64,000 bases of DNA, from positions 3,008,001-3,072,000 of the forward strand of contig OZ240215.1 of assembly GCA_965197585.1 (NCBI GenBank). Direction: 5' to 3'. How positions within the stretch are numbered: the stretch's first letter is position 1; each line of letters starts with the position of its first letter. This stretch comes from Dehalococcoidia bacterium. GTDB lineage: Bacteria > Chloroflexota > Dehalococcoidia > Plut-88900. Positions 1 to 64,000 of the stretch are shown piece by piece. The position numbers were made by a program, and so were the translations under genes. Under the pieces are notes generated by a model. That model was not told the DNA's origin and searched no databases. It saw only the letters and a list, made by a program, of their open reading frames with translations.

Positions 1-2
1 GG

Positions 3-176
3 TTCAGGACGCAGCAGCGCTACGGCCACGTCCTGAACAAGCTGTTGCCGGGCCGCCGTGAAGACAGCAACTTCTCCAAATTCACGTCCCTGCTCAGCAC
101 TTCATTGTTCGACGAGGAAGGGATACGCTACACACTGCCCGACCGCGTGTACGCGGAAGAGTCGGTCCACTACTAG
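3..176 (+). CDS. 3' end of an unidentified gene entering the window
   Basis: Open frame from the window edge (FRTQQRYGHVLNKLLPG...EESVHY) to TAG at 174-176, with GC3-rich codons. Confidence 0.45.
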   Translation, partial: FRTQQRYGHVLNKLLPGRREDSNFSKFTSLLSTSLFDEEGIRYTLPDRVYAEESVHY

Positions 177-266
177 CTGGCGTGTCCGCCTACTGCCGAT
201 TGCACTCCCTGCGCCAGCTCCCCCAACTGTGCATTACGTCGGCGGTGTTCCATGTCGGCACAGAGA

Positions 267-275
267 TGCTATAAT
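267..275 (+). promoter_or_regulatory. Extended -10 promoter (TGcTATAAT) for the STAS/PP2C/RsbW operon
   Basis: Consensus TGnTATAAT about 115 nt upstream of the ATG at 391. Confidence 0.6.
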
Positions 276-390
276 CCCCCCGCGGAGTAACTCGCAAGTC
301 TAAACCGCGCCCCGATTGGCCCTCCGGCAAGGAGGTGTGCTCAGGGTCGTGGTGCCGGATTCCGCATAGCCATCTAGGGAGACGGTCTCA

Positions 391-789
391 ATGGATACTA
401 ACGGTCAGGAAGACGGAGCTACCACTTGGAAGGTTGCCGACACCAAGAATCTGATGATAGACGGAGAGAAGAAGTCCGGGGCCCTTATCGCAAAGGCTTC
501 CGGCCGCATAGACGGCAGCAACGCCCGGGAATTCCAGGACGCCCTGGATACCTTCCTGGAAGGCGAAATCTCCGCCCTTATCCTGGACATGGAGAATCTC
601 ACCTACATCAGTAGTGCTGGCCTCAGAGTCATCCTGCTCGTCTCCAAGAAGCTGCAGAGGTCGTCTGCCAAGTTCGGCATCTGCGCTCTCTCAGAGTCCA
701 TTGGAGAGGTATTCCAGATCAGCGGCTTCGACAAGATCATCTCGACCCATCGCACCCAAGCCGATGCGCTCTCCGCTATCAACGGCTAA
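391..789 (+). CDS. STAS-domain anti-sigma factor antagonist (RsbV/SpoIIAA-like)
   Basis: GRIDGSNA and LILDMENLTYISSAGLRVIL (phospho-Ser motif), EVFQISGFDK. Confidence 0.92.
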   Translation: MDTNGQEDGATTWKVADTKNLMIDGEKKSGALIAKASGRIDGSNAREFQDALDTFLEGEISALILDMENLTYISSAGLRVILLVSKKLQRSSAKFGICALSESIGEVFQISGFDKIISTHRTQADALSAING

Positions 790-880
790 CGGCAGCCCTC
801 GCCCCCGGACCAATCTTTATGCCTACCCCGAGCGCAGGGACCAGATCCGTTAGCCACGCATCTATCACAGGACACAGCTA

Positions 881-2047
881 ATGGCTATGGAGCCGCCTTA
901 CAAAATCCTCGTAGTAGACGACGAACCGGACCTCGAGCCCCTCATGCTCCAGCGTATGCGCCGCGACATCCGACGCGGCCAATACGAATTTGTCTTCGCT
1001 CACGATGGCAATGAAGCCTTGGCACGCCTCAACGATCACGAAGATGTCGATATGGTCCTTTCGGACATTAACATGCCCGGCATGGACGGCCTCACCCTCC
1101 TGGAACAAATCCCCCACGTTGACCCCAAAATCCGCGCCGTCATGGTTTCCGCCTACGGCGACATGAAGAACATCCGCACGGCGATGAACCGCGGCGCATT
1201 TGACTTCGTCACAAAACCCATAGACTTTGAAGACCTCCGGGTCACCATCGAGCGCACCCTCCGGCACATGATGGAATGGCGCGAGGCCCTTGCCTCGCGC
1301 GATAAGCTCGTCGCTCTCCAGAACGAACTCGACGTTGCCCAAAAAATCCAACAGTCCGTCCTGCCGACCGAGTTCCCCATCAGCGACTATTACGAGATAG
1401 ACGGCCACATGCAGGCCGCCCGGGAAGTAGGCGGGGACTTCTACGACGTCCTGCGCCTTGAGAACGGCCGCATCGGCCTCTCTGTCGCCGATGTCTCGGA
1501 CAAGGGTGTTCCCGCCGCTCTATTCATGATGTCCACCCTCACTCTTCTCAAGGGCTCGGCCATAGGCGTCGGCGCTCCGGCGGCCGTCCTGACCGAAGTC
1601 AACGATCTCCTCAACGAGGAGAACGAGGCCGCTATGTTCGTCACTCTCTTGTACGCCGTCTTTAACCCCTCCAACGGCCTGTTGAACTATGCCAATGGCG
1701 GCCACAACCCTCCAATCATAGTCCATCCGGACGGCTCTTCCACGCTTCTTCCGGCCACTGGGGGAATCGCCCTCGGCGTAGCCCCCGGCTTCAAGTACGA
1801 AGAGAGTTCCATTATCCTGGACCCCGGCGACACCATAATCCTCTACACCGACGGCGTCACCGAGGCCATGAACACCGAAGGCGAAGAGTTCGGCTTGGAC
1901 CGCCTCCGTAATCTCTTCACCAACTCCCCACTCAAGAGCCCCAAGGAGACCAATACAGCCATATTTGAAGCCGTCAGTGCATTCGCAGGCGAAACCCCCC
2001 AGTCCGATGACATCACCTGCCTGGCATTCCGACGGAGCGAGTCCTGA
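881..2047 (+). CDS. Response regulator receiver + PP2C/SpoIIE phosphatase (RsbU/RsbY-like)
   Basis: N-terminal REC (ILVVDDE, SDINMPGMDG, TKP); PP2C motifs VGGDFYD, ADVSDKG, LYTDGVTEA, QSDDIT. Confidence 0.95.
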   Translation: MAMEPPYKILVVDDEPDLEPLMLQRMRRDIRRGQYEFVFAHDGNEALARLNDHEDVDMVLSDINMPGMDGLTLLEQIPHVDPKIRAVMVSAYGDMKNIRTAMNRGAFDFVTKPIDFEDLRVTIERTLRHMMEWREALASRDKLVALQNELDVAQKIQQSVLPTEFPISDYYEIDGHMQAAREVGGDFYDVLRLENGRIGLSVADVSDKGVPAALFMMSTLTLLKGSAIGVGAPAAVLTEVNDLLNEENEAAMFVTLLYAVFNPSNGLLNYANGGHNPPIIVHPDGSSTLLPATGGIALGVAPGFKYEESSIILDPGDTIILYTDGVTEAMNTEGEEFGLDRLRNLFTNSPLKSPKETNTAIFEAVSAFAGETPQSDDITCLAFRRSES

Positions 2048-2050
2048 GCC

Positions 2051-2470
2051 TTGAGCGCCAAGCTGTCCCTTAAGTTCAAGTCCGACCGCGAAGAGCTCGA
2101 CGGCATCACCGCCGCCGTCGAGGCATTCTCTGCCGACGAGGCATGGTCCCCCGACCTCCTTTTCCGTATCAACCTCGTCATCGAAGAGCTGGTCCTGAAC
2201 ATCATGGACTACGGATACGATGACGACGAGCACGAAATCGAGATCAATTTCAACTCCGACACCGACTCCGTCACCATAGACATCACAGACGAAGGCCGCG
2301 CTTTCGACCCCCTTAACGATGCTCCCGAACCCGACATCGACTCACCCCTTGAAGAGCGCCATGTTGGCGGTCTCGGCGTATACCTGGCCCGAACCATGAT
2401 GGACGAGCTCACTTATCGCCGCGAAAACAGCCGCAATCACCTTACCCTGGTCAAGCGCCGCGAAGAGTAA
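2051..2470 (+). CDS. Anti-sigma factor / Ser kinase, HATPase_c_2 (RsbW-like)
   Basis: LVIEELVLNIMDYGY, ITDEGRAFDP, GGLGVYL, YRRENSRNHL. Confidence 0.92.
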   Translation: MSAKLSLKFKSDREELDGITAAVEAFSADEAWSPDLLFRINLVIEELVLNIMDYGYDDDEHEIEINFNSDTDSVTIDITDEGRAFDPLNDAPEPDIDSPLEERHVGGLGVYLARTMMDELTYRRENSRNHLTLVKRREE

Positions 2471-2496
2471 CCACAACTCTTCAAGATTGAATCGAC

Positions 2497-2527
2497 AAAA
2501 AAGGGCCCGCACGTTGTGCGGGCCCTT
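2497..2527. terminator. Intrinsic terminator between convergent genes
   Basis: 12-bp stem aagggcccgcac/gtgcgggccctt with a 3-nt loop; the A run at 2497-2502 gives a U tract on the - strand. Confidence 0.8.
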
Positions 2528-2564
2528 GGTCTTTATCTCCTGGTTAAGTAGAAGAGGCTGGCAC

Positions 2565-3518
2565 TCACACCAGCTCATATTCGAAGTACGTTGAAGTCAC
2601 CAGACCGTGCAAGGCCCGGCATTGGTCTCCCATTTGCTGTAGAAACTCCTCGTGGTTCTCCCGGTCGGGCCAGTCATAGTTAACAAGTGCTCCCAACCAG
2701 CCCACGAGCCGACGGGCCGATGCACTCGAACCTTCGTCGGGTGCAGACCCGAACCCTGACAACACCTCAGACGCACTGTCCAATGACCGGCTCAAAGAGC
2801 TGGGTAACTGGGGGTCGGCCACCAGCAAATCCAACACCTGGCTCGCCTGCACTTCGACTCCATGCTTTTGCCCGTACGCGTCGAATGCATTGTATATTCG
2901 TAAAAGGCTTAGCCAGTCATAGTCCGAATCTTCCTCATCGGTAGCTTCGACAGCCATATGTGCGAGAAGGAGCGACACCAGTTGCTGGGCCCGCTCTATG
3001 GTGCTCCCCAATTGCAAAAAGCGCCAGCCGTCGTCGCGGTACATCGTCGTCAGCGCTACTCCTTCGAACCTGTTTATGTCTGCAATCGTCTCCGCGTAGA
3101 ACCCTTGCGGGGATGTGGCCCAGATGTCCTGGATCCTCATCTTTTGGATCCGTAGATAGGACAGGTTCAGGGACGTCCACATCTCCCCGCTTATGCGGTT
3201 GCGCATCTGACGGGCGTTCTCTCTGCCCATCCAGAAGCACTGCCACACCGACCCGGGATTGGAGCGTTCGAAGGTCAGGTCGTCCGCCAAGGTGAAGGAA
3301 TCGGCGAGGATGAAGTCGTCATCGTCGCTTACGTCCAGGCTGCCCCCCGGGGGCGCCCTCCCGACACAGGCATAGATACGCCGCCACCCAAAGTAGATTT
3401 CCCGCACCGGTCGGTCCACCAACGCCTCCGACTGCAATTGCAGCAGGCGGCTCAGGTGACGCGCCCGCTCGAGGTAGCGCCCCATCCAGTAAAGCCCTTG
3501 AGCGCTACGCGAGAGCAT
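2565..3518 (-). CDS. Alpha-E domain protein (DUF403)
   Basis: MLSRSAQGLYWMGRYLERA, RENARQMR and IERA ER-motifs. Confidence 0.92.
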   Translation of the reverse strand: MLSRSAQGLYWMGRYLERARHLSRLLQLQSEALVDRPVREIYFGWRRIYACVGRAPPGGSLDVSDDDDFILADSFTLADDLTFERSNPGSVWQCFWMGRENARQMRNRISGEMWTSLNLSYLRIQKMRIQDIWATSPQGFYAETIADINRFEGVALTTMYRDDGWRFLQLGSTIERAQQLVSLLLAHMAVEATDEEDSDYDWLSLLRIYNAFDAYGQKHGVEVQASQVLDLLVADPQLPSSLSRSLDSASEVLSGFGSAPDEGSSASARRLVGWLGALVNYDWPDRENHEEFLQQMGDQCRALHGLVTSTYFEYELV

Positions 3519-4914
3519 TGGCTTTTTTCGGTTCCTCCTCCTCGTCGTCGAACTCTTCAGGCATCAGAATGAACTCGGGATAGGACTCCATGCCCAGCTC
3601 CGCTACATCCTGACCGAGTTCCTCTACCTGCCTCGTAATCCGCACACCCAGCACCCTGTCCAATGCCCACCACACGGTAAACGCCGAGCCAAACACGAAC
3701 CCGCCTACCGCAGCTATACCCATCAGCTGGATGTGGAACTGACCGCCGGATGTGAAGGTGACCGCCAGAGTGCCCCAGATACCTGCAAACAAGTGGGCTG
3801 GGATGGCCCCAACCACGTCGTCCAGCTTCATCTTCTCCAGCAGCTTGATGCCTGCGGTGCATACCAACCCGCCTATCGCCCCGACTACAACCGCCCAGAA
3901 GTGGTCCGTGCTCGCTGGCCCGGCGGTAATCGCCACTAGCCCCGCTATAGCGCCGTTCAGCCCCGCAAACAGGTCAATGCGTCCCAGGATTGGCCTCGAT
4001 ACCGCCAGTGCAGTCACCACTCCCGCCGCAGCCGCAAGGTTGGTGTTAACCAGCACTACGCTCATCGCCACTGCGTCCAGAGCGCTCCCGAGCGCCAGTT
4101 GTGAGCCTCCATTGAACCCAAACCACCCAAGCCACAGGATGAAGACCCCAAGGGTGACCAGGATCACGTTGGACGGTGGGGTCGGTTTCACCCGGCCATC
4201 CTTCCGGAACTTCCCGAGCCTCGGGCCAACCAGCAATATCCCGGCCAGCGCCGCCCAGCCTCCCGTGCTGTGGACTATCGTCGAGCCTGCAAAGTCGGAG
4301 AACCCCGCCTGCGCCAGCCAACCGCCGCCCCACGTCCAAGAGCCGACTATCGGATATATGAAACCGGTCAGCGCCAGCGTGAAGAGGAAGAACGGCAGCA
4401 GCTTTATCCGCTCTGCTATAGCCCCGGAAACTATTGATGCAGCCGTAGCTACGAACACCATCTGGAAGAACCAGTCCGACATAACGGAGTATCCGTTGCT
4501 GATGACAGCGCCGGTTGCCTCGCTGTCTCCGCCTATCATGGCAACCTCATCCGCTGAAGGCCCGTACAGAAATTCAAACTTGCCCCACAACCCCACCTCT
4601 CCCACGTTCGTGTACATCAGGTTGTATCCAATGAAGAAGAACGCCAGCCCCGCTATCGAATATATTCCGATATTCTTGAGGCAGATCGTAGATGCGTTCT
4701 TTGTACGCACCGACCCCGATTCCAGCATGGTAAAGCCTGCACACATCCACATCACCAGGGCCCCCCAGATAAGGAACGCAAACGTGTTCAATATGAACTG
4801 CGACTCCTCATCCACTCCCGCAGCATGGGCAATCGCCGGCCGGGCGAGGAAGACCCCAGCTGTAAACAGCGCAACCAAGGCGATTAGTATTCTGGGGTTG
4901 CGAATAACAATCAT
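3505..4914 (-). CDS. amt: Ammonium transporter
   Basis: GFTMLESG, FQMVFVATAASIVSGAIAER, DFAGSTIVH, GWFGFNGGS, LDDVVGAIPAH. Confidence 0.96.
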   Translation of the reverse strand: MIVIRNPRILIALVALFTAGVFLARPAIAHAAGVDEESQFILNTFAFLIWGALVMWMCAGFTMLESGSVRTKNASTICLKNIGIYSIAGLAFFFIGYNLMYTNVGEVGLWGKFEFLYGPSADEVAMIGGDSEATGAVISNGYSVMSDWFFQMVFVATAASIVSGAIAERIKLLPFFLFTLALTGFIYPIVGSWTWGGGWLAQAGFSDFAGSTIVHSTGGWAALAGILLVGPRLGKFRKDGRVKPTPPSNVILVTLGVFILWLGWFGFNGGSQLALGSALDAVAMSVVLVNTNLAAAAGVVTALAVSRPILGRIDLFAGLNGAIAGLVAITAGPASTDHFWAVVVGAIGGLVCTAGIKLLEKMKLDDVVGAIPAHLFAGIWGTLAVTFTSGGQFHIQLMGIAAVGGFVFGSAFTVWWALDRVLGVRITRQVEELGQDVAELGMESYPEFILMPEEFDDEEEEPKKANALA

Positions 4915-4969
4915 GTCTCTAGGCCTCCTCGCAATGTTTCGGTCTTAGGGTCTCTAATCAACGTTTTCG

Positions 4970-6403
4970 TCAATCTTCCAATACCCAGAAGTCCTTGCCC
5001 CCGCCCCCTTGGCTGGAGTTAACCACCAGGCTCCCCCGACGCAGCGCTACCCGGCAGAAGGCCCCAGGGACTAAGCGGGTCTTCTGTCCGTGCAGTACGA
5101 AAGGTCTCAAGTCTACGTGCCGAGGCTCGAACTGCCCTTCGATAAGGCAGGGCGCTCTCGATAGGGCCAGCACCGGCTGCGAGATGTAGTTTGCCGGGTC
5201 TGCCCGTACCTCCGCCGCGTACGTTTCCCGTTCTTCAGCCGTCGAGTGAGGGCCTATCAGCATTCCGTATCCCCCAGAACCTCCCACCTGTTTCACCACC
5301 AGATCCTGAAGGTTGTCCAGAGTGTACTCCAGGTCCTCCGGGCGGCGACAGAGCCGCGTATCCACGTTCTGGAGGATCGGCTCCTCATTAAGATAGAACC
5401 GCACCATGTCCGGCACGTAAGCGTAGACGCTCTTGTCGTCCGCTACGCCCGTCCCGGGAGCGTTCACCAGGGCCACGTTGCCCAGTTTGTAGGCATGTAC
5501 CAGTCCCGGCACCCCCAGCAGCGAGTCTTCTCGAAAGACCAGCGGGTCCAGGAAATCGTCGTCCACACGCCGATACACTATGTCCACCCGTTTCAAACCG
5601 TTGGTCGTGCGCATGTAGACCATGCCTTCTTTAACCACCAGGTCTTGCCCCTCCACCAGCTCTGCGCCTATCTCCTGGGCCAAAAATATATGTTCGTAGA
5701 ATGCAGAGTTGTAGACCCCGGGCGTCAGAAGCACGATGGTAGGGTCCGTGCGGCCGCTTGGTGCGAGCTCCAACAACGTCTCCCGCAGCGCACGCCCGTA
5801 ATGCTCTACGTCCCGCACCCGAGACGTCCGGTACAGCCGTCTCAGGCTGGCCTTGGCCGCCTTCCGGTTCGCCAGCATGTATGAAACGCCCGAAGGCACC
5901 CGAAGGTTGTCCTCCAACACTTTCCAGCCATCGTTCGTACGCACCAGATCGGTGCCGCATATGCCTACCCAAGTCCCGTAAGGCGCGGAAAAGCCTCGCA
6001 TCTCGGTCCGGTATTGCGGGCAGCCCATCACCACATCAGCGGGAATCACTCCGTCCCGGATGATACGGGCCTCTCCGTACACGTCCTCCAGAAACGCGTT
6101 GAGGGCCTTGAGCCTCTGGGTCAGACCCTTTTCGAGGTTGCCCCAGTCTGCGCTGGACATCGCCCGGGGCAGACAGTCGATGGGGATGATTCGCTCGTCC
6201 GCCTCTTCGTCTCCATAGACAACGAAGGTAATCCCCTCCGTCGAGAATGAGCGCATGACCCGATCCTGGATATTGTGAAGCTCTTCGGCGGAAAGTTGGA
6301 TCAGGGTCTCGTATATCTGCCGGCAATACTCCCTTGGGGAGCCGTCCGGCAGGAACATCTCGTCATATATGAGAGGATCGAGTTCGTAAGTGTCAAAGTT
6401 CAC
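4970..6403 (-). CDS. Circularly permuted type 2 ATP-grasp protein
   Basis: VLEDNLRVPSGVSY, YRRVDDDFLDP, GSGGYG, VVNSSQGGGGKD; start set at GTG 6403 rather than the longer ORF-track start. Confidence 0.93.
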   Translation of the reverse strand: MNFDTYELDPLIYDEMFLPDGSPREYCRQIYETLIQLSAEELHNIQDRVMRSFSTEGITFVVYGDEEADERIIPIDCLPRAMSSADWGNLEKGLTQRLKALNAFLEDVYGEARIIRDGVIPADVVMGCPQYRTEMRGFSAPYGTWVGICGTDLVRTNDGWKVLEDNLRVPSGVSYMLANRKAAKASLRRLYRTSRVRDVEHYGRALRETLLELAPSGRTDPTIVLLTPGVYNSAFYEHIFLAQEIGAELVEGQDLVVKEGMVYMRTTNGLKRVDIVYRRVDDDFLDPLVFREDSLLGVPGLVHAYKLGNVALVNAPGTGVADDKSVYAYVPDMVRFYLNEEPILQNVDTRLCRRPEDLEYTLDNLQDLVVKQVGGSGGYGMLIGPHSTAEERETYAAEVRADPANYISQPVLALSRAPCLIEGQFEPRHVDLRPFVLHGQKTRLVPGAFCRVALRRGSLVVNSSQGGGGKDFWVLED

Positions 6404-6779
6404 GGCAACAACCCATTCACGAGAGGTGTGAGTATACCAAGTCCTCACGCTACGCGGTTTGGCCAGCCTATTTCCGCACGTAAGGAGGGCACTGCCACTG
6501 TACCGCAGTATACAGTCTGCATTTTGGCAAACACCCCGACAACATGATCGCAGATGTACCACCCAGCTCGATTGCGGCCATAGCGGCGGCCCGGTTTCCC
6601 TTTCCTTGATGTCTTCTGACGCAGTAAATCCGTATCCTGTACAATCCCCTGGAGGTGTTGCAAAGGTCCTGCGAAGGGAGGAAGTGCAATTGCTTTCTAT
6701 AGCCTGTGCTTATATGCAACCGTAGGGCCCGCCAGCATCAGAAACATCCCGTATCGACACTGGGCTGAGGACATCGGGT

Positions 6780-8501
6780 ATGGCTAAGGTAGTTAACAAG
6801 AGCATCCGCTACGAGCCCGACGAGCATCCCCCGCATCTCACGTCCATCGGTGTAGCCGCACAGGCTGCACTGCTTGGCCTTGGAGACATCGCCATAGTCT
6901 CTATTTTAATTGTCCGCGTGTCCGGACAAGAGCAGAGCTACCTGGAGTGGATGGTCTTCACCACCATTGTGATCAGCGGGATCGGCATAATTCTCCAGCC
7001 TCTCCGTTTCGGTAAGATCGGGGGCGGGCACCTGCTGTTCGCGGCCACCTCGGCCACTTTCATACCGGCGAGCATTGAGGCCCTCAAAGAGGGTGGCCCG
7101 TCCACCCTCGCCACCATGGTAGTCCTCTCGGCGCCCGTGAATCTCCTGGTCGCGGCCGGCCTGCCTTTGCTGCGGCGCATCATCACGCCTGCAGTCGCAG
7201 GCACTATGCTGATGCTGACCGGCTCCATATTCGTCCTGGTCTCCTTAGTCCTGATGGCCCAAGAGCCCTCGAGCACGGCGGCGGTAGTGGCTGGCGTCAC
7301 CCTGGCAGTAATCACCGTGTTGATGTTGCGCAGCTGGGGCATTTGGCGTCTATGGGCGCCCATAATCGGCATATTGGTGAGCTGCGTAGTATCCGTTTTC
7401 GTCGGATTGTACGACATCGACCTTGTCAAGAGCGCCGACTGGGTGGGCTTGCCTTCGCTCAGCGCCTGGCCCGGCTTCGACATGAGCATCGACTCTAAGT
7501 TCTGGATGTTCCTGGCGGTGTTCATCTTGTCCTCTTTCGCCAACACCATCAAGAATATCGGCGCCTCCGTCGCCGTACAGCAGGTGTCGTGGCGCACTGC
7601 GCGCCCGGTCGAATATAGTGCGGTGCAGGGCTCTCTCAACGTGGACAGCATCACCGGCCTGCTGAGCGGGTTTGCGGCAGCGCCACCCATCACGATGACG
7701 CCGGATATGGGACCGCTTATCCAACTTACCGGCGTCGCTGCGCGCCGGGTCGGTGTGTTTATTGGGATCATATACATCATAGCGGCGTTTTTCCCGAAGT
7801 TGTTGGCGCTCATGCTCGCCATCCCAAACCCGGTGGTGGGTGCGTTCTTGGTCGCCCTCGGAGGATTGACCTTCATGCAGGGTGCGAGAATAGTGATTCA
7901 GGATGGCGCCGACGTTCGGAACGCCACCATCGTCGGGTTGTCGCTCTGGCTCGGCGTAGGTTTCCAGCTCAACCTGGTCTTCCCCAACCTTTTTGCCGGA
8001 GCGCTGCACATCCTGTTCAGCAACGGCGTGGTAATCGGCGGCATGACCGCTGTGCTCATGACCCTGTTCATGTGGCTCACATTGCCCAGCGCCAAGAAAC
8101 TCAGGACCGAGCTCAACATCTCATCGACTTCGGAGGTGGATGAGTTCTTAAACAAGTTCGCATCGAGCATCAGGTGGGACGAAGCAGCGTCGACACGGCT
8201 GCGCGCCGCCGGCGAGGAGTTGCTGACGGCCCTTGTGAATTCGTACGAGGAGTCTGGGACGGAAGAGGCGCGCAAGCTGCTCATTACGGTGCGCCGCGAC
8301 GAAGACGTGGTGGAGATGGAATTCATCGCAGGCCCCTCCACCGAGAACCTGGAAATCCGGCTGGATAACCTCGCCGAGCGGCCCGACACAGAGGAGGACC
8401 GGGACCTTTCCTTCCGGTTGCTGCGTCACTACGCATCTTCGATCCGTCACCAAAGCTATCACAACGTCGACATAGTCACAGTGCGCGTCGAGCAGACCTG
8501 A
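6780..8501 (+). CDS. NCS2 (uracil/xanthine) family permease with a C-terminal soluble HATPase_c_2-like domain
   Basis: YEPDEHPP, IITPAVAGT, GPLIQLTGVAARRVG, IPNPVVG; about 135-aa soluble tail (RLRAAGEELL...LSFRLLRHYASSIRHQSY). Confidence 0.85.
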   Translation: MAKVVNKSIRYEPDEHPPHLTSIGVAAQAALLGLGDIAIVSILIVRVSGQEQSYLEWMVFTTIVISGIGIILQPLRFGKIGGGHLLFAATSATFIPASIEALKEGGPSTLATMVVLSAPVNLLVAAGLPLLRRIITPAVAGTMLMLTGSIFVLVSLVLMAQEPSSTAAVVAGVTLAVITVLMLRSWGIWRLWAPIIGILVSCVVSVFVGLYDIDLVKSADWVGLPSLSAWPGFDMSIDSKFWMFLAVFILSSFANTIKNIGASVAVQQVSWRTARPVEYSAVQGSLNVDSITGLLSGFAAAPPITMTPDMGPLIQLTGVAARRVGVFIGIIYIIAAFFPKLLALMLAIPNPVVGAFLVALGGLTFMQGARIVIQDGADVRNATIVGLSLWLGVGFQLNLVFPNLFAGALHILFSNGVVIGGMTAVLMTLFMWLTLPSAKKLRTELNISSTSEVDEFLNKFASSIRWDEAASTRLRAAGEELLTALVNSYEESGTEEARKLLITVRRDEDVVEMEFIAGPSTENLEIRLDNLAERPDTEEDRDLSFRLLRHYASSIRHQSYHNVDIVTVRVEQT

Positions 8502-8505
8502 CTTT

Positions 8506-9012
8506 ATGAATGCAGGCATTACCGCAGGGGCCCTCGCAGCCATCGTAGCCGTGCTGGTCTCCCTGCCACTCAAATCTCCCGACGACTCCCTCCTCAACTC
8601 CGCCTCCGTCGGCATCGCCTCCCTTCTCGTAGGCCTGCTCGCAGGTCTTATGTGGCGAATGCTTATCAATACTGAGGGTCGACCCACAAAGTTCGGGGTC
8701 CTTTGGGGCGTTTCATCCGTCACCGTCGGGGCCATGCTCCTGTCAGCCTTCGCCGTCCAGCTGGACAATCTGATCCCCTTCGCCCTTCCGCTCGTCGTCA
8801 TCGTTTGCCTTATCACAGGCGTCTTGACTCCTCTATTTGGCCGCGACCCCTCGCCATTGCGCTGGTGGGTCGCTCCGGCAGCAGTGGCAGTGGTTCTCGC
8901 CCTGGCGATACCTCTTGCCAACGTAGGCGACGAGGAGTCCGGAAGGCTGGAGCTCCCTCCAAAGTCGGGCCTTGTGCAACCGGCCCCATACATGTACTTT
9001 GATTCCCTCTAG
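8506..9012 (+). CDS. Hypothetical multi-pass membrane protein
   Basis: About 5 hydrophobic segments; starts 4 nt after the permease stop. Confidence 0.7.
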   Translation: MNAGITAGALAAIVAVLVSLPLKSPDDSLLNSASVGIASLLVGLLAGLMWRMLINTEGRPTKFGVLWGVSSVTVGAMLLSAFAVQLDNLIPFALPLVVIVCLITGVLTPLFGRDPSPLRWWVAPAAVAVVLALAIPLANVGDEESGRLELPPKSGLVQPAPYMYFDSL

Positions 9013-9030
9013 CCGGACCGGAGGTCCTGA

Positions 9031-9783
9031 ATGCCAGTAACCCCGCCACGAGCCAAGGTTTTTGTCGCCGCCATCGCCTTGGCCCTGCTTCTCCTCCTCG
9101 CCGCAGCCTGCGGTTCTGTCGATGTCACCGTTGAACGTACAACTTCTACCCCCGCCCCGGACCCCACCCCTACGTCAGCCCCCGCCGATGCGCCTGCACC
9201 TACGGCAGCTCCCGTTGATACACCCACCCCCACCGAGCCCCCACCCGCCGAGCCCGGCTCATACGAAGGCGTCACCTACGTCGTCGGCGAAGGTTCAGAG
9301 GCTACCTTCACCGTCGAGGAGAAGCTGTCCAGCCTTCCCCTGCCCAACGACGCCGTAGTCCGCACCACCGCCCTTTCAGGTGAAGTCCACTTCGACGGTC
9401 GTCCCTCCGTTATCGACATCCAACTACACGAGCTCGAAAGCGACCAGTCCCGCCGGGACCGCTACATCCGCGAGAGGATGTTCCCCAACGACCCCATCGC
9501 CACCTTCACCCTCCCCGACGCCCGCCCCCTCCCCCAAGGCTTCTCCGATGGCAATGAGGTCTCCATAGAGATAACCGGTCAGCTCGAAATCAAAGGCGTC
9601 CAGGCCCCTGTCATCTTCCAGGTCGAGGCCCGAGACGACGGCGACGTGGTGCACATTCTCGGGCGCACATCCTTCGTCTGGTCCGACTTCGGGATGACCG
9701 CCCCCACCGTCGGGAGCTTCGTCAGCGTCACAGACGAAGTCGCCGTCGAAATTCTCATATCCGCCCGGCCATCCGAAGGGTAA
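9031..9783 (+). CDS. YceI-family lipoprotein
   Basis: Lipobox LAAAC, Pro/Thr linker, SEATFTVEE, LESDQSRRDRYIR, GQLEIKGV, SDFGM. Confidence 0.85.
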   Translation: MPVTPPRAKVFVAAIALALLLLLAAACGSVDVTVERTTSTPAPDPTPTSAPADAPAPTAAPVDTPTPTEPPPAEPGSYEGVTYVVGEGSEATFTVEEKLSSLPLPNDAVVRTTALSGEVHFDGRPSVIDIQLHELESDQSRRDRYIRERMFPNDPIATFTLPDARPLPQGFSDGNEVSIEITGQLEIKGVQAPVIFQVEARDDGDVVHILGRTSFVWSDFGMTAPTVGSFVSVTDEVAVEILISARPSEG

Positions 9784-9901
9784 CGGCCTTTGCATAGCCT
9801 GTGTTGGAGGGGTGGGGCCGCTCGTGCTGAGGCCCTCGAAGTATGAGCGGGGGCTGAGGTTAGTTGCCCAAGATGACACAACAGAACTGAGAGGATAACA
9901 A

Positions 9902-10906
9902 GTGAAGTTCGGCCTTTTCATCAATGCCCAGCATCCGGCAGGGGAGTCGGTTTCTCAGCGCATCGCCGAAGCCTCCGAGCAGACCCGCCTCGCCCGCGAA
10001 GCCGGGTTCCACATGATCTGCGCCGGCCAGCACTACCTCTCCCACCCATACCAGATGAGCGCCATCATCCCCCTCCTCGCCAGGCTCACCGCCGACGCCG
10101 AGGGCATGGAGATCGCGGCTACGGTGCTCCTCATTCCTCTTCTCAACCCGGTTGACGTCGCCGAGACCTCAGCAACCCTGGACGCCATGTCCGGCGGCCG
10201 CTTCGTACTGGGAATCGGGATTGGGTACCGGGACGAGGAGTACACCGCCTTCGGTATCAAACGCTCCGAACGCATCCCCCGCCTCAACGAGGCCATGGAA
10301 ATCATCCGCCTTCTCTGGACCGAAGATGAGGTGGAGTACAACGGCAGGTATTACCAAATTCCCAAAGTTCGGGTCGCCACCCGGCCAGTTCAGAAACCCC
10401 ATCCGCCCATATGGGTAGCCGCCAACGGGCCTCCGGCCATCGCCAGGGCTGCTCGCTGGGGATATCCGTGGGTCATCAATCCCCACGCCACCATCGGTTT
10501 GATTTCCGGCCAGCTTGACTACTACCGCAAGGTCGCAGCAGAGGCCGGTCAACCCATCCCCGACACCCTACCCATGATGCGCGAGCTCTACGTAGCCCCC
10601 GACTCCGCAACAGCCTACGCCGAAAGCCGACCCTACCTCGAAAGCAAGTACGCCGCCTACGCATCCTGGGGACAGGACAAAGAGCTGCCCGAAGGCGAGT
10701 CCTTCTCCGTCCCATTCGACCAACTGGCCCGAGACCGCTTCCTGATCGGTAACCCCGAGGAAGTCGTCCGCGAAATCCAGCGCTACCGCGACGAATTGGG
10801 CGTCAACCACCTGAACATACGGCTGCAGTGGCCCGGCATGCCCCACGCCAACGCCATGCGTCAGCTGGAGCTCCTCGGCAAGGAAGTCCTTCCCAGGTTC
10901 CAGTAG
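9902..10906 (+). CDS. LLM-class flavin-dependent oxidoreductase
   Basis: MKFGLF, PVDVAETSATLDAMSGGRFVLGIGIGYR, PVQKPHPPIWVA. Confidence 0.93.
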   Translation: MKFGLFINAQHPAGESVSQRIAEASEQTRLAREAGFHMICAGQHYLSHPYQMSAIIPLLARLTADAEGMEIAATVLLIPLLNPVDVAETSATLDAMSGGRFVLGIGIGYRDEEYTAFGIKRSERIPRLNEAMEIIRLLWTEDEVEYNGRYYQIPKVRVATRPVQKPHPPIWVAANGPPAIARAARWGYPWVINPHATIGLISGQLDYYRKVAAEAGQPIPDTLPMMRELYVAPDSATAYAESRPYLESKYAAYASWGQDKELPEGESFSVPFDQLARDRFLIGNPEEVVREIQRYRDELGVNHLNIRLQWPGMPHANAMRQLELLGKEVLPRFQ

Positions 10907-10935
10907 GAGGGCCGGAGAAACATGAAGGACGAGCA

Positions 10936-11883
10936 ATGAACCGGCTAGTAATACGAGACCGCACCACCGTCGGCATTGCCGTTCCCCAGATGTTCCCGCC
11001 CGGGCCCACCGACCTCGGTCTCATCAAGGAGCACCTTACCCTCGTCGAGGCCCTGGGCTACGAAAGCGTCTGGACCCAGCATGGCGTCTTTGCCACCAGC
11101 CCCAACCTGGACCCTTTCACCCTTCTCGCTTTCGCCGCATCCTGCACCCGAACCATCAAGCTCGGCATCTCTGTCGTCGTCCTTCCCTACCACGATCCCG
11201 TGAATGTGGCCAAGATTTCGGCGAGCCTCGACCAGATCTCGGGAGGACGGCTCATCCTGGGAGTGGGAATAGGCGGGGACGGTGAATCCTACCCGGCCTT
11301 CGGATTCGACGCCTCCCACCGGATTGCCCGCTTCGAAGATGCCGTCACCCTGATCCGCAGGCTGTGGGCCGAGCCCAGCGTCGACTTCCAAAACCGCTTC
11401 TGGAACCTGGAAAACGTCTCCATAAACCCAAAGCCCCTCCAGAAGCCCCACATCCCGATCTGGTTCGGCGCTTCCGCCGACTCCGCGGTCGAGCGCTCGG
11501 CAAGAATGGGCGACGGATTCATGGGTGCAGGCGCCGCAAACGCCTCCGATATCGCTGCGTTCAGGAAGGTTCTCGCCAAGCTGCGCTCTTCCCTCGAAGA
11601 GAACGGCCGAGACCCTGCCACCTTCCCAATCTCCAAACGGGTCTACCTCGCCATCGACGATGACAGGGAGTCCGCGAACCGCAAGATCCAGCAATGGTTC
11701 CTTGACCATTACCACAGCGCCGAACTGGGGATGAAGGTCTCACTAATAGGCTCTGTGGACGAGATCGTTGACAAGCTCGGGCCCCTGGCCGAAGAAGGGC
11801 TGGACATGATCATGTTCAACCCCGTCTACAATCTCATCGAGCACGCTCAAGTAATCGCCGAACAGGTTGTGCCCCAGCTCTAG
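10936..11883 (+). CDS. LLM-class flavin-dependent oxidoreductase
   Basis: AKISASLDQISGGRLILGVGIG, PKPLQKPHIPIWFG; start at ATG 10936. Confidence 0.92.
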   Translation: MNRLVIRDRTTVGIAVPQMFPPGPTDLGLIKEHLTLVEALGYESVWTQHGVFATSPNLDPFTLLAFAASCTRTIKLGISVVVLPYHDPVNVAKISASLDQISGGRLILGVGIGGDGESYPAFGFDASHRIARFEDAVTLIRRLWAEPSVDFQNRFWNLENVSINPKPLQKPHIPIWFGASADSAVERSARMGDGFMGAGAANASDIAAFRKVLAKLRSSLEENGRDPATFPISKRVYLAIDDDRESANRKIQQWFLDHYHSAELGMKVSLIGSVDEIVDKLGPLAEEGLDMIMFNPVYNLIEHAQVIAEQVVPQL

Positions 11884-11978
11884 CAACCCCGGTTACCAGT
11901 CCATATTGTGCACGGATCCTTAATGCCTGCTATCATCTACGCTGTCTCATTCACGCCCACTATCAGGAGACCGCAGAC

Positions 11979-13469
11979 ATGCAGACCCTAGCCCAACTGC
12001 TCGACGCCGGGGCCCCGGACAAAGCCGCCGTAGTAGTGCCTGGTGGTCCGACCCTAACCTACCGGCAGCTCCGAGACCAGGTCGAAGAGTTGGCCTCTAC
12101 CCTATCTGCCGCTGGTCTCTCTAGGGGACAGGCGGCGTCCATAGCCTTGGGCAACGACATCCGGTTCGTAGCCACTTTCCTTGCCGTGGCCCGGCTGGGA
12201 GCGGTCGCCGCCCCCCTCAACCCCAACTACACCGAAGACGAGTATCGTTTCTACATGGAGGACGCGGGCGCTTCACTGGCCATACTCCCGCCGGAGGAGC
12301 ACCCAGCGCGGGGAGCGGCCCAAGAGCTCGGACTCCTCTGCATCGAGGCCCATGACTCGGGTGACGGGGCAGTCCGCCTGACTCGGGAAGGCGCAACGCT
12401 AGAGGGCGGTGGCCAGCCAGAAGGCCCCACCCCTGACGACATAGCGCTCTTTCTCCACACCAGCGGAACTACCAGCCGCCCCAAGGGCGTCCCCCTCAGC
12501 CATGCGAACCTCGCGTCATCCCTCAAAAACATCGTAGGCACCTACGGCCTCTCGGAAGAGGACAGGGCCCTGATGATTATGCCCCTGTTCCATGTTCATG
12601 GTCTCATCGGCGTCCTTTTCTCCACCTTCGCCAGCGGAGGAACGAACATCGTCCCAAGCCGTTTCAGTGCCAGCAACTTCTGGCCCGTGGCCCTGGAGCA
12701 GGCCGCCACCTGGTACTCCGGCGTCCCGACCATGCACCAGATCCTCCTCTCCCGCGCCGACAGCGACAACGCACCTCGCGGCACCTTCCGCTTTATCCGC
12801 TCCTGCAGCGCCGCACTGGCTCCCGCCGTCCTCGAAGGACTGGAGGCCCGCTTCGACTCCCCCGTCCTCGAGGCATACGGTATGACCGAGGCATCTCACC
12901 AGATGTCCTCCAACCCCCTGCCTCCGGCTCAGCGCTTTGCAGGGACAGTGGGCCGGGGCACCGGCGTCCGCATCGCCATCATGGACGAGGCTGGGGCCAT
13001 GCTCGCAGACGGGGATCGAGGCGAAGTCGTGATCATGGGAGCCAACGTCATGAAGGGCTACCGCAACAACCCCGAGGCCAACGCCTCCTCCTTTGCCGAC
13101 GGCTGGTTCAGGACAGGCGACCAGGGCTTCCTCGACGACCTCGGATATCTCAACATTACGGGCCGTTTGAAGGAGCTGATCAACCGTGGCGGCGAGAAGA
13201 TCGCTCCCCTGGAAGTCGACGCAGTCCTTGCCCAGCATCCCGCCGTGCAGGACGCCATATGCTTCGGCGTACCTGACGAAAAATTCGGCGAAGAAGTCCA
13301 CGCCGCTGTCGTGCTAAACGGAGATGTCACGCAGGAGGACATCCAGGCCTTCTGCCAAAAGCACCTCATCGATTTTAAGGTCCCCAAGACCGTACACATA
13401 GTCGACACCCTTCCGCGCACCGCCACCGGCAAGATACAGCGCCGAAACGTCGCCGCACTGTTTAGCTAA
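11979..13469 (+). CDS. Acyl-CoA synthetase, oxalate-CoA ligase (AAE3/Pcs60)-like
   Basis: LHTSGTTSRPKGVPL, PLFHVHGL, RFIRSCSA, EAYGMTE, WFRTGD, PRTATGKIQR. Confidence 0.9.
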   Translation: MQTLAQLLDAGAPDKAAVVVPGGPTLTYRQLRDQVEELASTLSAAGLSRGQAASIALGNDIRFVATFLAVARLGAVAAPLNPNYTEDEYRFYMEDAGASLAILPPEEHPARGAAQELGLLCIEAHDSGDGAVRLTREGATLEGGGQPEGPTPDDIALFLHTSGTTSRPKGVPLSHANLASSLKNIVGTYGLSEEDRALMIMPLFHVHGLIGVLFSTFASGGTNIVPSRFSASNFWPVALEQAATWYSGVPTMHQILLSRADSDNAPRGTFRFIRSCSAALAPAVLEGLEARFDSPVLEAYGMTEASHQMSSNPLPPAQRFAGTVGRGTGVRIAIMDEAGAMLADGDRGEVVIMGANVMKGYRNNPEANASSFADGWFRTGDQGFLDDLGYLNITGRLKELINRGGEKIAPLEVDAVLAQHPAVQDAICFGVPDEKFGEEVHAAVVLNGDVTQEDIQAFCQKHLIDFKVPKTVHIVDTLPRTATGKIQRRNVAALFS

Positions 13470-13470
13470 C

Positions 13471-13671
13471 ATGCCTAAATCAACGCCCCCAATCCCCCGC
13501 CCATGGTCCAAAGTCCTCCTCTGGGCCGCAGCAATCACGCTGGCCATAGTCCTGGCGACCGCCATCATCAACCCTCTCTTCGATCGCGTCGTCAACTGGG
13601 GCTTGCTCTTCATACTCGCGACGCTGGTCTTCATAGTCCTCGTCACGGCCTTCCGCCGGCGCTGGTTCTAA
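13471..13671 (+). CDS. Small two-TM membrane protein
   Basis: 66 aa, two hydrophobic helices, basic C-terminus; starts 1 nt after the upstream stop. Confidence 0.6.
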   Translation: MPKSTPPIPRPWSKVLLWAAAITLAIVLATAIINPLFDRVVNWGLLFILATLVFIVLVTAFRRRWF

Positions 13672-13719
13672 CCACCCATCCCCAGGTGGGGGGCCGCTCA
13701 CCCTGAGCAAGCTGGAAGT

Positions 13720-14075
13720 GCGCCGTGCTGTAAGTCCGCCTTTGGCGGAGAGCATCGAAGGGTCGACCGGGCGCAGGCCCGCGCCCCTCCAATCCATCAC
13801 ACCCATCCACCCCCACCCCCGGAGGGGAACCTGTCCGCCCAAGGCGGATCATCCCGAGGCTCCGCGAGGGATCTGGGGAGAGGGGTCCAGTCCCCTCTCC
13901 CTCCCTTTACTCCGTCATTCCTGCGGAGGCAGGTCGCAGATGCGCCAAGGCGCGAACCCATCCCTCCTGAAAGCACACCCCCGCCGAGCCGAAATCCATC
14001 CCCAGGGGTGGGGAATTCCGTTCGCCCTGAGCGAAGTCGAAGGGTCTCAAGAACGGAATGGGGTGGTGTCCCCTA
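13720..14075. repeat. Cluster of REP-like palindromic modules
   Basis: tccgcctttggcgga, ccgaggctccgcgagg, ggggagaggggtccagtcccctctcc, ttcctgcggaggcagg and ccctgagcgaagtcgaaggg, each recurring elsewhere in the window. Confidence 0.8.
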
Positions 14076-14097
14076 CCCCAAAAGTGACACGAACCCC

Positions 14098-14127
14098 TTG
14101 ACTCAACATGAACATGCGTACTATATT
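14098..14127 (+). promoter_or_regulatory. Sigma70-type promoter TTGACT-N18-TATATT with a LexA-box-like GAAC-N4-GTAC in the spacer
   Basis: Same spacing in all three copies (27210-27239 -, 54885-54914 -). Confidence 0.7.
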
Positions 14128-14209
14128 ACCTCTCAGGCCCGACTCCCCACGTCGGCCCTAATCAAGGAAAGGTGGAACATCCGCCCCCTGGCGGAACAAA
14201 AGGAGTCCC

Positions 14210-15283
14210 ATGAGTCGCACAAGCCTTCATATGCCCCATCGTTACCGAGCGGTATGTCACCGCCCGGCCACAGGCACGCGCCTCCTCCCCAATCCCTTTC
14301 CTCCCACCATCCTACGCATCAACACCCACTACAAGCGCTGCCCCAGGGCCGAACGCCTCCGCCTCCGCAGCGATCAATCATCGTCCCGCCTCCTGCATGG
14401 AAGGTCCCCGGACAAATCAAGGCACGCCCTGCTGCAGGGCAGCCGCCTCCGCATCAGCGCCCCCGTCGAGGGGCATACTTACGTCGCCGACTTAGTCCTT
14501 GCCGGCGAATCCCAACAGTCGGATGAGCGCCGACTCAAAACCAACGCACCATTTAAGGATTCCACCGTCGTCACAACCGGAGAACTTCCGACTACGAACG
14601 CCGGTCTCGGGTCCCCGCTCCCATCCCTTAGGGTGGTCGAGCACTTCTGGTGGTCGAGACCGCCCCACACCGAGAATTTCTCGGCTCTCCTCCACATCCT
14701 CTCAGAAGTCAGGGGCAAGGATTCCACCGTCGTCACAACCGGACTACTTCCGACTACGAACGCCGGTCTCGGGTCCCCGCTCCCATCCCTTAGGGTGGTC
14801 GAGCACTTCTGGTGGTCGGGACTGCCCCACACCGAGAATTTCTCGGGTCTCGTTCACATCCCCTCAGAAGTTCGGGGCTGTAGCAAAGCCGGCTTCGATG
14901 TGGAACATCCGCTGTCGCGGACAACACCCATCGGTACAGGCGTCGCCGCCTTCCTGCGCAATCGTCCGGGACCTTCCATCCCCTTCCCCTCCCGTTTTCT
15001 CCGTCTTTCCTGCGGAGGCAGGTCGCAGATGCGCCAAGGCGTGAATCCATTCCCGAAAGGGCAGGGGCCCCGCTCCTCGGGGCGTACCCTCCCCTCCCTC
15101 CCCCTTGTCCATTCCCCCAGTAGGGACGACCGGCCGGTCGCCCTGGGTGTGGGCGCCCCGAATAGGGCGTCCACACCTCTCCCCCTCCCTTTTACCATTC
15201 CGAGGCTCCGCGAGGAATCTCGGACTTGCCCGCTCACCCTTCCCCCCCACCTCACCCCACCCTCGAAAGGGGCCGCCTACTAG
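14210..15283 (+). CDS. Hypothetical protein of repeat element copy A (357 aa)
   Basis: AAGGAG RBS and ATG conserved in three copies; frame preserved across indels; no recognisable family. Confidence 0.55.
   Translation: MSRTSLHMPHRYRAVCHRPATGTRLLPNPFPPTILRINTHYKRCPRAERLRLRSDQSSSRLLHGRSPDKSRHALLQGSRLRISAPVEGHTYVADLVLAGESQQSDERRLKTNAPFKDSTVVTTGELPTTNAGLGSPLPSLRVVEHFWWSRPPHTENFSALLHILSEVRGKDSTVVTTGLLPTTNAGLGSPLPSLRVVEHFWWSGLPHTENFSGLVHIPSEVRGCSKAGFDVEHPLSRTTPIGTGVAAFLRNRPGPSIPFPSRFLRLSCGGRSQMRQGVNPFPKGQGPRSSGRTLPSLPLVHSPSRDDRPVALGVGAPNRASTPLPLPFTIPRLREESRTCPLTLPPHLTPPSKGAAY
14555..14878 (+). repeat. In-frame 162-bp tandem duplication inside copy A
   Basis: aaggattccaccgtcgtcacaaccgg starts at 14555 and 14717; near-identical 54-aa units. 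Confidence 0.95.
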
Positions 15284-15505
15284 CCCATACCCTCAAAATG
15301 CCCCATGCCCATCCTGGGGAAACACCGCAGAACAATCAAAGATCACGCCTGAGTCCGCACATCAATCAAACCTCCCCCTTCATGCCTGGCCCGTCGGCCC
15401 AATCAGGGCATCAATCTGCAGCGGCTGTTTCCGTTGTCCCTCCTGTCACACTGGGTTAGAATGCCGGAGCGTGATTCTACACAGTCCCCTGCCCGGAGGT
15501 AGCCA

Positions 15506-16375
15506 TTGCCCTACGACACCCTGCTCTACGAAAAGACCGGCCAAATCGTCAAGGTGACCCTTAACAGACCCGACGTCCTGAACGCCATCAGCGACGAGAT
15601 GGTAAAGGAGATCCGGCTGGCCATTGATGAGGCCGACGCCGACCCCGGAGTCCGCGTCGTCATCCTCACGGGCGCCGGACGCTCCTTCTCCGCCGGCTAT
15701 GACATCAAGCCCCGTGAAGACGGGCGTCCTGCAGCCGACCCGCAGGGCTTTGAAATTGGCGACTATATCAAGCTCTGGTGGGACCGGGACGCCTACGACA
15801 CCGATCAATTCACCCATTTCTGGAAGCTGGGCGTCCCAGTCATCGCTTCCGTCAGGGGCTACTGCTTTGGGGGCGGGTTCTGGTACAGCATGGCCTGCGA
15901 CATCACCATTGCCGCCGACAACGCCGTCTTCGGCCAGCCCGAGGTCCGGCACATTTCCAATACGTCATTCATGCTAGCTGCCCTCTCGAACTGGAAGCAG
16001 GCCCACCGCTGGGCCCTCACCGGTGACCACATGGGTGCCGAGGAGGCTCTCCGCATCGGTGTAGTCACACAGGTAGTCCCCGAGGCTGACCTGGACGCCG
16101 TAACCTGGGCCCTCGCCGAGCGCATAGCCCTCGTCCCCGAGGCCTCGGTCCGAGTCAACAAGGCAGTCACCTGGATGGGCATGGAGGCGATGGGACTCGG
16201 CGCTGCGATGCAGGTCAACGCTGCCCTCTCCAGCGTGGCCCACAGCTCCCACGGTGGCCATCGAGAGGCTCTCTGGGACGCACAGTCCACCGGAGGCCTC
16301 AAAGGCTTCCTGGAGGCCCGGGACGGCCCCTTCCTCCCCGAGCCCTTCGGCCCCAAGTCAAGGAAGAAGAAATGA
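15506..16375 (+). CDS. Enoyl-CoA hydratase/isomerase family protein
   Basis: VTLNRPDVLNAI, GAGRSFSAGYD, GYCFGGG, FGQPE. Confidence 0.93.
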   Translation: MPYDTLLYEKTGQIVKVTLNRPDVLNAISDEMVKEIRLAIDEADADPGVRVVILTGAGRSFSAGYDIKPREDGRPAADPQGFEIGDYIKLWWDRDAYDTDQFTHFWKLGVPVIASVRGYCFGGGFWYSMACDITIAADNAVFGQPEVRHISNTSFMLAALSNWKQAHRWALTGDHMGAEEALRIGVVTQVVPEADLDAVTWALAERIALVPEASVRVNKAVTWMGMEAMGLGAAMQVNAALSSVAHSSHGGHREALWDAQSTGGLKGFLEARDGPFLPEPFGPKSRKKK

Positions 16376-17919
16376 CCTCTCCCACCCACGACGCCATAGT
16401 CATCGGAGGGGGCCACAACGGCCTCACCTGCGCCGCGTACCTTGCCCGTGCCGGCCTCCGCGTCCTCGTTCTCGAGCGCCGTGACATAGTTGGCGGCGCT
16501 TGCACCACCGAGGAACTCATTCCCGGCTACCGGTTCCCCGCCTGCGCATACCACTGTCACATGCTCCAGGCCAAGGTCATCGACGACCTGCAGCTCCGCA
16601 ACTACGGCTTTGACGTCATCCCCCTTGATCCCGTCAGGTTCCTGCCCTACCCGGACGGCTCCTACATCAACCTCTGGCGGGACACGGACAGGATGATCAA
16701 GGAGATCGCAGCGATCTCCTCCAAAGACGCCGAGGCCTATCCCGCCTGGGATCGGTTCTGGGAGAAGGCCGCAGGCCTGGTCCAAGACTATGTCCTCGCT
16801 CCGGCCCCCACCCTCGCCCAGCTCTTCGACCGGGCTCGGGCCACGGGCGACGAGGATGTGCTGGAAACCATGCTTACCGTCAGCATGAAGGACCTCGTTG
16901 AGGAACATTTCGAGTCGGAGCAGGTGCGCGGCGCTTTCATTGGCGCCGCCGAGACCGGAGACCCCGCATCCGTGGGATCCGCCTTCGCTATTGCCTACTT
17001 CCACATCGATCGGTTCACCGAGCCCAGGAACATGGGCTTGGCAAAGGGCAGTATGGGCGCCATCACCCAGGCCATGGCCAGATCGGCCGCCAGCTTTGGG
17101 GCCGAGGTCCGCACCGACTCCCCCGTCTCCCAAATCATCGTCCGGGACGGGCGTGCCGTGGGCGTCGCCCTGGAGGACGGCGCCGAGTTCTACGCCCCAA
17201 CCATCGTCTCCAACGCCGATCCCAAGCGCACCTTCCTGGACCTGCTAGACCCCGACGACCTGGATTCCGACTTCCGGCGCAAGGTCAAACGCCTCAAGAC
17301 CCAATTCTCCAGCGTGAAGCTCCATTGCACGCTAACGGGTCTCCCCGACTTCAGCCGCCACCTGGGCCCGGGATTCGATCCCAAGATGTTGGCCATGATC
17401 AAGATTTGCCCTTCCGTCGAATACTTCGAGGCCAACCTCCAGGATGCCCTCGCCGGCCGCTTTACCGACAGCCCCCAGATGTACATCCAGATTCCCTCCG
17501 TATACGACGACTCCCTGGCCCCTCCAGGCAACCACGTCATGTCCATGTGGATGCAACTCCAGCCGGTCACCCTTTCCAACGGCGACTGGGACCACGCGCA
17601 CCAGCACATCTTCGATGTTCTCATGGATACCATGTCCGTCTACGCTCCCAACATCCGCGAAGTGGTCGACCAGTGGCAGGTGTTCACCCCTATGGATATC
17701 GAGCGGAGGGTTGGCCTCACCGACGGCAACATCCGCCAGCTCGACACTATTCCGGGACAACTCTTCTCTCGCCGCCCGCTCCCTGGATGGTCGGACTACA
17801 ACACCCCCGTCGACGGGCTTTACCTATGCGGTGGAGGAACACACCCCGGCGGAGAGGTCACCGGCGCCCCAGGACACAACGCAGCCCATGCCATCCTCTC
17901 CAACTTGGACCGCGCCTAG
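16372..17919 (+). CDS. Phytoene-desaturase-family FAD oxidoreductase (PYROXD2-like)
   Basis: IGGGHNGL Rossmann motif, VGGACTTEE, GSMGAIT, GLYLCGGGTHPGGEVTGAPGHNAA. Confidence 0.92.
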   Translation: MTSPTHDAIVIGGGHNGLTCAAYLARAGLRVLVLERRDIVGGACTTEELIPGYRFPACAYHCHMLQAKVIDDLQLRNYGFDVIPLDPVRFLPYPDGSYINLWRDTDRMIKEIAAISSKDAEAYPAWDRFWEKAAGLVQDYVLAPAPTLAQLFDRARATGDEDVLETMLTVSMKDLVEEHFESEQVRGAFIGAAETGDPASVGSAFAIAYFHIDRFTEPRNMGLAKGSMGAITQAMARSAASFGAEVRTDSPVSQIIVRDGRAVGVALEDGAEFYAPTIVSNADPKRTFLDLLDPDDLDSDFRRKVKRLKTQFSSVKLHCTLTGLPDFSRHLGPGFDPKMLAMIKICPSVEYFEANLQDALAGRFTDSPQMYIQIPSVYDDSLAPPGNHVMSMWMQLQPVTLSNGDWDHAHQHIFDVLMDTMSVYAPNIREVVDQWQVFTPMDIERRVGLTDGNIRQLDTIPGQLFSRRPLPGWSDYNTPVDGLYLCGGGTHPGGEVTGAPGHNAAHAILSNLDRA

Positions 17920-18416
17920 CCTCCGTACATTGCCCACAGAACCGACACGCCAGCGTCCCAATCTATCCACCTGCTCCCTTCAAATGGCTCGCGCCAACTG
18001 TGTGTGCCACCTTCATCTATTACGATCAGATGCCCTGCTTTTGCCCTGCCATCTTTCACAAAACCCTGAACCTTTTCTACATCTTTCTCTACATCACTCC
18101 ACGCAACAACGGGAAACTTTGTGCGCCAAATGTCGCCGCCCCTATCTGACCTTCTGTCTTTAGAAGGCTCATATTTGAATTCGATAACTGTCGCCACAGA
18201 GTCGTCGGGGTCTAGGATCACCAGGTCAGACCTCACATAGGGTTCCATTGTGTGCTCATGGAACACACGGTACTGGAGTTCTTCCTCCTGTATGGCCTTG
18301 TGAATCTGCAACTGGACACTCCAGACTAAGTCTCGCTCAGTAAAGAAGTGATATTCCCAGTAATGCTCCCGGAGCCTAAACATCGCACCATCGAATAGCT
18401 CATTTGCTGTTTTCAA
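17916..18416 (-). CDS. Hypothetical protein, probable PD-(D/E)XK nuclease fold
   Basis: FFTERDL...VFHE...RSDLVIL...VIEFKY; more AT-rich than its neighbours. Confidence 0.6.
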   Translation of the reverse strand: MKTANELFDGAMFRLREHYWEYHFFTERDLVWSVQLQIHKAIQEEELQYRVFHEHTMEPYVRSDLVILDPDDSVATVIEFKYEPSKDRRSDRGGDIWRTKFPVVAWSDVEKDVEKVQGFVKDGRAKAGHLIVIDEGGTHSWREPFEGSRWIDWDAGVSVLWAMYGG

Positions 18417-18422
18417 AGCAAG

Positions 18423-19364
18423 TCAACCCTCCTTGTCAGCCTGAGAAACCATACCCAGCCTCGTCCCAATAAACTCCGGTCGCCCGAGGATGAAGGCCTC
18501 TATCTCCATCCCCCGACTCCCCTCCGGTTGCACTTTCCTCAATGCAAGCTGCCCACGCCCCGTCTGCACCACCACCCCACCCCTCTCCTTAATCACCATC
18601 CCTGGGTCACCCACTCCTCCCTCGAAGGGTTCCGCCTCCAATACCTTCAGTCTCCGGCCCATCCATGTGGTGAATGAGCCCGGCCACGGGTCATATGCCC
18701 GAATAATTCTGTCTATCTTCACAGCCGGCAGAGCCCAGTTGACCTCCCCGTCCCCCCGAGTCGCCTTCCGGCTATACGTGGCCAGCGAGTCGTCCTGCAC
18801 AATTGGCTCGATCATACCCCGAAACCAGTCCCTCAGTGTTTCCGCCAAGAGTCGCGCCCCTATCTCAGCCAGTCTTCTGGTCAGCGCCCCAGTAGTGTCC
18901 CGCGGTCCAATCTCTATGCCGACAGAGCGGAAAACCGGCCCTGAGTCCACCTTCGGTACGACCTTCATTACCGTTACACCGGTCTCCTCGTCGCCCCCCA
19001 GAATCGCATTGGCCACCGGCGCCGGGCCTCGATGCCTCGGCAGCAGGGATGGATGGACGTTTAGGACACCATAGGTCGGCAGGTCCAGCGTCCATTTCGG
19101 GAGGATAAGGCCATACGCGGCGACGACAGCTATGTCAGGTTTGAGCGACTCCATCTCCACTCGCGCTTCCTGCGAGGAGAGAGTTTCCGGTTGGAATACG
19201 GGCAGACCCAGAGCCTCGGCCAGGACCTTGACCGGTGACTTCCTCGTCTTCTTACCCCTGCCGGAGGGTCGGTCCGGTTGAGTGTAGACCCCCACCACGC
19301 GCAACCCACTCCCGGCCAGGTGCTCTAGGGTCGGTACACCAAACTCGGGTGTTCCCATGAACAC
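18423..19364 (-). CDS. fmt: Methionyl-tRNA formyltransferase
   Basis: FMGTPEF, TQPDRPSGRG, VAAYGLIL, NVHPSLLPRHRGPAP. Confidence 0.97.
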   Translation of the reverse strand: MFMGTPEFGVPTLEHLAGSGLRVVGVYTQPDRPSGRGKKTRKSPVKVLAEALGLPVFQPETLSSQEARVEMESLKPDIAVVAAYGLILPKWTLDLPTYGVLNVHPSLLPRHRGPAPVANAILGGDEETGVTVMKVVPKVDSGPVFRSVGIEIGPRDTTGALTRRLAEIGARLLAETLRDWFRGMIEPIVQDDSLATYSRKATRGDGEVNWALPAVKIDRIIRAYDPWPGSFTTWMGRRLKVLEAEPFEGGVGDPGMVIKERGGVVVQTGRGQLALRKVQPEGSRGMEIEAFILGRPEFIGTRLGMVSQADKEG

Positions 19365-19786
19365 ACATCTCAGGTCGTGAAAGTCTTTAGGAACCTTGAA
19401 TCGTCACCTCATCTATGCAGAGCTTTGGGCGCATTATAGGGTCTCGAAACGGGGCAGGCAAAGCATTCCACGTCGGTGAGTCAGCCCCACGAATAACCCA
19501 CCAAAAGACGCGCAAAATTTGCCTTTCTCATTCATTGACACGCCCATATTAGGGGTGTGTTATCCTCTCTCTGTTGGTGGAGGACCAACTCTTTTGCGCC
19601 CCTTCCCCTGGCGGCGGACTCGGTCCAACCGGTCCGATTCGGGGAAGGGATTGCAGATGGATTCTAAGGCCCGGCGTTCCAGGCCTGTGCCTGAACACTG
19701 TGCCTCCCCCACCCCGGTCCGAGAAGAGACATACATTTGCCGTATCTCTTCGCGCCCAAAATAAGACTGGTAATCATCCGGCGGTA

Positions 19787-21172
19787 ATGGAAGAAAATAA
19801 CGCAAAAGACGTTTGGCGCGCAGCCCTTGGAGAGCTGGAGCTTCAGGTAACTCGCCCCTATTTCGACACGTACCTTAAGGACACCGTCGGGATCTCGTCG
19901 GGCGGGGGCCGATTCACCGTCGGAGCGCCAAACGCCTTTGTCACGGAGTGGCTGCGCCTCAAGATGAGGCCCCGCATCGAGGAAACCATCCGAGGCCTAA
20001 CCGGCATACCACTCATCGTCGAGTTCCTTGTTTCCTCCCCACCGGGCCTCTCTCCCCAGACCTTCACCCCTTCCCCCGCGGTCACCGGCGGGCATGACGA
20101 CGATGCAGACACCGCGGGACCATACACTCCTCCTGCAGGACACAAGTCCGCCCCTCTCAACCGAAACTATACTTTCACCTCCATGGTGGTCGCCCGATTC
20201 AACAGGGTTGCCCACGCTGCGGCCCAAGCGGTCGCAGAGAACGCCGATTACCCGTTTAACCCGCTCTTCATCTACGGAGACGTTGGCCTTGGCAAGACCC
20301 ATCTCCTCCATGCCATCGGCCACAACGCCAGGTCTCGGAATCGGGACATGCTTTACGTCGGGGCAGAACAGTTCACCACCGACTACGCCGAGGCGGCTCG
20401 GGAGCGAGACTTCGGCAACTTCCGGCGGAAGTACCGGGAAGTCGACTTGCTGATGGTGGACGACATTCAGTTCATCGGGGGCAAACGGCAGACCCAGGAG
20501 GGTTTCTTCCACGTGTTCAACGACCTCCACGGATCCAACCGGCAACTGGTGTTCGCAGGGGACAGGCACCCGAGGGATATCGAAGCCCTTGACCCCAGGC
20601 TGGTGTCCCGGTTCGAAGGAGGCCTCCTGGCCGACATCACGGCCCCAAGCCTCGACACCCGGGTAGCAATCCTCAGACTGAAGTGCTCGTCCATGAGTGT
20701 CGATGTACCGGGTTCGATCCTGGACATGATAGCCCGCATGGTCGATGGAAGCGTCAGGCAACTTGAGGGGGCTCTCAACCGGGTGCTCGCCTTGGCGAAG
20801 GCGGAATCCAAGCCCGTAACCCTGGCCTTGGCCAGCGAGGTACTCCTTAAAGGCACCGAGCTGAGCCCAGCCAACACATCCTCCGACGCCATCATAGAGT
20901 TCACTGCCACCCACTTCGGCCTCTCCATAGAGGAGATCACCGGCAAGCGCAGGCTGAAACGCTACGTGCAAGCCAGGGACATCGCGATGTATCTCCTCCG
21001 GGAGGAGCTCCACCTGACCCCGATGAGGATCGGAGCGCTATTTGGCGACAGGACCCCCGCCGGCGTAAGCGCCGCGTGCCGCAAGATTTCAGAACGAGCG
21101 CAAGCTAGCAAGTCAATTAGGTTGGACTTAGCGCGAATAAGAGACACCTTATTCAGCAACTCTCGCGTCTAG
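19787..21172 (+). CDS. dnaA: Chromosomal replication initiator DnaA
   Basis: YTFTSMVV, FNPLFIYGDVGLGKTHL, LLMVDDIQF, RLVSRFEGGL, VRQLEGAL; start at ATG 19787. Confidence 0.96.
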   Translation: MEENNAKDVWRAALGELELQVTRPYFDTYLKDTVGISSGGGRFTVGAPNAFVTEWLRLKMRPRIEETIRGLTGIPLIVEFLVSSPPGLSPQTFTPSPAVTGGHDDDADTAGPYTPPAGHKSAPLNRNYTFTSMVVARFNRVAHAAAQAVAENADYPFNPLFIYGDVGLGKTHLLHAIGHNARSRNRDMLYVGAEQFTTDYAEAARERDFGNFRRKYREVDLLMVDDIQFIGGKRQTQEGFFHVFNDLHGSNRQLVFAGDRHPRDIEALDPRLVSRFEGGLLADITAPSLDTRVAILRLKCSSMSVDVPGSILDMIARMVDGSVRQLEGALNRVLALAKAESKPVTLALASEVLLKGTELSPANTSSDAIIEFTATHFGLSIEEITGKRRLKRYVQARDIAMYLLREELHLTPMRIGALFGDRTPAGVSAACRKISERAQASKSIRLDLARIRDTLFSNSRV

Positions 21173-21573
21173 CTCGCCGAGCCTAGGGCCTAACCCACCC
21201 AGTTCCTATCCCAAGCACCTCCCTCTAGGCCGACTTATTCATACCATGAATTGCCTTCACATAACTTACCCAAATCTACAAACTGCCTTGCCGACATAGC
21301 TCGGATATAATATGGATATTACGATCACTAGCTCACGTATTGGATAAACCAAAGTACGGGACCGCGTCATAAGACAAGCCCAACAGTCAAACAACTCCCG
21401 GCCCATGTTCCATTTCACCACTGACTTTGTAGGGAACAAAGTTTCAGGGCTGTAACAGCCAAGTACTCCTATTACTCTTGTTACATATATTTATTAATAT
21501 ACTCTATATAAATAAACCCACTCTGGAACAAGAAGAAAGACCTGAAGTACGTCTGTAGAAGTAGGTAATAGGG
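21173..21573. other. Probable oriC
   Basis: Non-coding gap after dnaA with GC patch acagcc, DnaA-trio-like tactcctattac (21464-21475) and AT-rich run 21481-21516; + strand appears C-rich to the left and G-rich to the right. Confidence 0.75.
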
Positions 21574-22817
21574 ATGCTCGTTGACAATGTGTCGGTTGTG
21601 TTATCCGGGGGTCGAGGTGGGAGAGGAGCGGTCACCTTTAGGAAGGAGAAATTCGTTCCTTTCGGGGGGCCGGATGGCGGAGGTGGCGGCCAGGGCGGAT
21701 CTGTCCTCCTACACCCGACATACGAGGTCCGTTCTCTGTCCCACCTGGTTACCACACCTAAGCTTGCGGCTCATGATGGATGGGATGGCCGCCGGTCTAA
21801 AAAAATAGGAAGAGCAGGCGTTGATCTCGTGGTCTTGGTACCCGTAGGTACCGTTGCAGAGGTAATGGGTGACGGGGTGGACTTTACCTTGGATATGACG
21901 TGTGCCGATGAGAAGCACGTCGTTTGTAGCGGCGGGGGTGGAGGCAGAGGGAACCGCACCTATGCTACCTCTACCATGAAAGTGCCTCGGATGGCGGAGG
22001 TTGGGGAGCTGGGAGAGACACGAGAGGTACGCTTGACATATAAGATGCTGTGCGACGTGGCTATTCTTGGAGATCCCAATGGCGGCAAGTCGTTGCTACT
22101 GAACAAGATGACCGCGGCGGGAGCAAAGGTGGCCGACTACTGGATGACCACCGTCGACCCTATCGTTGGTGTGATGGAGTCGGACTGGACCCAGTATCGG
22201 CTTCTTGAAGTGCCTTCGGTGTGGTCGACCTCCAGCTCGGGCGATGGGGCTCTGAAACACGCTCACAGAGCCTCGCTGGTAGCACTGGTATTGGATGCCA
22301 CTGAGGAATCCCTGGCCGATTCCTACCGCCGGGTAACCGACGCCCTGGCTGATAAGGATGAATACGTGCATGGGAAGCCGAGGCTGGTAGTGGTGAACAA
22401 GGTAGACCTTGCTGAAGATGAGCTGCATGAGGCCTCTGAGAGCACAGATGAATTTCCCGGGGCTCTAGCAGTGTGCTACGTATCAGCGGCCACTGGTGAA
22501 GGAATCCCTGAGCTGATGAGGCGCCTGGTGGAATTGGTGAAGGCGACCGGTATGGAATCCTCGTCGCAGGGTTCGGCGGAGGCACCTGTGCTCAGGCCCA
22601 AGCCGAAGGGTCGGCGTATCTCCGTGGTCAAGGATGCCGAGACCTACGTAGTCCACGCCGGCGAACTCGAGAGGCTCGTCCGGGGCACCGACATATCCGA
22701 CTGGGAGGCCCGAATGCAGCTCATGTCGCTGCTGGAAAAGGCCGGCGTCCACCAAGCCCTGCAGAAGGCTGGTGTTGTGGAAGGGGATACGGTAAGGATC
22801 GGTGGGTCGGATATGGA

Positions 22818-22827
<10 letters not shown>
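21574..22827 (+). CDS. obgE: Obg/CgtA family GTPase with divergent G motifs
   Basis: Gly-rich Obg fold (FRKEKFVPFGGPDGG), NKVD, VSAATGEG, C-terminal GVVEGDTVRIG. Confidence 0.9.
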
Positions 22828-25885
<3,058 letters not shown>

Positions 25886-26006
25886 CTACCTGGGACCGGC
25901 CGTCTGGCAGTCGAGAGTTGGGCCTTCGATCGGTCACGGAACCGTGGGCAAAATAAGTACAAGTACAAAACCTCGACCAAAATAATTGTACCACAATGCC
26001 CTGTTT

Positions 26007-27107
26007 TTAGCTACTGTTTATGCCTGTCAAATATGATGGGGTCACGGGGGCCGGCTGCTCCTTTGTTGGATGTTGGGAGAGGGAGTTTTGATTGATGTGC
26101 GGGCGCAGTCGTGGTCTTTGATTGTTTTCGGGGAAATTTGGTTTTTTCCGGGGTGGAGACGCCGGGGATGGGGAGGGGGTTCCTTTCGTGAGTGGGGTGA
26201 GGGGAGAGGGGGGAAGGGTGAGCGGGCAAGTCCGAGATTCCTCGCGGAGCCTCGGAATGGTAAAAGGGAGGGGGAGGGGTGTGGACGCCCCAATCGGGGC
26301 GCCCACACCCTGGGCGACTGGCCGGTCGTCCCCAGTGGGGAAGTGGGCAAGGGGGAGGGAGGTGATGGAAGGTCCCGGACGGTTGCGCAAGAAGGCGTCT
26401 ACGCCTGTGCCGATGCATGTGAGATCGGCGACGGCTCTGCGACAGCCCCTAACTTCTGAGGGGATGTGGACGAGACCCGAGAAATTCTCGGTGTGGGGCA
26501 GTCCCGTCCACCAGAAGTGCTCGACCACCCTAAGGGATGGGAGCGGGGACCCGTGACCGCCGTTCGTAGTCGGGTGTTCTCCGGTTGTGACGACGGTGGA
26601 ATCCCTAAATGGTGCGTTTGTTTTAAGTCGGAGGTTGTCCGACTGTTCGGACTCGCCAGCAAGGTCTAGGCCGGGGGAGTCCGGAGGGGGCGCTATGGCC
26701 CAAGGAGGAGACATGACGCTGTGCTCCAGGGCGTCGCCTGAGGAGGCGAGACGGATGCGCCGGGTGAGTGTAGCGCGCATTTGGCAGTGGCCCTTGGAAA
26801 GGGGGTGCCGTGATTTGTCCGGGGACCTTCCATGCAGGGGGCGGGACGGTGATTGATCGCTGCGAAGGCGTAGGCGTTGGGCCTTTGGGCAGCGCTTGTA
26901 GTGGGAGTTAAGATGGGGAGGACTGGGGAGGAGACCCCGCCTATTCCGCTCTTGAGACCCTTCGACTCCGCTCAGGGCGAGCGGAATGCCCCACCCCAGG
27001 GAATGGTCGAGGCGGGAATGGGGGCTGGGAAGGAGGCGCGTGCCAATGGCCGGGCGGTGGCATACCGCTCGGGTGTGACGGGGCCTATGGAGGCCGGTGC
27101 GACTCAT
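26007..27107 (-). CDS. Hypothetical protein of repeat element copy B (366 aa)
   Basis: Paralogous to 14210-15283 and 54143-54805; conserved RBS and ATG. Confidence 0.55.
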   Translation of the reverse strand: MSRTGLHRPRHTRAVCHRPAIGTRLLPSPHSRLDHSLGWGIPLALSGVEGSQERNRRGLLPSPPHLNSHYKRCPKAQRLRLRSDQSPSRPLHGRSPDKSRHPLSKGHCQMRATLTRRIRLASSGDALEHSVMSPPWAIAPPPDSPGLDLAGESEQSDNLRLKTNAPFRDSTVVTTGEHPTTNGGHGSPLPSLRVVEHFWWTGLPHTENFSGLVHIPSEVRGCRRAVADLTCIGTGVDAFLRNRPGPSITSLPLAHFPTGDDRPVAQGVGAPIGASTPLPLPFTIPRLREESRTCPLTLPPSPLTPLTKGTPSPSPASPPRKKPNFPENNQRPRLRPHINQNSLSQHPTKEQPAPVTPSYLTGINSS

Positions 27108-27372
27108 GGGACTCCTTTAGTTCCGCTCCGCCAAAGGCGGACTTTCAGCTGGGCGGATGTTCCACCTTTCCTTGATTAGGGCCGACGCGGGGTGTCGGGC
27201 CTGGCAGGCAATATAGCACGAATGTTCATGTCGAGTCAAGGGGGTGGTGTCACTTTTGGGGAATCACCCTCACCCCCTCGGGGGGACTCGGGGCAGGCTC
27301 TAGCCCTCTCCCGTCAGAGGGAGAGGGGACTGGACCCCTCTCCCCAGATCCCTCGCGGAGCCTCGGGATGAC
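26075..27372 (-). repeat. Dispersed repeat element, copy B, with upstream REP modules
   Basis: Reverse complement matches copy A over promoter, leader, ORF and tail; about 27317-27370 matches about 13849-13903. Confidence 0.9.
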
Positions 27373-27481
27373 AGGGTCAAGGGGTTGGCGTCACTCGCCG
27401 AGGCGAGTCTTCGACCCCATCTCCCCGGGAATAAATGGAGGGGCGCCTAATGGACGGGCTCAGACCACTGACTCGACCTGC

Positions 27482-27592
27482 CTACATTTGCACAATGGCC
27501 AAAATCACATACACGATTAAGAACAGGCCCAGGCTCAACCCGAGGATAGCGAGTCCAGACACGATCCTGCTCGGCCAACTTGACATGGGCAT
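27482..27592 (-). CDS. Putative 36-aa single-TM small protein
   Basis: MPMSSWPSRIVSGLAILGLSLGLFLIVYVILAIVQM*; GGAG upstream; follows the MerR-cassette genes; below the ORF-track cutoff. Confidence 0.5.
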   Translation of the reverse strand: MPMSSWPSRIVSGLAILGLSLGLFLIVYVILAIVQM

Positions 27593-27613
27593 CGTCTATC
27601 TTGGGTCTCCGGC

Positions 27614-27859
27614 TCAGTAGTCAAGTGAGGAGGGCGGCACCGGCAGGTTCCGGCCCACGACCAGCCAGCGTCGCAGCGCGATGCCGGCCCACAGGACCTC
27701 GACTGCCGCAAAGGGCCATGCGTGGATCAAGCCGGCGTAAAGAGACGACGCCAGGCATGCAACCGCAAAGACGAACACGAACCACCGCGACCGACTCTCC
27801 AGGCCATAGGAGATCGCCATGATGGAAACGGCGACAGCGCCAAAAACCTCGGTCAGCAT
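27614..27859 (-). CDS. Small three-TM membrane protein (CBU_0592-like)
   Basis: MLTEVFGAVAVSIMAISYGLE...AWPFAAVEVLW; ATG overlaps the upstream stop (ATGCTGA). Confidence 0.7.
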   Translation of the reverse strand: MLTEVFGAVAVSIMAISYGLESRSRWFVFVFAVACLASSLYAGLIHAWPFAAVEVLWAGIALRRWLVVGRNLPVPPSSLDY

Positions 27860-28281
27860 GCGCCGCTTGACCCGGCCCGCCCGCCCGACACGATTGCTCC
27901 GACTGCTCCGGGCAGGCTGCCTCCACTCGCCTTGAACAAACGACCTGATCTCTGCTGAGTGCCCTGCAATTCCTTCGGGAGCCAGCCGCGGATGTATTCC
28001 TTTGTGCCCTGGGGACCACTCAGCCGCAGCCAGGTTTGGTCGTCGCGGTCGTCGATTTTGAACGCCAGGAATCTGCAGCACCGGCGCTCGAAGTCGACGA
28101 AGGCACGGACTATTTCTATCGCCTCTGACGGGAACCCAAGCTCAAACGCGTCTGTAGTCTCCCGCACGTCTATGATAGAAGCGGTCAGGGTGGAACTGAT
28201 CTCTTCCCTTCGATCACGACGCGCTGCGTCAGTGAGCGTGCACGCGACCAAATCGCTCGTAGCCATCACGGTTTCTTCCAT
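27853..28281 (-). CDS. Conserved hypothetical protein with ACTL...ERRCCxF motif
   Basis: GGAGGA RBS; LVACTL and FERRCCRFL motifs, a pattern often found beside MerR regulators. Confidence 0.75.
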   Translation of the reverse strand: MEETVMATSDLVACTLTDAARRDRREEISSTLTASIIDVRETTDAFELGFPSEAIEIVRAFVDFERRCCRFLAFKIDDRDDQTWLRLSGPQGTKEYIRGWLPKELQGTQQRSGRLFKASGGSLPGAVGAIVSGGRAGSSGAC

Positions 28282-28342
28282 GGATCCTCCTTTGGCAATT
28301 GACCGGTCCAGATTGTTCGAATGGAGAGCGGTCGAGCACTTG

Positions 28343-28747
28343 TCAGCGCCCGAGCCCTGACAAGACGCCACAGCGCGACAGGTCGCCGCCGCATTCACAC
28401 TGCTCGACTGCCGTCTGCAGCGACCGCCGCATGTGACGAAGGTCACGGATCTTTCCTTCAATCTCCCGGAGTTTTCCAGTAATCATGTTGATCACGCCCG
28501 CTGGGTGGGGCCCTCCTGATTCAATGGTCATGAACTCACGGATTTCAGCCAGCGTGAAGCCCAAGGCCTGGGCGCGCTTGATCCCACGAACCGTTTCCAC
28601 AGCGTCCTGGCCGTAGACCCTGTACCCAGTGGGCGTTCTGTGCGGCGCCTGCAACAGGCCACGGCGTTCGTAGTAATGCAGCGTCTGCGCATTGACCCCG
28701 GTGGCGCGGGCAACCTGTCCGACACGTAACTGTTCTTCATGGGTCAT
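28343..28747 (-). CDS. MerR-family heavy-metal-responsive regulator
   Basis: VGQVARATGV, LHYYERRGLL, GYRVY, AQALGFTLAEI, C-terminal CEC...C. Confidence 0.93.
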   Translation of the reverse strand: MTHEEQLRVGQVARATGVNAQTLHYYERRGLLQAPHRTPTGYRVYGQDAVETVRGIKRAQALGFTLAEIREFMTIESGGPHPAGVINMITGKLREIEGKIRDLRHMRRSLQTAVEQCECGGDLSRCGVLSGLGR

Positions 28748-28762
28748 GGGCGTTCTCCAGAC

Positions 28763-28794
28763 AAGATACAGCCTATACCATGGTATAGGGTCAA
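28763..28794 (-). promoter_or_regulatory. MerR-type promoter/operator
   Basis: TTGACC-N20-TATCTT with the perfect palindrome cctataccatggtatagg (28772-28789) spanning the long spacer. Confidence 0.85.
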
Positions 28795-28872
28795 GCGGGG
28801 CGGAGTCGGCTAGCGTGACGTTGCGATTTCAGGACCACCCGACACCCCAAGCGACCACCCGGGGTTCCAGCG

Positions 28873-29787
28873 CTACGATGAGAGCGCTGCGGCGACGCCC
28901 TCTATTTTCCCCGGCCCCGATGTAGTGAGCTCACCGACCGCTTTGACTATGTTCGGGTGCTGCAGTCCAGATACGAGGAAGGTCCACCGGCATGCACGCT
29001 GCGTATTTGTCGTGATCTCCTCTTTCTCGGCAGCCGTGAACGTCCGTCCGGTCACCCTCTCAAGAGCTTCTATGTTCAGCCCAATCTGCTGTGCCAGGAG
29101 CCCGTCGATCGCCCCACCAAGCTCCAGAACCTCATCGATCGCACTCTCCCGCTCTTCAAGGGTCAAGGTCTCGGCTACTTCACCGATCAGCAACGTGTCC
29201 AGCTTGGCGTGCTGCGCCTCTTCTATCCAATGAAACCTCAGGAGGTCCCGGACCAGCCCATCGAGGTCCGAGTCGTCGCGCACATGCTCTATGTAGTGGA
29301 GCTGGGTAAACCATTCGATAATCGCGGTCAGGAGCATGACGGCCAGCTTTGACTTGCTCCGAACTACTTTCGCCACATCTTCCCTACCAGGGATTAAGCC
29401 GCACTCACTGCCGAAGCCCCGGCCGAAGAGTTCAACCGATCTCCGAAACAGCTCCTGATGCTTGAGTTCTTCCTCAGCGAACCGCAACAACGAGCGGGCC
29501 CTGACTTCGTCCCCATAGACCTCCTTCATAGCCTCTTCCGTGACGGTGGGGATGATGAACTCCTCCACGAACGCGAAGATGTGGCAGTAGGCGTTGCCCA
29601 TAATCTGATTCAGCTGGCGCCTCTCGCTGTCGTTCAAACATCCGATCTCGTCTACACCGGTCAGCTTGTTGGGCAGGAAGCGTTTCGAGAAGTCGAAATT
29701 CTTGTCGGCCAGGACATCGTCTTCCAACCAGGAAACCCTCTTCGAGATGTCAAGACACTCTTGGTATGTGTAATTGTGTGAAAGCAC
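28873..29787 (-). CDS. Ferritin-like diiron oxygenase (AurF-like)
   Basis: FAFVEE, EELKH, IIEW and EEAQH carboxylate/ExxH motifs. Confidence 0.8.
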   Translation of the reverse strand: MLSHNYTYQECLDISKRVSWLEDDVLADKNFDFSKRFLPNKLTGVDEIGCLNDSERRQLNQIMGNAYCHIFAFVEEFIIPTVTEEAMKEVYGDEVRARSLLRFAEEELKHQELFRRSVELFGRGFGSECGLIPGREDVAKVVRSKSKLAVMLLTAIIEWFTQLHYIEHVRDDSDLDGLVRDLLRFHWIEEAQHAKLDTLLIGEVAETLTLEERESAIDEVLELGGAIDGLLAQQIGLNIEALERVTGRTFTAAEKEEITTNTQRACRWTFLVSGLQHPNIVKAVGELTTSGPGKIEGVAAALSS

Positions 29788-30202
29788 GTGCTGCTCCTCC
29801 TTCTACTAGGCCCTTCGCTGCGATTCTCCATACTCAGCTTACTGGATCCAACACCAACACAATAACATAGGTGACAAACATAGGACTTTCACTCACGAAT
29901 GCGGGCAAATTTTCTATCAAGATCACAGATCCATCCGGGGAGCGGGCTGAACCGGGTGATCGATGGGCCACTCGGCCCGTACATTCGAAGTCCGCGCATG
30001 TGCCCTTCCTGCCGTCGCTTCGACAAGTGGCCGATATGGAAGGTCCTTATCTGGACCAACCTCCTCTGCAGCGCATTGGTCCGCTGATGGAAGAAGTTCT
30101 GGGGCGGCTGGTACTCGCGTGCGGTGAGATAGGCTTCAGGTGGGGGCTGATGTCACATGTCGACTACCTAGGAGCCACCACTTTGTGAATTGCAGCGCAA
30201 TG

Positions 30203-30231
30203 TTGACATAAGGTTTGTGGGTCTTTACCAT
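30203..30231 (+). promoter_or_regulatory. Sigma70 promoter TTGACA-N17-TACCAT
   Basis: Perfect -35, 17-nt spacer and TAnnnT -10. Confidence 0.65.
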
Positions 30232-30500
30232 TCCAATTACCCTAGGGACTACGGGATTACACCCGAGAATGGAGGGTCGGATGAAAAGGATTCATCTCCT
30301 GTTTAGCCGTCTCGAAATTGATTGTAGCGGCCCCGCCGGAGACACAGGTATGGGCGGCATGATGTTGGGGGCGTCTCCGGTGGGGAACCGGAATGCCGTC
30401 TCGAGGCCCTAACCAGCAAGCTCCCCTTATGGGATGCCCCTCCGGTTTAGATCACCGGAACAGAAAAGCCAGAGACGGTCAGCAATAGTTTTGATATCAG

Positions 30501-30530
30501 AAGAGGCCCGGGAATTTTCCCGGGCCTCTT
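30501..30530. terminator. Strong hairpin terminator, likely bidirectional
   Basis: aagaggcccgggaa-tt-ttcccgggcctctt. Confidence 0.8.
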
Positions 30531-30549
30531 GATATTCGTGATTTGTCTC

Positions 30550-30825
30550 TTATACCCCTGCGAGCTCTGCCAGAAGCTCAAAAATCCTCGGGGCGGAGTC
30601 CCGGGCCTGGGCTTTTAGCTCCTTTAGGTCTTCGACGGAGACCATCATCGGGCCTCTGCCGAAGCGGGGACCGTGGTAGTAGCAGAAGCGGAGGGACTCC
30701 TCGCCGTCTTCGTAGCGGAGGAGCTGGATGGTCGGCTCCCAGTGGGGGCGCATCACGCTCACCTCTTCCACTACCTGTCCACCACCCCAGGGGAAGCTGA
30801 ACGGCCTTGGCAGTTTTCTGTTCAC
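30550..30825 (-). CDS. Hypothetical protein (91 aa)
   Basis: GGAG RBS just after the ruvA stop; coding-like codon usage; followed by a terminator. Confidence 0.7.
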   Translation of the reverse strand: MNRKLPRPFSFPWGGGQVVEEVSVMRPHWEPTIQLLRYEDGEESLRFCYYHGPRFGRGPMMVSVEDLKELKAQARDSAPRIFELLAELAGV

Positions 30826-30837
30826 GGCGTTGTGCTC

Positions 30838-31419
30838 CTACCCGGAACCTAGCCTCTGGAGCACGAGCATGATCTTCTCCTCCAGGGGGGCGCCGGGGTC
30901 TATGTTGGCGCCGACCAGGGCTGCACGAGCCTCGGCGGGTGCGTAGCCCAGGGCCGAGAGAGCCGCGACAACTTCGTCGAGGTCGGGTCTTGGCGATACT
31001 GCTGCTTCTCCCCACTCCCGCTCCAGCTTTCCCTTCAGCTCGAGTATCAGCCGCCCCGCCGTCTTCTTCCCCAGCCCGTTGACACGCGTCAGAGAGCCCG
31101 TGTCCTCTGCACCTATTGCCCCCGCCAACTCTCGCGGAGACATGGTTGACAGGATGCTTAGCGCGAGTCTCGGGCCCACGCCCGACACCCCGATCAGCAT
31201 GACGAACAGGTCCCGCTCCTCCAGCGAGCCGAACCCGTACAGGGACAGGACCTCTTCCCGGATGTAAAGGTAGGTGTGCAGCCGCACGGACCCGCCTACC
31301 GGCCCCACCGACCCGATGGTCGAAGTCGGGGCGAAGACCTCCAGGCTCATGGGTCCGATGTCTACGGTGAGGGAATCGTCGGATATCGCTTCCAGGGTGC
31401 CGCGCAGGCCGGTAATCAC
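30838..31419 (-). CDS. ruvA: Holliday junction branch migration protein RuvA
   Basis: MITGLRG, LYGF, VSGVGPRLAL, GLGKKTAGRLILEL, ALSALGY. Confidence 0.97.
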   Translation of the reverse strand: MITGLRGTLEAISDDSLTVDIGPMSLEVFAPTSTIGSVGPVGGSVRLHTYLYIREEVLSLYGFGSLEERDLFVMLIGVSGVGPRLALSILSTMSPRELAGAIGAEDTGSLTRVNGLGKKTAGRLILELKGKLEREWGEAAVSPRPDLDEVVAALSALGYAPAEARAALVGANIDPGAPLEEKIMLVLQRLGSG

Positions 31420-31423
31420 AGTC

Positions 31424-31927
31424 CTACCCCTGCGCGCTCTCGGCGATCAACCGCGCCCGGGCGCTTTGCTGGATATGGCACAGGGCCACGGCCACGGCGT
31501 CGGAGGCGTCCAGGGAGTCGGGGTACGCGTCCAGGTCCAGCTGGAGGCAGACCATCTCCCGCACCTGCTCCTTGTCGCTGGCTCCGTGTCCCGTGACGGC
31601 CATCTTCACCTCCCTGGGGCTGTACTGAGACACTCCGGATCCAGCCTCGGCGGCCGCCAGAAGCGCCACCGCGTTGGCCTGCCCTATAAGCATCGCCGAG
31701 CGGATGCTCTTGTGAACGAAGGGCTCTTCCACCGCCATCTCATCCGGCGAGTACTGCTCGATGAGCTCCCGAAGCCCGTTGTACAACATGTGGAGGCGCT
31801 CGGGGATTGGCCGGGAGGAGGGGGCTTTCAGCACGCCGCAGGAGACCAGGCTGGGGCCCGCGTCGCTGTCATCCAGGACTCCGTAGCCCATGTTAATGGT
31901 GCCAGGATCGACGCCCAACACTCTCAT
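31424..31927 (-). CDS. ruvC: Crossover junction endodeoxyribonuclease RuvC
   Basis: VLGVDPG, MAVEEPF, VKMAVTGHG, DASDAVAVALCH. Confidence 0.97.
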   Translation of the reverse strand: MRVLGVDPGTINMGYGVLDDSDAGPSLVSCGVLKAPSSRPIPERLHMLYNGLRELIEQYSPDEMAVEEPFVHKSIRSAMLIGQANAVALLAAAEAGSGVSQYSPREVKMAVTGHGASDKEQVREMVCLQLDLDAYPDSLDASDAVAVALCHIQQSARARLIAESAQG

Positions 31928-31987
31928 GAGCACCTCCGGATTTCCGTGGGAGGGGGACTTGGTATAAGCGGAATGGCGGTTAACAAT

Positions 31988-32026
31988 TCACCCTCACCCT
32001 AGCCCTCTCCCATCGAGGGAGAGGGG
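31988..32026. repeat. REP-like palindrome (ccctcaccctagccctctccc...gggagaggg family)
   Basis: Related copies at about 27265-27330, 46905-46935 and 59688-59760. Confidence 0.8.
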
Positions 32027-32040
32027 ACCGGCCACCGTGG

Positions 32041-32799
32041 TCAGTTTTCTTCCCCGTACCTGTCCAGGGCCTCGGGGGGGAAGTCGGCGTTGCTGTAGAC
32101 CCGTTGGATATCGTCCAGGGACTCCAGCTTGTCCATCAGCCGAAGGGCTTGAAGGGCGCCCTTTTCGTCCAACTCGACTACGTTCTTGGGAATCAGGGAC
32201 AGTTCAGCGGAGTCGATTGTGACGTTGTGCCCCTCCAGCTCCTTGCGGACCGACTCCAGGTTCTCGGGCCTGGTATAGACCTCGAGCACTGAGTCCTCGA
32301 TCTTCACGTCGTCCGCCCCCGCGTCGATGGCCGTAAGGGCCACCTCCTCGGGGTCTTCCGATCCCGGTGCGATCATGATCACGCCCTTGGAGTCGAAGTT
32401 CCAGGCAACGGAGCCCGTCTCCCCCAGGTTGCCGCCGTTGCGGGTGAGGGTGCTGCGGACCTCCGCCACGGTGCGGTTCTTGTTGTCCGTGACGGCCTGG
32501 AGCATCAGGGCAGCGCCGCCGGGGCCGTAACCTTCGTAGGTCACTTCCAGCAGGTCTTCGGCGTTGCCCCCGTCACCCGCGGCCTTCTTGATGGCCCGGT
32601 CTATGTTGTCCAGGGGCATATTGCTGTCTCGTGCCCTCTGGACAGCTAGCCGCAGGCTGAAGTTGGTGTCTGCGTCGGGCCCCCCCCGACGCACCGCAAC
32701 GGATATCTCCCGGCCCAATTTGGTGAAGAGTTGACCGCGGCGGGCGTCGTTAGCGCCCTTCTGCCTTTTGATGGTGGACCATTTGGAGTGTCCCGACAT
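32041..32799 (-). CDS. yebC: YebC/PmpR family protein
   Basis: MSGHSKWSTIKRQKG, YEGYGPGG, TDNKNRT, DDIQRVYSN. Confidence 0.96.
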   Translation of the reverse strand: MSGHSKWSTIKRQKGANDARRGQLFTKLGREISVAVRRGGPDADTNFSLRLAVQRARDSNMPLDNIDRAIKKAAGDGGNAEDLLEVTYEGYGPGGAALMLQAVTDNKNRTVAEVRSTLTRNGGNLGETGSVAWNFDSKGVIMIAPGSEDPEEVALTAIDAGADDVKIEDSVLEVYTRPENLESVRKELEGHNVTIDSAELSLIPKNVVELDEKGALQALRLMDKLESLDDIQRVYSNADFPPEALDRYGEEN

Positions 32800-32878
32800 G
32801 GCGTTTAACTCCCTGAAGATTCCCGAAACCAACGACGCTTCGGAACTTTATTATAGCGGATGAGAGCGGCGTCGCGGC

Positions 32879-33397
32879 TCAGAGCAGTTCCGCATCCTCC
32901 ACGACCATCCGACCGGCTTCCAGGTCGATCTTCGAGACGAACTGCGGCAGGGCAGGGACCAGGCGCTCGCCCCCCGACCCCTTTATAAGATAGACGTCGT
33001 TCCCGCCCGTTTCCAGCACGTCGGTCACCCGGCCCACCTCGTCGCCGTCCCTGGTGATGGCCAGCAGGCCGATTACCTGGAAACGGTAATACTCACCCTC
33101 GGGGAGTGGGTGGAGGTCGGACTCAGGGACGTGCAGGGCGCAGTCACGCAGGGCCTCGGCTTGCTCCGGGGTGTCGACACCTTTCAGCTTAAGCACCCAG
33201 CGGCCCTTGTGGGGCTGGCTTGCCGAGATTTCGAAGGACCGGGCCTCGATGAGGATGGCGCCGCCCGGCGCGAAACGTTCGGGGAAGTCCGTTAAGGGGT
33301 GGATGACGATCTGGCCCCTCAGTCCGAAGGGCTTAATTACACGCCCGACCGTAATGAGGCCGGGGGATTCTTGTTCAGGTTGGGACTCGGGTTCCAT
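32879..33397 (-). CDS. rimM: 16S rRNA processing protein RimM
   Basis: VGRVIKPFGLRG, GEYYRFQVIG, TGGNDV; upstream rpsP-khpA context. Confidence 0.95.
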   Translation of the reverse strand: MEPESQPEQESPGLITVGRVIKPFGLRGQIVIHPLTDFPERFAPGGAILIEARSFEISASQPHKGRWVLKLKGVDTPEQAEALRDCALHVPESDLHPLPEGEYYRFQVIGLLAITRDGDEVGRVTDVLETGGNDVYLIKGSGGERLVPALPQFVSKIDLEAGRMVVEDAELL

Positions 33398-33424
33398 GGT
33401 GCAGGAAGCCCGTGAATAGAGCTG

Positions 33425-33652
33425 CTATACGATCTCGAGGACTGCCCTGACCCCGCGCTTGGCCGCGCCAACGCGAAGCAGAGTTCTCATCGCCTGGGCA
33501 ACCCGGCCTTCTCGACCGATAACCTTGCCCTTGTCGTCGGGGGCGACTTCCAGCCGGATGATTATCCGGTCGTCCTCTTCCTCCTCGGTCACCACCACGT
33601 CGTCCGGGGAGTCGGCGATGAACCGGGCGAGGTATTCGATCAGCTCTTTCAC
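33425..33652 (-). CDS. khpA: KH-domain RNA-binding protein KhpA
   Basis: [18 protein letters not shown]. Confidence 0.93.
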
Positions 33653-33906
33653 CCTTCCTTCACCTTTTCCAAGGTGCCCGCCCTCTTCAGGAGCTTGGCG
33701 ACGCTATCCGTGGGCTGCGCACCCTTCCTGAGCCAACCGATGGCCTTCTCTTCATCGATGGTGAGAGCAGGCGGGTCGGGGATGGGATCATAGTGGCCGA
33801 TGTTCTCGACGTACCGACCGTCCCTGGGGGAACGGGAATCGGCGACGACAACCCTGTACTTGGGGTTCTGCTTGGACCCGACACGACGGAGCCTGATTTT
33901 TAGCAT
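33649..33906 (-). CDS. rpsP: 30S ribosomal protein S16
   Basis: [32 protein letters not shown]. Confidence 0.98.
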
Positions 33907-33988
33907 TTATTGCTTTTTCCAGTCGTAGACGGAGCGCGCCTACACGGTGGAGGCGGCCCGAACGCTTTGTTTGGTAGAATTGCAGCGA

Positions 33989-34018
33989 ATTTTAGCTTTG
34001 CAAGGCTGTCATTGTCAA
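33989..34018 (-). promoter_or_regulatory. rpsP operon promoter TTGACA-N18-TAAAAT
   Basis: Near-consensus elements with TGc extension absent, about 80 nt upstream of rpsP. Confidence 0.65.
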
Positions 34019-34149
34019 ACTAAGGAATGGCAGCTTTCCACGGTCGCGCAGGAACTTTCCCCTTGTCAACAATGAGGGGGTTGAGTATCAGTGCTCCAGA
34101 TGCACCATGAAGAATAATGCATGTCCCCACAATCACAGTGCAAGAACAC

Positions 34150-34181
34150 TTGACTAATGGTGTCACCTCAGACACCATTAG
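34150..34181 (+). promoter_or_regulatory. hicAB promoter with palindromic operator
   Basis: TTGACT at 34150; perfect 11-bp IR ctaatggtgtc-N6-gacaccattag (34154-34181) ending 3 nt before the ATG. Confidence 0.8.
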
Positions 34182-34184
34182 CGG

Positions 34185-34445
34185 ATGAGGAAAAGGCACC
34201 AGCGGACGCTTGAGCGCATCCTTGCAAGGCCGACACCGGCTGGCATTCACTGGGCCGAGATCGAGGCGCTATTGGTGGCGCTGGGGATAACAATACAGGA
34301 GCGGGCAGGGTCCAGGGTACATCTGGTCAAGGACGGGGAGTCAATGGTAGTCCACCGGCCACATCCCCGTCCTGAGACTAGCCGAGAAACGGTGCGCGAC
34401 ATCGCTGCGTTTCTTGAACGCGTTGGGGGGATTACTGATGCTTGA
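34185..34445 (+). CDS. hicA: HicA family toxin
   Basis: IHWAEIEALL, ERAGSRV, HRPHP. Confidence 0.93.
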   Translation: MRKRHQRTLERILARPTPAGIHWAEIEALLVALGITIQERAGSRVHLVKDGESMVVHRPHPRPETSRETVRDIAAFLERVGGITDA

Positions 34446-34776
34446 ATACAAGGGCTACGTAGGAGAAGTCGTATACGATGACGATGCGGGGGTCCTACAT
34501 GCCAGGGTAATTAACAGCGGCTCCTATCCGATAGCCAATGCCGAGGCCCCCGATGCGGAGGGGATCAGGCGGGAGTTCAGAATCTCCATTGACGAGTACC
34601 TCGCTTCTTGCGAAGAGCTGGGTATTGAGGCGGTCAGACCCTTTTCAGGAGATCTTCGACTACGTCTGGGCTCTGAGCTCCACCGGCGGGCCTCTGTGGC
34701 AGCCATGGAAGCCGGTGTGAGCCTTAACGCCTGGATTAAACGGGCCGTCGAGACTGCAACCAAGGGAAGAAACTAG
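34438..34776 (+). CDS. hicB: HicB family antitoxin
   Basis: MLEYKGY, SIDEYL, PFSG...LRL...LH, GVSLNAWI; overlaps the hicA stop. Confidence 0.93.
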   Translation: MLEYKGYVGEVVYDDDAGVLHARVINSGSYPIANAEAPDAEGIRREFRISIDEYLASCEELGIEAVRPFSGDLRLRLGSELHRRASVAAMEAGVSLNAWIKRAVETATKGRN

Positions 34777-34930
34777 CGAAGGACTGGATTCAGGATATGG
34801 AGGCCGAAGCTCGGGCTGGTCTTGGCCAGGCGCGCTCCCCTTGTCAACGTGGAAGGTGTTAGTTAGAGTAGCGAGACTCAAGGCCCGATTTGCATAGAGG
34901 CTCCAGCCCGGAGCCCGGGAGGTTGCTCAG

Positions 34931-35326
34931 TTGTCCATTACACTTTCAGAAGCCGAAACTGTCCTCGCCGCCGCGAAGGCGGAGGCCCGCAGCATGGGCG
35001 TTACCATCAGCGCGACCGTGGTGGACGCGAGGGGAGACTTCAAAGCCGGGTTCCGCATGGATGGCGTCGGGTGGTTTACCGCCGACGTCTGCAGGGGCAA
35101 GGCATTCGCCTCGGCCAACTTTGGCGTCCCCACCACCGACCTGGCGGAGCTGGCCGGTAATCCGGTATTTCAGAGCCTGGTAGCCATGCAGGGGGGCCGC
35201 ATGGTCCTTGGTAAGGGCGCAGTGCCCATCAAGAAGGGCGACGATGTGATCGGGGCCATAGGTGTGAGCGGCGGTACGGCCCAGGAAGACGAAGACATCG
35301 CCATTGTCGGGGCCCGGGCCATTTAG
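34931..35326 (+). CDS. GlcG/HbpS family heme-binding protein
   Basis: VVDARG, RMDG, KAFAS, IGAIGVSGG, ED. Confidence 0.9.
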   Translation: MSITLSEAETVLAAAKAEARSMGVTISATVVDARGDFKAGFRMDGVGWFTADVCRGKAFASANFGVPTTDLAELAGNPVFQSLVAMQGGRMVLGKGAVPIKKGDDVIGAIGVSGGTAQEDEDIAIVGARAI

Positions 35327-35358
35327 CGCCCGCACATATATTTAGCGCCCGCACATAT
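35321..35358 (+). repeat. Perfect 19-bp tandem duplication
   Basis: atttagcgcccgcacatat x2, including the glcG-like stop codon. Confidence 0.9.
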
Positions 35359-35403
35359 TAAGAAGACCCGCGAATATCGACGCAAGAACGGGAGCATACA
35401 GAC

Positions 35404-36558
35404 ATGGACTACGGCAAGATGGCCGTCGACCTGCACAGGAAGACCCGCGGCAAGATAAGCATGCACTCCAAGGTCCCGCTGGAGTCGGTGCTGGACATGT
35501 CCCTCGCCTACACCCCGGGCGTCGCCCAGGTGAGCCTGGACGTGGCCGCAGACAGGGCCCAAGCCTACGAGCTGACCAACAAGGGCAACATGGTCGCAGT
35601 GGTCAGCGACGGCTCCGCCGTGCTCGGGCTTGGCAACATCGGGCCCGAGGGTGCGATGCCCGTCATGGAGGGCAAGGCGGTCCTGTTCCGCGAACTGGCG
35701 GGCATCGACGCCTGGCCCATCTGCCTCGCCACCCAGGACGCGGACGAGATCATCATGATCGTGCGGAACCTCGCCCCTACCTTCGGCGGCATCAACCTCG
35801 AGGACATCTCGGCGCCCCGCTGCTTCTATATCGAAGAGAACCTGATGGACATCGGAATCCCGGTGTTTCATGACGACCAGCACGGCACCGCCGTCGTCGT
35901 CCTGGCAGCGGTGATCAATGCGCTGCAGGTGGTCGGCAAGAGGTTTGAGGACGTGAAGGTGGTATTCAGCGGCGCCGGCGCAAGCGGCATCGCATGTGCC
36001 CAGATCCTGCAGGAGATGGGCACCACCGACATCGTGCTGGTCGACTCCCGCGGCGCCATCTACAAGGGCCGGGACAACCTCAACTCCATGAAAGAAAAGA
36101 TCGCCGATACCACGAACTTCGGCCAGGAAAAGGGGTCGGTGCACGACGTCATCAAGGGCGCCGACATGTTCATCGGCCTTTCCACCAAGGACCTGATTGA
36201 CGCTGACGACGTGCGGAACATGAACAGCGACGCCATCGTCCTGGCCATGGCCAACCCCGACCCCGAAATCATGCCCGACGAGGCCGAGCGCGGCGGCGCA
36301 AAGGTGATCGGCACCGGCCGGAGCGACCTGCAAAACCAGGTCAACAACGTGCTGGGATTCCCCGGCATCTTCCGCGGCGCCCTCGACGCCCGGGCCGAAC
36401 GGGTGACTATGGGCATGAAGATAGCCGCAGGTCATGCGATAGCCAGGGTCATAGAAGAGCCCACGCCGGAGGAGATCATCCCTTACGCGCTGAACACCGC
36501 GGTGGTGCCGGCAGTGGCGGAGGCGGTGGCGCAGGCCTGGCGGGCTGAGTCTTCCTAG
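35404..36558 (+). CDS. NAD(P)-dependent malic enzyme
   Basis: AYTPGVA, VMEGK, GINLEDI, FHDDQHGT, GAGASG, NQVNN. Confidence 0.96.
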   Translation: MDYGKMAVDLHRKTRGKISMHSKVPLESVLDMSLAYTPGVAQVSLDVAADRAQAYELTNKGNMVAVVSDGSAVLGLGNIGPEGAMPVMEGKAVLFRELAGIDAWPICLATQDADEIIMIVRNLAPTFGGINLEDISAPRCFYIEENLMDIGIPVFHDDQHGTAVVVLAAVINALQVVGKRFEDVKVVFSGAGASGIACAQILQEMGTTDIVLVDSRGAIYKGRDNLNSMKEKIADTTNFGQEKGSVHDVIKGADMFIGLSTKDLIDADDVRNMNSDAIVLAMANPDPEIMPDEAERGGAKVIGTGRSDLQNQVNNVLGFPGIFRGALDARAERVTMGMKIAAGHAIARVIEEPTPEEIIPYALNTAVVPAVAEAVAQAWRAESS

Positions 36559-36581
36559 CCCACCAATTTAACATTCGCGAT

Positions 36582-36617
36582 AAGGCTCGGCCCTTGTATG
36601 GGCCGGGCCTTTCCTTT
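36582..36617 (+). terminator. Intrinsic terminator
   Basis: aaggctcggccc...gggccgggcctt followed by tccttt. Confidence 0.7.
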
Positions 36618-36746
36618 GGTGGAAGCGTCACCCTGTTCCCACACTATCCGTAAATCCTGAAAGAGCAACTCGCGGGCTCTCGGAAGCGGACTTTCTCGGC
36701 GGGAGCCCCTCCCCAAATCTCCCCCAAAACCCGTCCCGCAACCCCC

Positions 36747-36817
36747 TTGACATGCTTTGTGAAAGATATTACAGTCTCATATGTACGTCATTATAAGACA
36801 TACATATGTCTTTATAA
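36747..36817 (+). promoter_or_regulatory. Promoter TTGACA-N17-TACAGT followed by an AT-rich palindrome
   Basis: -35 at 36747, -10 at 36770; IR aagacata-ca-tatgtctt at 36795-36812. Confidence 0.65.
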
Positions 36818-36890
36818 ATACGCAAGCATACAAATATACTAGTAGCGACGTAATACCAAGCTCGTATGTGGCGGATGGGATGATATAAAC

Positions 36891-37610
36891 TTGAGATCAT
36901 CGAATGGCGTTCAGGACCTGGAACGAGACCCCCTTACCGGGCTCTATACCCGAGCCTCGGCCAACCGCATCGTCAAGATCGGCATCGAGGAAGCGCAGGG
37001 CGACGAGGGTGTCATTTCGGTGGCCCTCCTCGACATCGACCGATTCGAGCACTTCGATGAAGAGCACGGCCTCTCTGCCGGGGACGCCCTCTTAAAGTCG
37101 GTCTCCGAAATCATTCTCGCCGCCGAGACCGGCGCCGACGCCATATCACGATACAGCAGGGACACCTTCCTGCTCGTCTTCCCCGGCAGGGGCCCCGAGG
37201 ACGCCCTTCTCGCAGCCGAGAAGGTCCGCTCCTTCTTCGACACCAACCCGCTTATTCTCGGGCACCAGGATGAACCCCTGGAGGTCAAGGTCTCCCTGAG
37301 CAGCGGCGTCGCATCCTACCCCAACCAGGCCCACGACGACAGGGACCTGCTCCGCAAGGCCCAGGGCGCGCTCGTCCGTGCCAAAGAGACGGGCCGGGGG
37401 CGCACCAATCTGTGGCAGCGCTCCAAGGAGACCCGCATGGCCCTCAAGACCAGCTATTACGCCCAGACCCAGCTCGACCAGCTTTCCGAACTGGCCGACG
37501 AGCTGTCCAGAAGTGAGGCGTCGCTGCTCCGGGAGGCCATGGACGACCTGCTCTGGAAGTTCTACAGCCTGCGAGTCCGGCCCCCCGAAGAACCCAGGGG
37601 CAAGAAGTAG
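36891..37610 (+). CDS. Degenerate GGDEF domain fused to a C-terminal ribbon-helix-helix
   Basis: DPLTGLYTR, LLDIDRF, AGDALL; SRDTF in place of GGDEF; tail LKTSYY...LSELA...SEASLLREAMDDLL. Confidence 0.8.
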   Translation: MRSSNGVQDLERDPLTGLYTRASANRIVKIGIEEAQGDEGVISVALLDIDRFEHFDEEHGLSAGDALLKSVSEIILAAETGADAISRYSRDTFLLVFPGRGPEDALLAAEKVRSFFDTNPLILGHQDEPLEVKVSLSSGVASYPNQAHDDRDLLRKAQGALVRAKETGRGRTNLWQRSKETRMALKTSYYAQTQLDQLSELADELSRSEASLLREAMDDLLWKFYSLRVRPPEEPRGKK

Positions 37611-37653
37611 GTTGTTCCAAACCTGAGATCGAACATTTTAGGAGGTTTCAAAA

Positions 37654-38637
37654 TTGGAAAAGTTCGTTAAAGCCATGCCTAAGCGGCGCCTTACCGCTGT
37701 GCTGCTGGCAGGCCTGTTGCTTGTTGCAGCGGCAGCAGCATGTGGTAGTAAAGACGCCACTTCGCCCAGCGGGGACGCCACGACGGAAGAGCTGAGCGGC
37801 ACAATCGAAATCGACGGATCAAGCACCGTCTTCCCAGTGACTGCTGCAGTAGCGGAAGAGTTCAGGAAAGAGCACGGCGGTGTGCAGGTCAACGTCGGAT
37901 TTTCGGGCACGGGCGGCGGGTTCAAGCGCTTCACCGCAGGTGAGACGGTGATAAGCGATGCGTCGAGGCCAATCCTTGAGGAAGAGGCGGAAGCCGCGGA
38001 AGCCAACGGAATTGAATACATAGAGCTCAGGGTCGGGACGGACGGCATATCCGTTGTGGTCAGCCCGCAAAACGACTTTGTGGAGTGCCTGTCGATCGAC
38101 CAACTCCACGAGATCTGGAAGCCTGAGAGCACGGTATCCAAGTGGAATGAAATCAACCCTGACTGGCCCGACAATGACTTCAACCTGTACGGCCCGGGCA
38201 CCGACTCCGGCACTTTCGACTACTTCACCGAAGAGGTGAACGGAGAGACCAAGGTTAGCAGGGCGGACTACACCGCCAGCGAGGACGACAACGTCCTGGT
38301 ACGCGGCATAGCGGGCGACCGCAACGCTCTCGGTTACTTCGGCTACGCTTACTATGCCGAGAACACCGACAAGCTGAAGGTCATCGGCGTCGACAACGGC
38401 GACGGCTGTGTCGTCCCCTCCACCGAGACAATCGAGGACGGCAGCTACAACCCGCTGTCCAGGCCGCTGTTCATCTACGTTTCGGTTGAAGAGTTGAAGA
38501 CCAGGCCCGAGGTTGCAGGATTTGTCGACTTCTTCCTGGACAACGCTCCGACCCTGGTAAGGGAAGTCGGCTACATCCCCGAAGCCCCCTCCGTCTACGA
38601 CGAGGGTCGGGCCCAGGTGGCAGCTGCCAAACAGTAA
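37654..38637 (+). CDS. pstS: Phosphate ABC transporter substrate-binding lipoprotein
   Basis: IDGSSTVFP, SGTGGGFK, DSGTFDYF, YNPLSRPLFIY. Confidence 0.96.
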   Translation: MEKFVKAMPKRRLTAVLLAGLLLVAAAAACGSKDATSPSGDATTEELSGTIEIDGSSTVFPVTAAVAEEFRKEHGGVQVNVGFSGTGGGFKRFTAGETVISDASRPILEEEAEAAEANGIEYIELRVGTDGISVVVSPQNDFVECLSIDQLHEIWKPESTVSKWNEINPDWPDNDFNLYGPGTDSGTFDYFTEEVNGETKVSRADYTASEDDNVLVRGIAGDRNALGYFGYAYYAENTDKLKVIGVDNGDGCVVPSTETIEDGSYNPLSRPLFIYVSVEELKTRPEVAGFVDFFLDNAPTLVREVGYIPEAPSVYDEGRAQVAAAKQ

Positions 38638-38712
38638 GCCATAAACAAGACAACTACCTAATTTCCCTCATTCCTCCCAAACAATTAGGGAAAGGCCCAC
38701 AAAGCTCTTATA

Positions 38713-39681
38713 ATGAAGAACTCGATCGTTGAGACAGGGGAGCCCACGATCCCTTCAAAGACAGAGACCCGAGCCCCTATGCGGGTCAAAGATAAGCGGC
38801 GCCGGTGGCGGGACCTGGAAGGCAACGCCGTCCGGTATATCTTCTTCCTCTGCGCCCTGGTATCGATTGTAACCACGGTCGGCATAGTCGTTAGTCTGCT
38901 GAGCCAGGCCGTGGGATTCTTCCAGGAAGTCCCATTCTGGGAGTTCTTCTTCGGCACCCGCTGGACTCCCATCCTGAAACCCAACTCTTACGGTGTCCTA
39001 CCCTTGGTCGGCGGCACGCTCTTGGTTGCCGGGTTGGCCCTTGCGGTGGCCATCCCGGTCGGGCTCGCCATAGCAATCTTCCTGGCCGAATACGCCCCCG
39101 ACAAATTGAGAAGGGCCATCAAACCCGCCCTAGAAATCCTCGCAGGGATCCCCACCGTCGTATACGGCTATTTTGCACTGACCTGGGTATCTCCCCAGCT
39201 ACAGAACATATTCCCCAACATGCTGATCTTCAACGCCCTGAGTGCGGGCGTGGTAATGGGCATAATGGTCATCCCCATGGTCTCGTCCCTGAGCGAAGAC
39301 GCCATGCTCGCCGTGCCCCGGTCCCTCCGGGAAGGGGCTTACGCCCTGGGGGCGACGAAGCTGGAAGTATCGCTCAAGGTGGTGGTTCCGGCGGCGTTGT
39401 CGGGGATCGTGGCGGCGTTTATCCTGGGGCTTTCGCGGGCTATCGGTGAGACGATGCTCGTGACCATTGCCGCAGGGGCCACTCCGAACCTGACGTGGAA
39501 CCCCACAGAGAGCATCCAGGCCATGACAGCCTACATCGTCCAGCTAGCCCTCGGGGAAGCGCCGCACGGCTCAATCGAATATCAGACCATCTTCGCCGTG
39601 GCGATACTGCTGTTCGTGCTTACGTTGTCGGCCAATATGCTGGGCCACTGGTTTGTCCGCAGGTGGCAGGAGAAGTATTGA
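38713..39681 (+). CDS. pstC: Phosphate ABC transporter permease
   Basis: [29 protein letters not shown]. Confidence 0.96.
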
Positions 39682-40565
39682 TGCAGCGGACAACCGGCGG
39701 CTCCTTTGATCCACGTCTGGCCTTCCGCAAGGCCGTAGGCACCGGATTCCTTGGCCTCTTCATCCTGGCCCTGCTTGTCGGCCTGTCCGGCCTTGTTATC
39801 TTAATTATCCAGGTGCTCATCGAAGGCGTCCCCTGGCTCAGTTGGACTCTCCTGTCCAGCTACCAGTCCCGCTTCCCAGACCAAGCAGGTGTCCTGGCTC
39901 CCCTTATCGGCAGCCTGTGGCTTATGGCGCTCACGGCGGCGTTCACCGTCCCGGTGGGTGTCGGGGCGGCGGTCTACCTGGAGGAATACGCTCCCAAGAA
40001 CCGGTTGACACAACTCATTGAGATCAACATCTCCAACCTGGCTGGGGTCCCGTCAATCGTGTACGGACTTCTGGGCCTGGCCGTGTTCGTGCAGTGGATG
40101 GCGATGGGTCGGTCTCTGCTGGCGGGGGGGCTCACCCTCTCCCTTCTCGTGCTCCCCATTGTGATTCTCACGTCCAGGGAGGCCATAAGGTCCGTGCCCC
40201 AGAGCTACCGGCAGGGGGCCTACGCCCTGGGCTCGACCCAGTGGGAGGTCACCAAAAAGATCGTTCTGCCTTCCGCCTTCCCTGGAATACTCACCGGTGT
40301 CATACTGGCAATGTCCCGGGCCATTGGGGAGGCTGCGCCGATACTGGCGATAACCGCCCTGGTCTACGTGACCTTCGTACCGACAAATCCCCTGGACAGG
40401 TTCACCATCCTGCCCCTCCAGATCTTCGACTGGGTTGGCAGACCGCAGGAAGACTTCCAGTCCTTGGCCGCCGCCGGAATCATCATCCTACTGGCCATGC
40501 TCCTGTCCATGAATGCATTGGCTATCTTTCTTCGCAACAAGTATCAAAAGAGGTCGGAGGAATAG
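39681..40565 (+). CDS. pstA: Phosphate ABC transporter permease
   Basis: [27 protein letters not shown]; start at ATG 39681. Confidence 0.96.
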
Positions 40566-40566
40566 A

Positions 40567-41340
40567 ATGGCGGAGTCGGATGTCATCCTCGAAGCCCGGG
40601 ACCTGCACATTTGGTACGGGTCATTTCGGGCAGTCAAGGACGTGACTATGGGCATCGAACAGAACAAGGTCACCGCGCTCATCGGTCCCTCCGGCTGTGG
40701 GAAGAGCACCCTGCTTAGATGCTTCAACCGAATGAACGAACTTGTACCCGGAGCCCATATCGACGGTGAGGTCCTGTATCACGATGAGGATATTTACGCC
40801 GACTACATGGACGCCACCGAGATCCGGTCCAAGATCGGCATGGTATTCCAGAAGCCCAACCCCTTCCCCAAGTCCATCTACCAGAACGTTTCCTTCGGCC
40901 TGCGAATCAATGGGTACAAGGGAGACGAGTACGCCGCCGTCGAGCAGGCCCTTCGCAGAGCGGCCCTCTGGAACGAGGTGAAGGAGCGGCTAAACGAGGG
41001 CGCCTTGACCCTTTCCGGGGGCCAGCAGCAGCGTCTCTGCATCGCCAGGGCCCTCGCCGTAGAGCCCGAGGTCCTGCTCATGGACGAGCCATGCTCAGCC
41101 CTCGACCCCATAGCCACCCTCGCCATCGAAGACCTTATCCGGGAACTCTCCACCGAGATCACCATTGTCATAGTCACCCACAACATGCAGCAGGCGGCAC
41201 GGGTCTCCGACCAGACCGCCTTCCTGATGATGGGCGATGACCGTGCCGGCTACCTCGTCGAGCGCGGGGCCACCAACGATATCTTCACCAACCCCAAAGA
41301 AGAGAGAACCGAGGCCTACATAACCGGCAGATTCAGCTAG
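40567..41340 (+). CDS. pstB: Phosphate ABC transporter ATPase
   Basis: [37 protein letters not shown]. Confidence 0.97.
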
Positions 41341-41358
41341 CGTTACAGGCGGTACCCG

Positions 41359-42702
41359 ATGCCTAGAATCGATTTCAGAAACGACCTTAATATTCTGGAG
41401 GGAGGCCTCCTCATTATGGCCAATATGGTCGAAGAGGCCGTAGACCGGGCCCTTGAAGCCCTCGCCAAGCGGGACCTGGAAGCCTCAGCCCAGGTCGTCC
41501 GCGACGACGACCAGATCGATGACATGCAGATTGATATCGAGGAAAAATGTATTGAGCTCATTGCCACCCAGCAGCCAATGGCAGGCGACCTCAGGGCCCT
41601 GGTAACGGTTTTAAGCGTCGTCAGCGACCTCGAGCGTATGGGGGACTACGCCGAGGGGATCGGCAAGATCAGCCTCCTCATGGGCGACGAGCCTCCCATA
41701 AAACCTCTCATAGACATCCCCCTGATGGCCGAGAAGGCCAAGAAGATGCTTCGGGGCAGCCTCGAGGCCCTGGTGAACCGAGACGTGGAGCTCGCGGCCC
41801 AGGTCAGCGTTGATGATGATGAGGTCGACTCCCTCTACGATCAGGTGTACCGCGAGCTTCTCACCTACATGATCCAGGACCCCAAGAACGTACAGCGGGC
41901 CACCTACCTCCTGTGGGTCGCCCACGATCTGGAAAGGCTCGCCGACCGTGCAACCAACATCGCCGAGCGGGTCATCTACCTGGTAACCGGCAAGCAGGTT
42001 ACCGTAGAAGTCTCGCCTTCGACGGTCAGGGTCAGGGAGCAGCAAGGAAAAATCAGGAGGCAGACAATGGCCAGATCGCCGTCCGTCCCCGGCGCCTACG
42101 AAAAGTTCTACGAGCTGCTCCAGAGCGAGGCGGCCAACCTCAAGATCACCGCCCAGGCCCTCGCCGAGATGATGGACGACTTTACGTCCGTCGAAGAGAA
42201 GGCTCTGAAGATCCGTGACCTGGAGCACACCGGGGATGAGATCATCCACAGCATCATGCGCCTTCTGCACGGCACCTTCGTCACGCCCCTCGACAGGCAG
42301 GACATCCAGAACCTGGCCGAGCGGCTGGACGACGTGGTAGACCACATCGAAGAGGCCGCAAGGGACATGCAGGAGTTCAAGATCGACGCACCCACGCCCC
42401 AGGCCGCCGAGGTTGCCCACGTCCTCCAACAAGCGGGTATAGAGTTGGAGAAGGCCATCGGCTGGCTGCCCTCCATGAGAAGCCACAAGGATGACATCCT
42501 GGAGCTGTGCCGCAGCATCAGCACCCTCGAAGAGGAGGCCGACCGGGTCGGGCGGGAGGCCCTGATAGAGCTGTTCAACGATGGCCGGTCCTTCAACGAC
42601 GTGATGAAGTGGCGCGAGGTCTACCAACACCTGGAAGATGCGGCCGATAGCTGCCAGGGCGCGGCCATAGTCCTCGAAGGCATTGTCCTGGAGTACGCCT
42701 AG
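41359..42702 (+). CDS. phoU: PhoU fused in frame to a DUF47 (PhoU-like) domain
   Basis: QQPMAGDLR, LERMGD, LERLADRATNIAE; then LEHTGD, TFVTPLDRQDI, LEEEAD, LEDAAD; internal AGGAGG and ATG at 42067. Confidence 0.9.
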   Translation: MPRIDFRNDLNILEGGLLIMANMVEEAVDRALEALAKRDLEASAQVVRDDDQIDDMQIDIEEKCIELIATQQPMAGDLRALVTVLSVVSDLERMGDYAEGIGKISLLMGDEPPIKPLIDIPLMAEKAKKMLRGSLEALVNRDVELAAQVSVDDDEVDSLYDQVYRELLTYMIQDPKNVQRATYLLWVAHDLERLADRATNIAERVIYLVTGKQVTVEVSPSTVRVREQQGKIRRQTMARSPSVPGAYEKFYELLQSEAANLKITAQALAEMMDDFTSVEEKALKIRDLEHTGDEIIHSIMRLLHGTFVTPLDRQDIQNLAERLDDVVDHIEEAARDMQEFKIDAPTPQAAEVAHVLQQAGIELEKAIGWLPSMRSHKDDILELCRSISTLEEEADRVGREALIELFNDGRSFNDVMKWREVYQHLEDAADSCQGAAIVLEGIVLEYA

Positions 42703-42728
42703 GCAGCCCCGACCCTTAGGCGGTCTCC

Positions 42729-43406
42729 TTGCAAAGCTCTCTTCCCAAGCGCTGCCTCGCCGAGATCATCGGCACGTTCGGCTTGGTGTTCGCCACGGCC
42801 GGCGCAAACGTCGTCGACGAGCTATCCGATGGCCGTATCACGCACCTGGGGGTGGGTATAGTCTCGGGGCTGATCATCACCGTGATGATCTATGCCGTGG
42901 GGCATATTTCGGGAGCGCATTTCAACCCCGCCGTCACCCTGGGCTTTGCCGTGGGCCGGCACTTCCCCATAAAAGAAGTCCCCATCTACTGGGGGTCACA
43001 ACTGCTGGGGGCCGTCGGCGGCGCCTTCAGCCTCGGGGCACTGTTCGGCGAAGTTGGGATCATGGGCGGGACCGTGCCCCGAGGCTCGACCCTGGAGTCC
43101 TTCGGCTTCGAAATACCCCTTACCTTTATCCTCATGTTCGTCATCATGGCCGTCGCCACCGACTCTCGGGCCAAGGGGCCGCACGCTGCCCTCGCCATCG
43201 GCGCGGCGGTTGCCCTCAACTCGATATTCGGGGGCCCGATATCTGGTGCGTCGATGAACCCGGCCCGGTCCTTCGGGCCTGCGCTTGCGGCGTGGAACTG
43301 GGGAGACCACTGGATTTACTGGGTCGCGCCGCCGATAGGGGCTGCGATAGCGGCGTTGGCTTATGGCGTGGTGAGGGGGGATGGGGGAGAGGAGAGGAAG
43401 CTATAA
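42729..43406 (+). CDS. MIP/aquaporin family channel
   Basis: ISGAHFNPAVT and SGASMNPARSFGP (two NPA motifs). Confidence 0.95.
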   Translation: MQSSLPKRCLAEIIGTFGLVFATAGANVVDELSDGRITHLGVGIVSGLIITVMIYAVGHISGAHFNPAVTLGFAVGRHFPIKEVPIYWGSQLLGAVGGAFSLGALFGEVGIMGGTVPRGSTLESFGFEIPLTFILMFVIMAVATDSRAKGPHAALAIGAAVALNSIFGGPISGASMNPARSFGPALAAWNWGDHWIYWVAPPIGAAIAALAYGVVRGDGGEERKL

Positions 43407-43413
43407 TGGCTTC

Positions 43414-43638
43414 ATGGGGGGACAGGCGACCAGTTCGAAAGAGTTAAGGGCGGAATTCGCAATGTTCCGCAGTGAGGTAAGGTCGGGCTTCGCCGATGTC
43501 GGAGCGGAGTTCGCTAAGACTCGTTGCGAAATGCACATGCTCTACGTGAGGACCGTCAAATGGTTTATTGGCACCGCGGTGGTAGGCACGGTTATAGGGG
43601 TGGGTGGCTTCACGGCTATATTAAGGTTTCTCGGGTGA
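43414..43638 (+). CDS. Small coiled-coil protein with C-terminal TM anchor (DUF1640-like)
   Basis: ELRAEFAMFRSEVRSGF heptads, then KWFIG...ILRFLG; TATAAT 6 nt before the ATG (leaderless layout). Confidence 0.6.
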   Translation: MGGQATSSKELRAEFAMFRSEVRSGFADVGAEFAKTRCEMHMLYVRTVKWFIGTAVVGTVIGVGGFTAILRFLG

Positions 43639-43671
43639 CGCGGGAGGGTTAGCGAAGTATTTTCAGGGTCT

Positions 43672-43786
43672 ATGAACCCGGCCCGGTCCTTCGGCCCCGC
43701 GCTGGCCGCCTGGAACTGGTGAGATCACTGGATCTACTGGGTGGCGCCGCCGATCGGGGCTGCGTTGGCTTATGGCGTGGTGAGGG
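43672..43786 (+). pseudogene. Duplicated, decayed 3' end of the aquaporin gene
   Basis: Matches 43254-43377 with mostly third-position changes, a GGA>TGA change and a 9-nt deletion. Confidence 0.85.
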
Positions 43787-43829
43787 AGAGAGACGATCTC
43801 TCAACTCCGGCCGGTTCCTAAACTGAGCG

Positions 43830-45029
43830 TCAGAATGGCAGAGGACTATCCAAGACACATTCAAATTCTAATGCTCTGCCGAAATGATTAGCGATTGCCT
43901 TCTCGACTGCTTCCCTGCCACGAGGGTCCTCCGACACCTCCTGCATGCTATTGAGGTGAAAGGGGTGGCGAAAGGGTAGGATTAGTTTTTCGGGGTCTCG
44001 CTGAATCCAAACATCAATAGGCCGGCAGTCTTTGAGTAACGAACCCAGATTGAACTCATTGACCTTTACGGTTCTTAGCTCATCTAAAACCCCTAACCAC
44101 TTGTCGGCAATGCTGGCGTGAGGAGCCCCTTCCAAGGGCGATATCGGAGTTGACGAGTCTTGGCGAGCCGGCTGGGGAGGAACTGTTACGGGTGTTATAT
44201 AGGCGTCAGTGACACGAGCTTCCAACGCCCGGAACCCCTCAAGCAATTCAGCTATGGCTCCCATTATCTCTTCGGTGCTCTGTGGCGTCTCCTGCTGGCG
44301 CACATCTGGCTTGAGTGCATTGATTATCGTCTCGACACGACCAGCAACCTCCTCGGCAACCTGTCCTTGTGCAGAGGTTAGGATATCCATCACAGGCACC
44401 AACTCATTTGACAACAGTTGCCTGAAGACCTGCCCTAGTTTTTCCGTTAAGTCTTCGGTGGCTTGCACCCTAGGGGCTCCTTGTTCAACTCGTTGCGCAA
44501 CCGTCTCAGCGATTTGTTGCACTTCCTCTGGGCTGACGCCCGTAACCTGTACGCTAGGGATAGTCTGTAAGTCAGGTTTACCAACCATGATTGTCTCTAC
44601 TTCGGCTGCCTCTTTGCCATCTCCGACATACCGCAGAACATATACTATTCGGTCAAGCGCAGCGGTGGCCCGCTTGGGGTTGATGTCCCTTTTTGGTGGG
44701 TGCGCCACCAAGTTTCTAACCTCCGATATTGCATCAAGTTCATTGAGTATTTTGTTGTCAGCAAATGCGGAGGCGAATGCCTCATTCCAAGACCGTTCGA
44801 TGATCGACCTAAACCAAGTAATGTCAAAAGCAGTTTCTATGTCATCTCTTTCATACCGTGTCTTGTGGAATCTCTTTTGTGCTTCTTCCCTCAAAGATGC
44901 GGATATAGCGCTCTCGGCAGAAATCCCGTTTTCTTGAAACTGTCGCATAATAAACGCGCGCATGGTGTCCCGATAGATGTTAAGTGCTCTGTACACCTTG
45001 TCCTGGTACGGGCGGTTGATAATCGCCAT
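43830..45029 (-). CDS. Swt1-family HEPN domain protein with coiled-coil and DnaX C-terminal-like domain
   Basis: ALNIYRDTMRAFI, DITWFRSII...W...F, HEPN motif RNLVAH; C-terminal W...FNLGSLLKDC...FRHPFH...AVEKAI. Confidence 0.75.
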   Translation of the reverse strand: MAIINRPYQDKVYRALNIYRDTMRAFIMRQFQENGISAESAISASLREEAQKRFHKTRYERDDIETAFDITWFRSIIERSWNEAFASAFADNKILNELDAISEVRNLVAHPPKRDINPKRATAALDRIVYVLRYVGDGKEAAEVETIMVGKPDLQTIPSVQVTGVSPEEVQQIAETVAQRVEQGAPRVQATEDLTEKLGQVFRQLLSNELVPVMDILTSAQGQVAEEVAGRVETIINALKPDVRQQETPQSTEEIMGAIAELLEGFRALEARVTDAYITPVTVPPQPARQDSSTPISPLEGAPHASIADKWLGVLDELRTVKVNEFNLGSLLKDCRPIDVWIQRDPEKLILPFRHPFHLNSMQEVSEDPRGREAVEKAIANHFGRALEFECVLDSPLPF

Positions 45030-45166
45030 TTCGGACTCTCTCCAATAATCTGCTTCGCTTCATCCGAGTATAGCATCGCGTTGGGAAGCGCAGATCGCCA
45101 TTGGACACCGACCCCCGTGAAACCTAGAATAGAGGGCAATCCAACCAGGACACGGAGGCTGAAAAC

Positions 45167-45610
45167 ATGGCTAACGAACCTCAAGTCCACGCTATCAACG
45201 TTTCCAAGAGCCACTTTGGGGACATGGAGTCCCAGGCTATTGCCAAGGTCATCGAGGACCTGGGCATCGAGGGCGACCGCTACGCCATCAAGCGCGGCAT
45301 GAACAGAGCCAAGCGCCAGGTGCTCCTGATGGACAAGGAGACCCTCGAGATACTCGGGCTGACCCCCGGCACAGTGCGGGAGAACATCACCACCCGGGAT
45401 ATGGACATCTACTCGCTGACGCCGGGGCAGAAGGTCCGCATCGGGGCCGAGGTCGAGCTTGAGATCACCGAGCTCTGCAACCCCTGCGAGCGCATGGACG
45501 AGATCCGGCAGGGCCTCAGGGAAGAGCTGGAAGGGCGTCGGGGAATGCTCACCCGCGTCGCCAAGGGTGGGGATATAGCTGTTGGGGATACGATTTCGGT
45601 GGTTGGGTAA
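45167..45610 (+). CDS. MOSC domain protein
   Basis: GIEGDRY, RQVLL, RENITT, CNPCERMD, GDIAVGD. Confidence 0.92.
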   Translation: MANEPQVHAINVSKSHFGDMESQAIAKVIEDLGIEGDRYAIKRGMNRAKRQVLLMDKETLEILGLTPGTVRENITTRDMDIYSLTPGQKVRIGAEVELEITELCNPCERMDEIRQGLREELEGRRGMLTRVAKGGDIAVGDTISVVG

Positions 45611-45625
45611 TCTAATCACCCTCAC

Positions 45626-46902
45626 TGTACGACCGGGGACATGGGTAACAGTTAGACCGAGGACATAGGTAACACTTTGACTGGGGTTTTGTCGACCCTT
45701 CTGGTGGGGTCATCAAGGAGCCCGATGATGAGGGGCCCGAACTGTATGGACCAGGTTCGTTCGTCTATCTGGACCAGGCCGATGGGTTCGCCCCTGAGGG
45801 ACTCGCTCACGTAGAGCATATCTCCCTTCCACTTGATCTGTCCGTTGCTGCGGACACTACGTACGGTGACACCGGCGTGGTACTCGGGCGAGCTGATACG
45901 TGTGGGATAGGGTCTGATTGAGGGCGTGTACAGCCGGCTTGGTGGATGCCGACCCAGGGCCTCATGTGGCCTCTCGAAGTTGTAGGTGTGCCTGAAGCGT
46001 TCTAGGGCTCGCCGTTGTCGTCTCCAGTTGGCCTTTGGAGGCGAAGCGGCCTCGGCCTTGAGGGTTCGGTGAAGGCGCTCGATGCGTCCATTCTGTTCGG
46101 GGTGACCGGGCTCGATGCGTTCGGGTACGATCCCCAGCTTGACCCACCATGCGGATAGTGGCGAGAGGCTGCCCAGACCCACACCGGCGAAGGGTGGACC
46201 ATTGTCGGTGCGTATGGCCCGAGGGGTGCCGTACTCTCGGAAGGTTCTCTCCAGAGAGCGCTTGACTTCCGGGCCGGCAGGGCAGTCGAGAGGGTCGCAT
46301 ACCAGTAAGTAGCGGGACATGGCGTCCTGGGCTGTCAGGGGGTCTATCCGCATTCCGTCATCCGTGCGGAACCAGCCCTTCAGGTCGATGGCCCACAAGT
46401 CATTGGGGCGCCGGGCATGGGCGAAGGGCTCACCCCAGCGTGTAGCCCTGCGTCGCCGCTTGCGCCGCCTCACCAGACCCACACGGTCCAGTATGGCGCC
46501 TGCAGTGCTGGAGGACGGCCAGGGCACGTAGGGCTCGATGGAATGCAACCAGGCGACGATCTTCTTCGGGCCCCATGTGGGGTGGGTGCGCTTCGCCTCG
46601 ACGATACGCTCAGCCACCTTTGTGGGAGTGGCGTTGGGATGGCTGTGAGGAGCCCGGCTTAGGTCAAGTAGACCGTCATCACCATACGCCTCGTATCGGC
46701 CGATTATCTTGTAGCCGGTCTTGCGGCTGATCCCGGACTGGCGGCACAGCTCAGCGACAGTCTCCTCTCCCGCAGTGTGACGCTCGATAAACTGCAACCG
46801 CTCCGATTCTATGCTCGTGTCTTTCCAAGGCAACACATCTTCCTCCTCTGAGATTGCCTAATACAATCCCACGATGTGTTACCTTTCTGCCCGGTCTGTA
46901 CC
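45626..46902 (-). mobile_element. IS481-family insertion sequence
   Basis: Imperfect IRs tgtacgaccggggacatgggtaaca (45626) and tgttacctttctgcccggtctgtac (46877-46901); internal repeat gaccgaggacataggtaaca at 45655. Confidence 0.88.
45652..46836 (-). CDS. IS481-family DDE transposase
   Basis: MPW...ISRKTGYK HTH, WGPKKI, WAIDLKG, IRTDNG, PEQNGRIER, YNFERPH. Confidence 0.95.
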   Translation of the reverse strand: MLPWKDTSIESERLQFIERHTAGEETVAELCRQSGISRKTGYKIIGRYEAYGDDGLLDLSRAPHSHPNATPTKVAERIVEAKRTHPTWGPKKIVAWLHSIEPYVPWPSSSTAGAILDRVGLVRRRKRRRRATRWGEPFAHARRPNDLWAIDLKGWFRTDDGMRIDPLTAQDAMSRYLLVCDPLDCPAGPEVKRSLERTFREYGTPRAIRTDNGPPFAGVGLGSLSPLSAWWVKLGIVPERIEPGHPEQNGRIERLHRTLKAEAASPPKANWRRQRRALERFRHTYNFERPHEALGRHPPSRLYTPSIRPYPTRISSPEYHAGVTVRSVRSNGQIKWKGDMLYVSESLRGEPIGLVQIDERTWSIQFGPLIIGLLDDPTRRVDKTPVKVLPMSSV

Positions 46903-46904
46903 CC

Positions 46905-46988
46905 CCCAGTCCCCTCTCCCATCGAGGGAGAGGGGATATGGCCATACCCCACCCATCTCTGGATTCCCGCTCGGAGGCGGGAATGACG
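46905..46988. repeat. Two REP-like palindromes
   Basis: cccctctcccatcgagggagagggg and ctggattcccgc...gcgggaatgac. Confidence 0.75.
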
Positions 46989-46995
46989 GTTTAGG

Positions 46996-49899
46996 CTAGG
47001 TGATTTTCTCCAGGGGTGCGTAGCTCTGGAGCAGTTTCTTGATGCCGTGGGTGCCTTTGAAGGCTACGGTGACCATCTGGTCGTCCCCCGACGCCGCACA
47101 CGAGACGACTATCCCTTCCCCAAACGTGCCGTGCCTGACCCGGTCTCCGGCTGAGAACTCACCCTCTTTGGCCACCCTGGGCTTCGGAGGTGACCACCAC
47201 AGGTCGTCGGCGCGGGTCTGGTAGCCCTGGGGAGTCTTCGAGAAGTTGGCAGTGAGACCCTTGGGAATGGCTTCCAGGAACCGGGAGGGGGGATTGACGT
47301 TGCTGGAGCCCATCATGTTCCTGCGAAAGGCCCTCAGCAGGTAGAGCCGCTGTTTGGCCCGAGTCATGCCCACGTAGCACAGCCGACGCTCCTCTTCCAT
47401 CTGGTCGGGGTCGTCGATGGAGCGGCGGTGGGGAAGCAGACCTTCCTCCATCCCGACCAGGAACACCACCGGATATTCGAGCCCCTTGGCCTGGTGGAGG
47501 GTGATCAGGGTCACGGCGTTGGCCTTGCCGTCAAGCTCGTCGGTGTCCGATACCAGGGCCACGCCATCCAGCAGGTCGGTCAGGCTCTCGCCGGGTTCCA
47601 GGCCACGGTACTCTGCGGCGACGGACCGCAGCTCCATGATGTTTTCCCAGCGGTCCTCTCCGCGGTCCTCGGAGTCGAGCAGGAAGTCCTTGTAGCCCGT
47701 CCTTTCCGCCACCATGCTGATGAGATGGACCACGTCGCCCCCCTTGCCCACTTCCAGCAGCTCGTCGAGCATTACCAGGAAGCTGGTCAGCGAGCGTCGG
47801 GTCCCGCTGCCGAAGGGTGGCTCGGGCACATTGCCATTCCCCTCCGAGTTGTGCGCCAGCAGTTGAAGCGCGGTGTAGGGCGGCATGCCCAGCTGCTGCG
47901 CCCACATCATCAACCCGTCCACCGTCTTCTGCCCGATGCCCCGTTTAGGCACGTTGATAACCCGGCGCAGGCTGACGGAGTCATAGGGGTTGTGAACCAA
48001 CCGCAGGTAGGCGACGATGTCTTTCACCTCCCGCCGTTGGTAGAAGCGGGTGCCGCCCACGAGCCGGTACGGGATGCCGTATCTCATGAAGGACTCCTCC
48101 AGCGACCGGGACTGGGCGTTGGTGCGGTACATCACCGCCATGTCTCCGAGGCCGTGATCGTTGTCCCTCATCAGGCGCTCGATCTCCTTGGCTACGGTCT
48201 GGGCCTCGTCCTGCTCGTTGTAGGCCTCCGACATGGTGATGGGGACGCCCTGCCCGTTGTCGGTCCAGAGGTTCTTCTCCTTACGCTGCTGGTTGGCGGC
48301 GATGACGTTGTGGGCAGACTCCAGGATGGTCTGCGTCGAGCGGTAATTTTGCTCCAGGTAGATCACCTTGGCCTTGGGGAAGTCCTTTTCGAAGCTGAGG
48401 ATGTTGCGGATGTCGGCGTGGCGCCATGAGTAGATCGACTGGTCCGGGTCGCCGACCACGCAGATGTTGCCGTGCTGGCTCGCTATCTGCTTTGCCAGCC
48501 TGTACTGCACGACGTTGGTGTCCTGGAACTCGTCGATCAGCAGGTAGCGGTAGCGGTTGGCGTACTTTTCAAGGGTGTCGGGGGAGCGATCGAAGAGCTG
48601 GACGGCCTTTAGGAGCAGGTCGTCGAAGTCTACGCCGTTGTTCTCTTCGAGGATGGCCTGGTAGCGCTGGAAGACCCGGCCCACGACCTCGTCGAAATAG
48701 CTGTGGACGTGGAGTCGGTGGTCCTGTGCATCGATCATCTGGCTCTTGGAAGCGGAGATGGCCGAGCTTATGCCCCGGGGCGGAAAGTTCCGGGAGTCGA
48801 TATTCAGGTCCTGCATGGCGTCCTTGATGATGGAGGCCTTGTCGTCCTCGTCGTAGATGACGAGGTTCCTGTCGAGCCCGATTGGCTCGCCGCTGGTTCG
48901 CAAAATCCGGACGCAGATGGCGTGGAAAGTGCCGAGGGTGAGCCGCTCGGTGTCCTCACCCACGAGATCGAACACCCGCTCCCGCATCTCTCTGGAGGCC
49001 TTGTTGGTGAAGGTCACGGCCATCATCCTGCTCGGGTACACGCCGACCACCCTCATCAAGTAGGCGATGCGGGTGGTGATGACTCGGGTCTTGCCGCTTC
49101 CCGGCCCGGCAAGGATGAGCAGAGGGCCGTCGATGGTCTCGACGGCTTCTCTCTGGGGCGGGTTGAGGCCTTCAAGGAGGGAGTCTTGTATTGTGGGGAT
49201 CGATGGGATGAAGGTAGGAAGGTTCGGAGTTGGCATCACCTTCTTGACCTGCTTCATTTTCTTCTGTCTAGCTGCCTGCGCTTTTTTATTGAGGTCATCT
49301 AGGTAGTCGTCATCGAAGCTGCAAACCGGAGGGTCGTCGCAATAAAATGGCTCAAAGGGCTCTAGCAGCCAATCCTTGAGACGACCTATTAGTTTGTCGA
49401 CAGTGACATTTGCGTCTTCGGGGCCGACTTGGATTTCAATGGAGGGGCAGCGTTCCCTCCGCATGTCTGCGACGTACTCCTCGTCCTTGCTATTGGCGTA
49501 GCGTATTTCGAGTGCTAGCCGCTGACCTTCAGTGTTCTGCCATAGCACATCCACGCGTCGAGACCCAACAAGTTGTTCAATCTTGCCGTCGGACACTTCC
49601 ATCGTGATCGAGGTGTCGCACCATTTAGGCAAATCCACGCACCCACGCACGCTTGCTAGCAGGTCTTTGGCGAGTGCGTGAATAGCAGTTTCTAAGCAAT
49701 TCTCCGCATTTGCCTTTGAGTTTGGTAAATGCGCGAAGTATGCACGCTTACGGCCATCCCTCGCCGCCCGCCGGTGTTCAAGACGCTCAGTGCATCCTAA
49801 GCATGTGACGTTGGCTCGTCGGCCTACGCCGTCCTGAGTATCGTCTGGCGTTAGCCGACCTCGTGTGGGATGATCTGCGTAGGGTATAGCTAAAGACAC
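46996..49899 (-). CDS. pcrA: UvrD/PcrA helicase with an N-terminal CoiA-like Zn-finger/PD-(D/E)XK domain
   Basis: AGPGSGKT, IDEFQD, VGDPDQSIY, TLHQAKGLE, EERRLCYVGMTRA, C-terminal Tudor (GDRVRHGTFGEG); N-terminal CLGC, YFAH, ETAIH, RRVDV, LALEI. Confidence 0.9.
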   Translation of the reverse strand: MSLAIPYADHPTRGRLTPDDTQDGVGRRANVTCLGCTERLEHRRAARDGRKRAYFAHLPNSKANAENCLETAIHALAKDLLASVRGCVDLPKWCDTSITMEVSDGKIEQLVGSRRVDVLWQNTEGQRLALEIRYANSKDEEYVADMRRERCPSIEIQVGPEDANVTVDKLIGRLKDWLLEPFEPFYCDDPPVCSFDDDYLDDLNKKAQAARQKKMKQVKKVMPTPNLPTFIPSIPTIQDSLLEGLNPPQREAVETIDGPLLILAGPGSGKTRVITTRIAYLMRVVGVYPSRMMAVTFTNKASREMRERVFDLVGEDTERLTLGTFHAICVRILRTSGEPIGLDRNLVIYDEDDKASIIKDAMQDLNIDSRNFPPRGISSAISASKSQMIDAQDHRLHVHSYFDEVVGRVFQRYQAILEENNGVDFDDLLLKAVQLFDRSPDTLEKYANRYRYLLIDEFQDTNVVQYRLAKQIASQHGNICVVGDPDQSIYSWRHADIRNILSFEKDFPKAKVIYLEQNYRSTQTILESAHNVIAANQQRKEKNLWTDNGQGVPITMSEAYNEQDEAQTVAKEIERLMRDNDHGLGDMAVMYRTNAQSRSLEESFMRYGIPYRLVGGTRFYQRREVKDIVAYLRLVHNPYDSVSLRRVINVPKRGIGQKTVDGLMMWAQQLGMPPYTALQLLAHNSEGNGNVPEPPFGSGTRRSLTSFLVMLDELLEVGKGGDVVHLISMVAERTGYKDFLLDSEDRGEDRWENIMELRSVAAEYRGLEPGESLTDLLDGVALVSDTDELDGKANAVTLITLHQAKGLEYPVVFLVGMEEGLLPHRRSIDDPDQMEEERRLCYVGMTRAKQRLYLLRAFRRNMMGSSNVNPPSRFLEAIPKGLTANFSKTPQGYQTRADDLWWSPPKPRVAKEGEFSAGDRVRHGTFGEGIVVSCAASGDDQMVTVAFKGTHGIKKLLQSYAPLEKIT

Positions 49900-49986
49900 T
49901 AACTGTTCTCTGGTTCTTTTTCTTGTCTAGTCACGGGTTGATTATAGCAAGGGGGTCGGGGGGGATGGGTGTGGTAGGGTGGGGGG

Positions 49987-51219
49987 ATGAAGCACTTGTG
50001 GGTCTTTCTGCTGGTCGGGGTGGTGTTTGGCGTGCTCGCTTGTGAGGACGAGGTCCCGACGGCGACACCGGCGCCAACGCCTGCACCGACTGCTGCTCCT
50101 TTACCCACATCGCTCTCGACCACTACGCCCACCCCAAGCCCCGCGGTTACTCCGACTCCTGCGCCGACGGCGAGCCCGACACCTACACTATCGCGCGCAG
50201 CGCAGATCCTCCAATCTGCCATTGAGAATTTGCGGGCGCAGGCATCTTTTCGGGTGTCGGCAGTCATAGAAAACGCTGCTGTCACTACCACCATCAATGC
50301 CGAGATCGCGCCTCCCGACAAGGGGTACGTGCACGAGTCCTGGGCCACCGGGATAGGGACAAATGCAGACGAGTTTCTGTTCGTGGATGGCCTTCCCTAC
50401 TCCCGTCCCCCCGGCTTCCAAGTGTGGTTCGACTACAGCGGGACGACCTGGGCCCGCAGGACAGCCCAGGATTTCCCTTATGATCTGGAACTCCTGGCTG
50501 AAGGGACAGGTGACCTGGAGGTGCAAAGCGCGGACTCTATAGACGGGCCTGTCTATAGAGTCACGGGTACGGCGACGAGGCGGCTCGATGAAGCGATGGG
50601 CTTCGACGTCGGGGCCCGGTCTAGGGGTGAGGTAACTGAGATTGATATATGGATAAGCCGGGACGACCTGCTTCCCCTGCGCATTGAGGCGCGTTTCGAC
50701 AAGAATGGCGAGTATTTCAACGCAGAGTACTCGGGGTTCGGGTTGGCAGTGGACATCTCCGCGCCCGAGTCGGTCCTGGACCTGGACTACCTGCAGGGCT
50801 TGCTGGACGGGACCCTTAACCCAGAGGAGAAAGGCCTCGTGGTCCGGGCGTTTCCGGCAGAAGGGCAGAAATGCGTGGAGGATGAAATCGGCGGCGCCCC
50901 TTACCAGGAACTGGTCTCGGGGACCAGCGACCTCGACAGCGTTTTATTGTGGGTCCTAGATCATTGCGAGGAGCCGATTTTCTCCTATTCCGACTTATTT
51001 GCCAGGAGCGGCATTGCCGAAGCTCTGTATAGCCTAGATCTCACTATTCTCACGATTCCACGCGGGGACATGACAGGAGACCTGGCCGAGTGTGTGAGGG
51101 AGTCCGTAGGGCTGGAAGCCCTTTTCGAGGTCGGGTGGGGGGAACGGCCCCCTACTGCGGAGGAGGTGGCAGCCGGAGAAATGTGCAAGATGTTAGCTGG
51201 GGAGGGAGGTATCCCTTAG
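49987..51219 (+). CDS. Lipoprotein, LppX/LolA-like fold
   Basis: Lipobox VLAC, Pro/Thr linker, IWISRDDLLPLRI, YSGFG...ISAP; Cys-containing helical C-terminal repeats. Confidence 0.7.
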   Translation: MKHLWVFLLVGVVFGVLACEDEVPTATPAPTPAPTAAPLPTSLSTTTPTPSPAVTPTPAPTASPTPTLSRAAQILQSAIENLRAQASFRVSAVIENAAVTTTINAEIAPPDKGYVHESWATGIGTNADEFLFVDGLPYSRPPGFQVWFDYSGTTWARRTAQDFPYDLELLAEGTGDLEVQSADSIDGPVYRVTGTATRRLDEAMGFDVGARSRGEVTEIDIWISRDDLLPLRIEARFDKNGEYFNAEYSGFGLAVDISAPESVLDLDYLQGLLDGTLNPEEKGLVVRAFPAEGQKCVEDEIGGAPYQELVSGTSDLDSVLLWVLDHCEEPIFSYSDLFARSGIAEALYSLDLTILTIPRGDMTGDLAECVRESVGLEALFEVGWGERPPTAEEVAAGEMCKMLAGEGGIP

Positions 51220-51252
51220 CGCGGCAGTCGGGGGCGTGCTAGGGTGTCGTGG

Positions 51253-52149
51253 ATGAAACCGGCTTTGCTGTTCGCCTGGGTTGCGCTGGCCTTTGGTGCG
51301 CTTGCGTGCGAAGGACTCTTGCTCACCCCAACTTCTGTGCCTGGATCTACTCCGGAGGACGCGCGCTCGATATTCCGCGCGGCTGATGAGAACCTGAAGG
51401 CCACCTCTTCCTTCCACGTCACTTTCACCGCCGAGGGGTCCGGCGCCGGCACACGAGCCGAAACCGACATCTTTCCTCTAGAGGGAGGGCGCTTCGTCAT
51501 ACAGATTCTCCTCGATGCCGCCGACAACGTCGAGATTGAGGTCATTCAGATTGGAGAGTCCCGGTACGCGCTATATCCCGGTTTCCAGGCGTGGTTTGAC
51601 TTTGGAGGCGAGACTCTTCACCGCAATTCCAACTTCCAGGACTTCCCCTATGACCTTGGCGGAATCCGGGAAACGGCGGAGAGCTTCGAGCTGCTGGGAG
51701 AGGGCATTATCGATAATGAGGATGCATACCAGCTCATTGCAGGGGGGTCGGGAGACCTCAGACAGGCCGTCGGTTTCGCCCCCGGGGTGGGAGAGGCGGA
51801 GTTGGAGATATGGATAAGCAAGCCGGACCTGCTTCCGCTGCGCATCGAGGCACGGGTGGAAGACCCCGAGACGATGTTTACCTCGGTTTATTCCGACTTC
51901 GGCACCAGCGTGAACGTCTCCGTGCCTGGGAATGTCATTCATGTCGGCTTGATCGACGGGCTGCTGGAAGGGGCCCTGAGCGCCGAGCAGTTGGGAGAGG
52001 TCATGCGGGCCCTTCCGGTGGCGGGACAGAAGTGCATCGAGGCGGAGATTGGGACGGATGTGTACCGGGAGGTGATCGGCGGCGATAGTGAGGAGGACTT
52101 CCTGGTGTTGACTGCGTTCCATAAATGCGAGAGCCAGATATTCCCGTAA
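51253..52149 (+). CDS. Paralogous lipoprotein, LppX/LolA-like fold
   Basis: Lipobox ALAC; shares PGFQxWFD, QDFPYDL, IWISxxDLLPLRIEAR and GQKCxExEIG with the upstream gene. Confidence 0.7.
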   Translation: MKPALLFAWVALAFGALACEGLLLTPTSVPGSTPEDARSIFRAADENLKATSSFHVTFTAEGSGAGTRAETDIFPLEGGRFVIQILLDAADNVEIEVIQIGESRYALYPGFQAWFDFGGETLHRNSNFQDFPYDLGGIRETAESFELLGEGIIDNEDAYQLIAGGSGDLRQAVGFAPGVGEAELEIWISKPDLLPLRIEARVEDPETMFTSVYSDFGTSVNVSVPGNVIHVGLIDGLLEGALSAEQLGEVMRALPVAGQKCIEAEIGTDVYREVIGGDSEEDFLVLTAFHKCESQIFP

Positions 52150-52184
52150 GTGTGTGGGGTGTGTGACAGGCGTGGGCCACCCCT

Positions 52185-52221
52185 CGCTCGACCCTTCGAC
52201 TCGCCGCTCAGGGTGAGCGGC
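52185..52221. repeat. REP-like element (cccttcgac...gctcagggtgagcgg family)
   Basis: Related to about 14018-14045, 26957-26985 and 54125-54177. Confidence 0.7.
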
Positions 52222-52276
52222 CCCTCCCCGAACAACTAGAATAGAGATTGGCAGACGAAACATCAGGAGGTGAAGC

Positions 52277-52675
52277 ATGTCGGAAAGGTCACAGGTAGAG
52301 AGTGGAAGGCCCCTGGAGACTAAGTTCGGGTTTTGCAGGGCCGTCAGGGTCGACAACCCGACCAGCCACATATTCATCGCCGGCAACGCTTCGACGTCGG
52401 CGGACGGGTCGGTGTTTGCACCCGGTGATTACTACGCTCAGACGAAGCACATCCTCGGGCTGATCGAGGGTTACCTGAAGCAGGCGGGCGGCTCGCTGGA
52501 GAATGTGGTCAGGACGAGGGTCTTCGTGGTCGACGTACAGAACCACGCCGAGGAGGTCGGGATTGCCCACGGAGAGGTCTTCGGCAACATCAAGCCGGTC
52601 TGCACGCTTCTCGGCACCGACGCCCTCGTCCATCCCGACATGGTCGTGGAGATAGACGCCGATGCCGTCATCTAA
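52277..52675 (+). CDS. RidA/YjgF family protein
   Basis: FGFCRAVRV, LENVVRTRVFV, HGEVFGNIKPVCT, VEIDADA. Confidence 0.9.
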   Translation: MSERSQVESGRPLETKFGFCRAVRVDNPTSHIFIAGNASTSADGSVFAPGDYYAQTKHILGLIEGYLKQAGGSLENVVRTRVFVVDVQNHAEEVGIAHGEVFGNIKPVCTLLGTDALVHPDMVVEIDADAVI

Positions 52676-52790
52676 CCCTGGGTAGACAGCCTAAAGAATG
52701 CTTGGCATTTCTTAGGGGCGATATACGCAGTTAGGCAACTTGGGAGCGGGTTGCGAGGGCTGTATCCTCGGCACATCCTTGGATTAAAAC

Positions 52791-52979
52791 TCACTTTTTT
52801 CTACGTTTGCGTTTCTTATCGGCCTTCCGTCGCAAAGCTGCCTCCAGGGGCGTTTCATTTGCATGGGGCAGGCCGAGCTTGTCTAGTCGCTTATTCGTGC
52901 ACTGCTGGCAGGAGCACGCATTGGGATGCCTTTTTTCGTTACGCTTGCCAGTCTGATAGGCATGGTCCCGGTCCAACAT
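52791..52979 (-). CDS. Putative small basic protein with HPxxCxCxxC motif
   Basis: AGGAG upstream; HPNACSCQQC; Lys/Arg-rich tail. Confidence 0.45.
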   Translation of the reverse strand: MLDRDHAYQTGKRNEKRHPNACSCQQCTNKRLDKLGLPHANETPLEAALRRKADKKRKRRKK

Positions 52980-53020
52980 AACAGTCAAACTCCTAGTGTT
53001 GAGTGAGGGCCGTTCTGCGT

Positions 53021-53848
53021 TTAGCTCACGGCGTATTTGTCGCCGCGCTCCTCGACTCGGCCTTCGTTGACGAGTTTGATAAGGTGCACCTTGACCTGGC
53101 CCTCGGCCTCGGAGAGGAGATCCTTGTCGAGTTCAGGGTAGATGGCCTTGACGAGGCTTTCGATGGTGTCCCGGCCCTCGGAGAGGTAGGTGAGGACCTG
53201 TTTCTCCCGCTCCATCCGGTGGTCTAAAAGCTCCTTGATCTTTGCCTGGGGCTGGTTCACCGGAGACCCGTGGCCCGGGTATAGGGCGCTGATATCCAGT
53301 GGCTGAAGCTTGCGCAGGGAGTCGATGTACTTTGCCATGTCCCCGCGGTCTGGGCTGACGGCGGTGGTGCCGGTGCCGAGAATGTGGTCGCCGGTAAAGA
53401 GGGACCGGTTGCTGCGGTTGAGGACGCAGGTGTGGCCGTGGGTGTGGCCCGGGGTGTGAATCAGATCCAGCTCGACGCCCCCTAGGTTGATCACGTCACC
53501 GTCCTCAAAAGCCTCGTCGACGCGGGTGTCCTCAAAAGCCTCGTTGGCCGTGTCGGCGTCATCTCGGTGGATGATGATTTTGGCCCCGGACAGCTGTTTC
53601 AACCGCTCTGCGCCGCCAAGGTGGTCGGGGTGGGGGTGGGTAAGGATGATGTATCGGAAATCGGGGTTGCCGAGCTCTTTGAGCTGGTCGAGCCTGCTGT
53701 TAATGGAATTGTCGTCCCCGTTGCCCGTGTCGATGAGAACGCCTTCGCCCTCGGTGAGGAGGTAGGAGTTGGGCGGGTAGTGTTTGAAGAAGAATGATCC
53801 GTCCTCTATAGGGACGTGGAGGGAGTGAAGGCCGGGGGCTAGCTCCAT
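53021..53848 (-). CDS. MBL-fold metallo-hydrolase (LACTB2-like with winged-helix tail)
   Basis: THPHPDHLGG, TPGHTHGH, FTGDH, PGHG, HLIKL. Confidence 0.93.
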   Translation of the reverse strand: MELAPGLHSLHVPIEDGSFFFKHYPPNSYLLTEGEGVLIDTGNGDDNSINSRLDQLKELGNPDFRYIILTHPHPDHLGGAERLKQLSGAKIIIHRDDADTANEAFEDTRVDEAFEDGDVINLGGVELDLIHTPGHTHGHTCVLNRSNRSLFTGDHILGTGTTAVSPDRGDMAKYIDSLRKLQPLDISALYPGHGSPVNQPQAKIKELLDHRMEREKQVLTYLSEGRDTIESLVKAIYPELDKDLLSEAEGQVKVHLIKLVNEGRVEERGDKYAVS

Positions 53849-53934
53849 TTTGGGGCTCCTTGTATAGCGGTGTCAGGTTGAAAGGATATGGGGGGAGAGG
53901 GTGGGGACGCAAGGGGTTGGTGGCACAGTGGGGG

Positions 53935-54935
53935 AGGGAGGTCTCGGTGGGGGCTTTTGATTGACTCAATCAAAAGTTCGTGCCTGTATGATTGTTCTCC
54001 GGGAAAATTGTTCGCCATCTTTCTGGGATGGGGGAGCCGGCGATGGCGATGGAGATTGGATGGGCATGGGAGATTGCGGTTCCTTTCGTGGGTGGTGGTG
54101 GCTTTTGTGGGCGCTTCGATGCGCTCGACCCTTCGACGCTGCTCACGCCACGGCGCATCTTCGACAGGGTGAGCGGGTGAATGGGGGGGCTGGGGAGGGG
54201 ATGGAAGGTCCCGGACGGTTGCGCAGAAAGACGGCGACGCCTGCACCGATGCCTGTGGTTCGCCACAGCGGATGTTCCACATCGGCGACGACTCTGCGAC
54301 AGCCCCGAGCTTCTGGGAGGATGTGGAGGAGACGCGAGGAAATCTCGGTGTGGGGCAGTCTCGACCACCAGAAGTGCCCGACCATTCGGAGATATGGGGG
54401 CGTGGACTCGATACCGTCGCTGGGTGGAATGAGCTCTCCGAGGGCTACGACGGCGGAGTCTCTGGGCACAATGGCCCTGTTGAGCAGCATGACACCGTGC
54501 TCGTGGGCGTCGCCTGAGGGGGCGAGGATGGTGCGCCGGGTAAGTGGGGCGCGCACTTGGCAGGGGCACTTGGAAAGGGCAAGCCAGTTTTTGTCCGGGA
54601 ACCTTCCATAGCCGGTCACTGGGACCGGGCGGAACGATGATTGATCGCTGCGGAGGCGGAGGCGTTCGGCCTTGGGGCAGCGCGTGTAGTGGGTGTTGAG
54701 ATGGGGACAGGGCGAATAGGGATTGGGGAGGAGGCGCGTGCCGGTTGCCGGGCGGTCCCATACCGCACGGGGACGACGGGGCCTATGTAGGCTTATGCAA
54801 CTCATGGGACTCCTTCCGCCAGAGGCGGATGTTCCATATTCCTTATCCTGATTAGGGCCGACATGGGTGTCGGGCCTGCGGGAGAATATAGTACAAAAGT
54901 TTTGATTGGGTCAAGGGGGTGATGTCACAATGGGG
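53935..54935 (-). repeat. Dispersed repeat element, copy C (most diverged, shortest)
   Basis: Same promoter geometry, ggcccgac...gtcggccct hairpin, aaggagtcccatgagt start, ORF blocks and aacaatca tail. Confidence 0.88.
54143..54805 (-). CDS. Hypothetical protein of repeat element copy C (220 aa)
   Basis: Shares RPATGTRLLPNP, HYxRCPxAERLRLRSDQS, HFWWSR, IGxGVAxFLRNRPGPSI. Confidence 0.55.
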   Translation of the reverse strand: MSCISLHRPRRPRAVWDRPATGTRLLPNPYSPCPHLNTHYTRCPKAERLRLRSDQSSFRPVPVTGYGRFPDKNWLALSKCPCQVRAPLTRRTILAPSGDAHEHGVMLLNRAIVPRDSAVVALGELIPPSDGIESTPPYLRMVGHFWWSRLPHTEISSRLLHILPEARGCRRVVADVEHPLWRTTGIGAGVAVFLRNRPGPSIPSPAPPFTRSPCRRCAVA

Positions 54936-55039
54936 AGGGCTGGTGGCACAGGGGAGAGGGATGGATAGGCCGTACTCCGGGGGTCGACTTGTATAATGGA
55001 CGGACGGTCTATGGTCAGGCAAAGTTGGGGGTAACCAAA

Positions 55040-56809
55040 TTGTCTAAAGCGACAAGACAGCTGAATCCCCTGCGTCTCTGCGTCCTTGGCCTGATTCTCC
55101 TGGCCTTCCTCGCCGCCTGCAGTTCCGACGCACCGTCGGCGACTCCTACCTCCGACAGACCTACGGCCACGATCTCACCCACGGCCACCGTCTTGCCTAC
55201 CGCCATCCTCTCGACCACTGCGGCGCCCACACCTCCCAGCACACCACCCGACCTGGACAGGGAAGCGCTGGTTGCCCTCTTCAATGCCACGGATGGTGAA
55301 AACTGGGAGAACAACGAAAACTGGCTGACCGACGCGCCACTCGGCGAATGGCGCGGCGTCACTACTAACGGCAAAGGCCGCGTTGTCGAACTGTATCTCA
55401 AAGGGAACAGGCTGAGTGGAGAGATACCGGCGGAGTTGGGCAACCTCACCAACCTGGAATCTCTGGACCTCGGCGGGAACGGGCTTAGCGGTGGGATACC
55501 GGCAGAGCTGGGCGACCTCACCAACCTGAAGTTCCTGAACCTCAACGGGAACGGGCTTAGCGGTGGGATACCGGCAGAGTTGGGCAGCCTCACCAACCTG
55601 GAAACGCTGAAACTCGGCGATAGCGGATTGAGCGGGGAGATACCGGTGGAGCTGGGCAACCTCGTCAACCTGTGGTGGCTGGACATCAGCGGGAACGGGT
55701 TGAATGGGGAGATACCGGTGGAGTTGGGCAACCTCGTCAACCTGTGGTGGCTGGACATCAGCGGGAACAGGTTGAATGGGGAGATACCGGTGGAGTTGGG
55801 CAACCTCGTCAACCTGGAAGAGTTGCACCTCAGCAATAACCGGTTAAGTGGGGAGATACCGGTAGAGTTAGGCACGCTAGTGCACCTGAGAATACTGTCC
55901 CTCGACGGAAACAATTTGAGCGGTGCAATCCCACCGGAGTTTGGCGACCTCACTAGCCTTGAATCCTTGTCCCTCGATGATAACAAGCTGACTGGAGAGG
56001 TCCCACCGGAGTGGGATAACCTTGCCAGTCTGGTACTACTGACCCTCAACTCGAGCCAGCTAAACGATTGTATATCGGACCTGGTGTACGAAGCGCTTCG
56101 TGATAGGGGCAGCGTCAGGCAATGCGTTGCCGTAGAGACAGGCGAGAACGAAGCGCTGGTCGCCTTGTACAATGCCACTGACGGTCCAAACTGGAATCGC
56201 AATGACAACTGGGGGAGCAGCGCTCCGATCAGCGATTGGTGGGGCGTATCTACTGACCGCGACGGCCGTGTGGCAAGATTAGACCTCTTCCGGAACGGGT
56301 TGAGCGGGGAGTTGCCGCCGGAATTAGGTAGCCTTTCCAACATGAGATCGCTGAGGCTCGTCAGAAATAAATTGAGTGGAGAGATTCCACCCGAGTTGGG
56401 CAATCTGGCTAAGCTGAGAATTTTGCAACTGGAGGGGAACGGGTTGAGCGGAGAGGTACCGCCGGAGTTGGGTGACCTCGCCAACCTTAGAGTGCTGAAA
56501 CTGTCACTGAACGGGTTGAGCGGGAAGATACCGATGGAGTTGGGTGACCTAACCAGTCTGCAGGTAATGCAACTAGGCTATAACCAGTTGAGTGGGGAGA
56601 TTCCGCCGGAGATTGAGAACCTCACCGATCTGCGCTGGCTGCATTTCAGCCGAAATGAGTTAATCGGGGAAGTGCCGGCGGAGTTGGGCAACCTCACCAA
56701 CCTGAGCAGGTTAAACATCAGCCAGAACCAATTGCGCGGGTGCATACCACCCAGTCTGCAATACAAGTTGGATTCAGTCAGTAAGCTAGGTGGTCTGCCT
56801 TACTGCTAA
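55040..56809 (+). CDS. Leucine-rich repeat lipoprotein (plant-type 24-aa LRR, two capped blocks)
   Basis: Lipobox LAAC; two ALVALxNATDG...W.GV...GRV caps; LSGEIPxELGNLxxLxxLxLxxN repeats at a 72-nt period; start moved to TTG 55040 because TATAAT lies at 54992. Confidence 0.92.
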   Translation: MSKATRQLNPLRLCVLGLILLAFLAACSSDAPSATPTSDRPTATISPTATVLPTAILSTTAAPTPPSTPPDLDREALVALFNATDGENWENNENWLTDAPLGEWRGVTTNGKGRVVELYLKGNRLSGEIPAELGNLTNLESLDLGGNGLSGGIPAELGDLTNLKFLNLNGNGLSGGIPAELGSLTNLETLKLGDSGLSGEIPVELGNLVNLWWLDISGNGLNGEIPVELGNLVNLWWLDISGNRLNGEIPVELGNLVNLEELHLSNNRLSGEIPVELGTLVHLRILSLDGNNLSGAIPPEFGDLTSLESLSLDDNKLTGEVPPEWDNLASLVLLTLNSSQLNDCISDLVYEALRDRGSVRQCVAVETGENEALVALYNATDGPNWNRNDNWGSSAPISDWWGVSTDRDGRVARLDLFRNGLSGELPPELGSLSNMRSLRLVRNKLSGEIPPELGNLAKLRILQLEGNGLSGEVPPELGDLANLRVLKLSLNGLSGKIPMELGDLTSLQVMQLGYNQLSGEIPPEIENLTDLRWLHFSRNELIGEVPAELGNLTNLSRLNISQNQLRGCIPPSLQYKLDSVSKLGGLPYC

Positions 56810-57104
56810 GTGCCCGATACCCCTATATGGCGCTAGCCCCCACCCCCTGTGACACGACCCCCTTGCTCTCCCTACCCCACCCCTTGTATCGTTGGTTCAT
56901 ATTAACTGTGGCTACATCTGGCTGTCCCCGCATGCAGCAACAATCGGGGCGCCGCACCATTTTCCGCTACCTTTCCCCTTTAAGTCGGCCCACACTCGCC
57001 ACCCGACGAACAATCAACCACATAGCTAGTTTCCTTGATTGCCCGCGTCGGCTTTGATAGTCATATGTCAACTTTGTCGGTTGCGCCGCACGGCCACGCT
57101 ACAT

Positions 57105-57134
57105 TTGACCCCCCTTCGCGTACGTCCATATAAT
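57105..57134 (+). promoter_or_regulatory. pheS promoter TTGACC-N18-TATAAT
   Basis: Near-consensus elements 40 nt upstream of the ATG. Confidence 0.7.
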
Positions 57135-57173
57135 TGCCCCGTAATTTCGTAGCCCCTTTTTCGTAGATTCACC

Positions 57174-58211
57174 ATGATGCAGCAGGTTGAAGAGCTTACT
57201 TCCAGGGCCCTTTCGGAGCTTGAGCCGTTGGCCGAGCCCGAGGCGCTGGAGCAGTGGCGCGTCTCGTATCTCGGGAGGAAGGGGTCGCTGACGCAACTGC
57301 TGAGGGGGGTGAGCTCGTTGCCGGTGGAGGAGAGACGGGATGCGGGGTCGGCGGCGAATAGGGCAAAGAACCGGCTAGAGGGGGCCCTTTCCGACAAGGA
57401 GGAGGTGCTCAAGCAGCAGGAGCTTTCCAAGAGGCTCGGGGAGGCCATCGACGTCACGCTGCCGGGCCATCCCGTCGAGCTGGGACGCCTGCACCCGACC
57501 ACTCAGATGCTCCGGGAGATATGCGAGGCCTTCAACAGCATGGGGTTCCAGGTGGTCGAGGGACCGGAGGTCGAGTGGGACTACTACAACTTCGAGGCGC
57601 TGAACATCCCCCAGGGCCACCCGGCCCGAGACATGTGGGACACCCTCTGGATAGACTACGAGACCGACGACGGCCAGCGGCCGATGCTGCTCCGTACACA
57701 TACCTCGCCGATGCAGATACGGGTGATGGAGAGCCGGGAGCCGCCCATCCGGGTGATAGTCCCCGGCCGCGTGTACCGCTACGAGGCCACCGACGCCACC
57801 CACGAAAGCATCTTCTTCCAGGTTGAGGGCCTCGCTGTCGACAAGGGGATAACCTTCGCCGACCTGAAGGGCACTCTGTTTCAGTTCGCCAGGATGCTCT
57901 TCGGCGCCGAGCGGAAGGTCAGGTTCCGCTGCGACTACTTCCCCTTCGTCGAGCCGGGCGTCGACATGTCCATCGACTGCTTCCTCTGCGAGGGCCGAGG
58001 GTGCCGGGTGTGTAGCGGGACAGGGTGGATAGAGATAATGGGAGCGGGCATGGTGCACCCCAAGGTACTTGAGCGCGTGGGCTATGATCCCAGCGTGTAC
58101 ACGGGGTTCGCGTTCGGGCTCGGGCCTGAGCGGATTGCCATGCTCAAGTACGGCATAGACGACATCAGGCTTTTCTATTCGAACGACATACGGTTCCTTA
58201 GACAGTTTTAG
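57174..58211 (+). CDS. pheS: Phenylalanine-tRNA ligase alpha subunit
   Basis: [40 protein letters not shown]. Confidence 0.98.
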
Positions 58212-58221
58212 GAGGCCCGTC

Positions 58222-59679
58222 ATGGTAAGCACTATGCCGTCCCGTTCCCAGGAGATAAGGAGCAAGCTGCGCCACCCGATAATCGACTCGGACGGGCACA
58301 ACCTGGAGCTGAACCCCGCCCTGCTGGACTACGTGCAGGACATCGGCGGTCGGGACGTCAGGGACCGTTTCGGGGAGATGCTGAAGTTCAGCGAGAAGCA
58401 AGAGTGGGTCGAGATGTCCGACGAGGCCCGGCGCTACAACTGGCTCACCGCCCCGGCGTGGTGGGGGATGCCGGCCAAGAACACCTATGACCGGGCCACT
58501 GCGTCGCTGCCTAACCTGTTGCACCGTAGAATGGACGAGCTTGGCATCGACTACGCGGTGATTTACCCGACTTGGCGCCCGGGCCTGATGCGCTTCCAGG
58601 ACGAGAGTGACGACGATATAAGGCGCATCTCCTGCCGGGCCTTGAACGCCTACCACGCCGACATCTACGGCGAGTATTCGGACCGCATGACCCCCGCGGC
58701 CATGATCCCCATGTACACGCCTGAGGAAGCCATCGACGAGCTGGAGTATTCGATTAAGACGCTTAAGCTGAAGGTCCCGGTGATCGCGAGCCTCGTGCGC
58801 CGGACTATACCGAAGCTGGAGGCCGAGGCCCCGGGCATAGCCCATCACGTGCATCGGCTGGACCCCCTGGGCCTGGACAGCGACTACGACTACGATCCGT
58901 TCTGGGCCAAGTGCATGGACCTTGGGACTGCTCCGGCGTGCCACGCCAGCGCGTTCGAATGGGAGGCGCAGGGCTCGATATCCAGCTACGTGTACAACCA
59001 CATCGGCGCGTTCGCAAAGGCCAGCGAGGCGTTCTGCAAGGCCATGTTCATGGGCGGCGTGACCAGGCGGTTCCCCGATCTGAACGTAGCCTTCCTGGAG
59101 GGTGGGGTGGGGTGGGCCTGTTCGTTGTACGCGGGGATCATCTCTCACTGGGAGAAGCGGAACAGCCGCGAGATCTGGAAGCTCGACCCCAACACCGTCG
59201 ACAAGGACATGATGCTCGGTCTGATCGACAAACATGGGCACAAGTCGATGCAGTCTAGGCGGGATGACATCGGGCGGATGATCGACGCAGGAGACGCGAC
59301 TCCCCGCCAGGTCGACGACTGGCACCGCGTGCAGATGGAATCGAAAGAGGAGATGCACGACCTGTTCGTCAAGCCGTTCTACTTCGGGTGCGAAGCTGAT
59401 GACCCGATGAACTCCTGGGCCTTCAACTCGAAGGTGAATCCGATGGGTGCGAAGTTGAAAGCCGTGTTCAGCTCGGATATCGGGCACTGGGACGTGCCGG
59501 ACATGCGGGAGGTGGTGGAGGAGGCCTACGAGATGGTCGAGCACGAATTGATGACCGACTCGGACTTTGAGGACTTCGTATTCACCAACGCCGTCCACCT
59601 GTACGCAGACATGAACCCGGACTTCTTCAAGGGCACGGCGGTGGAGTCGGATGCAGCCAAGGTATTGAATGGGGTGTGA
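58222..59679 (+). CDS. Amidohydrolase family protein (Amidohydro_2), copy 1
   Basis: IIDSDGH, YDPFWAKC, FLEGGVGW, FGCEADD, FSSDIGHWD. Confidence 0.93.
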   Translation: MVSTMPSRSQEIRSKLRHPIIDSDGHNLELNPALLDYVQDIGGRDVRDRFGEMLKFSEKQEWVEMSDEARRYNWLTAPAWWGMPAKNTYDRATASLPNLLHRRMDELGIDYAVIYPTWRPGLMRFQDESDDDIRRISCRALNAYHADIYGEYSDRMTPAAMIPMYTPEEAIDELEYSIKTLKLKVPVIASLVRRTIPKLEAEAPGIAHHVHRLDPLGLDSDYDYDPFWAKCMDLGTAPACHASAFEWEAQGSISSYVYNHIGAFAKASEAFCKAMFMGGVTRRFPDLNVAFLEGGVGWACSLYAGIISHWEKRNSREIWKLDPNTVDKDMMLGLIDKHGHKSMQSRRDDIGRMIDAGDATPRQVDDWHRVQMESKEEMHDLFVKPFYFGCEADDPMNSWAFNSKVNPMGAKLKAVFSSDIGHWDVPDMREVVEEAYEMVEHELMTDSDFEDFVFTNAVHLYADMNPDFFKGTAVESDAAKVLNGV

Positions 59680-59687
59680 GATGGAAT

Positions 59688-59760
59688 ACCCTCACCCTAG
59701 CCCTCTCAAGCCTCGGCGCACCTGCGACCCATCGAGGGAGAGGGGATTGGACCCCTCTCC
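59688..59760. repeat. REP-like palindrome with internal insert
   Basis: ccctcaccctagccctctc...cccatcgagggagaggggattggacccctctcc. Confidence 0.75.
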
Positions 59761-59814
59761 GCCCTGCCTCTGGGTTCCTGCCTCTGTAGTAATGACGGGA
59801 GAAGAGATCGGAGA

Positions 59815-61284
59815 ATGGTAGGCACGAAGGGCTCACGGAGCCAGCAGATACGGAGCAGCCTGAAGCATCCGATAGTCGATGCTGATGGGCATATGCTGGA
59901 ACTTACCCCCGTGCTCTCGGACTACGTGTGCCAGGTGGGCGGCGCCGACGCCCGCGACCTGTTCGATAAGTCGATGGAAGGGGCTGCGGAGACGGGCAAT
60001 GCCGCTCTCGAAAATGGGAAGACGTGGTTCGAGATGACCCTGGAGGAGAAGAAGGAGGAGTGGGCGTCGGCACTGCCATGGTGGGCCATGCCTACCCGCA
60101 GCGCGCTGGACCGGGCCACGGCCACGGTGCCCAGGGTCCTCAACGACCGGATGGACGAGCTGGGTCTCGACTATGCGGTGCTTTACACCACCACGGGGCT
60201 TGCGTTCGACCGGATAGAGCCGCAGGAGCAGAGGCTCATCGTGTGCCGGGCCATAAACGCTTACGCAGCGGACCTTTACGGGCCGTACTCGCGCCGGATG
60301 ACGCCCGCCGCCATCGTGCCCATGGACACGCCGGAGATAGCCATCCGGGAGATGGAATACGCGGTCAACGAGCTAGGGTTGAAGGTGATCATGCTGCCGG
60401 GCCGCGTGGAGCGGCCAATTGCCAAGTACCGGGATGAGTACCCGGGCGCCGAGCGGTACATCCGGAAGATGGACGTGATCGGGTTGGACAGCGACTATGA
60501 CTACGATCCGTTCTGGAAGCGGTGCCAGGAGTTGAAGATGGTGCCCGCGTCCCACGGCAGCGATGCCGGATGGGGCGCCGTGAGCGTATCCAACTACGTT
60601 TTTAGTCACCTTAGCTCGTTTGCATACGCCCACGAGACGTTCTGCAAGGCGCTGTTCCTTGGCGGGGTGACGAAGCGGTTCCCGGGTCTGAACTTCATGT
60701 TCCTGGAAGGTGGTGTGGCCTGGGCATGCAACCTGTACTCGGACCTGATAGGACACTGGGAGAAGCGGAACGGGAAAGAGATTGGGAGGCTGGACCCCCG
60801 GAACTTGGACATCGAACTGGCTATGGAGCTGGCTCGGGAGTACGGCGAGGGCCGAATATTGGCCCACCTGGACGAGGTGCGGGCCAATTTCGCAGCGCCC
60901 CGCCCCACCCCTCCCAACACCGATGATTGGTCTCACGTTCCCATGGAAAGTGTCGAGGACATGCTGGACCTGTTCGTCGAGCCCTTCTACTTCGGATGCG
61001 AAGCCGACGACCCAATGAACGCGTGGGCCTTTGACTCGAAGGTTAATCCGATGGGGGCCAAGTTGAAGGCGGTGTTCAGCTCGGATATCGGGCACTGGGA
61101 CGTGCCGGACATGCTGGGGGTGGTGGAGGAGGCCTACGAGATGCTGGAGCACGACCTTATGACCGAGGAGGACTTCAGGGCCTTCGTGTTCGAAAACGTG
61201 GTGAAGATGTATGGGGAGGTGAACCCGGACTTTTTCAAGGGCACGGTGGTGGAGTCGGAGGCTGCGAGGGTTTTGCATGGTTAG
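59815..61284 (+). CDS. Amidohydrolase family protein, copy 2
   Basis: IVDADGH, YDPFW, FLEGGVAW, FSSDIGHWD. Confidence 0.93.
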   Translation: MVGTKGSRSQQIRSSLKHPIVDADGHMLELTPVLSDYVCQVGGADARDLFDKSMEGAAETGNAALENGKTWFEMTLEEKKEEWASALPWWAMPTRSALDRATATVPRVLNDRMDELGLDYAVLYTTTGLAFDRIEPQEQRLIVCRAINAYAADLYGPYSRRMTPAAIVPMDTPEIAIREMEYAVNELGLKVIMLPGRVERPIAKYRDEYPGAERYIRKMDVIGLDSDYDYDPFWKRCQELKMVPASHGSDAGWGAVSVSNYVFSHLSSFAYAHETFCKALFLGGVTKRFPGLNFMFLEGGVAWACNLYSDLIGHWEKRNGKEIGRLDPRNLDIELAMELAREYGEGRILAHLDEVRANFAAPRPTPPNTDDWSHVPMESVEDMLDLFVEPFYFGCEADDPMNAWAFDSKVNPMGAKLKAVFSSDIGHWDVPDMLGVVEEAYEMLEHDLMTEEDFRAFVFENVVKMYGEVNPDFFKGTVVESEAARVLHG

Positions 61285-62782
61285 CACGAAGCCGTCCCGG
61301 AGCCAGGAGATACGGAGCCGGGTGGGGCACCCGATCATCGACTCCGACGGGCATACGCTGGAGGTCATGCCCCTGGTTGTGGAGTTCGTGGGGGAGGTCG
61401 GTGGAGCGAAGATGAAGAAGCGGTATGAGGAAGGGCTGGCCCAGGCGGTCGGTGTCCACTGGCACGAGATGTCGCAGGAGCAGCGTAACTATGAGTTCGT
61501 TACGGCGCCCGGATGGTGGTTCGAATCGCCCAAGACGCTAGACAGGGTAACTGCGACGATTCCGAAGCTGCTGCACTCCAGGATGGACGAGATCGGGATA
61601 GACTACGCAGTGCTGTACCCAACGCAGGGGCTCTTCTTCGATCGGATACCGGACCCCGAGGTGCGGCAGGCCGGGTGTCGGGGGCTCAACGCTTACCTGG
61701 CCGAGATATACCGACCCTACGCCGACAGGATGACACCGGCGGCTGCTATTCCAATGCAGACACCGGAGATGGCGATAGAGGAGCTGGAGTATGCCGTCGA
61801 CGTGCTTGGGCTGAAGGTTGCGATGATCGAGGGCCGGGCGATGAGGCCGCTGATCAAGGTGGAGAGGGAGTTCCCGGAGCTTGGCAACGTGGGCCGGAGG
61901 ATGGACCTCCTGACCATAGACAGCGACTATGACTACGACCCGTTCTGGGCCAAGTGTGTCGAACTGAACGTGGCCCCTGCTTCCCACGCCGCGAACATGG
62001 GCTGGGGCACCCGCTCAACCTCCAACTACATGTACAACCACCTTAACACCTTCTCCGTGGCCCACGAGTCGCTGGCGAAGGCGCTGTTCCTGGGTGGGGT
62101 GACCAAGCGGTTCCCGGAGCTCAGAGTGGCGTTCCTGGAGGGGGGAGTCGGGTGGGCGTGCAGGCTGTTCTCTGACATCATCGGGCACTGGGAGAAGCGG
62201 GGCGCAGTCGGAATAAGGCAACTCGACCCCCGGCACCTCGACGTTGAAGCGGTGATGGGATTCATTGCGGAGAAGGGTGAGCCGTCCCAAAAGGCTCGGA
62301 TGGAAGAGATACGGAAATTGTACGTAGTCGGTGAGCCGGCGCCGGAAGAAATCGACGACTTTTCCCGGGTCCCGATGGAGCGGCCCGAGGAGATGCTCGA
62401 CCTGTTCGTGGATCGGTTCTTCTTCGGCTGCGAGGCGGATGACCCGATGAACGCGCATGCGTTCAACACGAAGGTCAACCCGATGGGAGCGAAGCTAAGG
62501 GCGATATTCAGCTCGGACATCGGGCACTGGGACGTGTCGGACGTCCGGGAGGTCGTCGAGGAGGCCTACGAGCTGGTGGAGCATGAGTTGATGACCGACC
62601 AGGACTTCCGGGACTTCACCTTCACCAATGCGGCACACTTCTACGGGGACATGAACCCGGACTTTTTCAAGGGGACGGTTGTGGAGGAGGAGGTGGGGAG
62701 GGAGTTGGGGGGTGGGGGGATGTCCCCACCACCTCTGGATTCCTGCGAAAATAGGAATGATGCTAGTAGAGAATTATGTTGA
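61277..62782 (+). CDS. Amidohydrolase family protein, copy 3
   Basis: IIDSDGH, YDPFWAKC, FLEGGVGW, FSSDIGHWD; C-terminus runs into REP-like sequence. Confidence 0.93.
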   Translation: MVSTKPSRSQEIRSRVGHPIIDSDGHTLEVMPLVVEFVGEVGGAKMKKRYEEGLAQAVGVHWHEMSQEQRNYEFVTAPGWWFESPKTLDRVTATIPKLLHSRMDEIGIDYAVLYPTQGLFFDRIPDPEVRQAGCRGLNAYLAEIYRPYADRMTPAAAIPMQTPEMAIEELEYAVDVLGLKVAMIEGRAMRPLIKVEREFPELGNVGRRMDLLTIDSDYDYDPFWAKCVELNVAPASHAANMGWGTRSTSNYMYNHLNTFSVAHESLAKALFLGGVTKRFPELRVAFLEGGVGWACRLFSDIIGHWEKRGAVGIRQLDPRHLDVEAVMGFIAEKGEPSQKARMEEIRKLYVVGEPAPEEIDDFSRVPMERPEEMLDLFVDRFFFGCEADDPMNAHAFNTKVNPMGAKLRAIFSSDIGHWDVSDVREVVEEAYELVEHELMTDQDFRDFTFTNAAHFYGDMNPDFFKGTVVEEEVGRELGGGGMSPPPLDSCENRNDASRELC

Positions 62783-63005
62783 TCGTAATGGTGGCGGTGC
62801 TCACGCGCATGTCATCTGAGGGCACTTGGGTAAGCCTCGGCTTTCCGCACTGGTCGGCTTTCCATGGATGCGTTTATACCGATCTGCCCCCCACAGTCCT
62901 AGGCGGTTAATGCCAAGTTGTGACCTCACTAGTGTGTTGCTATGATGTGGCCTGTATTTCCTGCCAACTCGGTGAGGACTAGAAAAGAGAGTGAAGGAGC
63001 GAGTT

Positions 63006-63281
63006 ATGGTGGCAGAGATTCGTTATCTCACCTTGGACGAGAAGATGAATGGGATATTGGAGGAGCGCATCTTTAAGTATGAAGATCGCTACGAAATGTC
63101 CTCCTGTGAGATGGCTAAGGCTCTGTCAAACGGCACTGAGAGAGAGACGGCGGAGAAGTTGAGGTGGATGTTCGACTATCACGCTCTGGAATACATCCGA
63201 AAACAGATCCACACGAGCGGAACAATTGGGATAACTACAAGTTCATCCATGAGAAGCGGCTTGCCGAACACCCATTTGTAG
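63006..63281 (+). CDS. Putative antitoxin (TumA-like)
   Basis: AAGGAG RBS; RIFKYEDRYEMSS...W pattern. Confidence 0.55.
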   Translation: MVAEIRYLTLDEKMNGILEERIFKYEDRYEMSSCEMAKALSNGTERETAEKLRWMFDYHALEYIRKQIHTSGTIGITTSSSMRSGLPNTHL

Positions 63282-63697
63282 ACCCGTGCAAGCCCCATAC
63301 TCTCCAGTACTACGAGAGTAGCCACAACACTACCGTTGTCGAAGGGTACGTGTTCTGTAAACAGGGTGTCGTCCTCGAAGTAGAGAAAAGGCTTGAAAAG
63401 ACAATTGTGGCGGGCAGGGCACAAGTCCGCGGATTGCAATATCGTTACGTAGCGTGGATTCCGCGGGACTCGTCACCCAGAGGGACACCAATTTTACGCT
63501 ATCACAACATTCACGAACGTGACGATGACTATCATCACCGGGTGTTTAATCCCCAAACGGGCGAGCAAATTCTCTACGAGAAGCTGGAACGGTCCCAGTT
63601 CCCCGTGATGAGTGACATCCTCAATGAAATAGCAGTCATTCTAGAATGCTATCCGGTAGAGCATGTTCTATGCTCCGATAGTGTGCCCGATCATTAA
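63164..63697 (+). CDS. Putative toxin (TumE/DUF6516-like); start uncertain
   Basis: YRYVAW...PILRYHNIH...HHR motif; overlaps the upstream small gene. Confidence 0.55.
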   Translation: MDVRLSRSGIHPKTDPHERNNWDNYKFIHEKRLAEHPFVDPCKPHTLQYYESSHNTTVVEGYVFCKQGVVLEVEKRLEKTIVAGRAQVRGLQYRYVAWIPRDSSPRGTPILRYHNIHERDDDYHHRVFNPQTGEQILYEKLERSQFPVMSDILNEIAVILECYPVEHVLCSDSVPDH

Positions 63698-63860
63698 AGA
63701 AATCCGCTCCTCAAAGTCTCTCCCCTGCCCCCTTGCCACAGCCTCACTTTGAACCGATATTAGTCGATTTAGATCCATGCTTTATAATGCAAAATAACCT
63801 TTAGCAGGATTGGATTCGCCCCTACGCGGAACGGGGACAAAAGGCCAGGAGGAACGGACA

Positions 63861-64000
63861 ATGGTAACTACTAGATCTTCCCGGAGCCAGGAGATACGGA
63901 GCAAGGTGGGCCACCCGATAATCGACTCGGATGGGCACACCCTGGAGCTGTCGCCCGTGCTCTCGGACTACGTATATGAGCAGGGCGGCGCCGACGCCCG
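63861..64000 (+). CDS. Amidohydrolase family protein, copy 4 (truncated by window edge)
   Basis: AGGAGG RBS; MVTTRSSRSQEIRSKVGHPIIDSDGHTLEL. Confidence 0.9.
   Translation, partial: MVTTRSSRSQEIRSKVGHPIIDSDGHTLELSPVLSDYVYEQGGADA

Follow-up and report, generated by a model that had tools for sequence, protein, structure and literature searches.

Three copies of a dispersed element lie in the window, the whole 64,000-nucleotide stretch of DNA analysed here: copy A at 14078-15380(+), copy B at 26075-27261(-), and copy C at 53935-54935(-). They have in common a promoter of the form TTGACY-N18-TATATT, two leader hairpins, AAGGAGTCCCATGAGT, and a CA-rich tail, and they carry open reading frames (ORFs) of 357 (A), 366 (B), and 220 (C) codons. 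The promoter, hairpins, ORF, and tail reported by a first-pass annotation of the sequence were all found in place, and a repeat search with a minimum length of 40 confirmed both the 162-bp duplication in copy A and the REP insert in copy B. The same search aligned A with B in blocks of 230 nt (90%), 181 nt (92%), and 170 nt (91%), A with C in one block of 233 nt (83%), and B with C in blocks of 183 nt (77%) and 122 nt (81%). The promoter of copy A, TTGACT-18-TATATT at 14098-14127, agrees with the consensus in 10 of 12 letters, and the surrounding region holds two promoter-like sites vs. 0.3 expected from shuffles. Hairpin 1 is formed by AGGCCCGAC..GTCGGCCCT, and the CCGCC..GGCGG hairpin, AAGGAGTCCCATGAGT, and the ACAATCA..TCAATCAAA tail could each be mapped in all three copies. 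The features are as follows, gene names being read from translations.

14078..14127, + strand: 5' boundary box and promoter of copy A (GTGACACGAACCCCTTGACT at 14084-14103, -10 TATATT at 14122-14127)
14135..14195, + strand: leader of copy A (hairpin 1 at 14135-14159; hairpin 2, CATCCGCC..GGCGGA, at 14178-14195)
14200..14219, + strand: Shine-Dalgarno AAGGAG and ATG (14210) of copy A, within the near-invariant 17-mer GAGTCCCATGAGTCGCA
14210..15283, + strand: ORF of copy A, 357 codons, in the ancestral terL frame
14309..15001, + strand: terL-homologous segment of copy A
14397..14413, + strand: 5' arm of the long-range stem of copy A, ATGGAAGGTCCCCGGAC
14555..14878, + strand: tandem duplication in copy A, a 162-nt module twice at 94% (14555-14716 and 14717-14878)
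14964..14979, + strand: 3' arm of the long-range stem of copy A, GTCCGGGACCTTCCAT
14975..15053, + strand: insertion of a small REP-like repeat towards the 3' end of copy A, with another copy at 13886-13964
15332..15370, + strand: tail of copy A, ACAATCAA..TCAATCAAA
15506..16375, + strand: enoyl-CoA-hydratase-like gene, downstream of copy A and co-oriented
23432..25864, - strand: gyrB, downstream of copy B and co-oriented
26007..27107, - strand: ORF of copy B, 366 codons
26087..26125, - strand: tail of copy B
26361-26675, - strand: terL-homologous part of copy B (TerL residues 261-365)
26817-26833 and 26365-26380, - strand: arms of the long-range stem of copy B
27098..27202, - strand: leader of copy B (hairpin 1 at 27178-27202, hairpin 2 at 27127-27159, Shine-Dalgarno and ATG at 27098-27117)
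27210..27253, - strand: promoter module of copy B
53021..53848, - strand: metallo-beta-lactamase-fold gene, downstream of copy C and co-oriented
53956..53995, - strand: tail of copy C, with a 10-bp hairpin in the predicted fold
54143..54805, - strand: ORF of copy C, 220 codons
54173-54703, - strand: terL-homologous part of copy C (TerL residues 196-373)
54593-54609 and 54201-54216, - strand: arms of the long-range stem of copy C
54796..54877, - strand: leader of copy C (hairpin 1 at 54854-54877, hairpin 2 at 54815-54831, Shine-Dalgarno and ATG at 54796-54815)
54885..54928, - strand: promoter module of copy C

Hairpin 2 of copy B carries a REP-like insert, and a REP-like insert of copy B at 26940-27006 matches 13996-14062. 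The end of the ORF is not fixed: ORF C stops short of the ancestral end motif and ORF B continues ~170 nt beyond it. The tail motif, ACAATCAA..TCAATCAA, also occurs alone and in arrays elsewhere and may therefore be a separate motif; its standing as the 3' end of the element is doubtful.

Origin of the ORF in a Terminase Large Subunit Gene

Sequence comparison traces the element ORF to residues ~193-375 of a large-terminase (TerL)-like protein, of which it is a remnant read in frame. Among TerL-like proteins of ~500 aa, ORF B finds matches at their residues ~285-390 (1e-12 to 1e-4 in a search against 1.8 billion representatives), and the window copies match the genome's own TerL over residues 194-373 with E of 1e-31 to 4e-33. 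In copy A, positions 14309-14713 correspond to TerL residues 194-336 (E 1.5e-31), and the duplicated module at 14717-15001 corresponds to residues 284-371 (E 9.2e-21). The ORFs of this family (Fam1) align in frame to residues 193-375 with 44-65% identity, a span running from the linker to midway through the RNase-H-like nuclease domain. The initial description of an orphan ORF with no known domain thus gives way to a remnant of a terminase-large-subunit-like gene, still in its original frame, whose homology is remote and significant. Pfam assigned no family to ORFs A and B at the curated cut-off, and for ORF C returned only DUF883_C at E 0.092 (12.9 bits vs. a cut-off of 27).

Two full-length TerL-like genes are present in this genome, at 1117829-1119217(-) and 2872277-2873659(-). 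Both sit behind an element-type promoter module, and one adjoins portal and major-head genes. The AlphaFold2 model of the full-length protein reaches pLDDT 88, and its top Foldseek matches are all large terminases (HK97 at 9e-18, D6E, T4 gp17, and Sf6). The PHROG terminase large subunit profile matches the protein weakly (7e-6), and a PDB sequence search with it gave no matches, so that the fold search alone succeeded. Alignments of the element ORFs begin at about residue 193 and end at about residue 375 of 462. The element ORFs show nothing corresponding to the ARQGGKNE and DESQD stretches of the full-length protein, which by our own reading would be its Walker A and B motifs, and the GHDDF segment is likewise absent from them. 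The ORFs therefore have neither the N-terminal packaging ATPase domain nor a complete RNase-H-like nuclease domain with its C-terminal acidic motif.

The parent operon runs from the promoter through a terS-like ORF1 and a 69-aa ORF2 to terL, within a cluster ordered terS-like / small ORF / terL / Cys-rich / portal / major-head. This cluster is kept across the class, mostly in single copy (41 of 61 genomes, with four outgroup loci inspected), and full-length units number one to four per species. From the operon the element retains the sigma-70-type promoter with ~25 nt upstream of it and the hairpin leader with a strong Shine-Dalgarno sequence and ATG. The first ORF codons give a weak visual impression of derivation from the start of the terS-like ORF1, though BLAST found no similarity between the ORF N-terminus and that start.

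Copy Number, Spread, and Genomic Position

The expectation of many more copies genome-wide was borne out, as this genome contains 14 copies with an ORF (Fam1) and some 57 relatives without one (Fam2). Fam1 numbers 7-17 copies per species in all nine species of the genus. The start motif GAGTCCCATGAGTCGCA, allowing at most one mismatch, has 98 matches in the nine species (reversed control, none). Matches to the element were present in 8/8 other species of the genus vs. 0/3 sister genera. The promoter module occurs at least 43-44 times in this genome and is the sole segment common to all families. Nucleotide similarity between Fam2 and the full-length unit is confined to the promoter and short terL pieces, and the derivation of Fam2 from that unit is suggested mainly by nhmmer matches of the module.

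Three of five species examined have no copy A ahead of the orthologous gene, and for copy C the corresponding figure is five of five. This presence and absence at orthologous sites, together with duplicative behaviour, fits the earlier suggestion of a non-autonomous mobile element. The orthologous-site comparison recovered no empty site with clean junctions, and by eye neither terminal inverted repeats nor target duplications were seen at the 5' boundary, between CCCCAAAA and GTGACAC, or at the tail. The strand bias and the TTGAT-like tail had raised the possibility of an IS200/IS605-type or retro-element origin; it was dropped when Y1 transposase, TnpB, and reverse transcriptase all went without a match in this 92%-complete single-contig genome. 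Genes of the rve and DDE_Tnp_1 types are present, and mobilization by the rve-type insertion sequence (IS) was rejected, since its 20 copies lie in REP-like repeats and only one of them falls within 110 nt of an element promoter. The GC skew of the genome is strong but asymmetric, and no tie to element orientation could be made.

The copies are intergenic and mostly stand directly upstream of unrelated host genes, pointing the same way. By a heuristic gene set rather than annotation, the next gene is co-oriented in 56 of 71 elements vs. a regional strand fraction of 0.49, and oppositely oriented in the other 15, including three of the 14 Fam1 copies. Downstream lie unrelated metabolic and transport genes: 20 scanned proteins belong to different Pfam families, except for three Amidohydro_2 and two MFS members, and few are paralogous. 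No terminator-like site was found on the + strand between copy A and its gene. The enoyl-CoA-hydratase-like gene after copy A has its own promoter-like site (15434-15462), and a conserved promoter of gyrB's own lies between copy B and that gene. A Rho homologue is present in this genome. Two RNA-library runs labelled sponge metagenome contain 7-8% of the sampled words, and their contigs on the copy B core and gyrB measure 73-187 nt at depth 2-8; with a multicopy element and possible DNA carry-over, these contigs speak neither for nor against transcription, and gaps in their cover are uninformative.

The Long-Range Stem and the Terminase

A long-range stem of 17-20 bp brackets the terL remnant. 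The same stem lies inside full-length terL in all ten genes of the genus, at -24 to -40 kcal/mol where controls average -8 to -10, and its arms show compensatory variants. In four of four outgroup genera, which are without dispersed copies, it is no better than controls. This distribution underlies the view that the copies serve the packaging machinery as cis-acting nucleic-acid sites, with TerL or TerS recognising the stem-bounded terL segment and/or the leader and the ORF being a passenger. Such recognition would either mobilize the copies or initiate DNA packaging at numerous positions on the chromosome. The purifying selection on full-length terL (dN/dS 0.27), the lack of a match to Y1 transposase, TnpB, or reverse transcriptase, and the preference of the abundant rve-type IS for REP-like repeats all favor it. 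Sites at which packaging starts (pac sites) are usually located in terS, however, and most of terS is deleted in Fam1. The exclusion of stops from one particular frame is left unexplained, the promoter alone is common to all families, and the link between stem and proliferation amounts to one evolutionary event. The view is considered unlikely.

It is also quite unlikely that the terminase itself drives the family, with stem-bounded terL segments that carry the operon promoter serving as targets of the TerL nuclease, alone or together with the terS-like protein. As part of the same reading, terL of this genus would have gained its 20-bp long-range stem before segment recognition arose. Were it correct, TerL might copy segments to new sites, which would make them a terminase-mobilized non-autonomous element using an undescribed route of transposition, or the genome might hold ~70 packaging-initiation sites from which a domesticated phage-like particle packages around the chromosome.

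Frame Openness and Peptide Constraint

The Fam1 frame is open in 38 of 41 copies across nine species, ORFs of at least 190 codons being found in 13 of the 14 copies of this genome and in 25 of 27 copies sampled from eight other species. Over the same spans of 22 core copies, stops number none in frame 0, 171 in frame 1, and 115 in frame 2, those of frames 1 and 2 occupying 75 and 67 positions and including 49 singletons each. Zero stops are reached in only 0-3% of dinucleotide shuffles per copy, subfamilies whose ORF bodies cannot be aligned still remain open for 224-289 codons, and Fam2, of similar composition, has no open frame. A neutral simulation based on the consensus was invalid, the gapped consensus itself containing two frame-0 stops, and only the between-frame comparison was used. 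These counts fit the first-pass proposal that the unit must stay translatable. For its companion claim, that the frame is kept through indels, the picture is mixed: codon phase is identical in 32127 of 33298 aligned columns among the copies of this genome, but only 71 of 255 gaps in pairwise HSPs are multiples of three, with no enrichment; many small gaps are thus either compensated nearby or alignment noise and not indels of whole codons.

Constraint on the peptide, conversely, is slight. The dN/dS of frame 0 is 0.80, compared with 0.97 and 0.88 for the control frames and 0.27 for full-length terL. Substitution rates hardly differ between the three codon positions (0.137, 0.148, and 0.136), and the codon-usage score of the ORFs is ~0 vs. 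0.3 for real genes. The peptides are rich in R, P, S, H, and C, and the AlphaFold2 model of ORF C, built on a 30-row alignment, has pLDDT 50, pTM 0.21, and two strands only; the Fam1 peptide is accordingly predicted by modelling to be disordered. Neither dN/dS nor a third-position excess marks the ORF as under purifying selection, whereas a conserved start and an uninterrupted frame are both present. The first-pass annotation had held that common frameshifts and stops, together with a dN/dS near 1, would remove the coding claim: the outcome is split, with a dN/dS close to 1 yet few stops or frameshifts.

Could the Fam1 ORFs nonetheless encode functional, fast-evolving proteins, either truncated TerL-nuclease-like or largely disordered and basic, acting for example as regulators of the packaging machinery or as players in phage conflict? 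The conservation of start codon, Shine-Dalgarno sequence, and frame in 38/41 copies of nine species is as this predicts, such proteins have been predicted from genes called elsewhere (139 cluster representatives, E up to 1e-3), the blocks DSTVVT.GE and LPSLRVVEH.WW are retained, and a dN/dS of 0.8 could blend purifying with diversifying selection. On the other hand, the frame-0 value lies barely under those of both wrong frames, the rates, composition, and codon score are not those of a gene, no Pfam family or confident fold is found, and the ORF, which has lost the ATPase domain along with the C-terminal part of its nuclease domain, accommodates REP-like inserts and duplicated modules. A functional protein is therefore rather improbable, and the earlier idea of a fast-evolving modular protein family appears unlikely in view of the dN/dS comparison, the non-genic codon usage, and the pLDDT of 50.

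RNA Structure

The predicted fold of the element is strand-specific, with z of -3.2 for the sense and +0.8 for the antisense strand. In a 39-sequence alignment of a 270-nt module, 93.3% of cells pair vs. 38-44% with slid partners, and two-sided changes are seen at 11 pairs (47 cells) vs. 3-7 pairs (6-21 cells) when slid; the structure was drawn from the same sequences on which it was tested, which inflates these pairing figures. Many of the module's G-U pairs fit the sense strand only. Shuffling reached the two-sided pair count in 25 of 500 trials. No Rfam family reached its gathering threshold anywhere in the window, and E-value mode over 13600-15600 gave only E of 0.18-10, all well under gathering scores.

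The excess over slid controls, the sense-only G-U pairs, the strand-specific fold, and the conserved long-range stem are what would be expected if the body acted in its own right as a large structured non-coding RNA, with the open frame secondary. Such a role is decidedly improbable, given the circularity of the structure, the shuffles that equal its pair count, the lack of any Rfam match, the origin of the highly conserved module in coding sequence, and the absence of stops from one frame only, which requires translation. Least probable, and disfavoured, is that the copies are neutrally decaying pseudogene fragments of a segmental duplication, open through C-richness and youth: a dN/dS near 1, a peptide predicted to be unfolded, an IS- and REP-rich genome as expected under weak selection, and Fam2 as an example of decay all agree with it, but not the 171 and 115 stops in the other frames against none in frame 0, the rarity of stop-free shuffles, the openness of non-alignable subfamilies, or the 25 of 27 open copies in eight other species.

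Proposed Selection on Ribosome Transit

The copies are best read as promoter-carrying terL remnants that are probably transcribed and translated. More specifically, it is held with moderate confidence that they are non-autonomous, internally deleted paralogues of the front end of a phage-derived head-packaging operon, in which selection acts on ribosome transit. Transcription from the element's promoter would yield a C-rich RNA that folds, and translation would start at the conserved ATG. Selection may then bear on the passage of ribosomes rather than on the product: a transcript so long and rich in C would be protected against Rho-dependent termination or decay by uninterrupted translation, and transcription begun at the strong element promoter could continue towards the neighboring gene. 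The family would have spread within the genus by DNA-level copying.

Several observations count against this explanation. Both gyrB and the gene after copy A have promoter-like sites of their own, the next gene is opposite in 15/71 elements, the end of the ORF varies, small gaps are not enriched for multiples of three, and no mobilizing enzyme was found among those checked (Y1, TnpB, reverse transcriptase, and rve IS). Fam2, which stands in the same kind of position without an ORF, implies that translation is dispensable for persistence and, presumably, for read-through.

Comparison with Known Systems

A literature search, conducted mainly at abstract level, found no description of terminase-derived dispersed repeats or of a Dehalococcoidia packaging cluster. 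As with phage TerL and gene transfer agents, the parent gene has a TerL fold and lies in a head-packaging cluster; unlike them, the window copies comprise TerL residues ~193-375 only and lie outside particle gene clusters. MITE-like elements consist of many internally deleted copies alongside few full-length coding copies. The present copies resemble them in being intergenic, in their presence or absence between species, and in having full-length coding relatives, but their inverted repeat is internal, terminal repeats and target duplications not being seen by eye, and their parent encodes a terminase rather than a known transposase. They also carry a promoter and, in one subfamily, an ORF.

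In translated leaders and upstream ORFs, translation rather than the product matters, through transcription-translation coupling and Rho-dependent polarity. Fam1 shares with them an uninterrupted frame under little peptide constraint, a C-rich transcript, the presence of Rho, and a co-oriented gene downstream. Its ORFs differ in their length (220-455 codons vs. a few) and in being multicopy gene remnants, and a polarity effect is here only proposed. The stem-closed domain of the element, at 0.4-0.8 kb and with many helices, resembles the large RNAs OLE, GOLLD, ROOL, and HEARO of Rfam, of which HEARO is similarly multicopy, though the element has no Rfam match, derives from coding sequence, and is probably translated.

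In promoter reuse, promoter regions of high similarity precede non-homologous genes within a genome and its relatives (Nijveen, Matus-Garcia, van Passel 2012, PMC3575422). Like these putative mobile promoters, at least 43 element promoters precede unrelated metabolic and transport genes. The element differs in that its promoter travels with a 0.7-1.3 kb terL remnant and has an identifiable parent operon, and in its long-range stem, its one subfamily with an open frame, and its spread within a single genus.

Biological Implications

On the reading preferred here, in which the copies are remnants of a packaging operon kept open by selection on ribosome transit, a conserved phage-derived operon has seeded ~70 promoter-bearing remnants before ordinary genes in one uncultured, symbiont-like genus of Dehalococcoidia, and gyrB and many metabolic and transport genes may be wired to a phage-type promoter. 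For annotation, the ORFs of the element should not be labelled hypothetical proteins of unknown origin. The stem within terL arose only where the family proliferated, which hints at a link between the terminase and the spread of the repeat that is undescribed in the literature searched. Fam1 would be an exceptionally clear example from nature of translation as such being selected for, with 220-455 codons kept free of stops while the peptide drifts, and the ORF-less Fam2 offers a built-in control through which the coupling and Rho-polarity ideas are directly testable.

Dispersed Repeats and Their Shared Features

The repeat search recovered the three dispersed copies that the first-pass annotation had described, copy A matching the other two in long blocks of 76–92% identity, together with the 162-nt tandem duplication within copy A.

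Repeats and associated features of the window
14078–15380 (+), copy A, with an ORF of 357 codons
14098–14127, promoter-like site TTGACT-18-TATATT of copy A
26075–27261 (-), copy B, with an ORF of 366 codons
53935–54935 (-), copy C, with an ORF of 220 codons
15332–15370, tail of copy A, with TCAATCAA boxes
26087–26125, tail of copy B, with TCAATCAA boxes
53956–53995, tail of copy C, with TCAATCAA boxes
13849–13903 and 27317–27371, REP-like repeat pair, 100% complementary
13886–13964 and 14975–15053, REP-like repeat pair
13996–14062 and 26940–27006, REP-like repeat pair

The promoter module, two leader hairpins, a AAGGAGTCCCATGAGT start region and an ACAATCA..TCAATCAAA tail are common to all three copies, and two promoter-like sites occur around copy A against 0.3 expected from shuffles. 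Rfam returned no family for the copies at gathering or permissive thresholds, and Pfam none for the three ORFs. The TCAATCAA boxes of the tails recur elsewhere in the genome as arrays with ~21-nt spacing (1219521–1219700, 1546636–1546800 and 3081800), and at other genes, paired boxes lie immediately 5' of the Shine-Dalgarno sequence. Instead of marking an element end, the boxes may form a regulatory motif in their own right. The REP-like small repeats (core ..ATTCCGAGGCTCCGCGAGGAAT..) are scattered in intergenic DNA and also lie inside elements. The divergent neighbor of copy C (54989–56809, +) encodes a leucine-rich-repeat protein of 606 aa; its gene has twelve repeat units with a period of 72 nt.

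Copy Number and Taxonomic Range

The further copies predicted from the window were found in the single-contig 3.43-Mb genome: 14 ORF-bearing copies (Fam1), defined by the start motif GAGTCCCATGAGTCGCA with at most one mismatch, and ~57 ORF-less relatives (Fam2), the largest group, whose leader AAGGAGGAACCA..GAGGACTCAACG has no start codon. Counts of the promoter module GTGACAC..CCCCTTGAC-N-TGTACTATATT gave at least 43–44 sites, heading several different leaders, and an nhmmer profile of a conserved 270-nt module matched 32 places at Fam1 and Fam2 loci. A minimal unit outside the window, at 2522238 (+), combines the promoter module with a TCAATCAA-type tail within ~100 nt and a gene at +284, and has no large-terminase remnant.

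The copies are restricted to the genus. DNA matches to copy A were obtained in 8/8 other species of the genus and in none of three further genera from the family; in three class-level genomes, the matches were weak only. The start motif occurs 98 times in nine species (7–17 per species; reversed control, 0). Across bacteria and archaea, with one genome per species, eight “MAG: Dehalococcoidia bacterium” assemblies supplied 34 of the 80 matches listed, and all remaining records among these had one match each, about chance level for a 17-mer.

A Phage-Derived Packaging Operon as Parent

Searched exhaustively with HMMER, ORF B matched 139 cluster representatives, mostly of the same ORF type, among them about a dozen ordinary-looking proteins of 500–630 aa aligned at their residues ~285–390. 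The genome of the window contains two full-length homologues.

Full-length homologues in the genome
1117829–1119217 (-), first copy
2872277–2873659 (-), second copy

Both stand behind the same promoter module and have ~2.3 kb in common at 80% identity, in the order promoter, ORF1 (132 aa, terS-like), ORF2 (69 aa, hydrophobic) and a 462-aa protein. The AlphaFold2 model of this protein is confident (pLDDT 88), and its top Foldseek matches are all phage large terminases (TerL), with both ATPase and nuclease domains covered; matches in PHROGs to the terminase large subunit are weak. The Fam1 ORF, previously regarded as an orphan with no known domain, aligns in frame to residues ~193–375 of the TerL-like protein with 44–65% identity by copy. 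This remnant comprises the linker and first half of the nuclease domain; it lacks the ATPase domain as well as the last ~90 residues.

A TerL-like gene is present in 41/61 relatives from the class, mostly one per genome, and the genus of the window has one to four full copies and many partial ones. At outgroup loci, the gene is preceded by an ORF1 homologue in 4/4 and an ORF2 homologue in 3/4, and followed by Cys-rich and portal-like proteins in 3/4, with a major-head-like protein in view in two. In PHROGs, one such locus matched portal at 6e-32 and major head protein at 3e-77, its Cys-rich protein having a weak link to a late transcriptional activator (1.5e-4). The 2.87-Mb copy is the syntenic one, since Cys-rich, portal and major-head homologues lie downstream, and the 1.12-Mb copy is a three-gene duplicate. 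Because the promoter module is shared with this conserved operon, the dispersed elements carry the promoter of a phage-derived head-packaging operon, of which they are internally deleted paralogues. ORF2 (1119217–1119423, -, and the matching 2.87-Mb place), a conserved ORF with a hydrophobic stretch, separates the terS-like ORF from terL and overlaps the terL GTG start with its stop (GTGA); its dN/dS is 0.24 and it has homologues in three outgroup genera.

A long-range stem, pairing ATGGAAGGTCCCCGGAC with GTCCGGGACCTTCCAT in the window copies, encloses a 389–834-nt domain in the 45 collected Fam1 copies, and pairing is kept among arm variants. The same arms lie 384 nt apart inside full-length terL, where 10/10 genes of the genus give duplex energies of -24 to -40 kcal/mol and controls average -8 to -10; arms in 4/4 outgroup genera were no better than controls. 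It is unlikely that the elements act as a cis-acting terminase site, for mobilization or as a packaging start.

An Open Frame With a Free Peptide

From the conserved ATG, 13 of the 14 Fam1 copies in the genome have ORFs of 220–455 codons, the remaining one stopping after 46, and 25 of 27 sampled copies from the other eight species reach at least 190 codons (exceptions, 83 and 99). The other two forward frames of the ORF spans contain 1–17 stops each, and dinucleotide shuffles were stop-free in 0–3% of trials. Among 22 “core” copies, which were picked as intact (the fair overall figure is 38/41), frame 0 has no stops, compared with 171 at 75 alignment positions in frame 1 and 115 at 67 in frame 2, 49 positions in each being stops in a single copy. 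Fam2, of similar composition, has no consistently open frame. Simple neutral decay of the copies is highly improbable beside these frames.

Substitution rates at the three codon positions are 0.137, 0.148 and 0.136, and dN/dS is 0.80, compared with 0.97 and 0.88 for the same alignments in wrong frames; the two full-length terL copies give 0.27, indicating purifying selection. Codon-usage scores are ~0 for Fam1 ORFs vs. ~0.3 for neighboring genes, and ORF C, modeled by AlphaFold2 from an alignment of 30 rows, comes out essentially unfolded (pLDDT 50, pTM 0.21). The annotated maintenance of one frame through many indels held for 96% of aligned columns and not for the gaps themselves, of which only 71/255 are multiples of three, so that small frame-shifting gaps are either compensated nearby or alignment noise. 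The rarity of stops fits a frame that must stay translatable, while the dN/dS does not extend this to protein constraint: in Fam1, stops are excluded and the peptide is free to change, appearing hardly constrained by these sequence measures. A fast-evolving truncated protein is a reading that the intact frames would permit and that we consider quite unlikely.

RNA Structure

For copy C, folding was better than in 20/20 shuffles for the sense RNA (z -3.2) and not for the antisense (z +0.8). In a hand-drawn structure of the 270-nt module, 93.3% of cells are paired across 39 sequences vs. 38–44% with slid partners, both sides change in 11 pairs (47 cells), and many G-U pairs fit the sense strand alone. 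Since this structure was derived from the same sequences tested and the module is coding-derived, its support is rated moderate. An autonomous structured RNA is, set against the open frames of Fam1, a very unlikely description of the element.

Genomic Position and Mobility

The next gene is co-oriented in 56/71 elements, where the same-strand share of nearby genes is 49% in a heuristic gene set; the 20 downstream genes scanned are ordinary metabolic and transport genes, mostly unrelated. Presence varies at orthologous sites. In other species, gyrB has an upstream element in 5/5 examined, of differing subfamilies. Its own promoter region (25865–26074 and loci L063–L067), TTGACAGGCAC.. followed by TGTGGTACAAT, is kept in five species and sits between element and gene, 3' of whichever element is present, with three to four TCAATCAA boxes ahead of it in two species. 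The orthologue of the gene after copy A has no upstream element in three species (G006, G007 and G008), nothing recognizable in G004 and a Fam2 motif in G001, and that of the gene after copy C has an upstream element in 0/5 species.

No Y1 transposase, TnpB or reverse transcriptase was found in the genome, where rve and DDE transposases are abundant. An rve-type IS of ~1.06 kb was rejected as the mobilizer of the elements, its 20 copies sitting in REP-like repeats at an exact site between ...CTCGGAAT and GGAATGAC... and only 1 of 20 lying within 110 nt of an element promoter. Within the window, 46099–46413 (-; genome 3054099–3054413) has an rve-domain (integrase-core) match in a 401-codon open frame, a transposase gene. 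At 58213–64000, a tandem series of three to four paralogous units, each ~1.43–1.61 kb, 63–79% identical and with a DSDYDYDPFW-coding stretch in common, looks like a tandem gene-family expansion.

GC skew in 50-kb bins is very strong and asymmetric (plus strand, -0.07 to -0.19 at ~1.1–2.6 Mb) and its cumulative curve does not close; heuristic genes are even between strands, so gene orientation is not an obvious explanation. Third codon positions are C-rich (C3 0.35–0.59 in four genes checked).

Interpretation

Dispersed promoter-bearing repeats (PMC3575422) and non-autonomous derivatives are kinds already known. In the literature searched, no account was found of a terminase operon as parent of dispersed repeats, of an open frame with a free peptide and an internal ORF-less control, or of a stem within terL that is specific to one genus.

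We infer that the elements are transcribed and translated. On balance, we lean toward reading them as promoter-bearing operon paralogues selected for ribosome passage. Against this, ORF-less Fam2 occupies the same kind of place, downstream genes own separate promoters, and two RNA-library runs gave short low-depth contigs only, on the multicopy element core. Under selection for ribosome passage, that passage would be the selected trait in Fam1, and its simplest role would be to protect a long, C-rich transcript, on its way to the neighboring gene, from Rho-dependent termination or decay; the genome encodes a Rho homologue.
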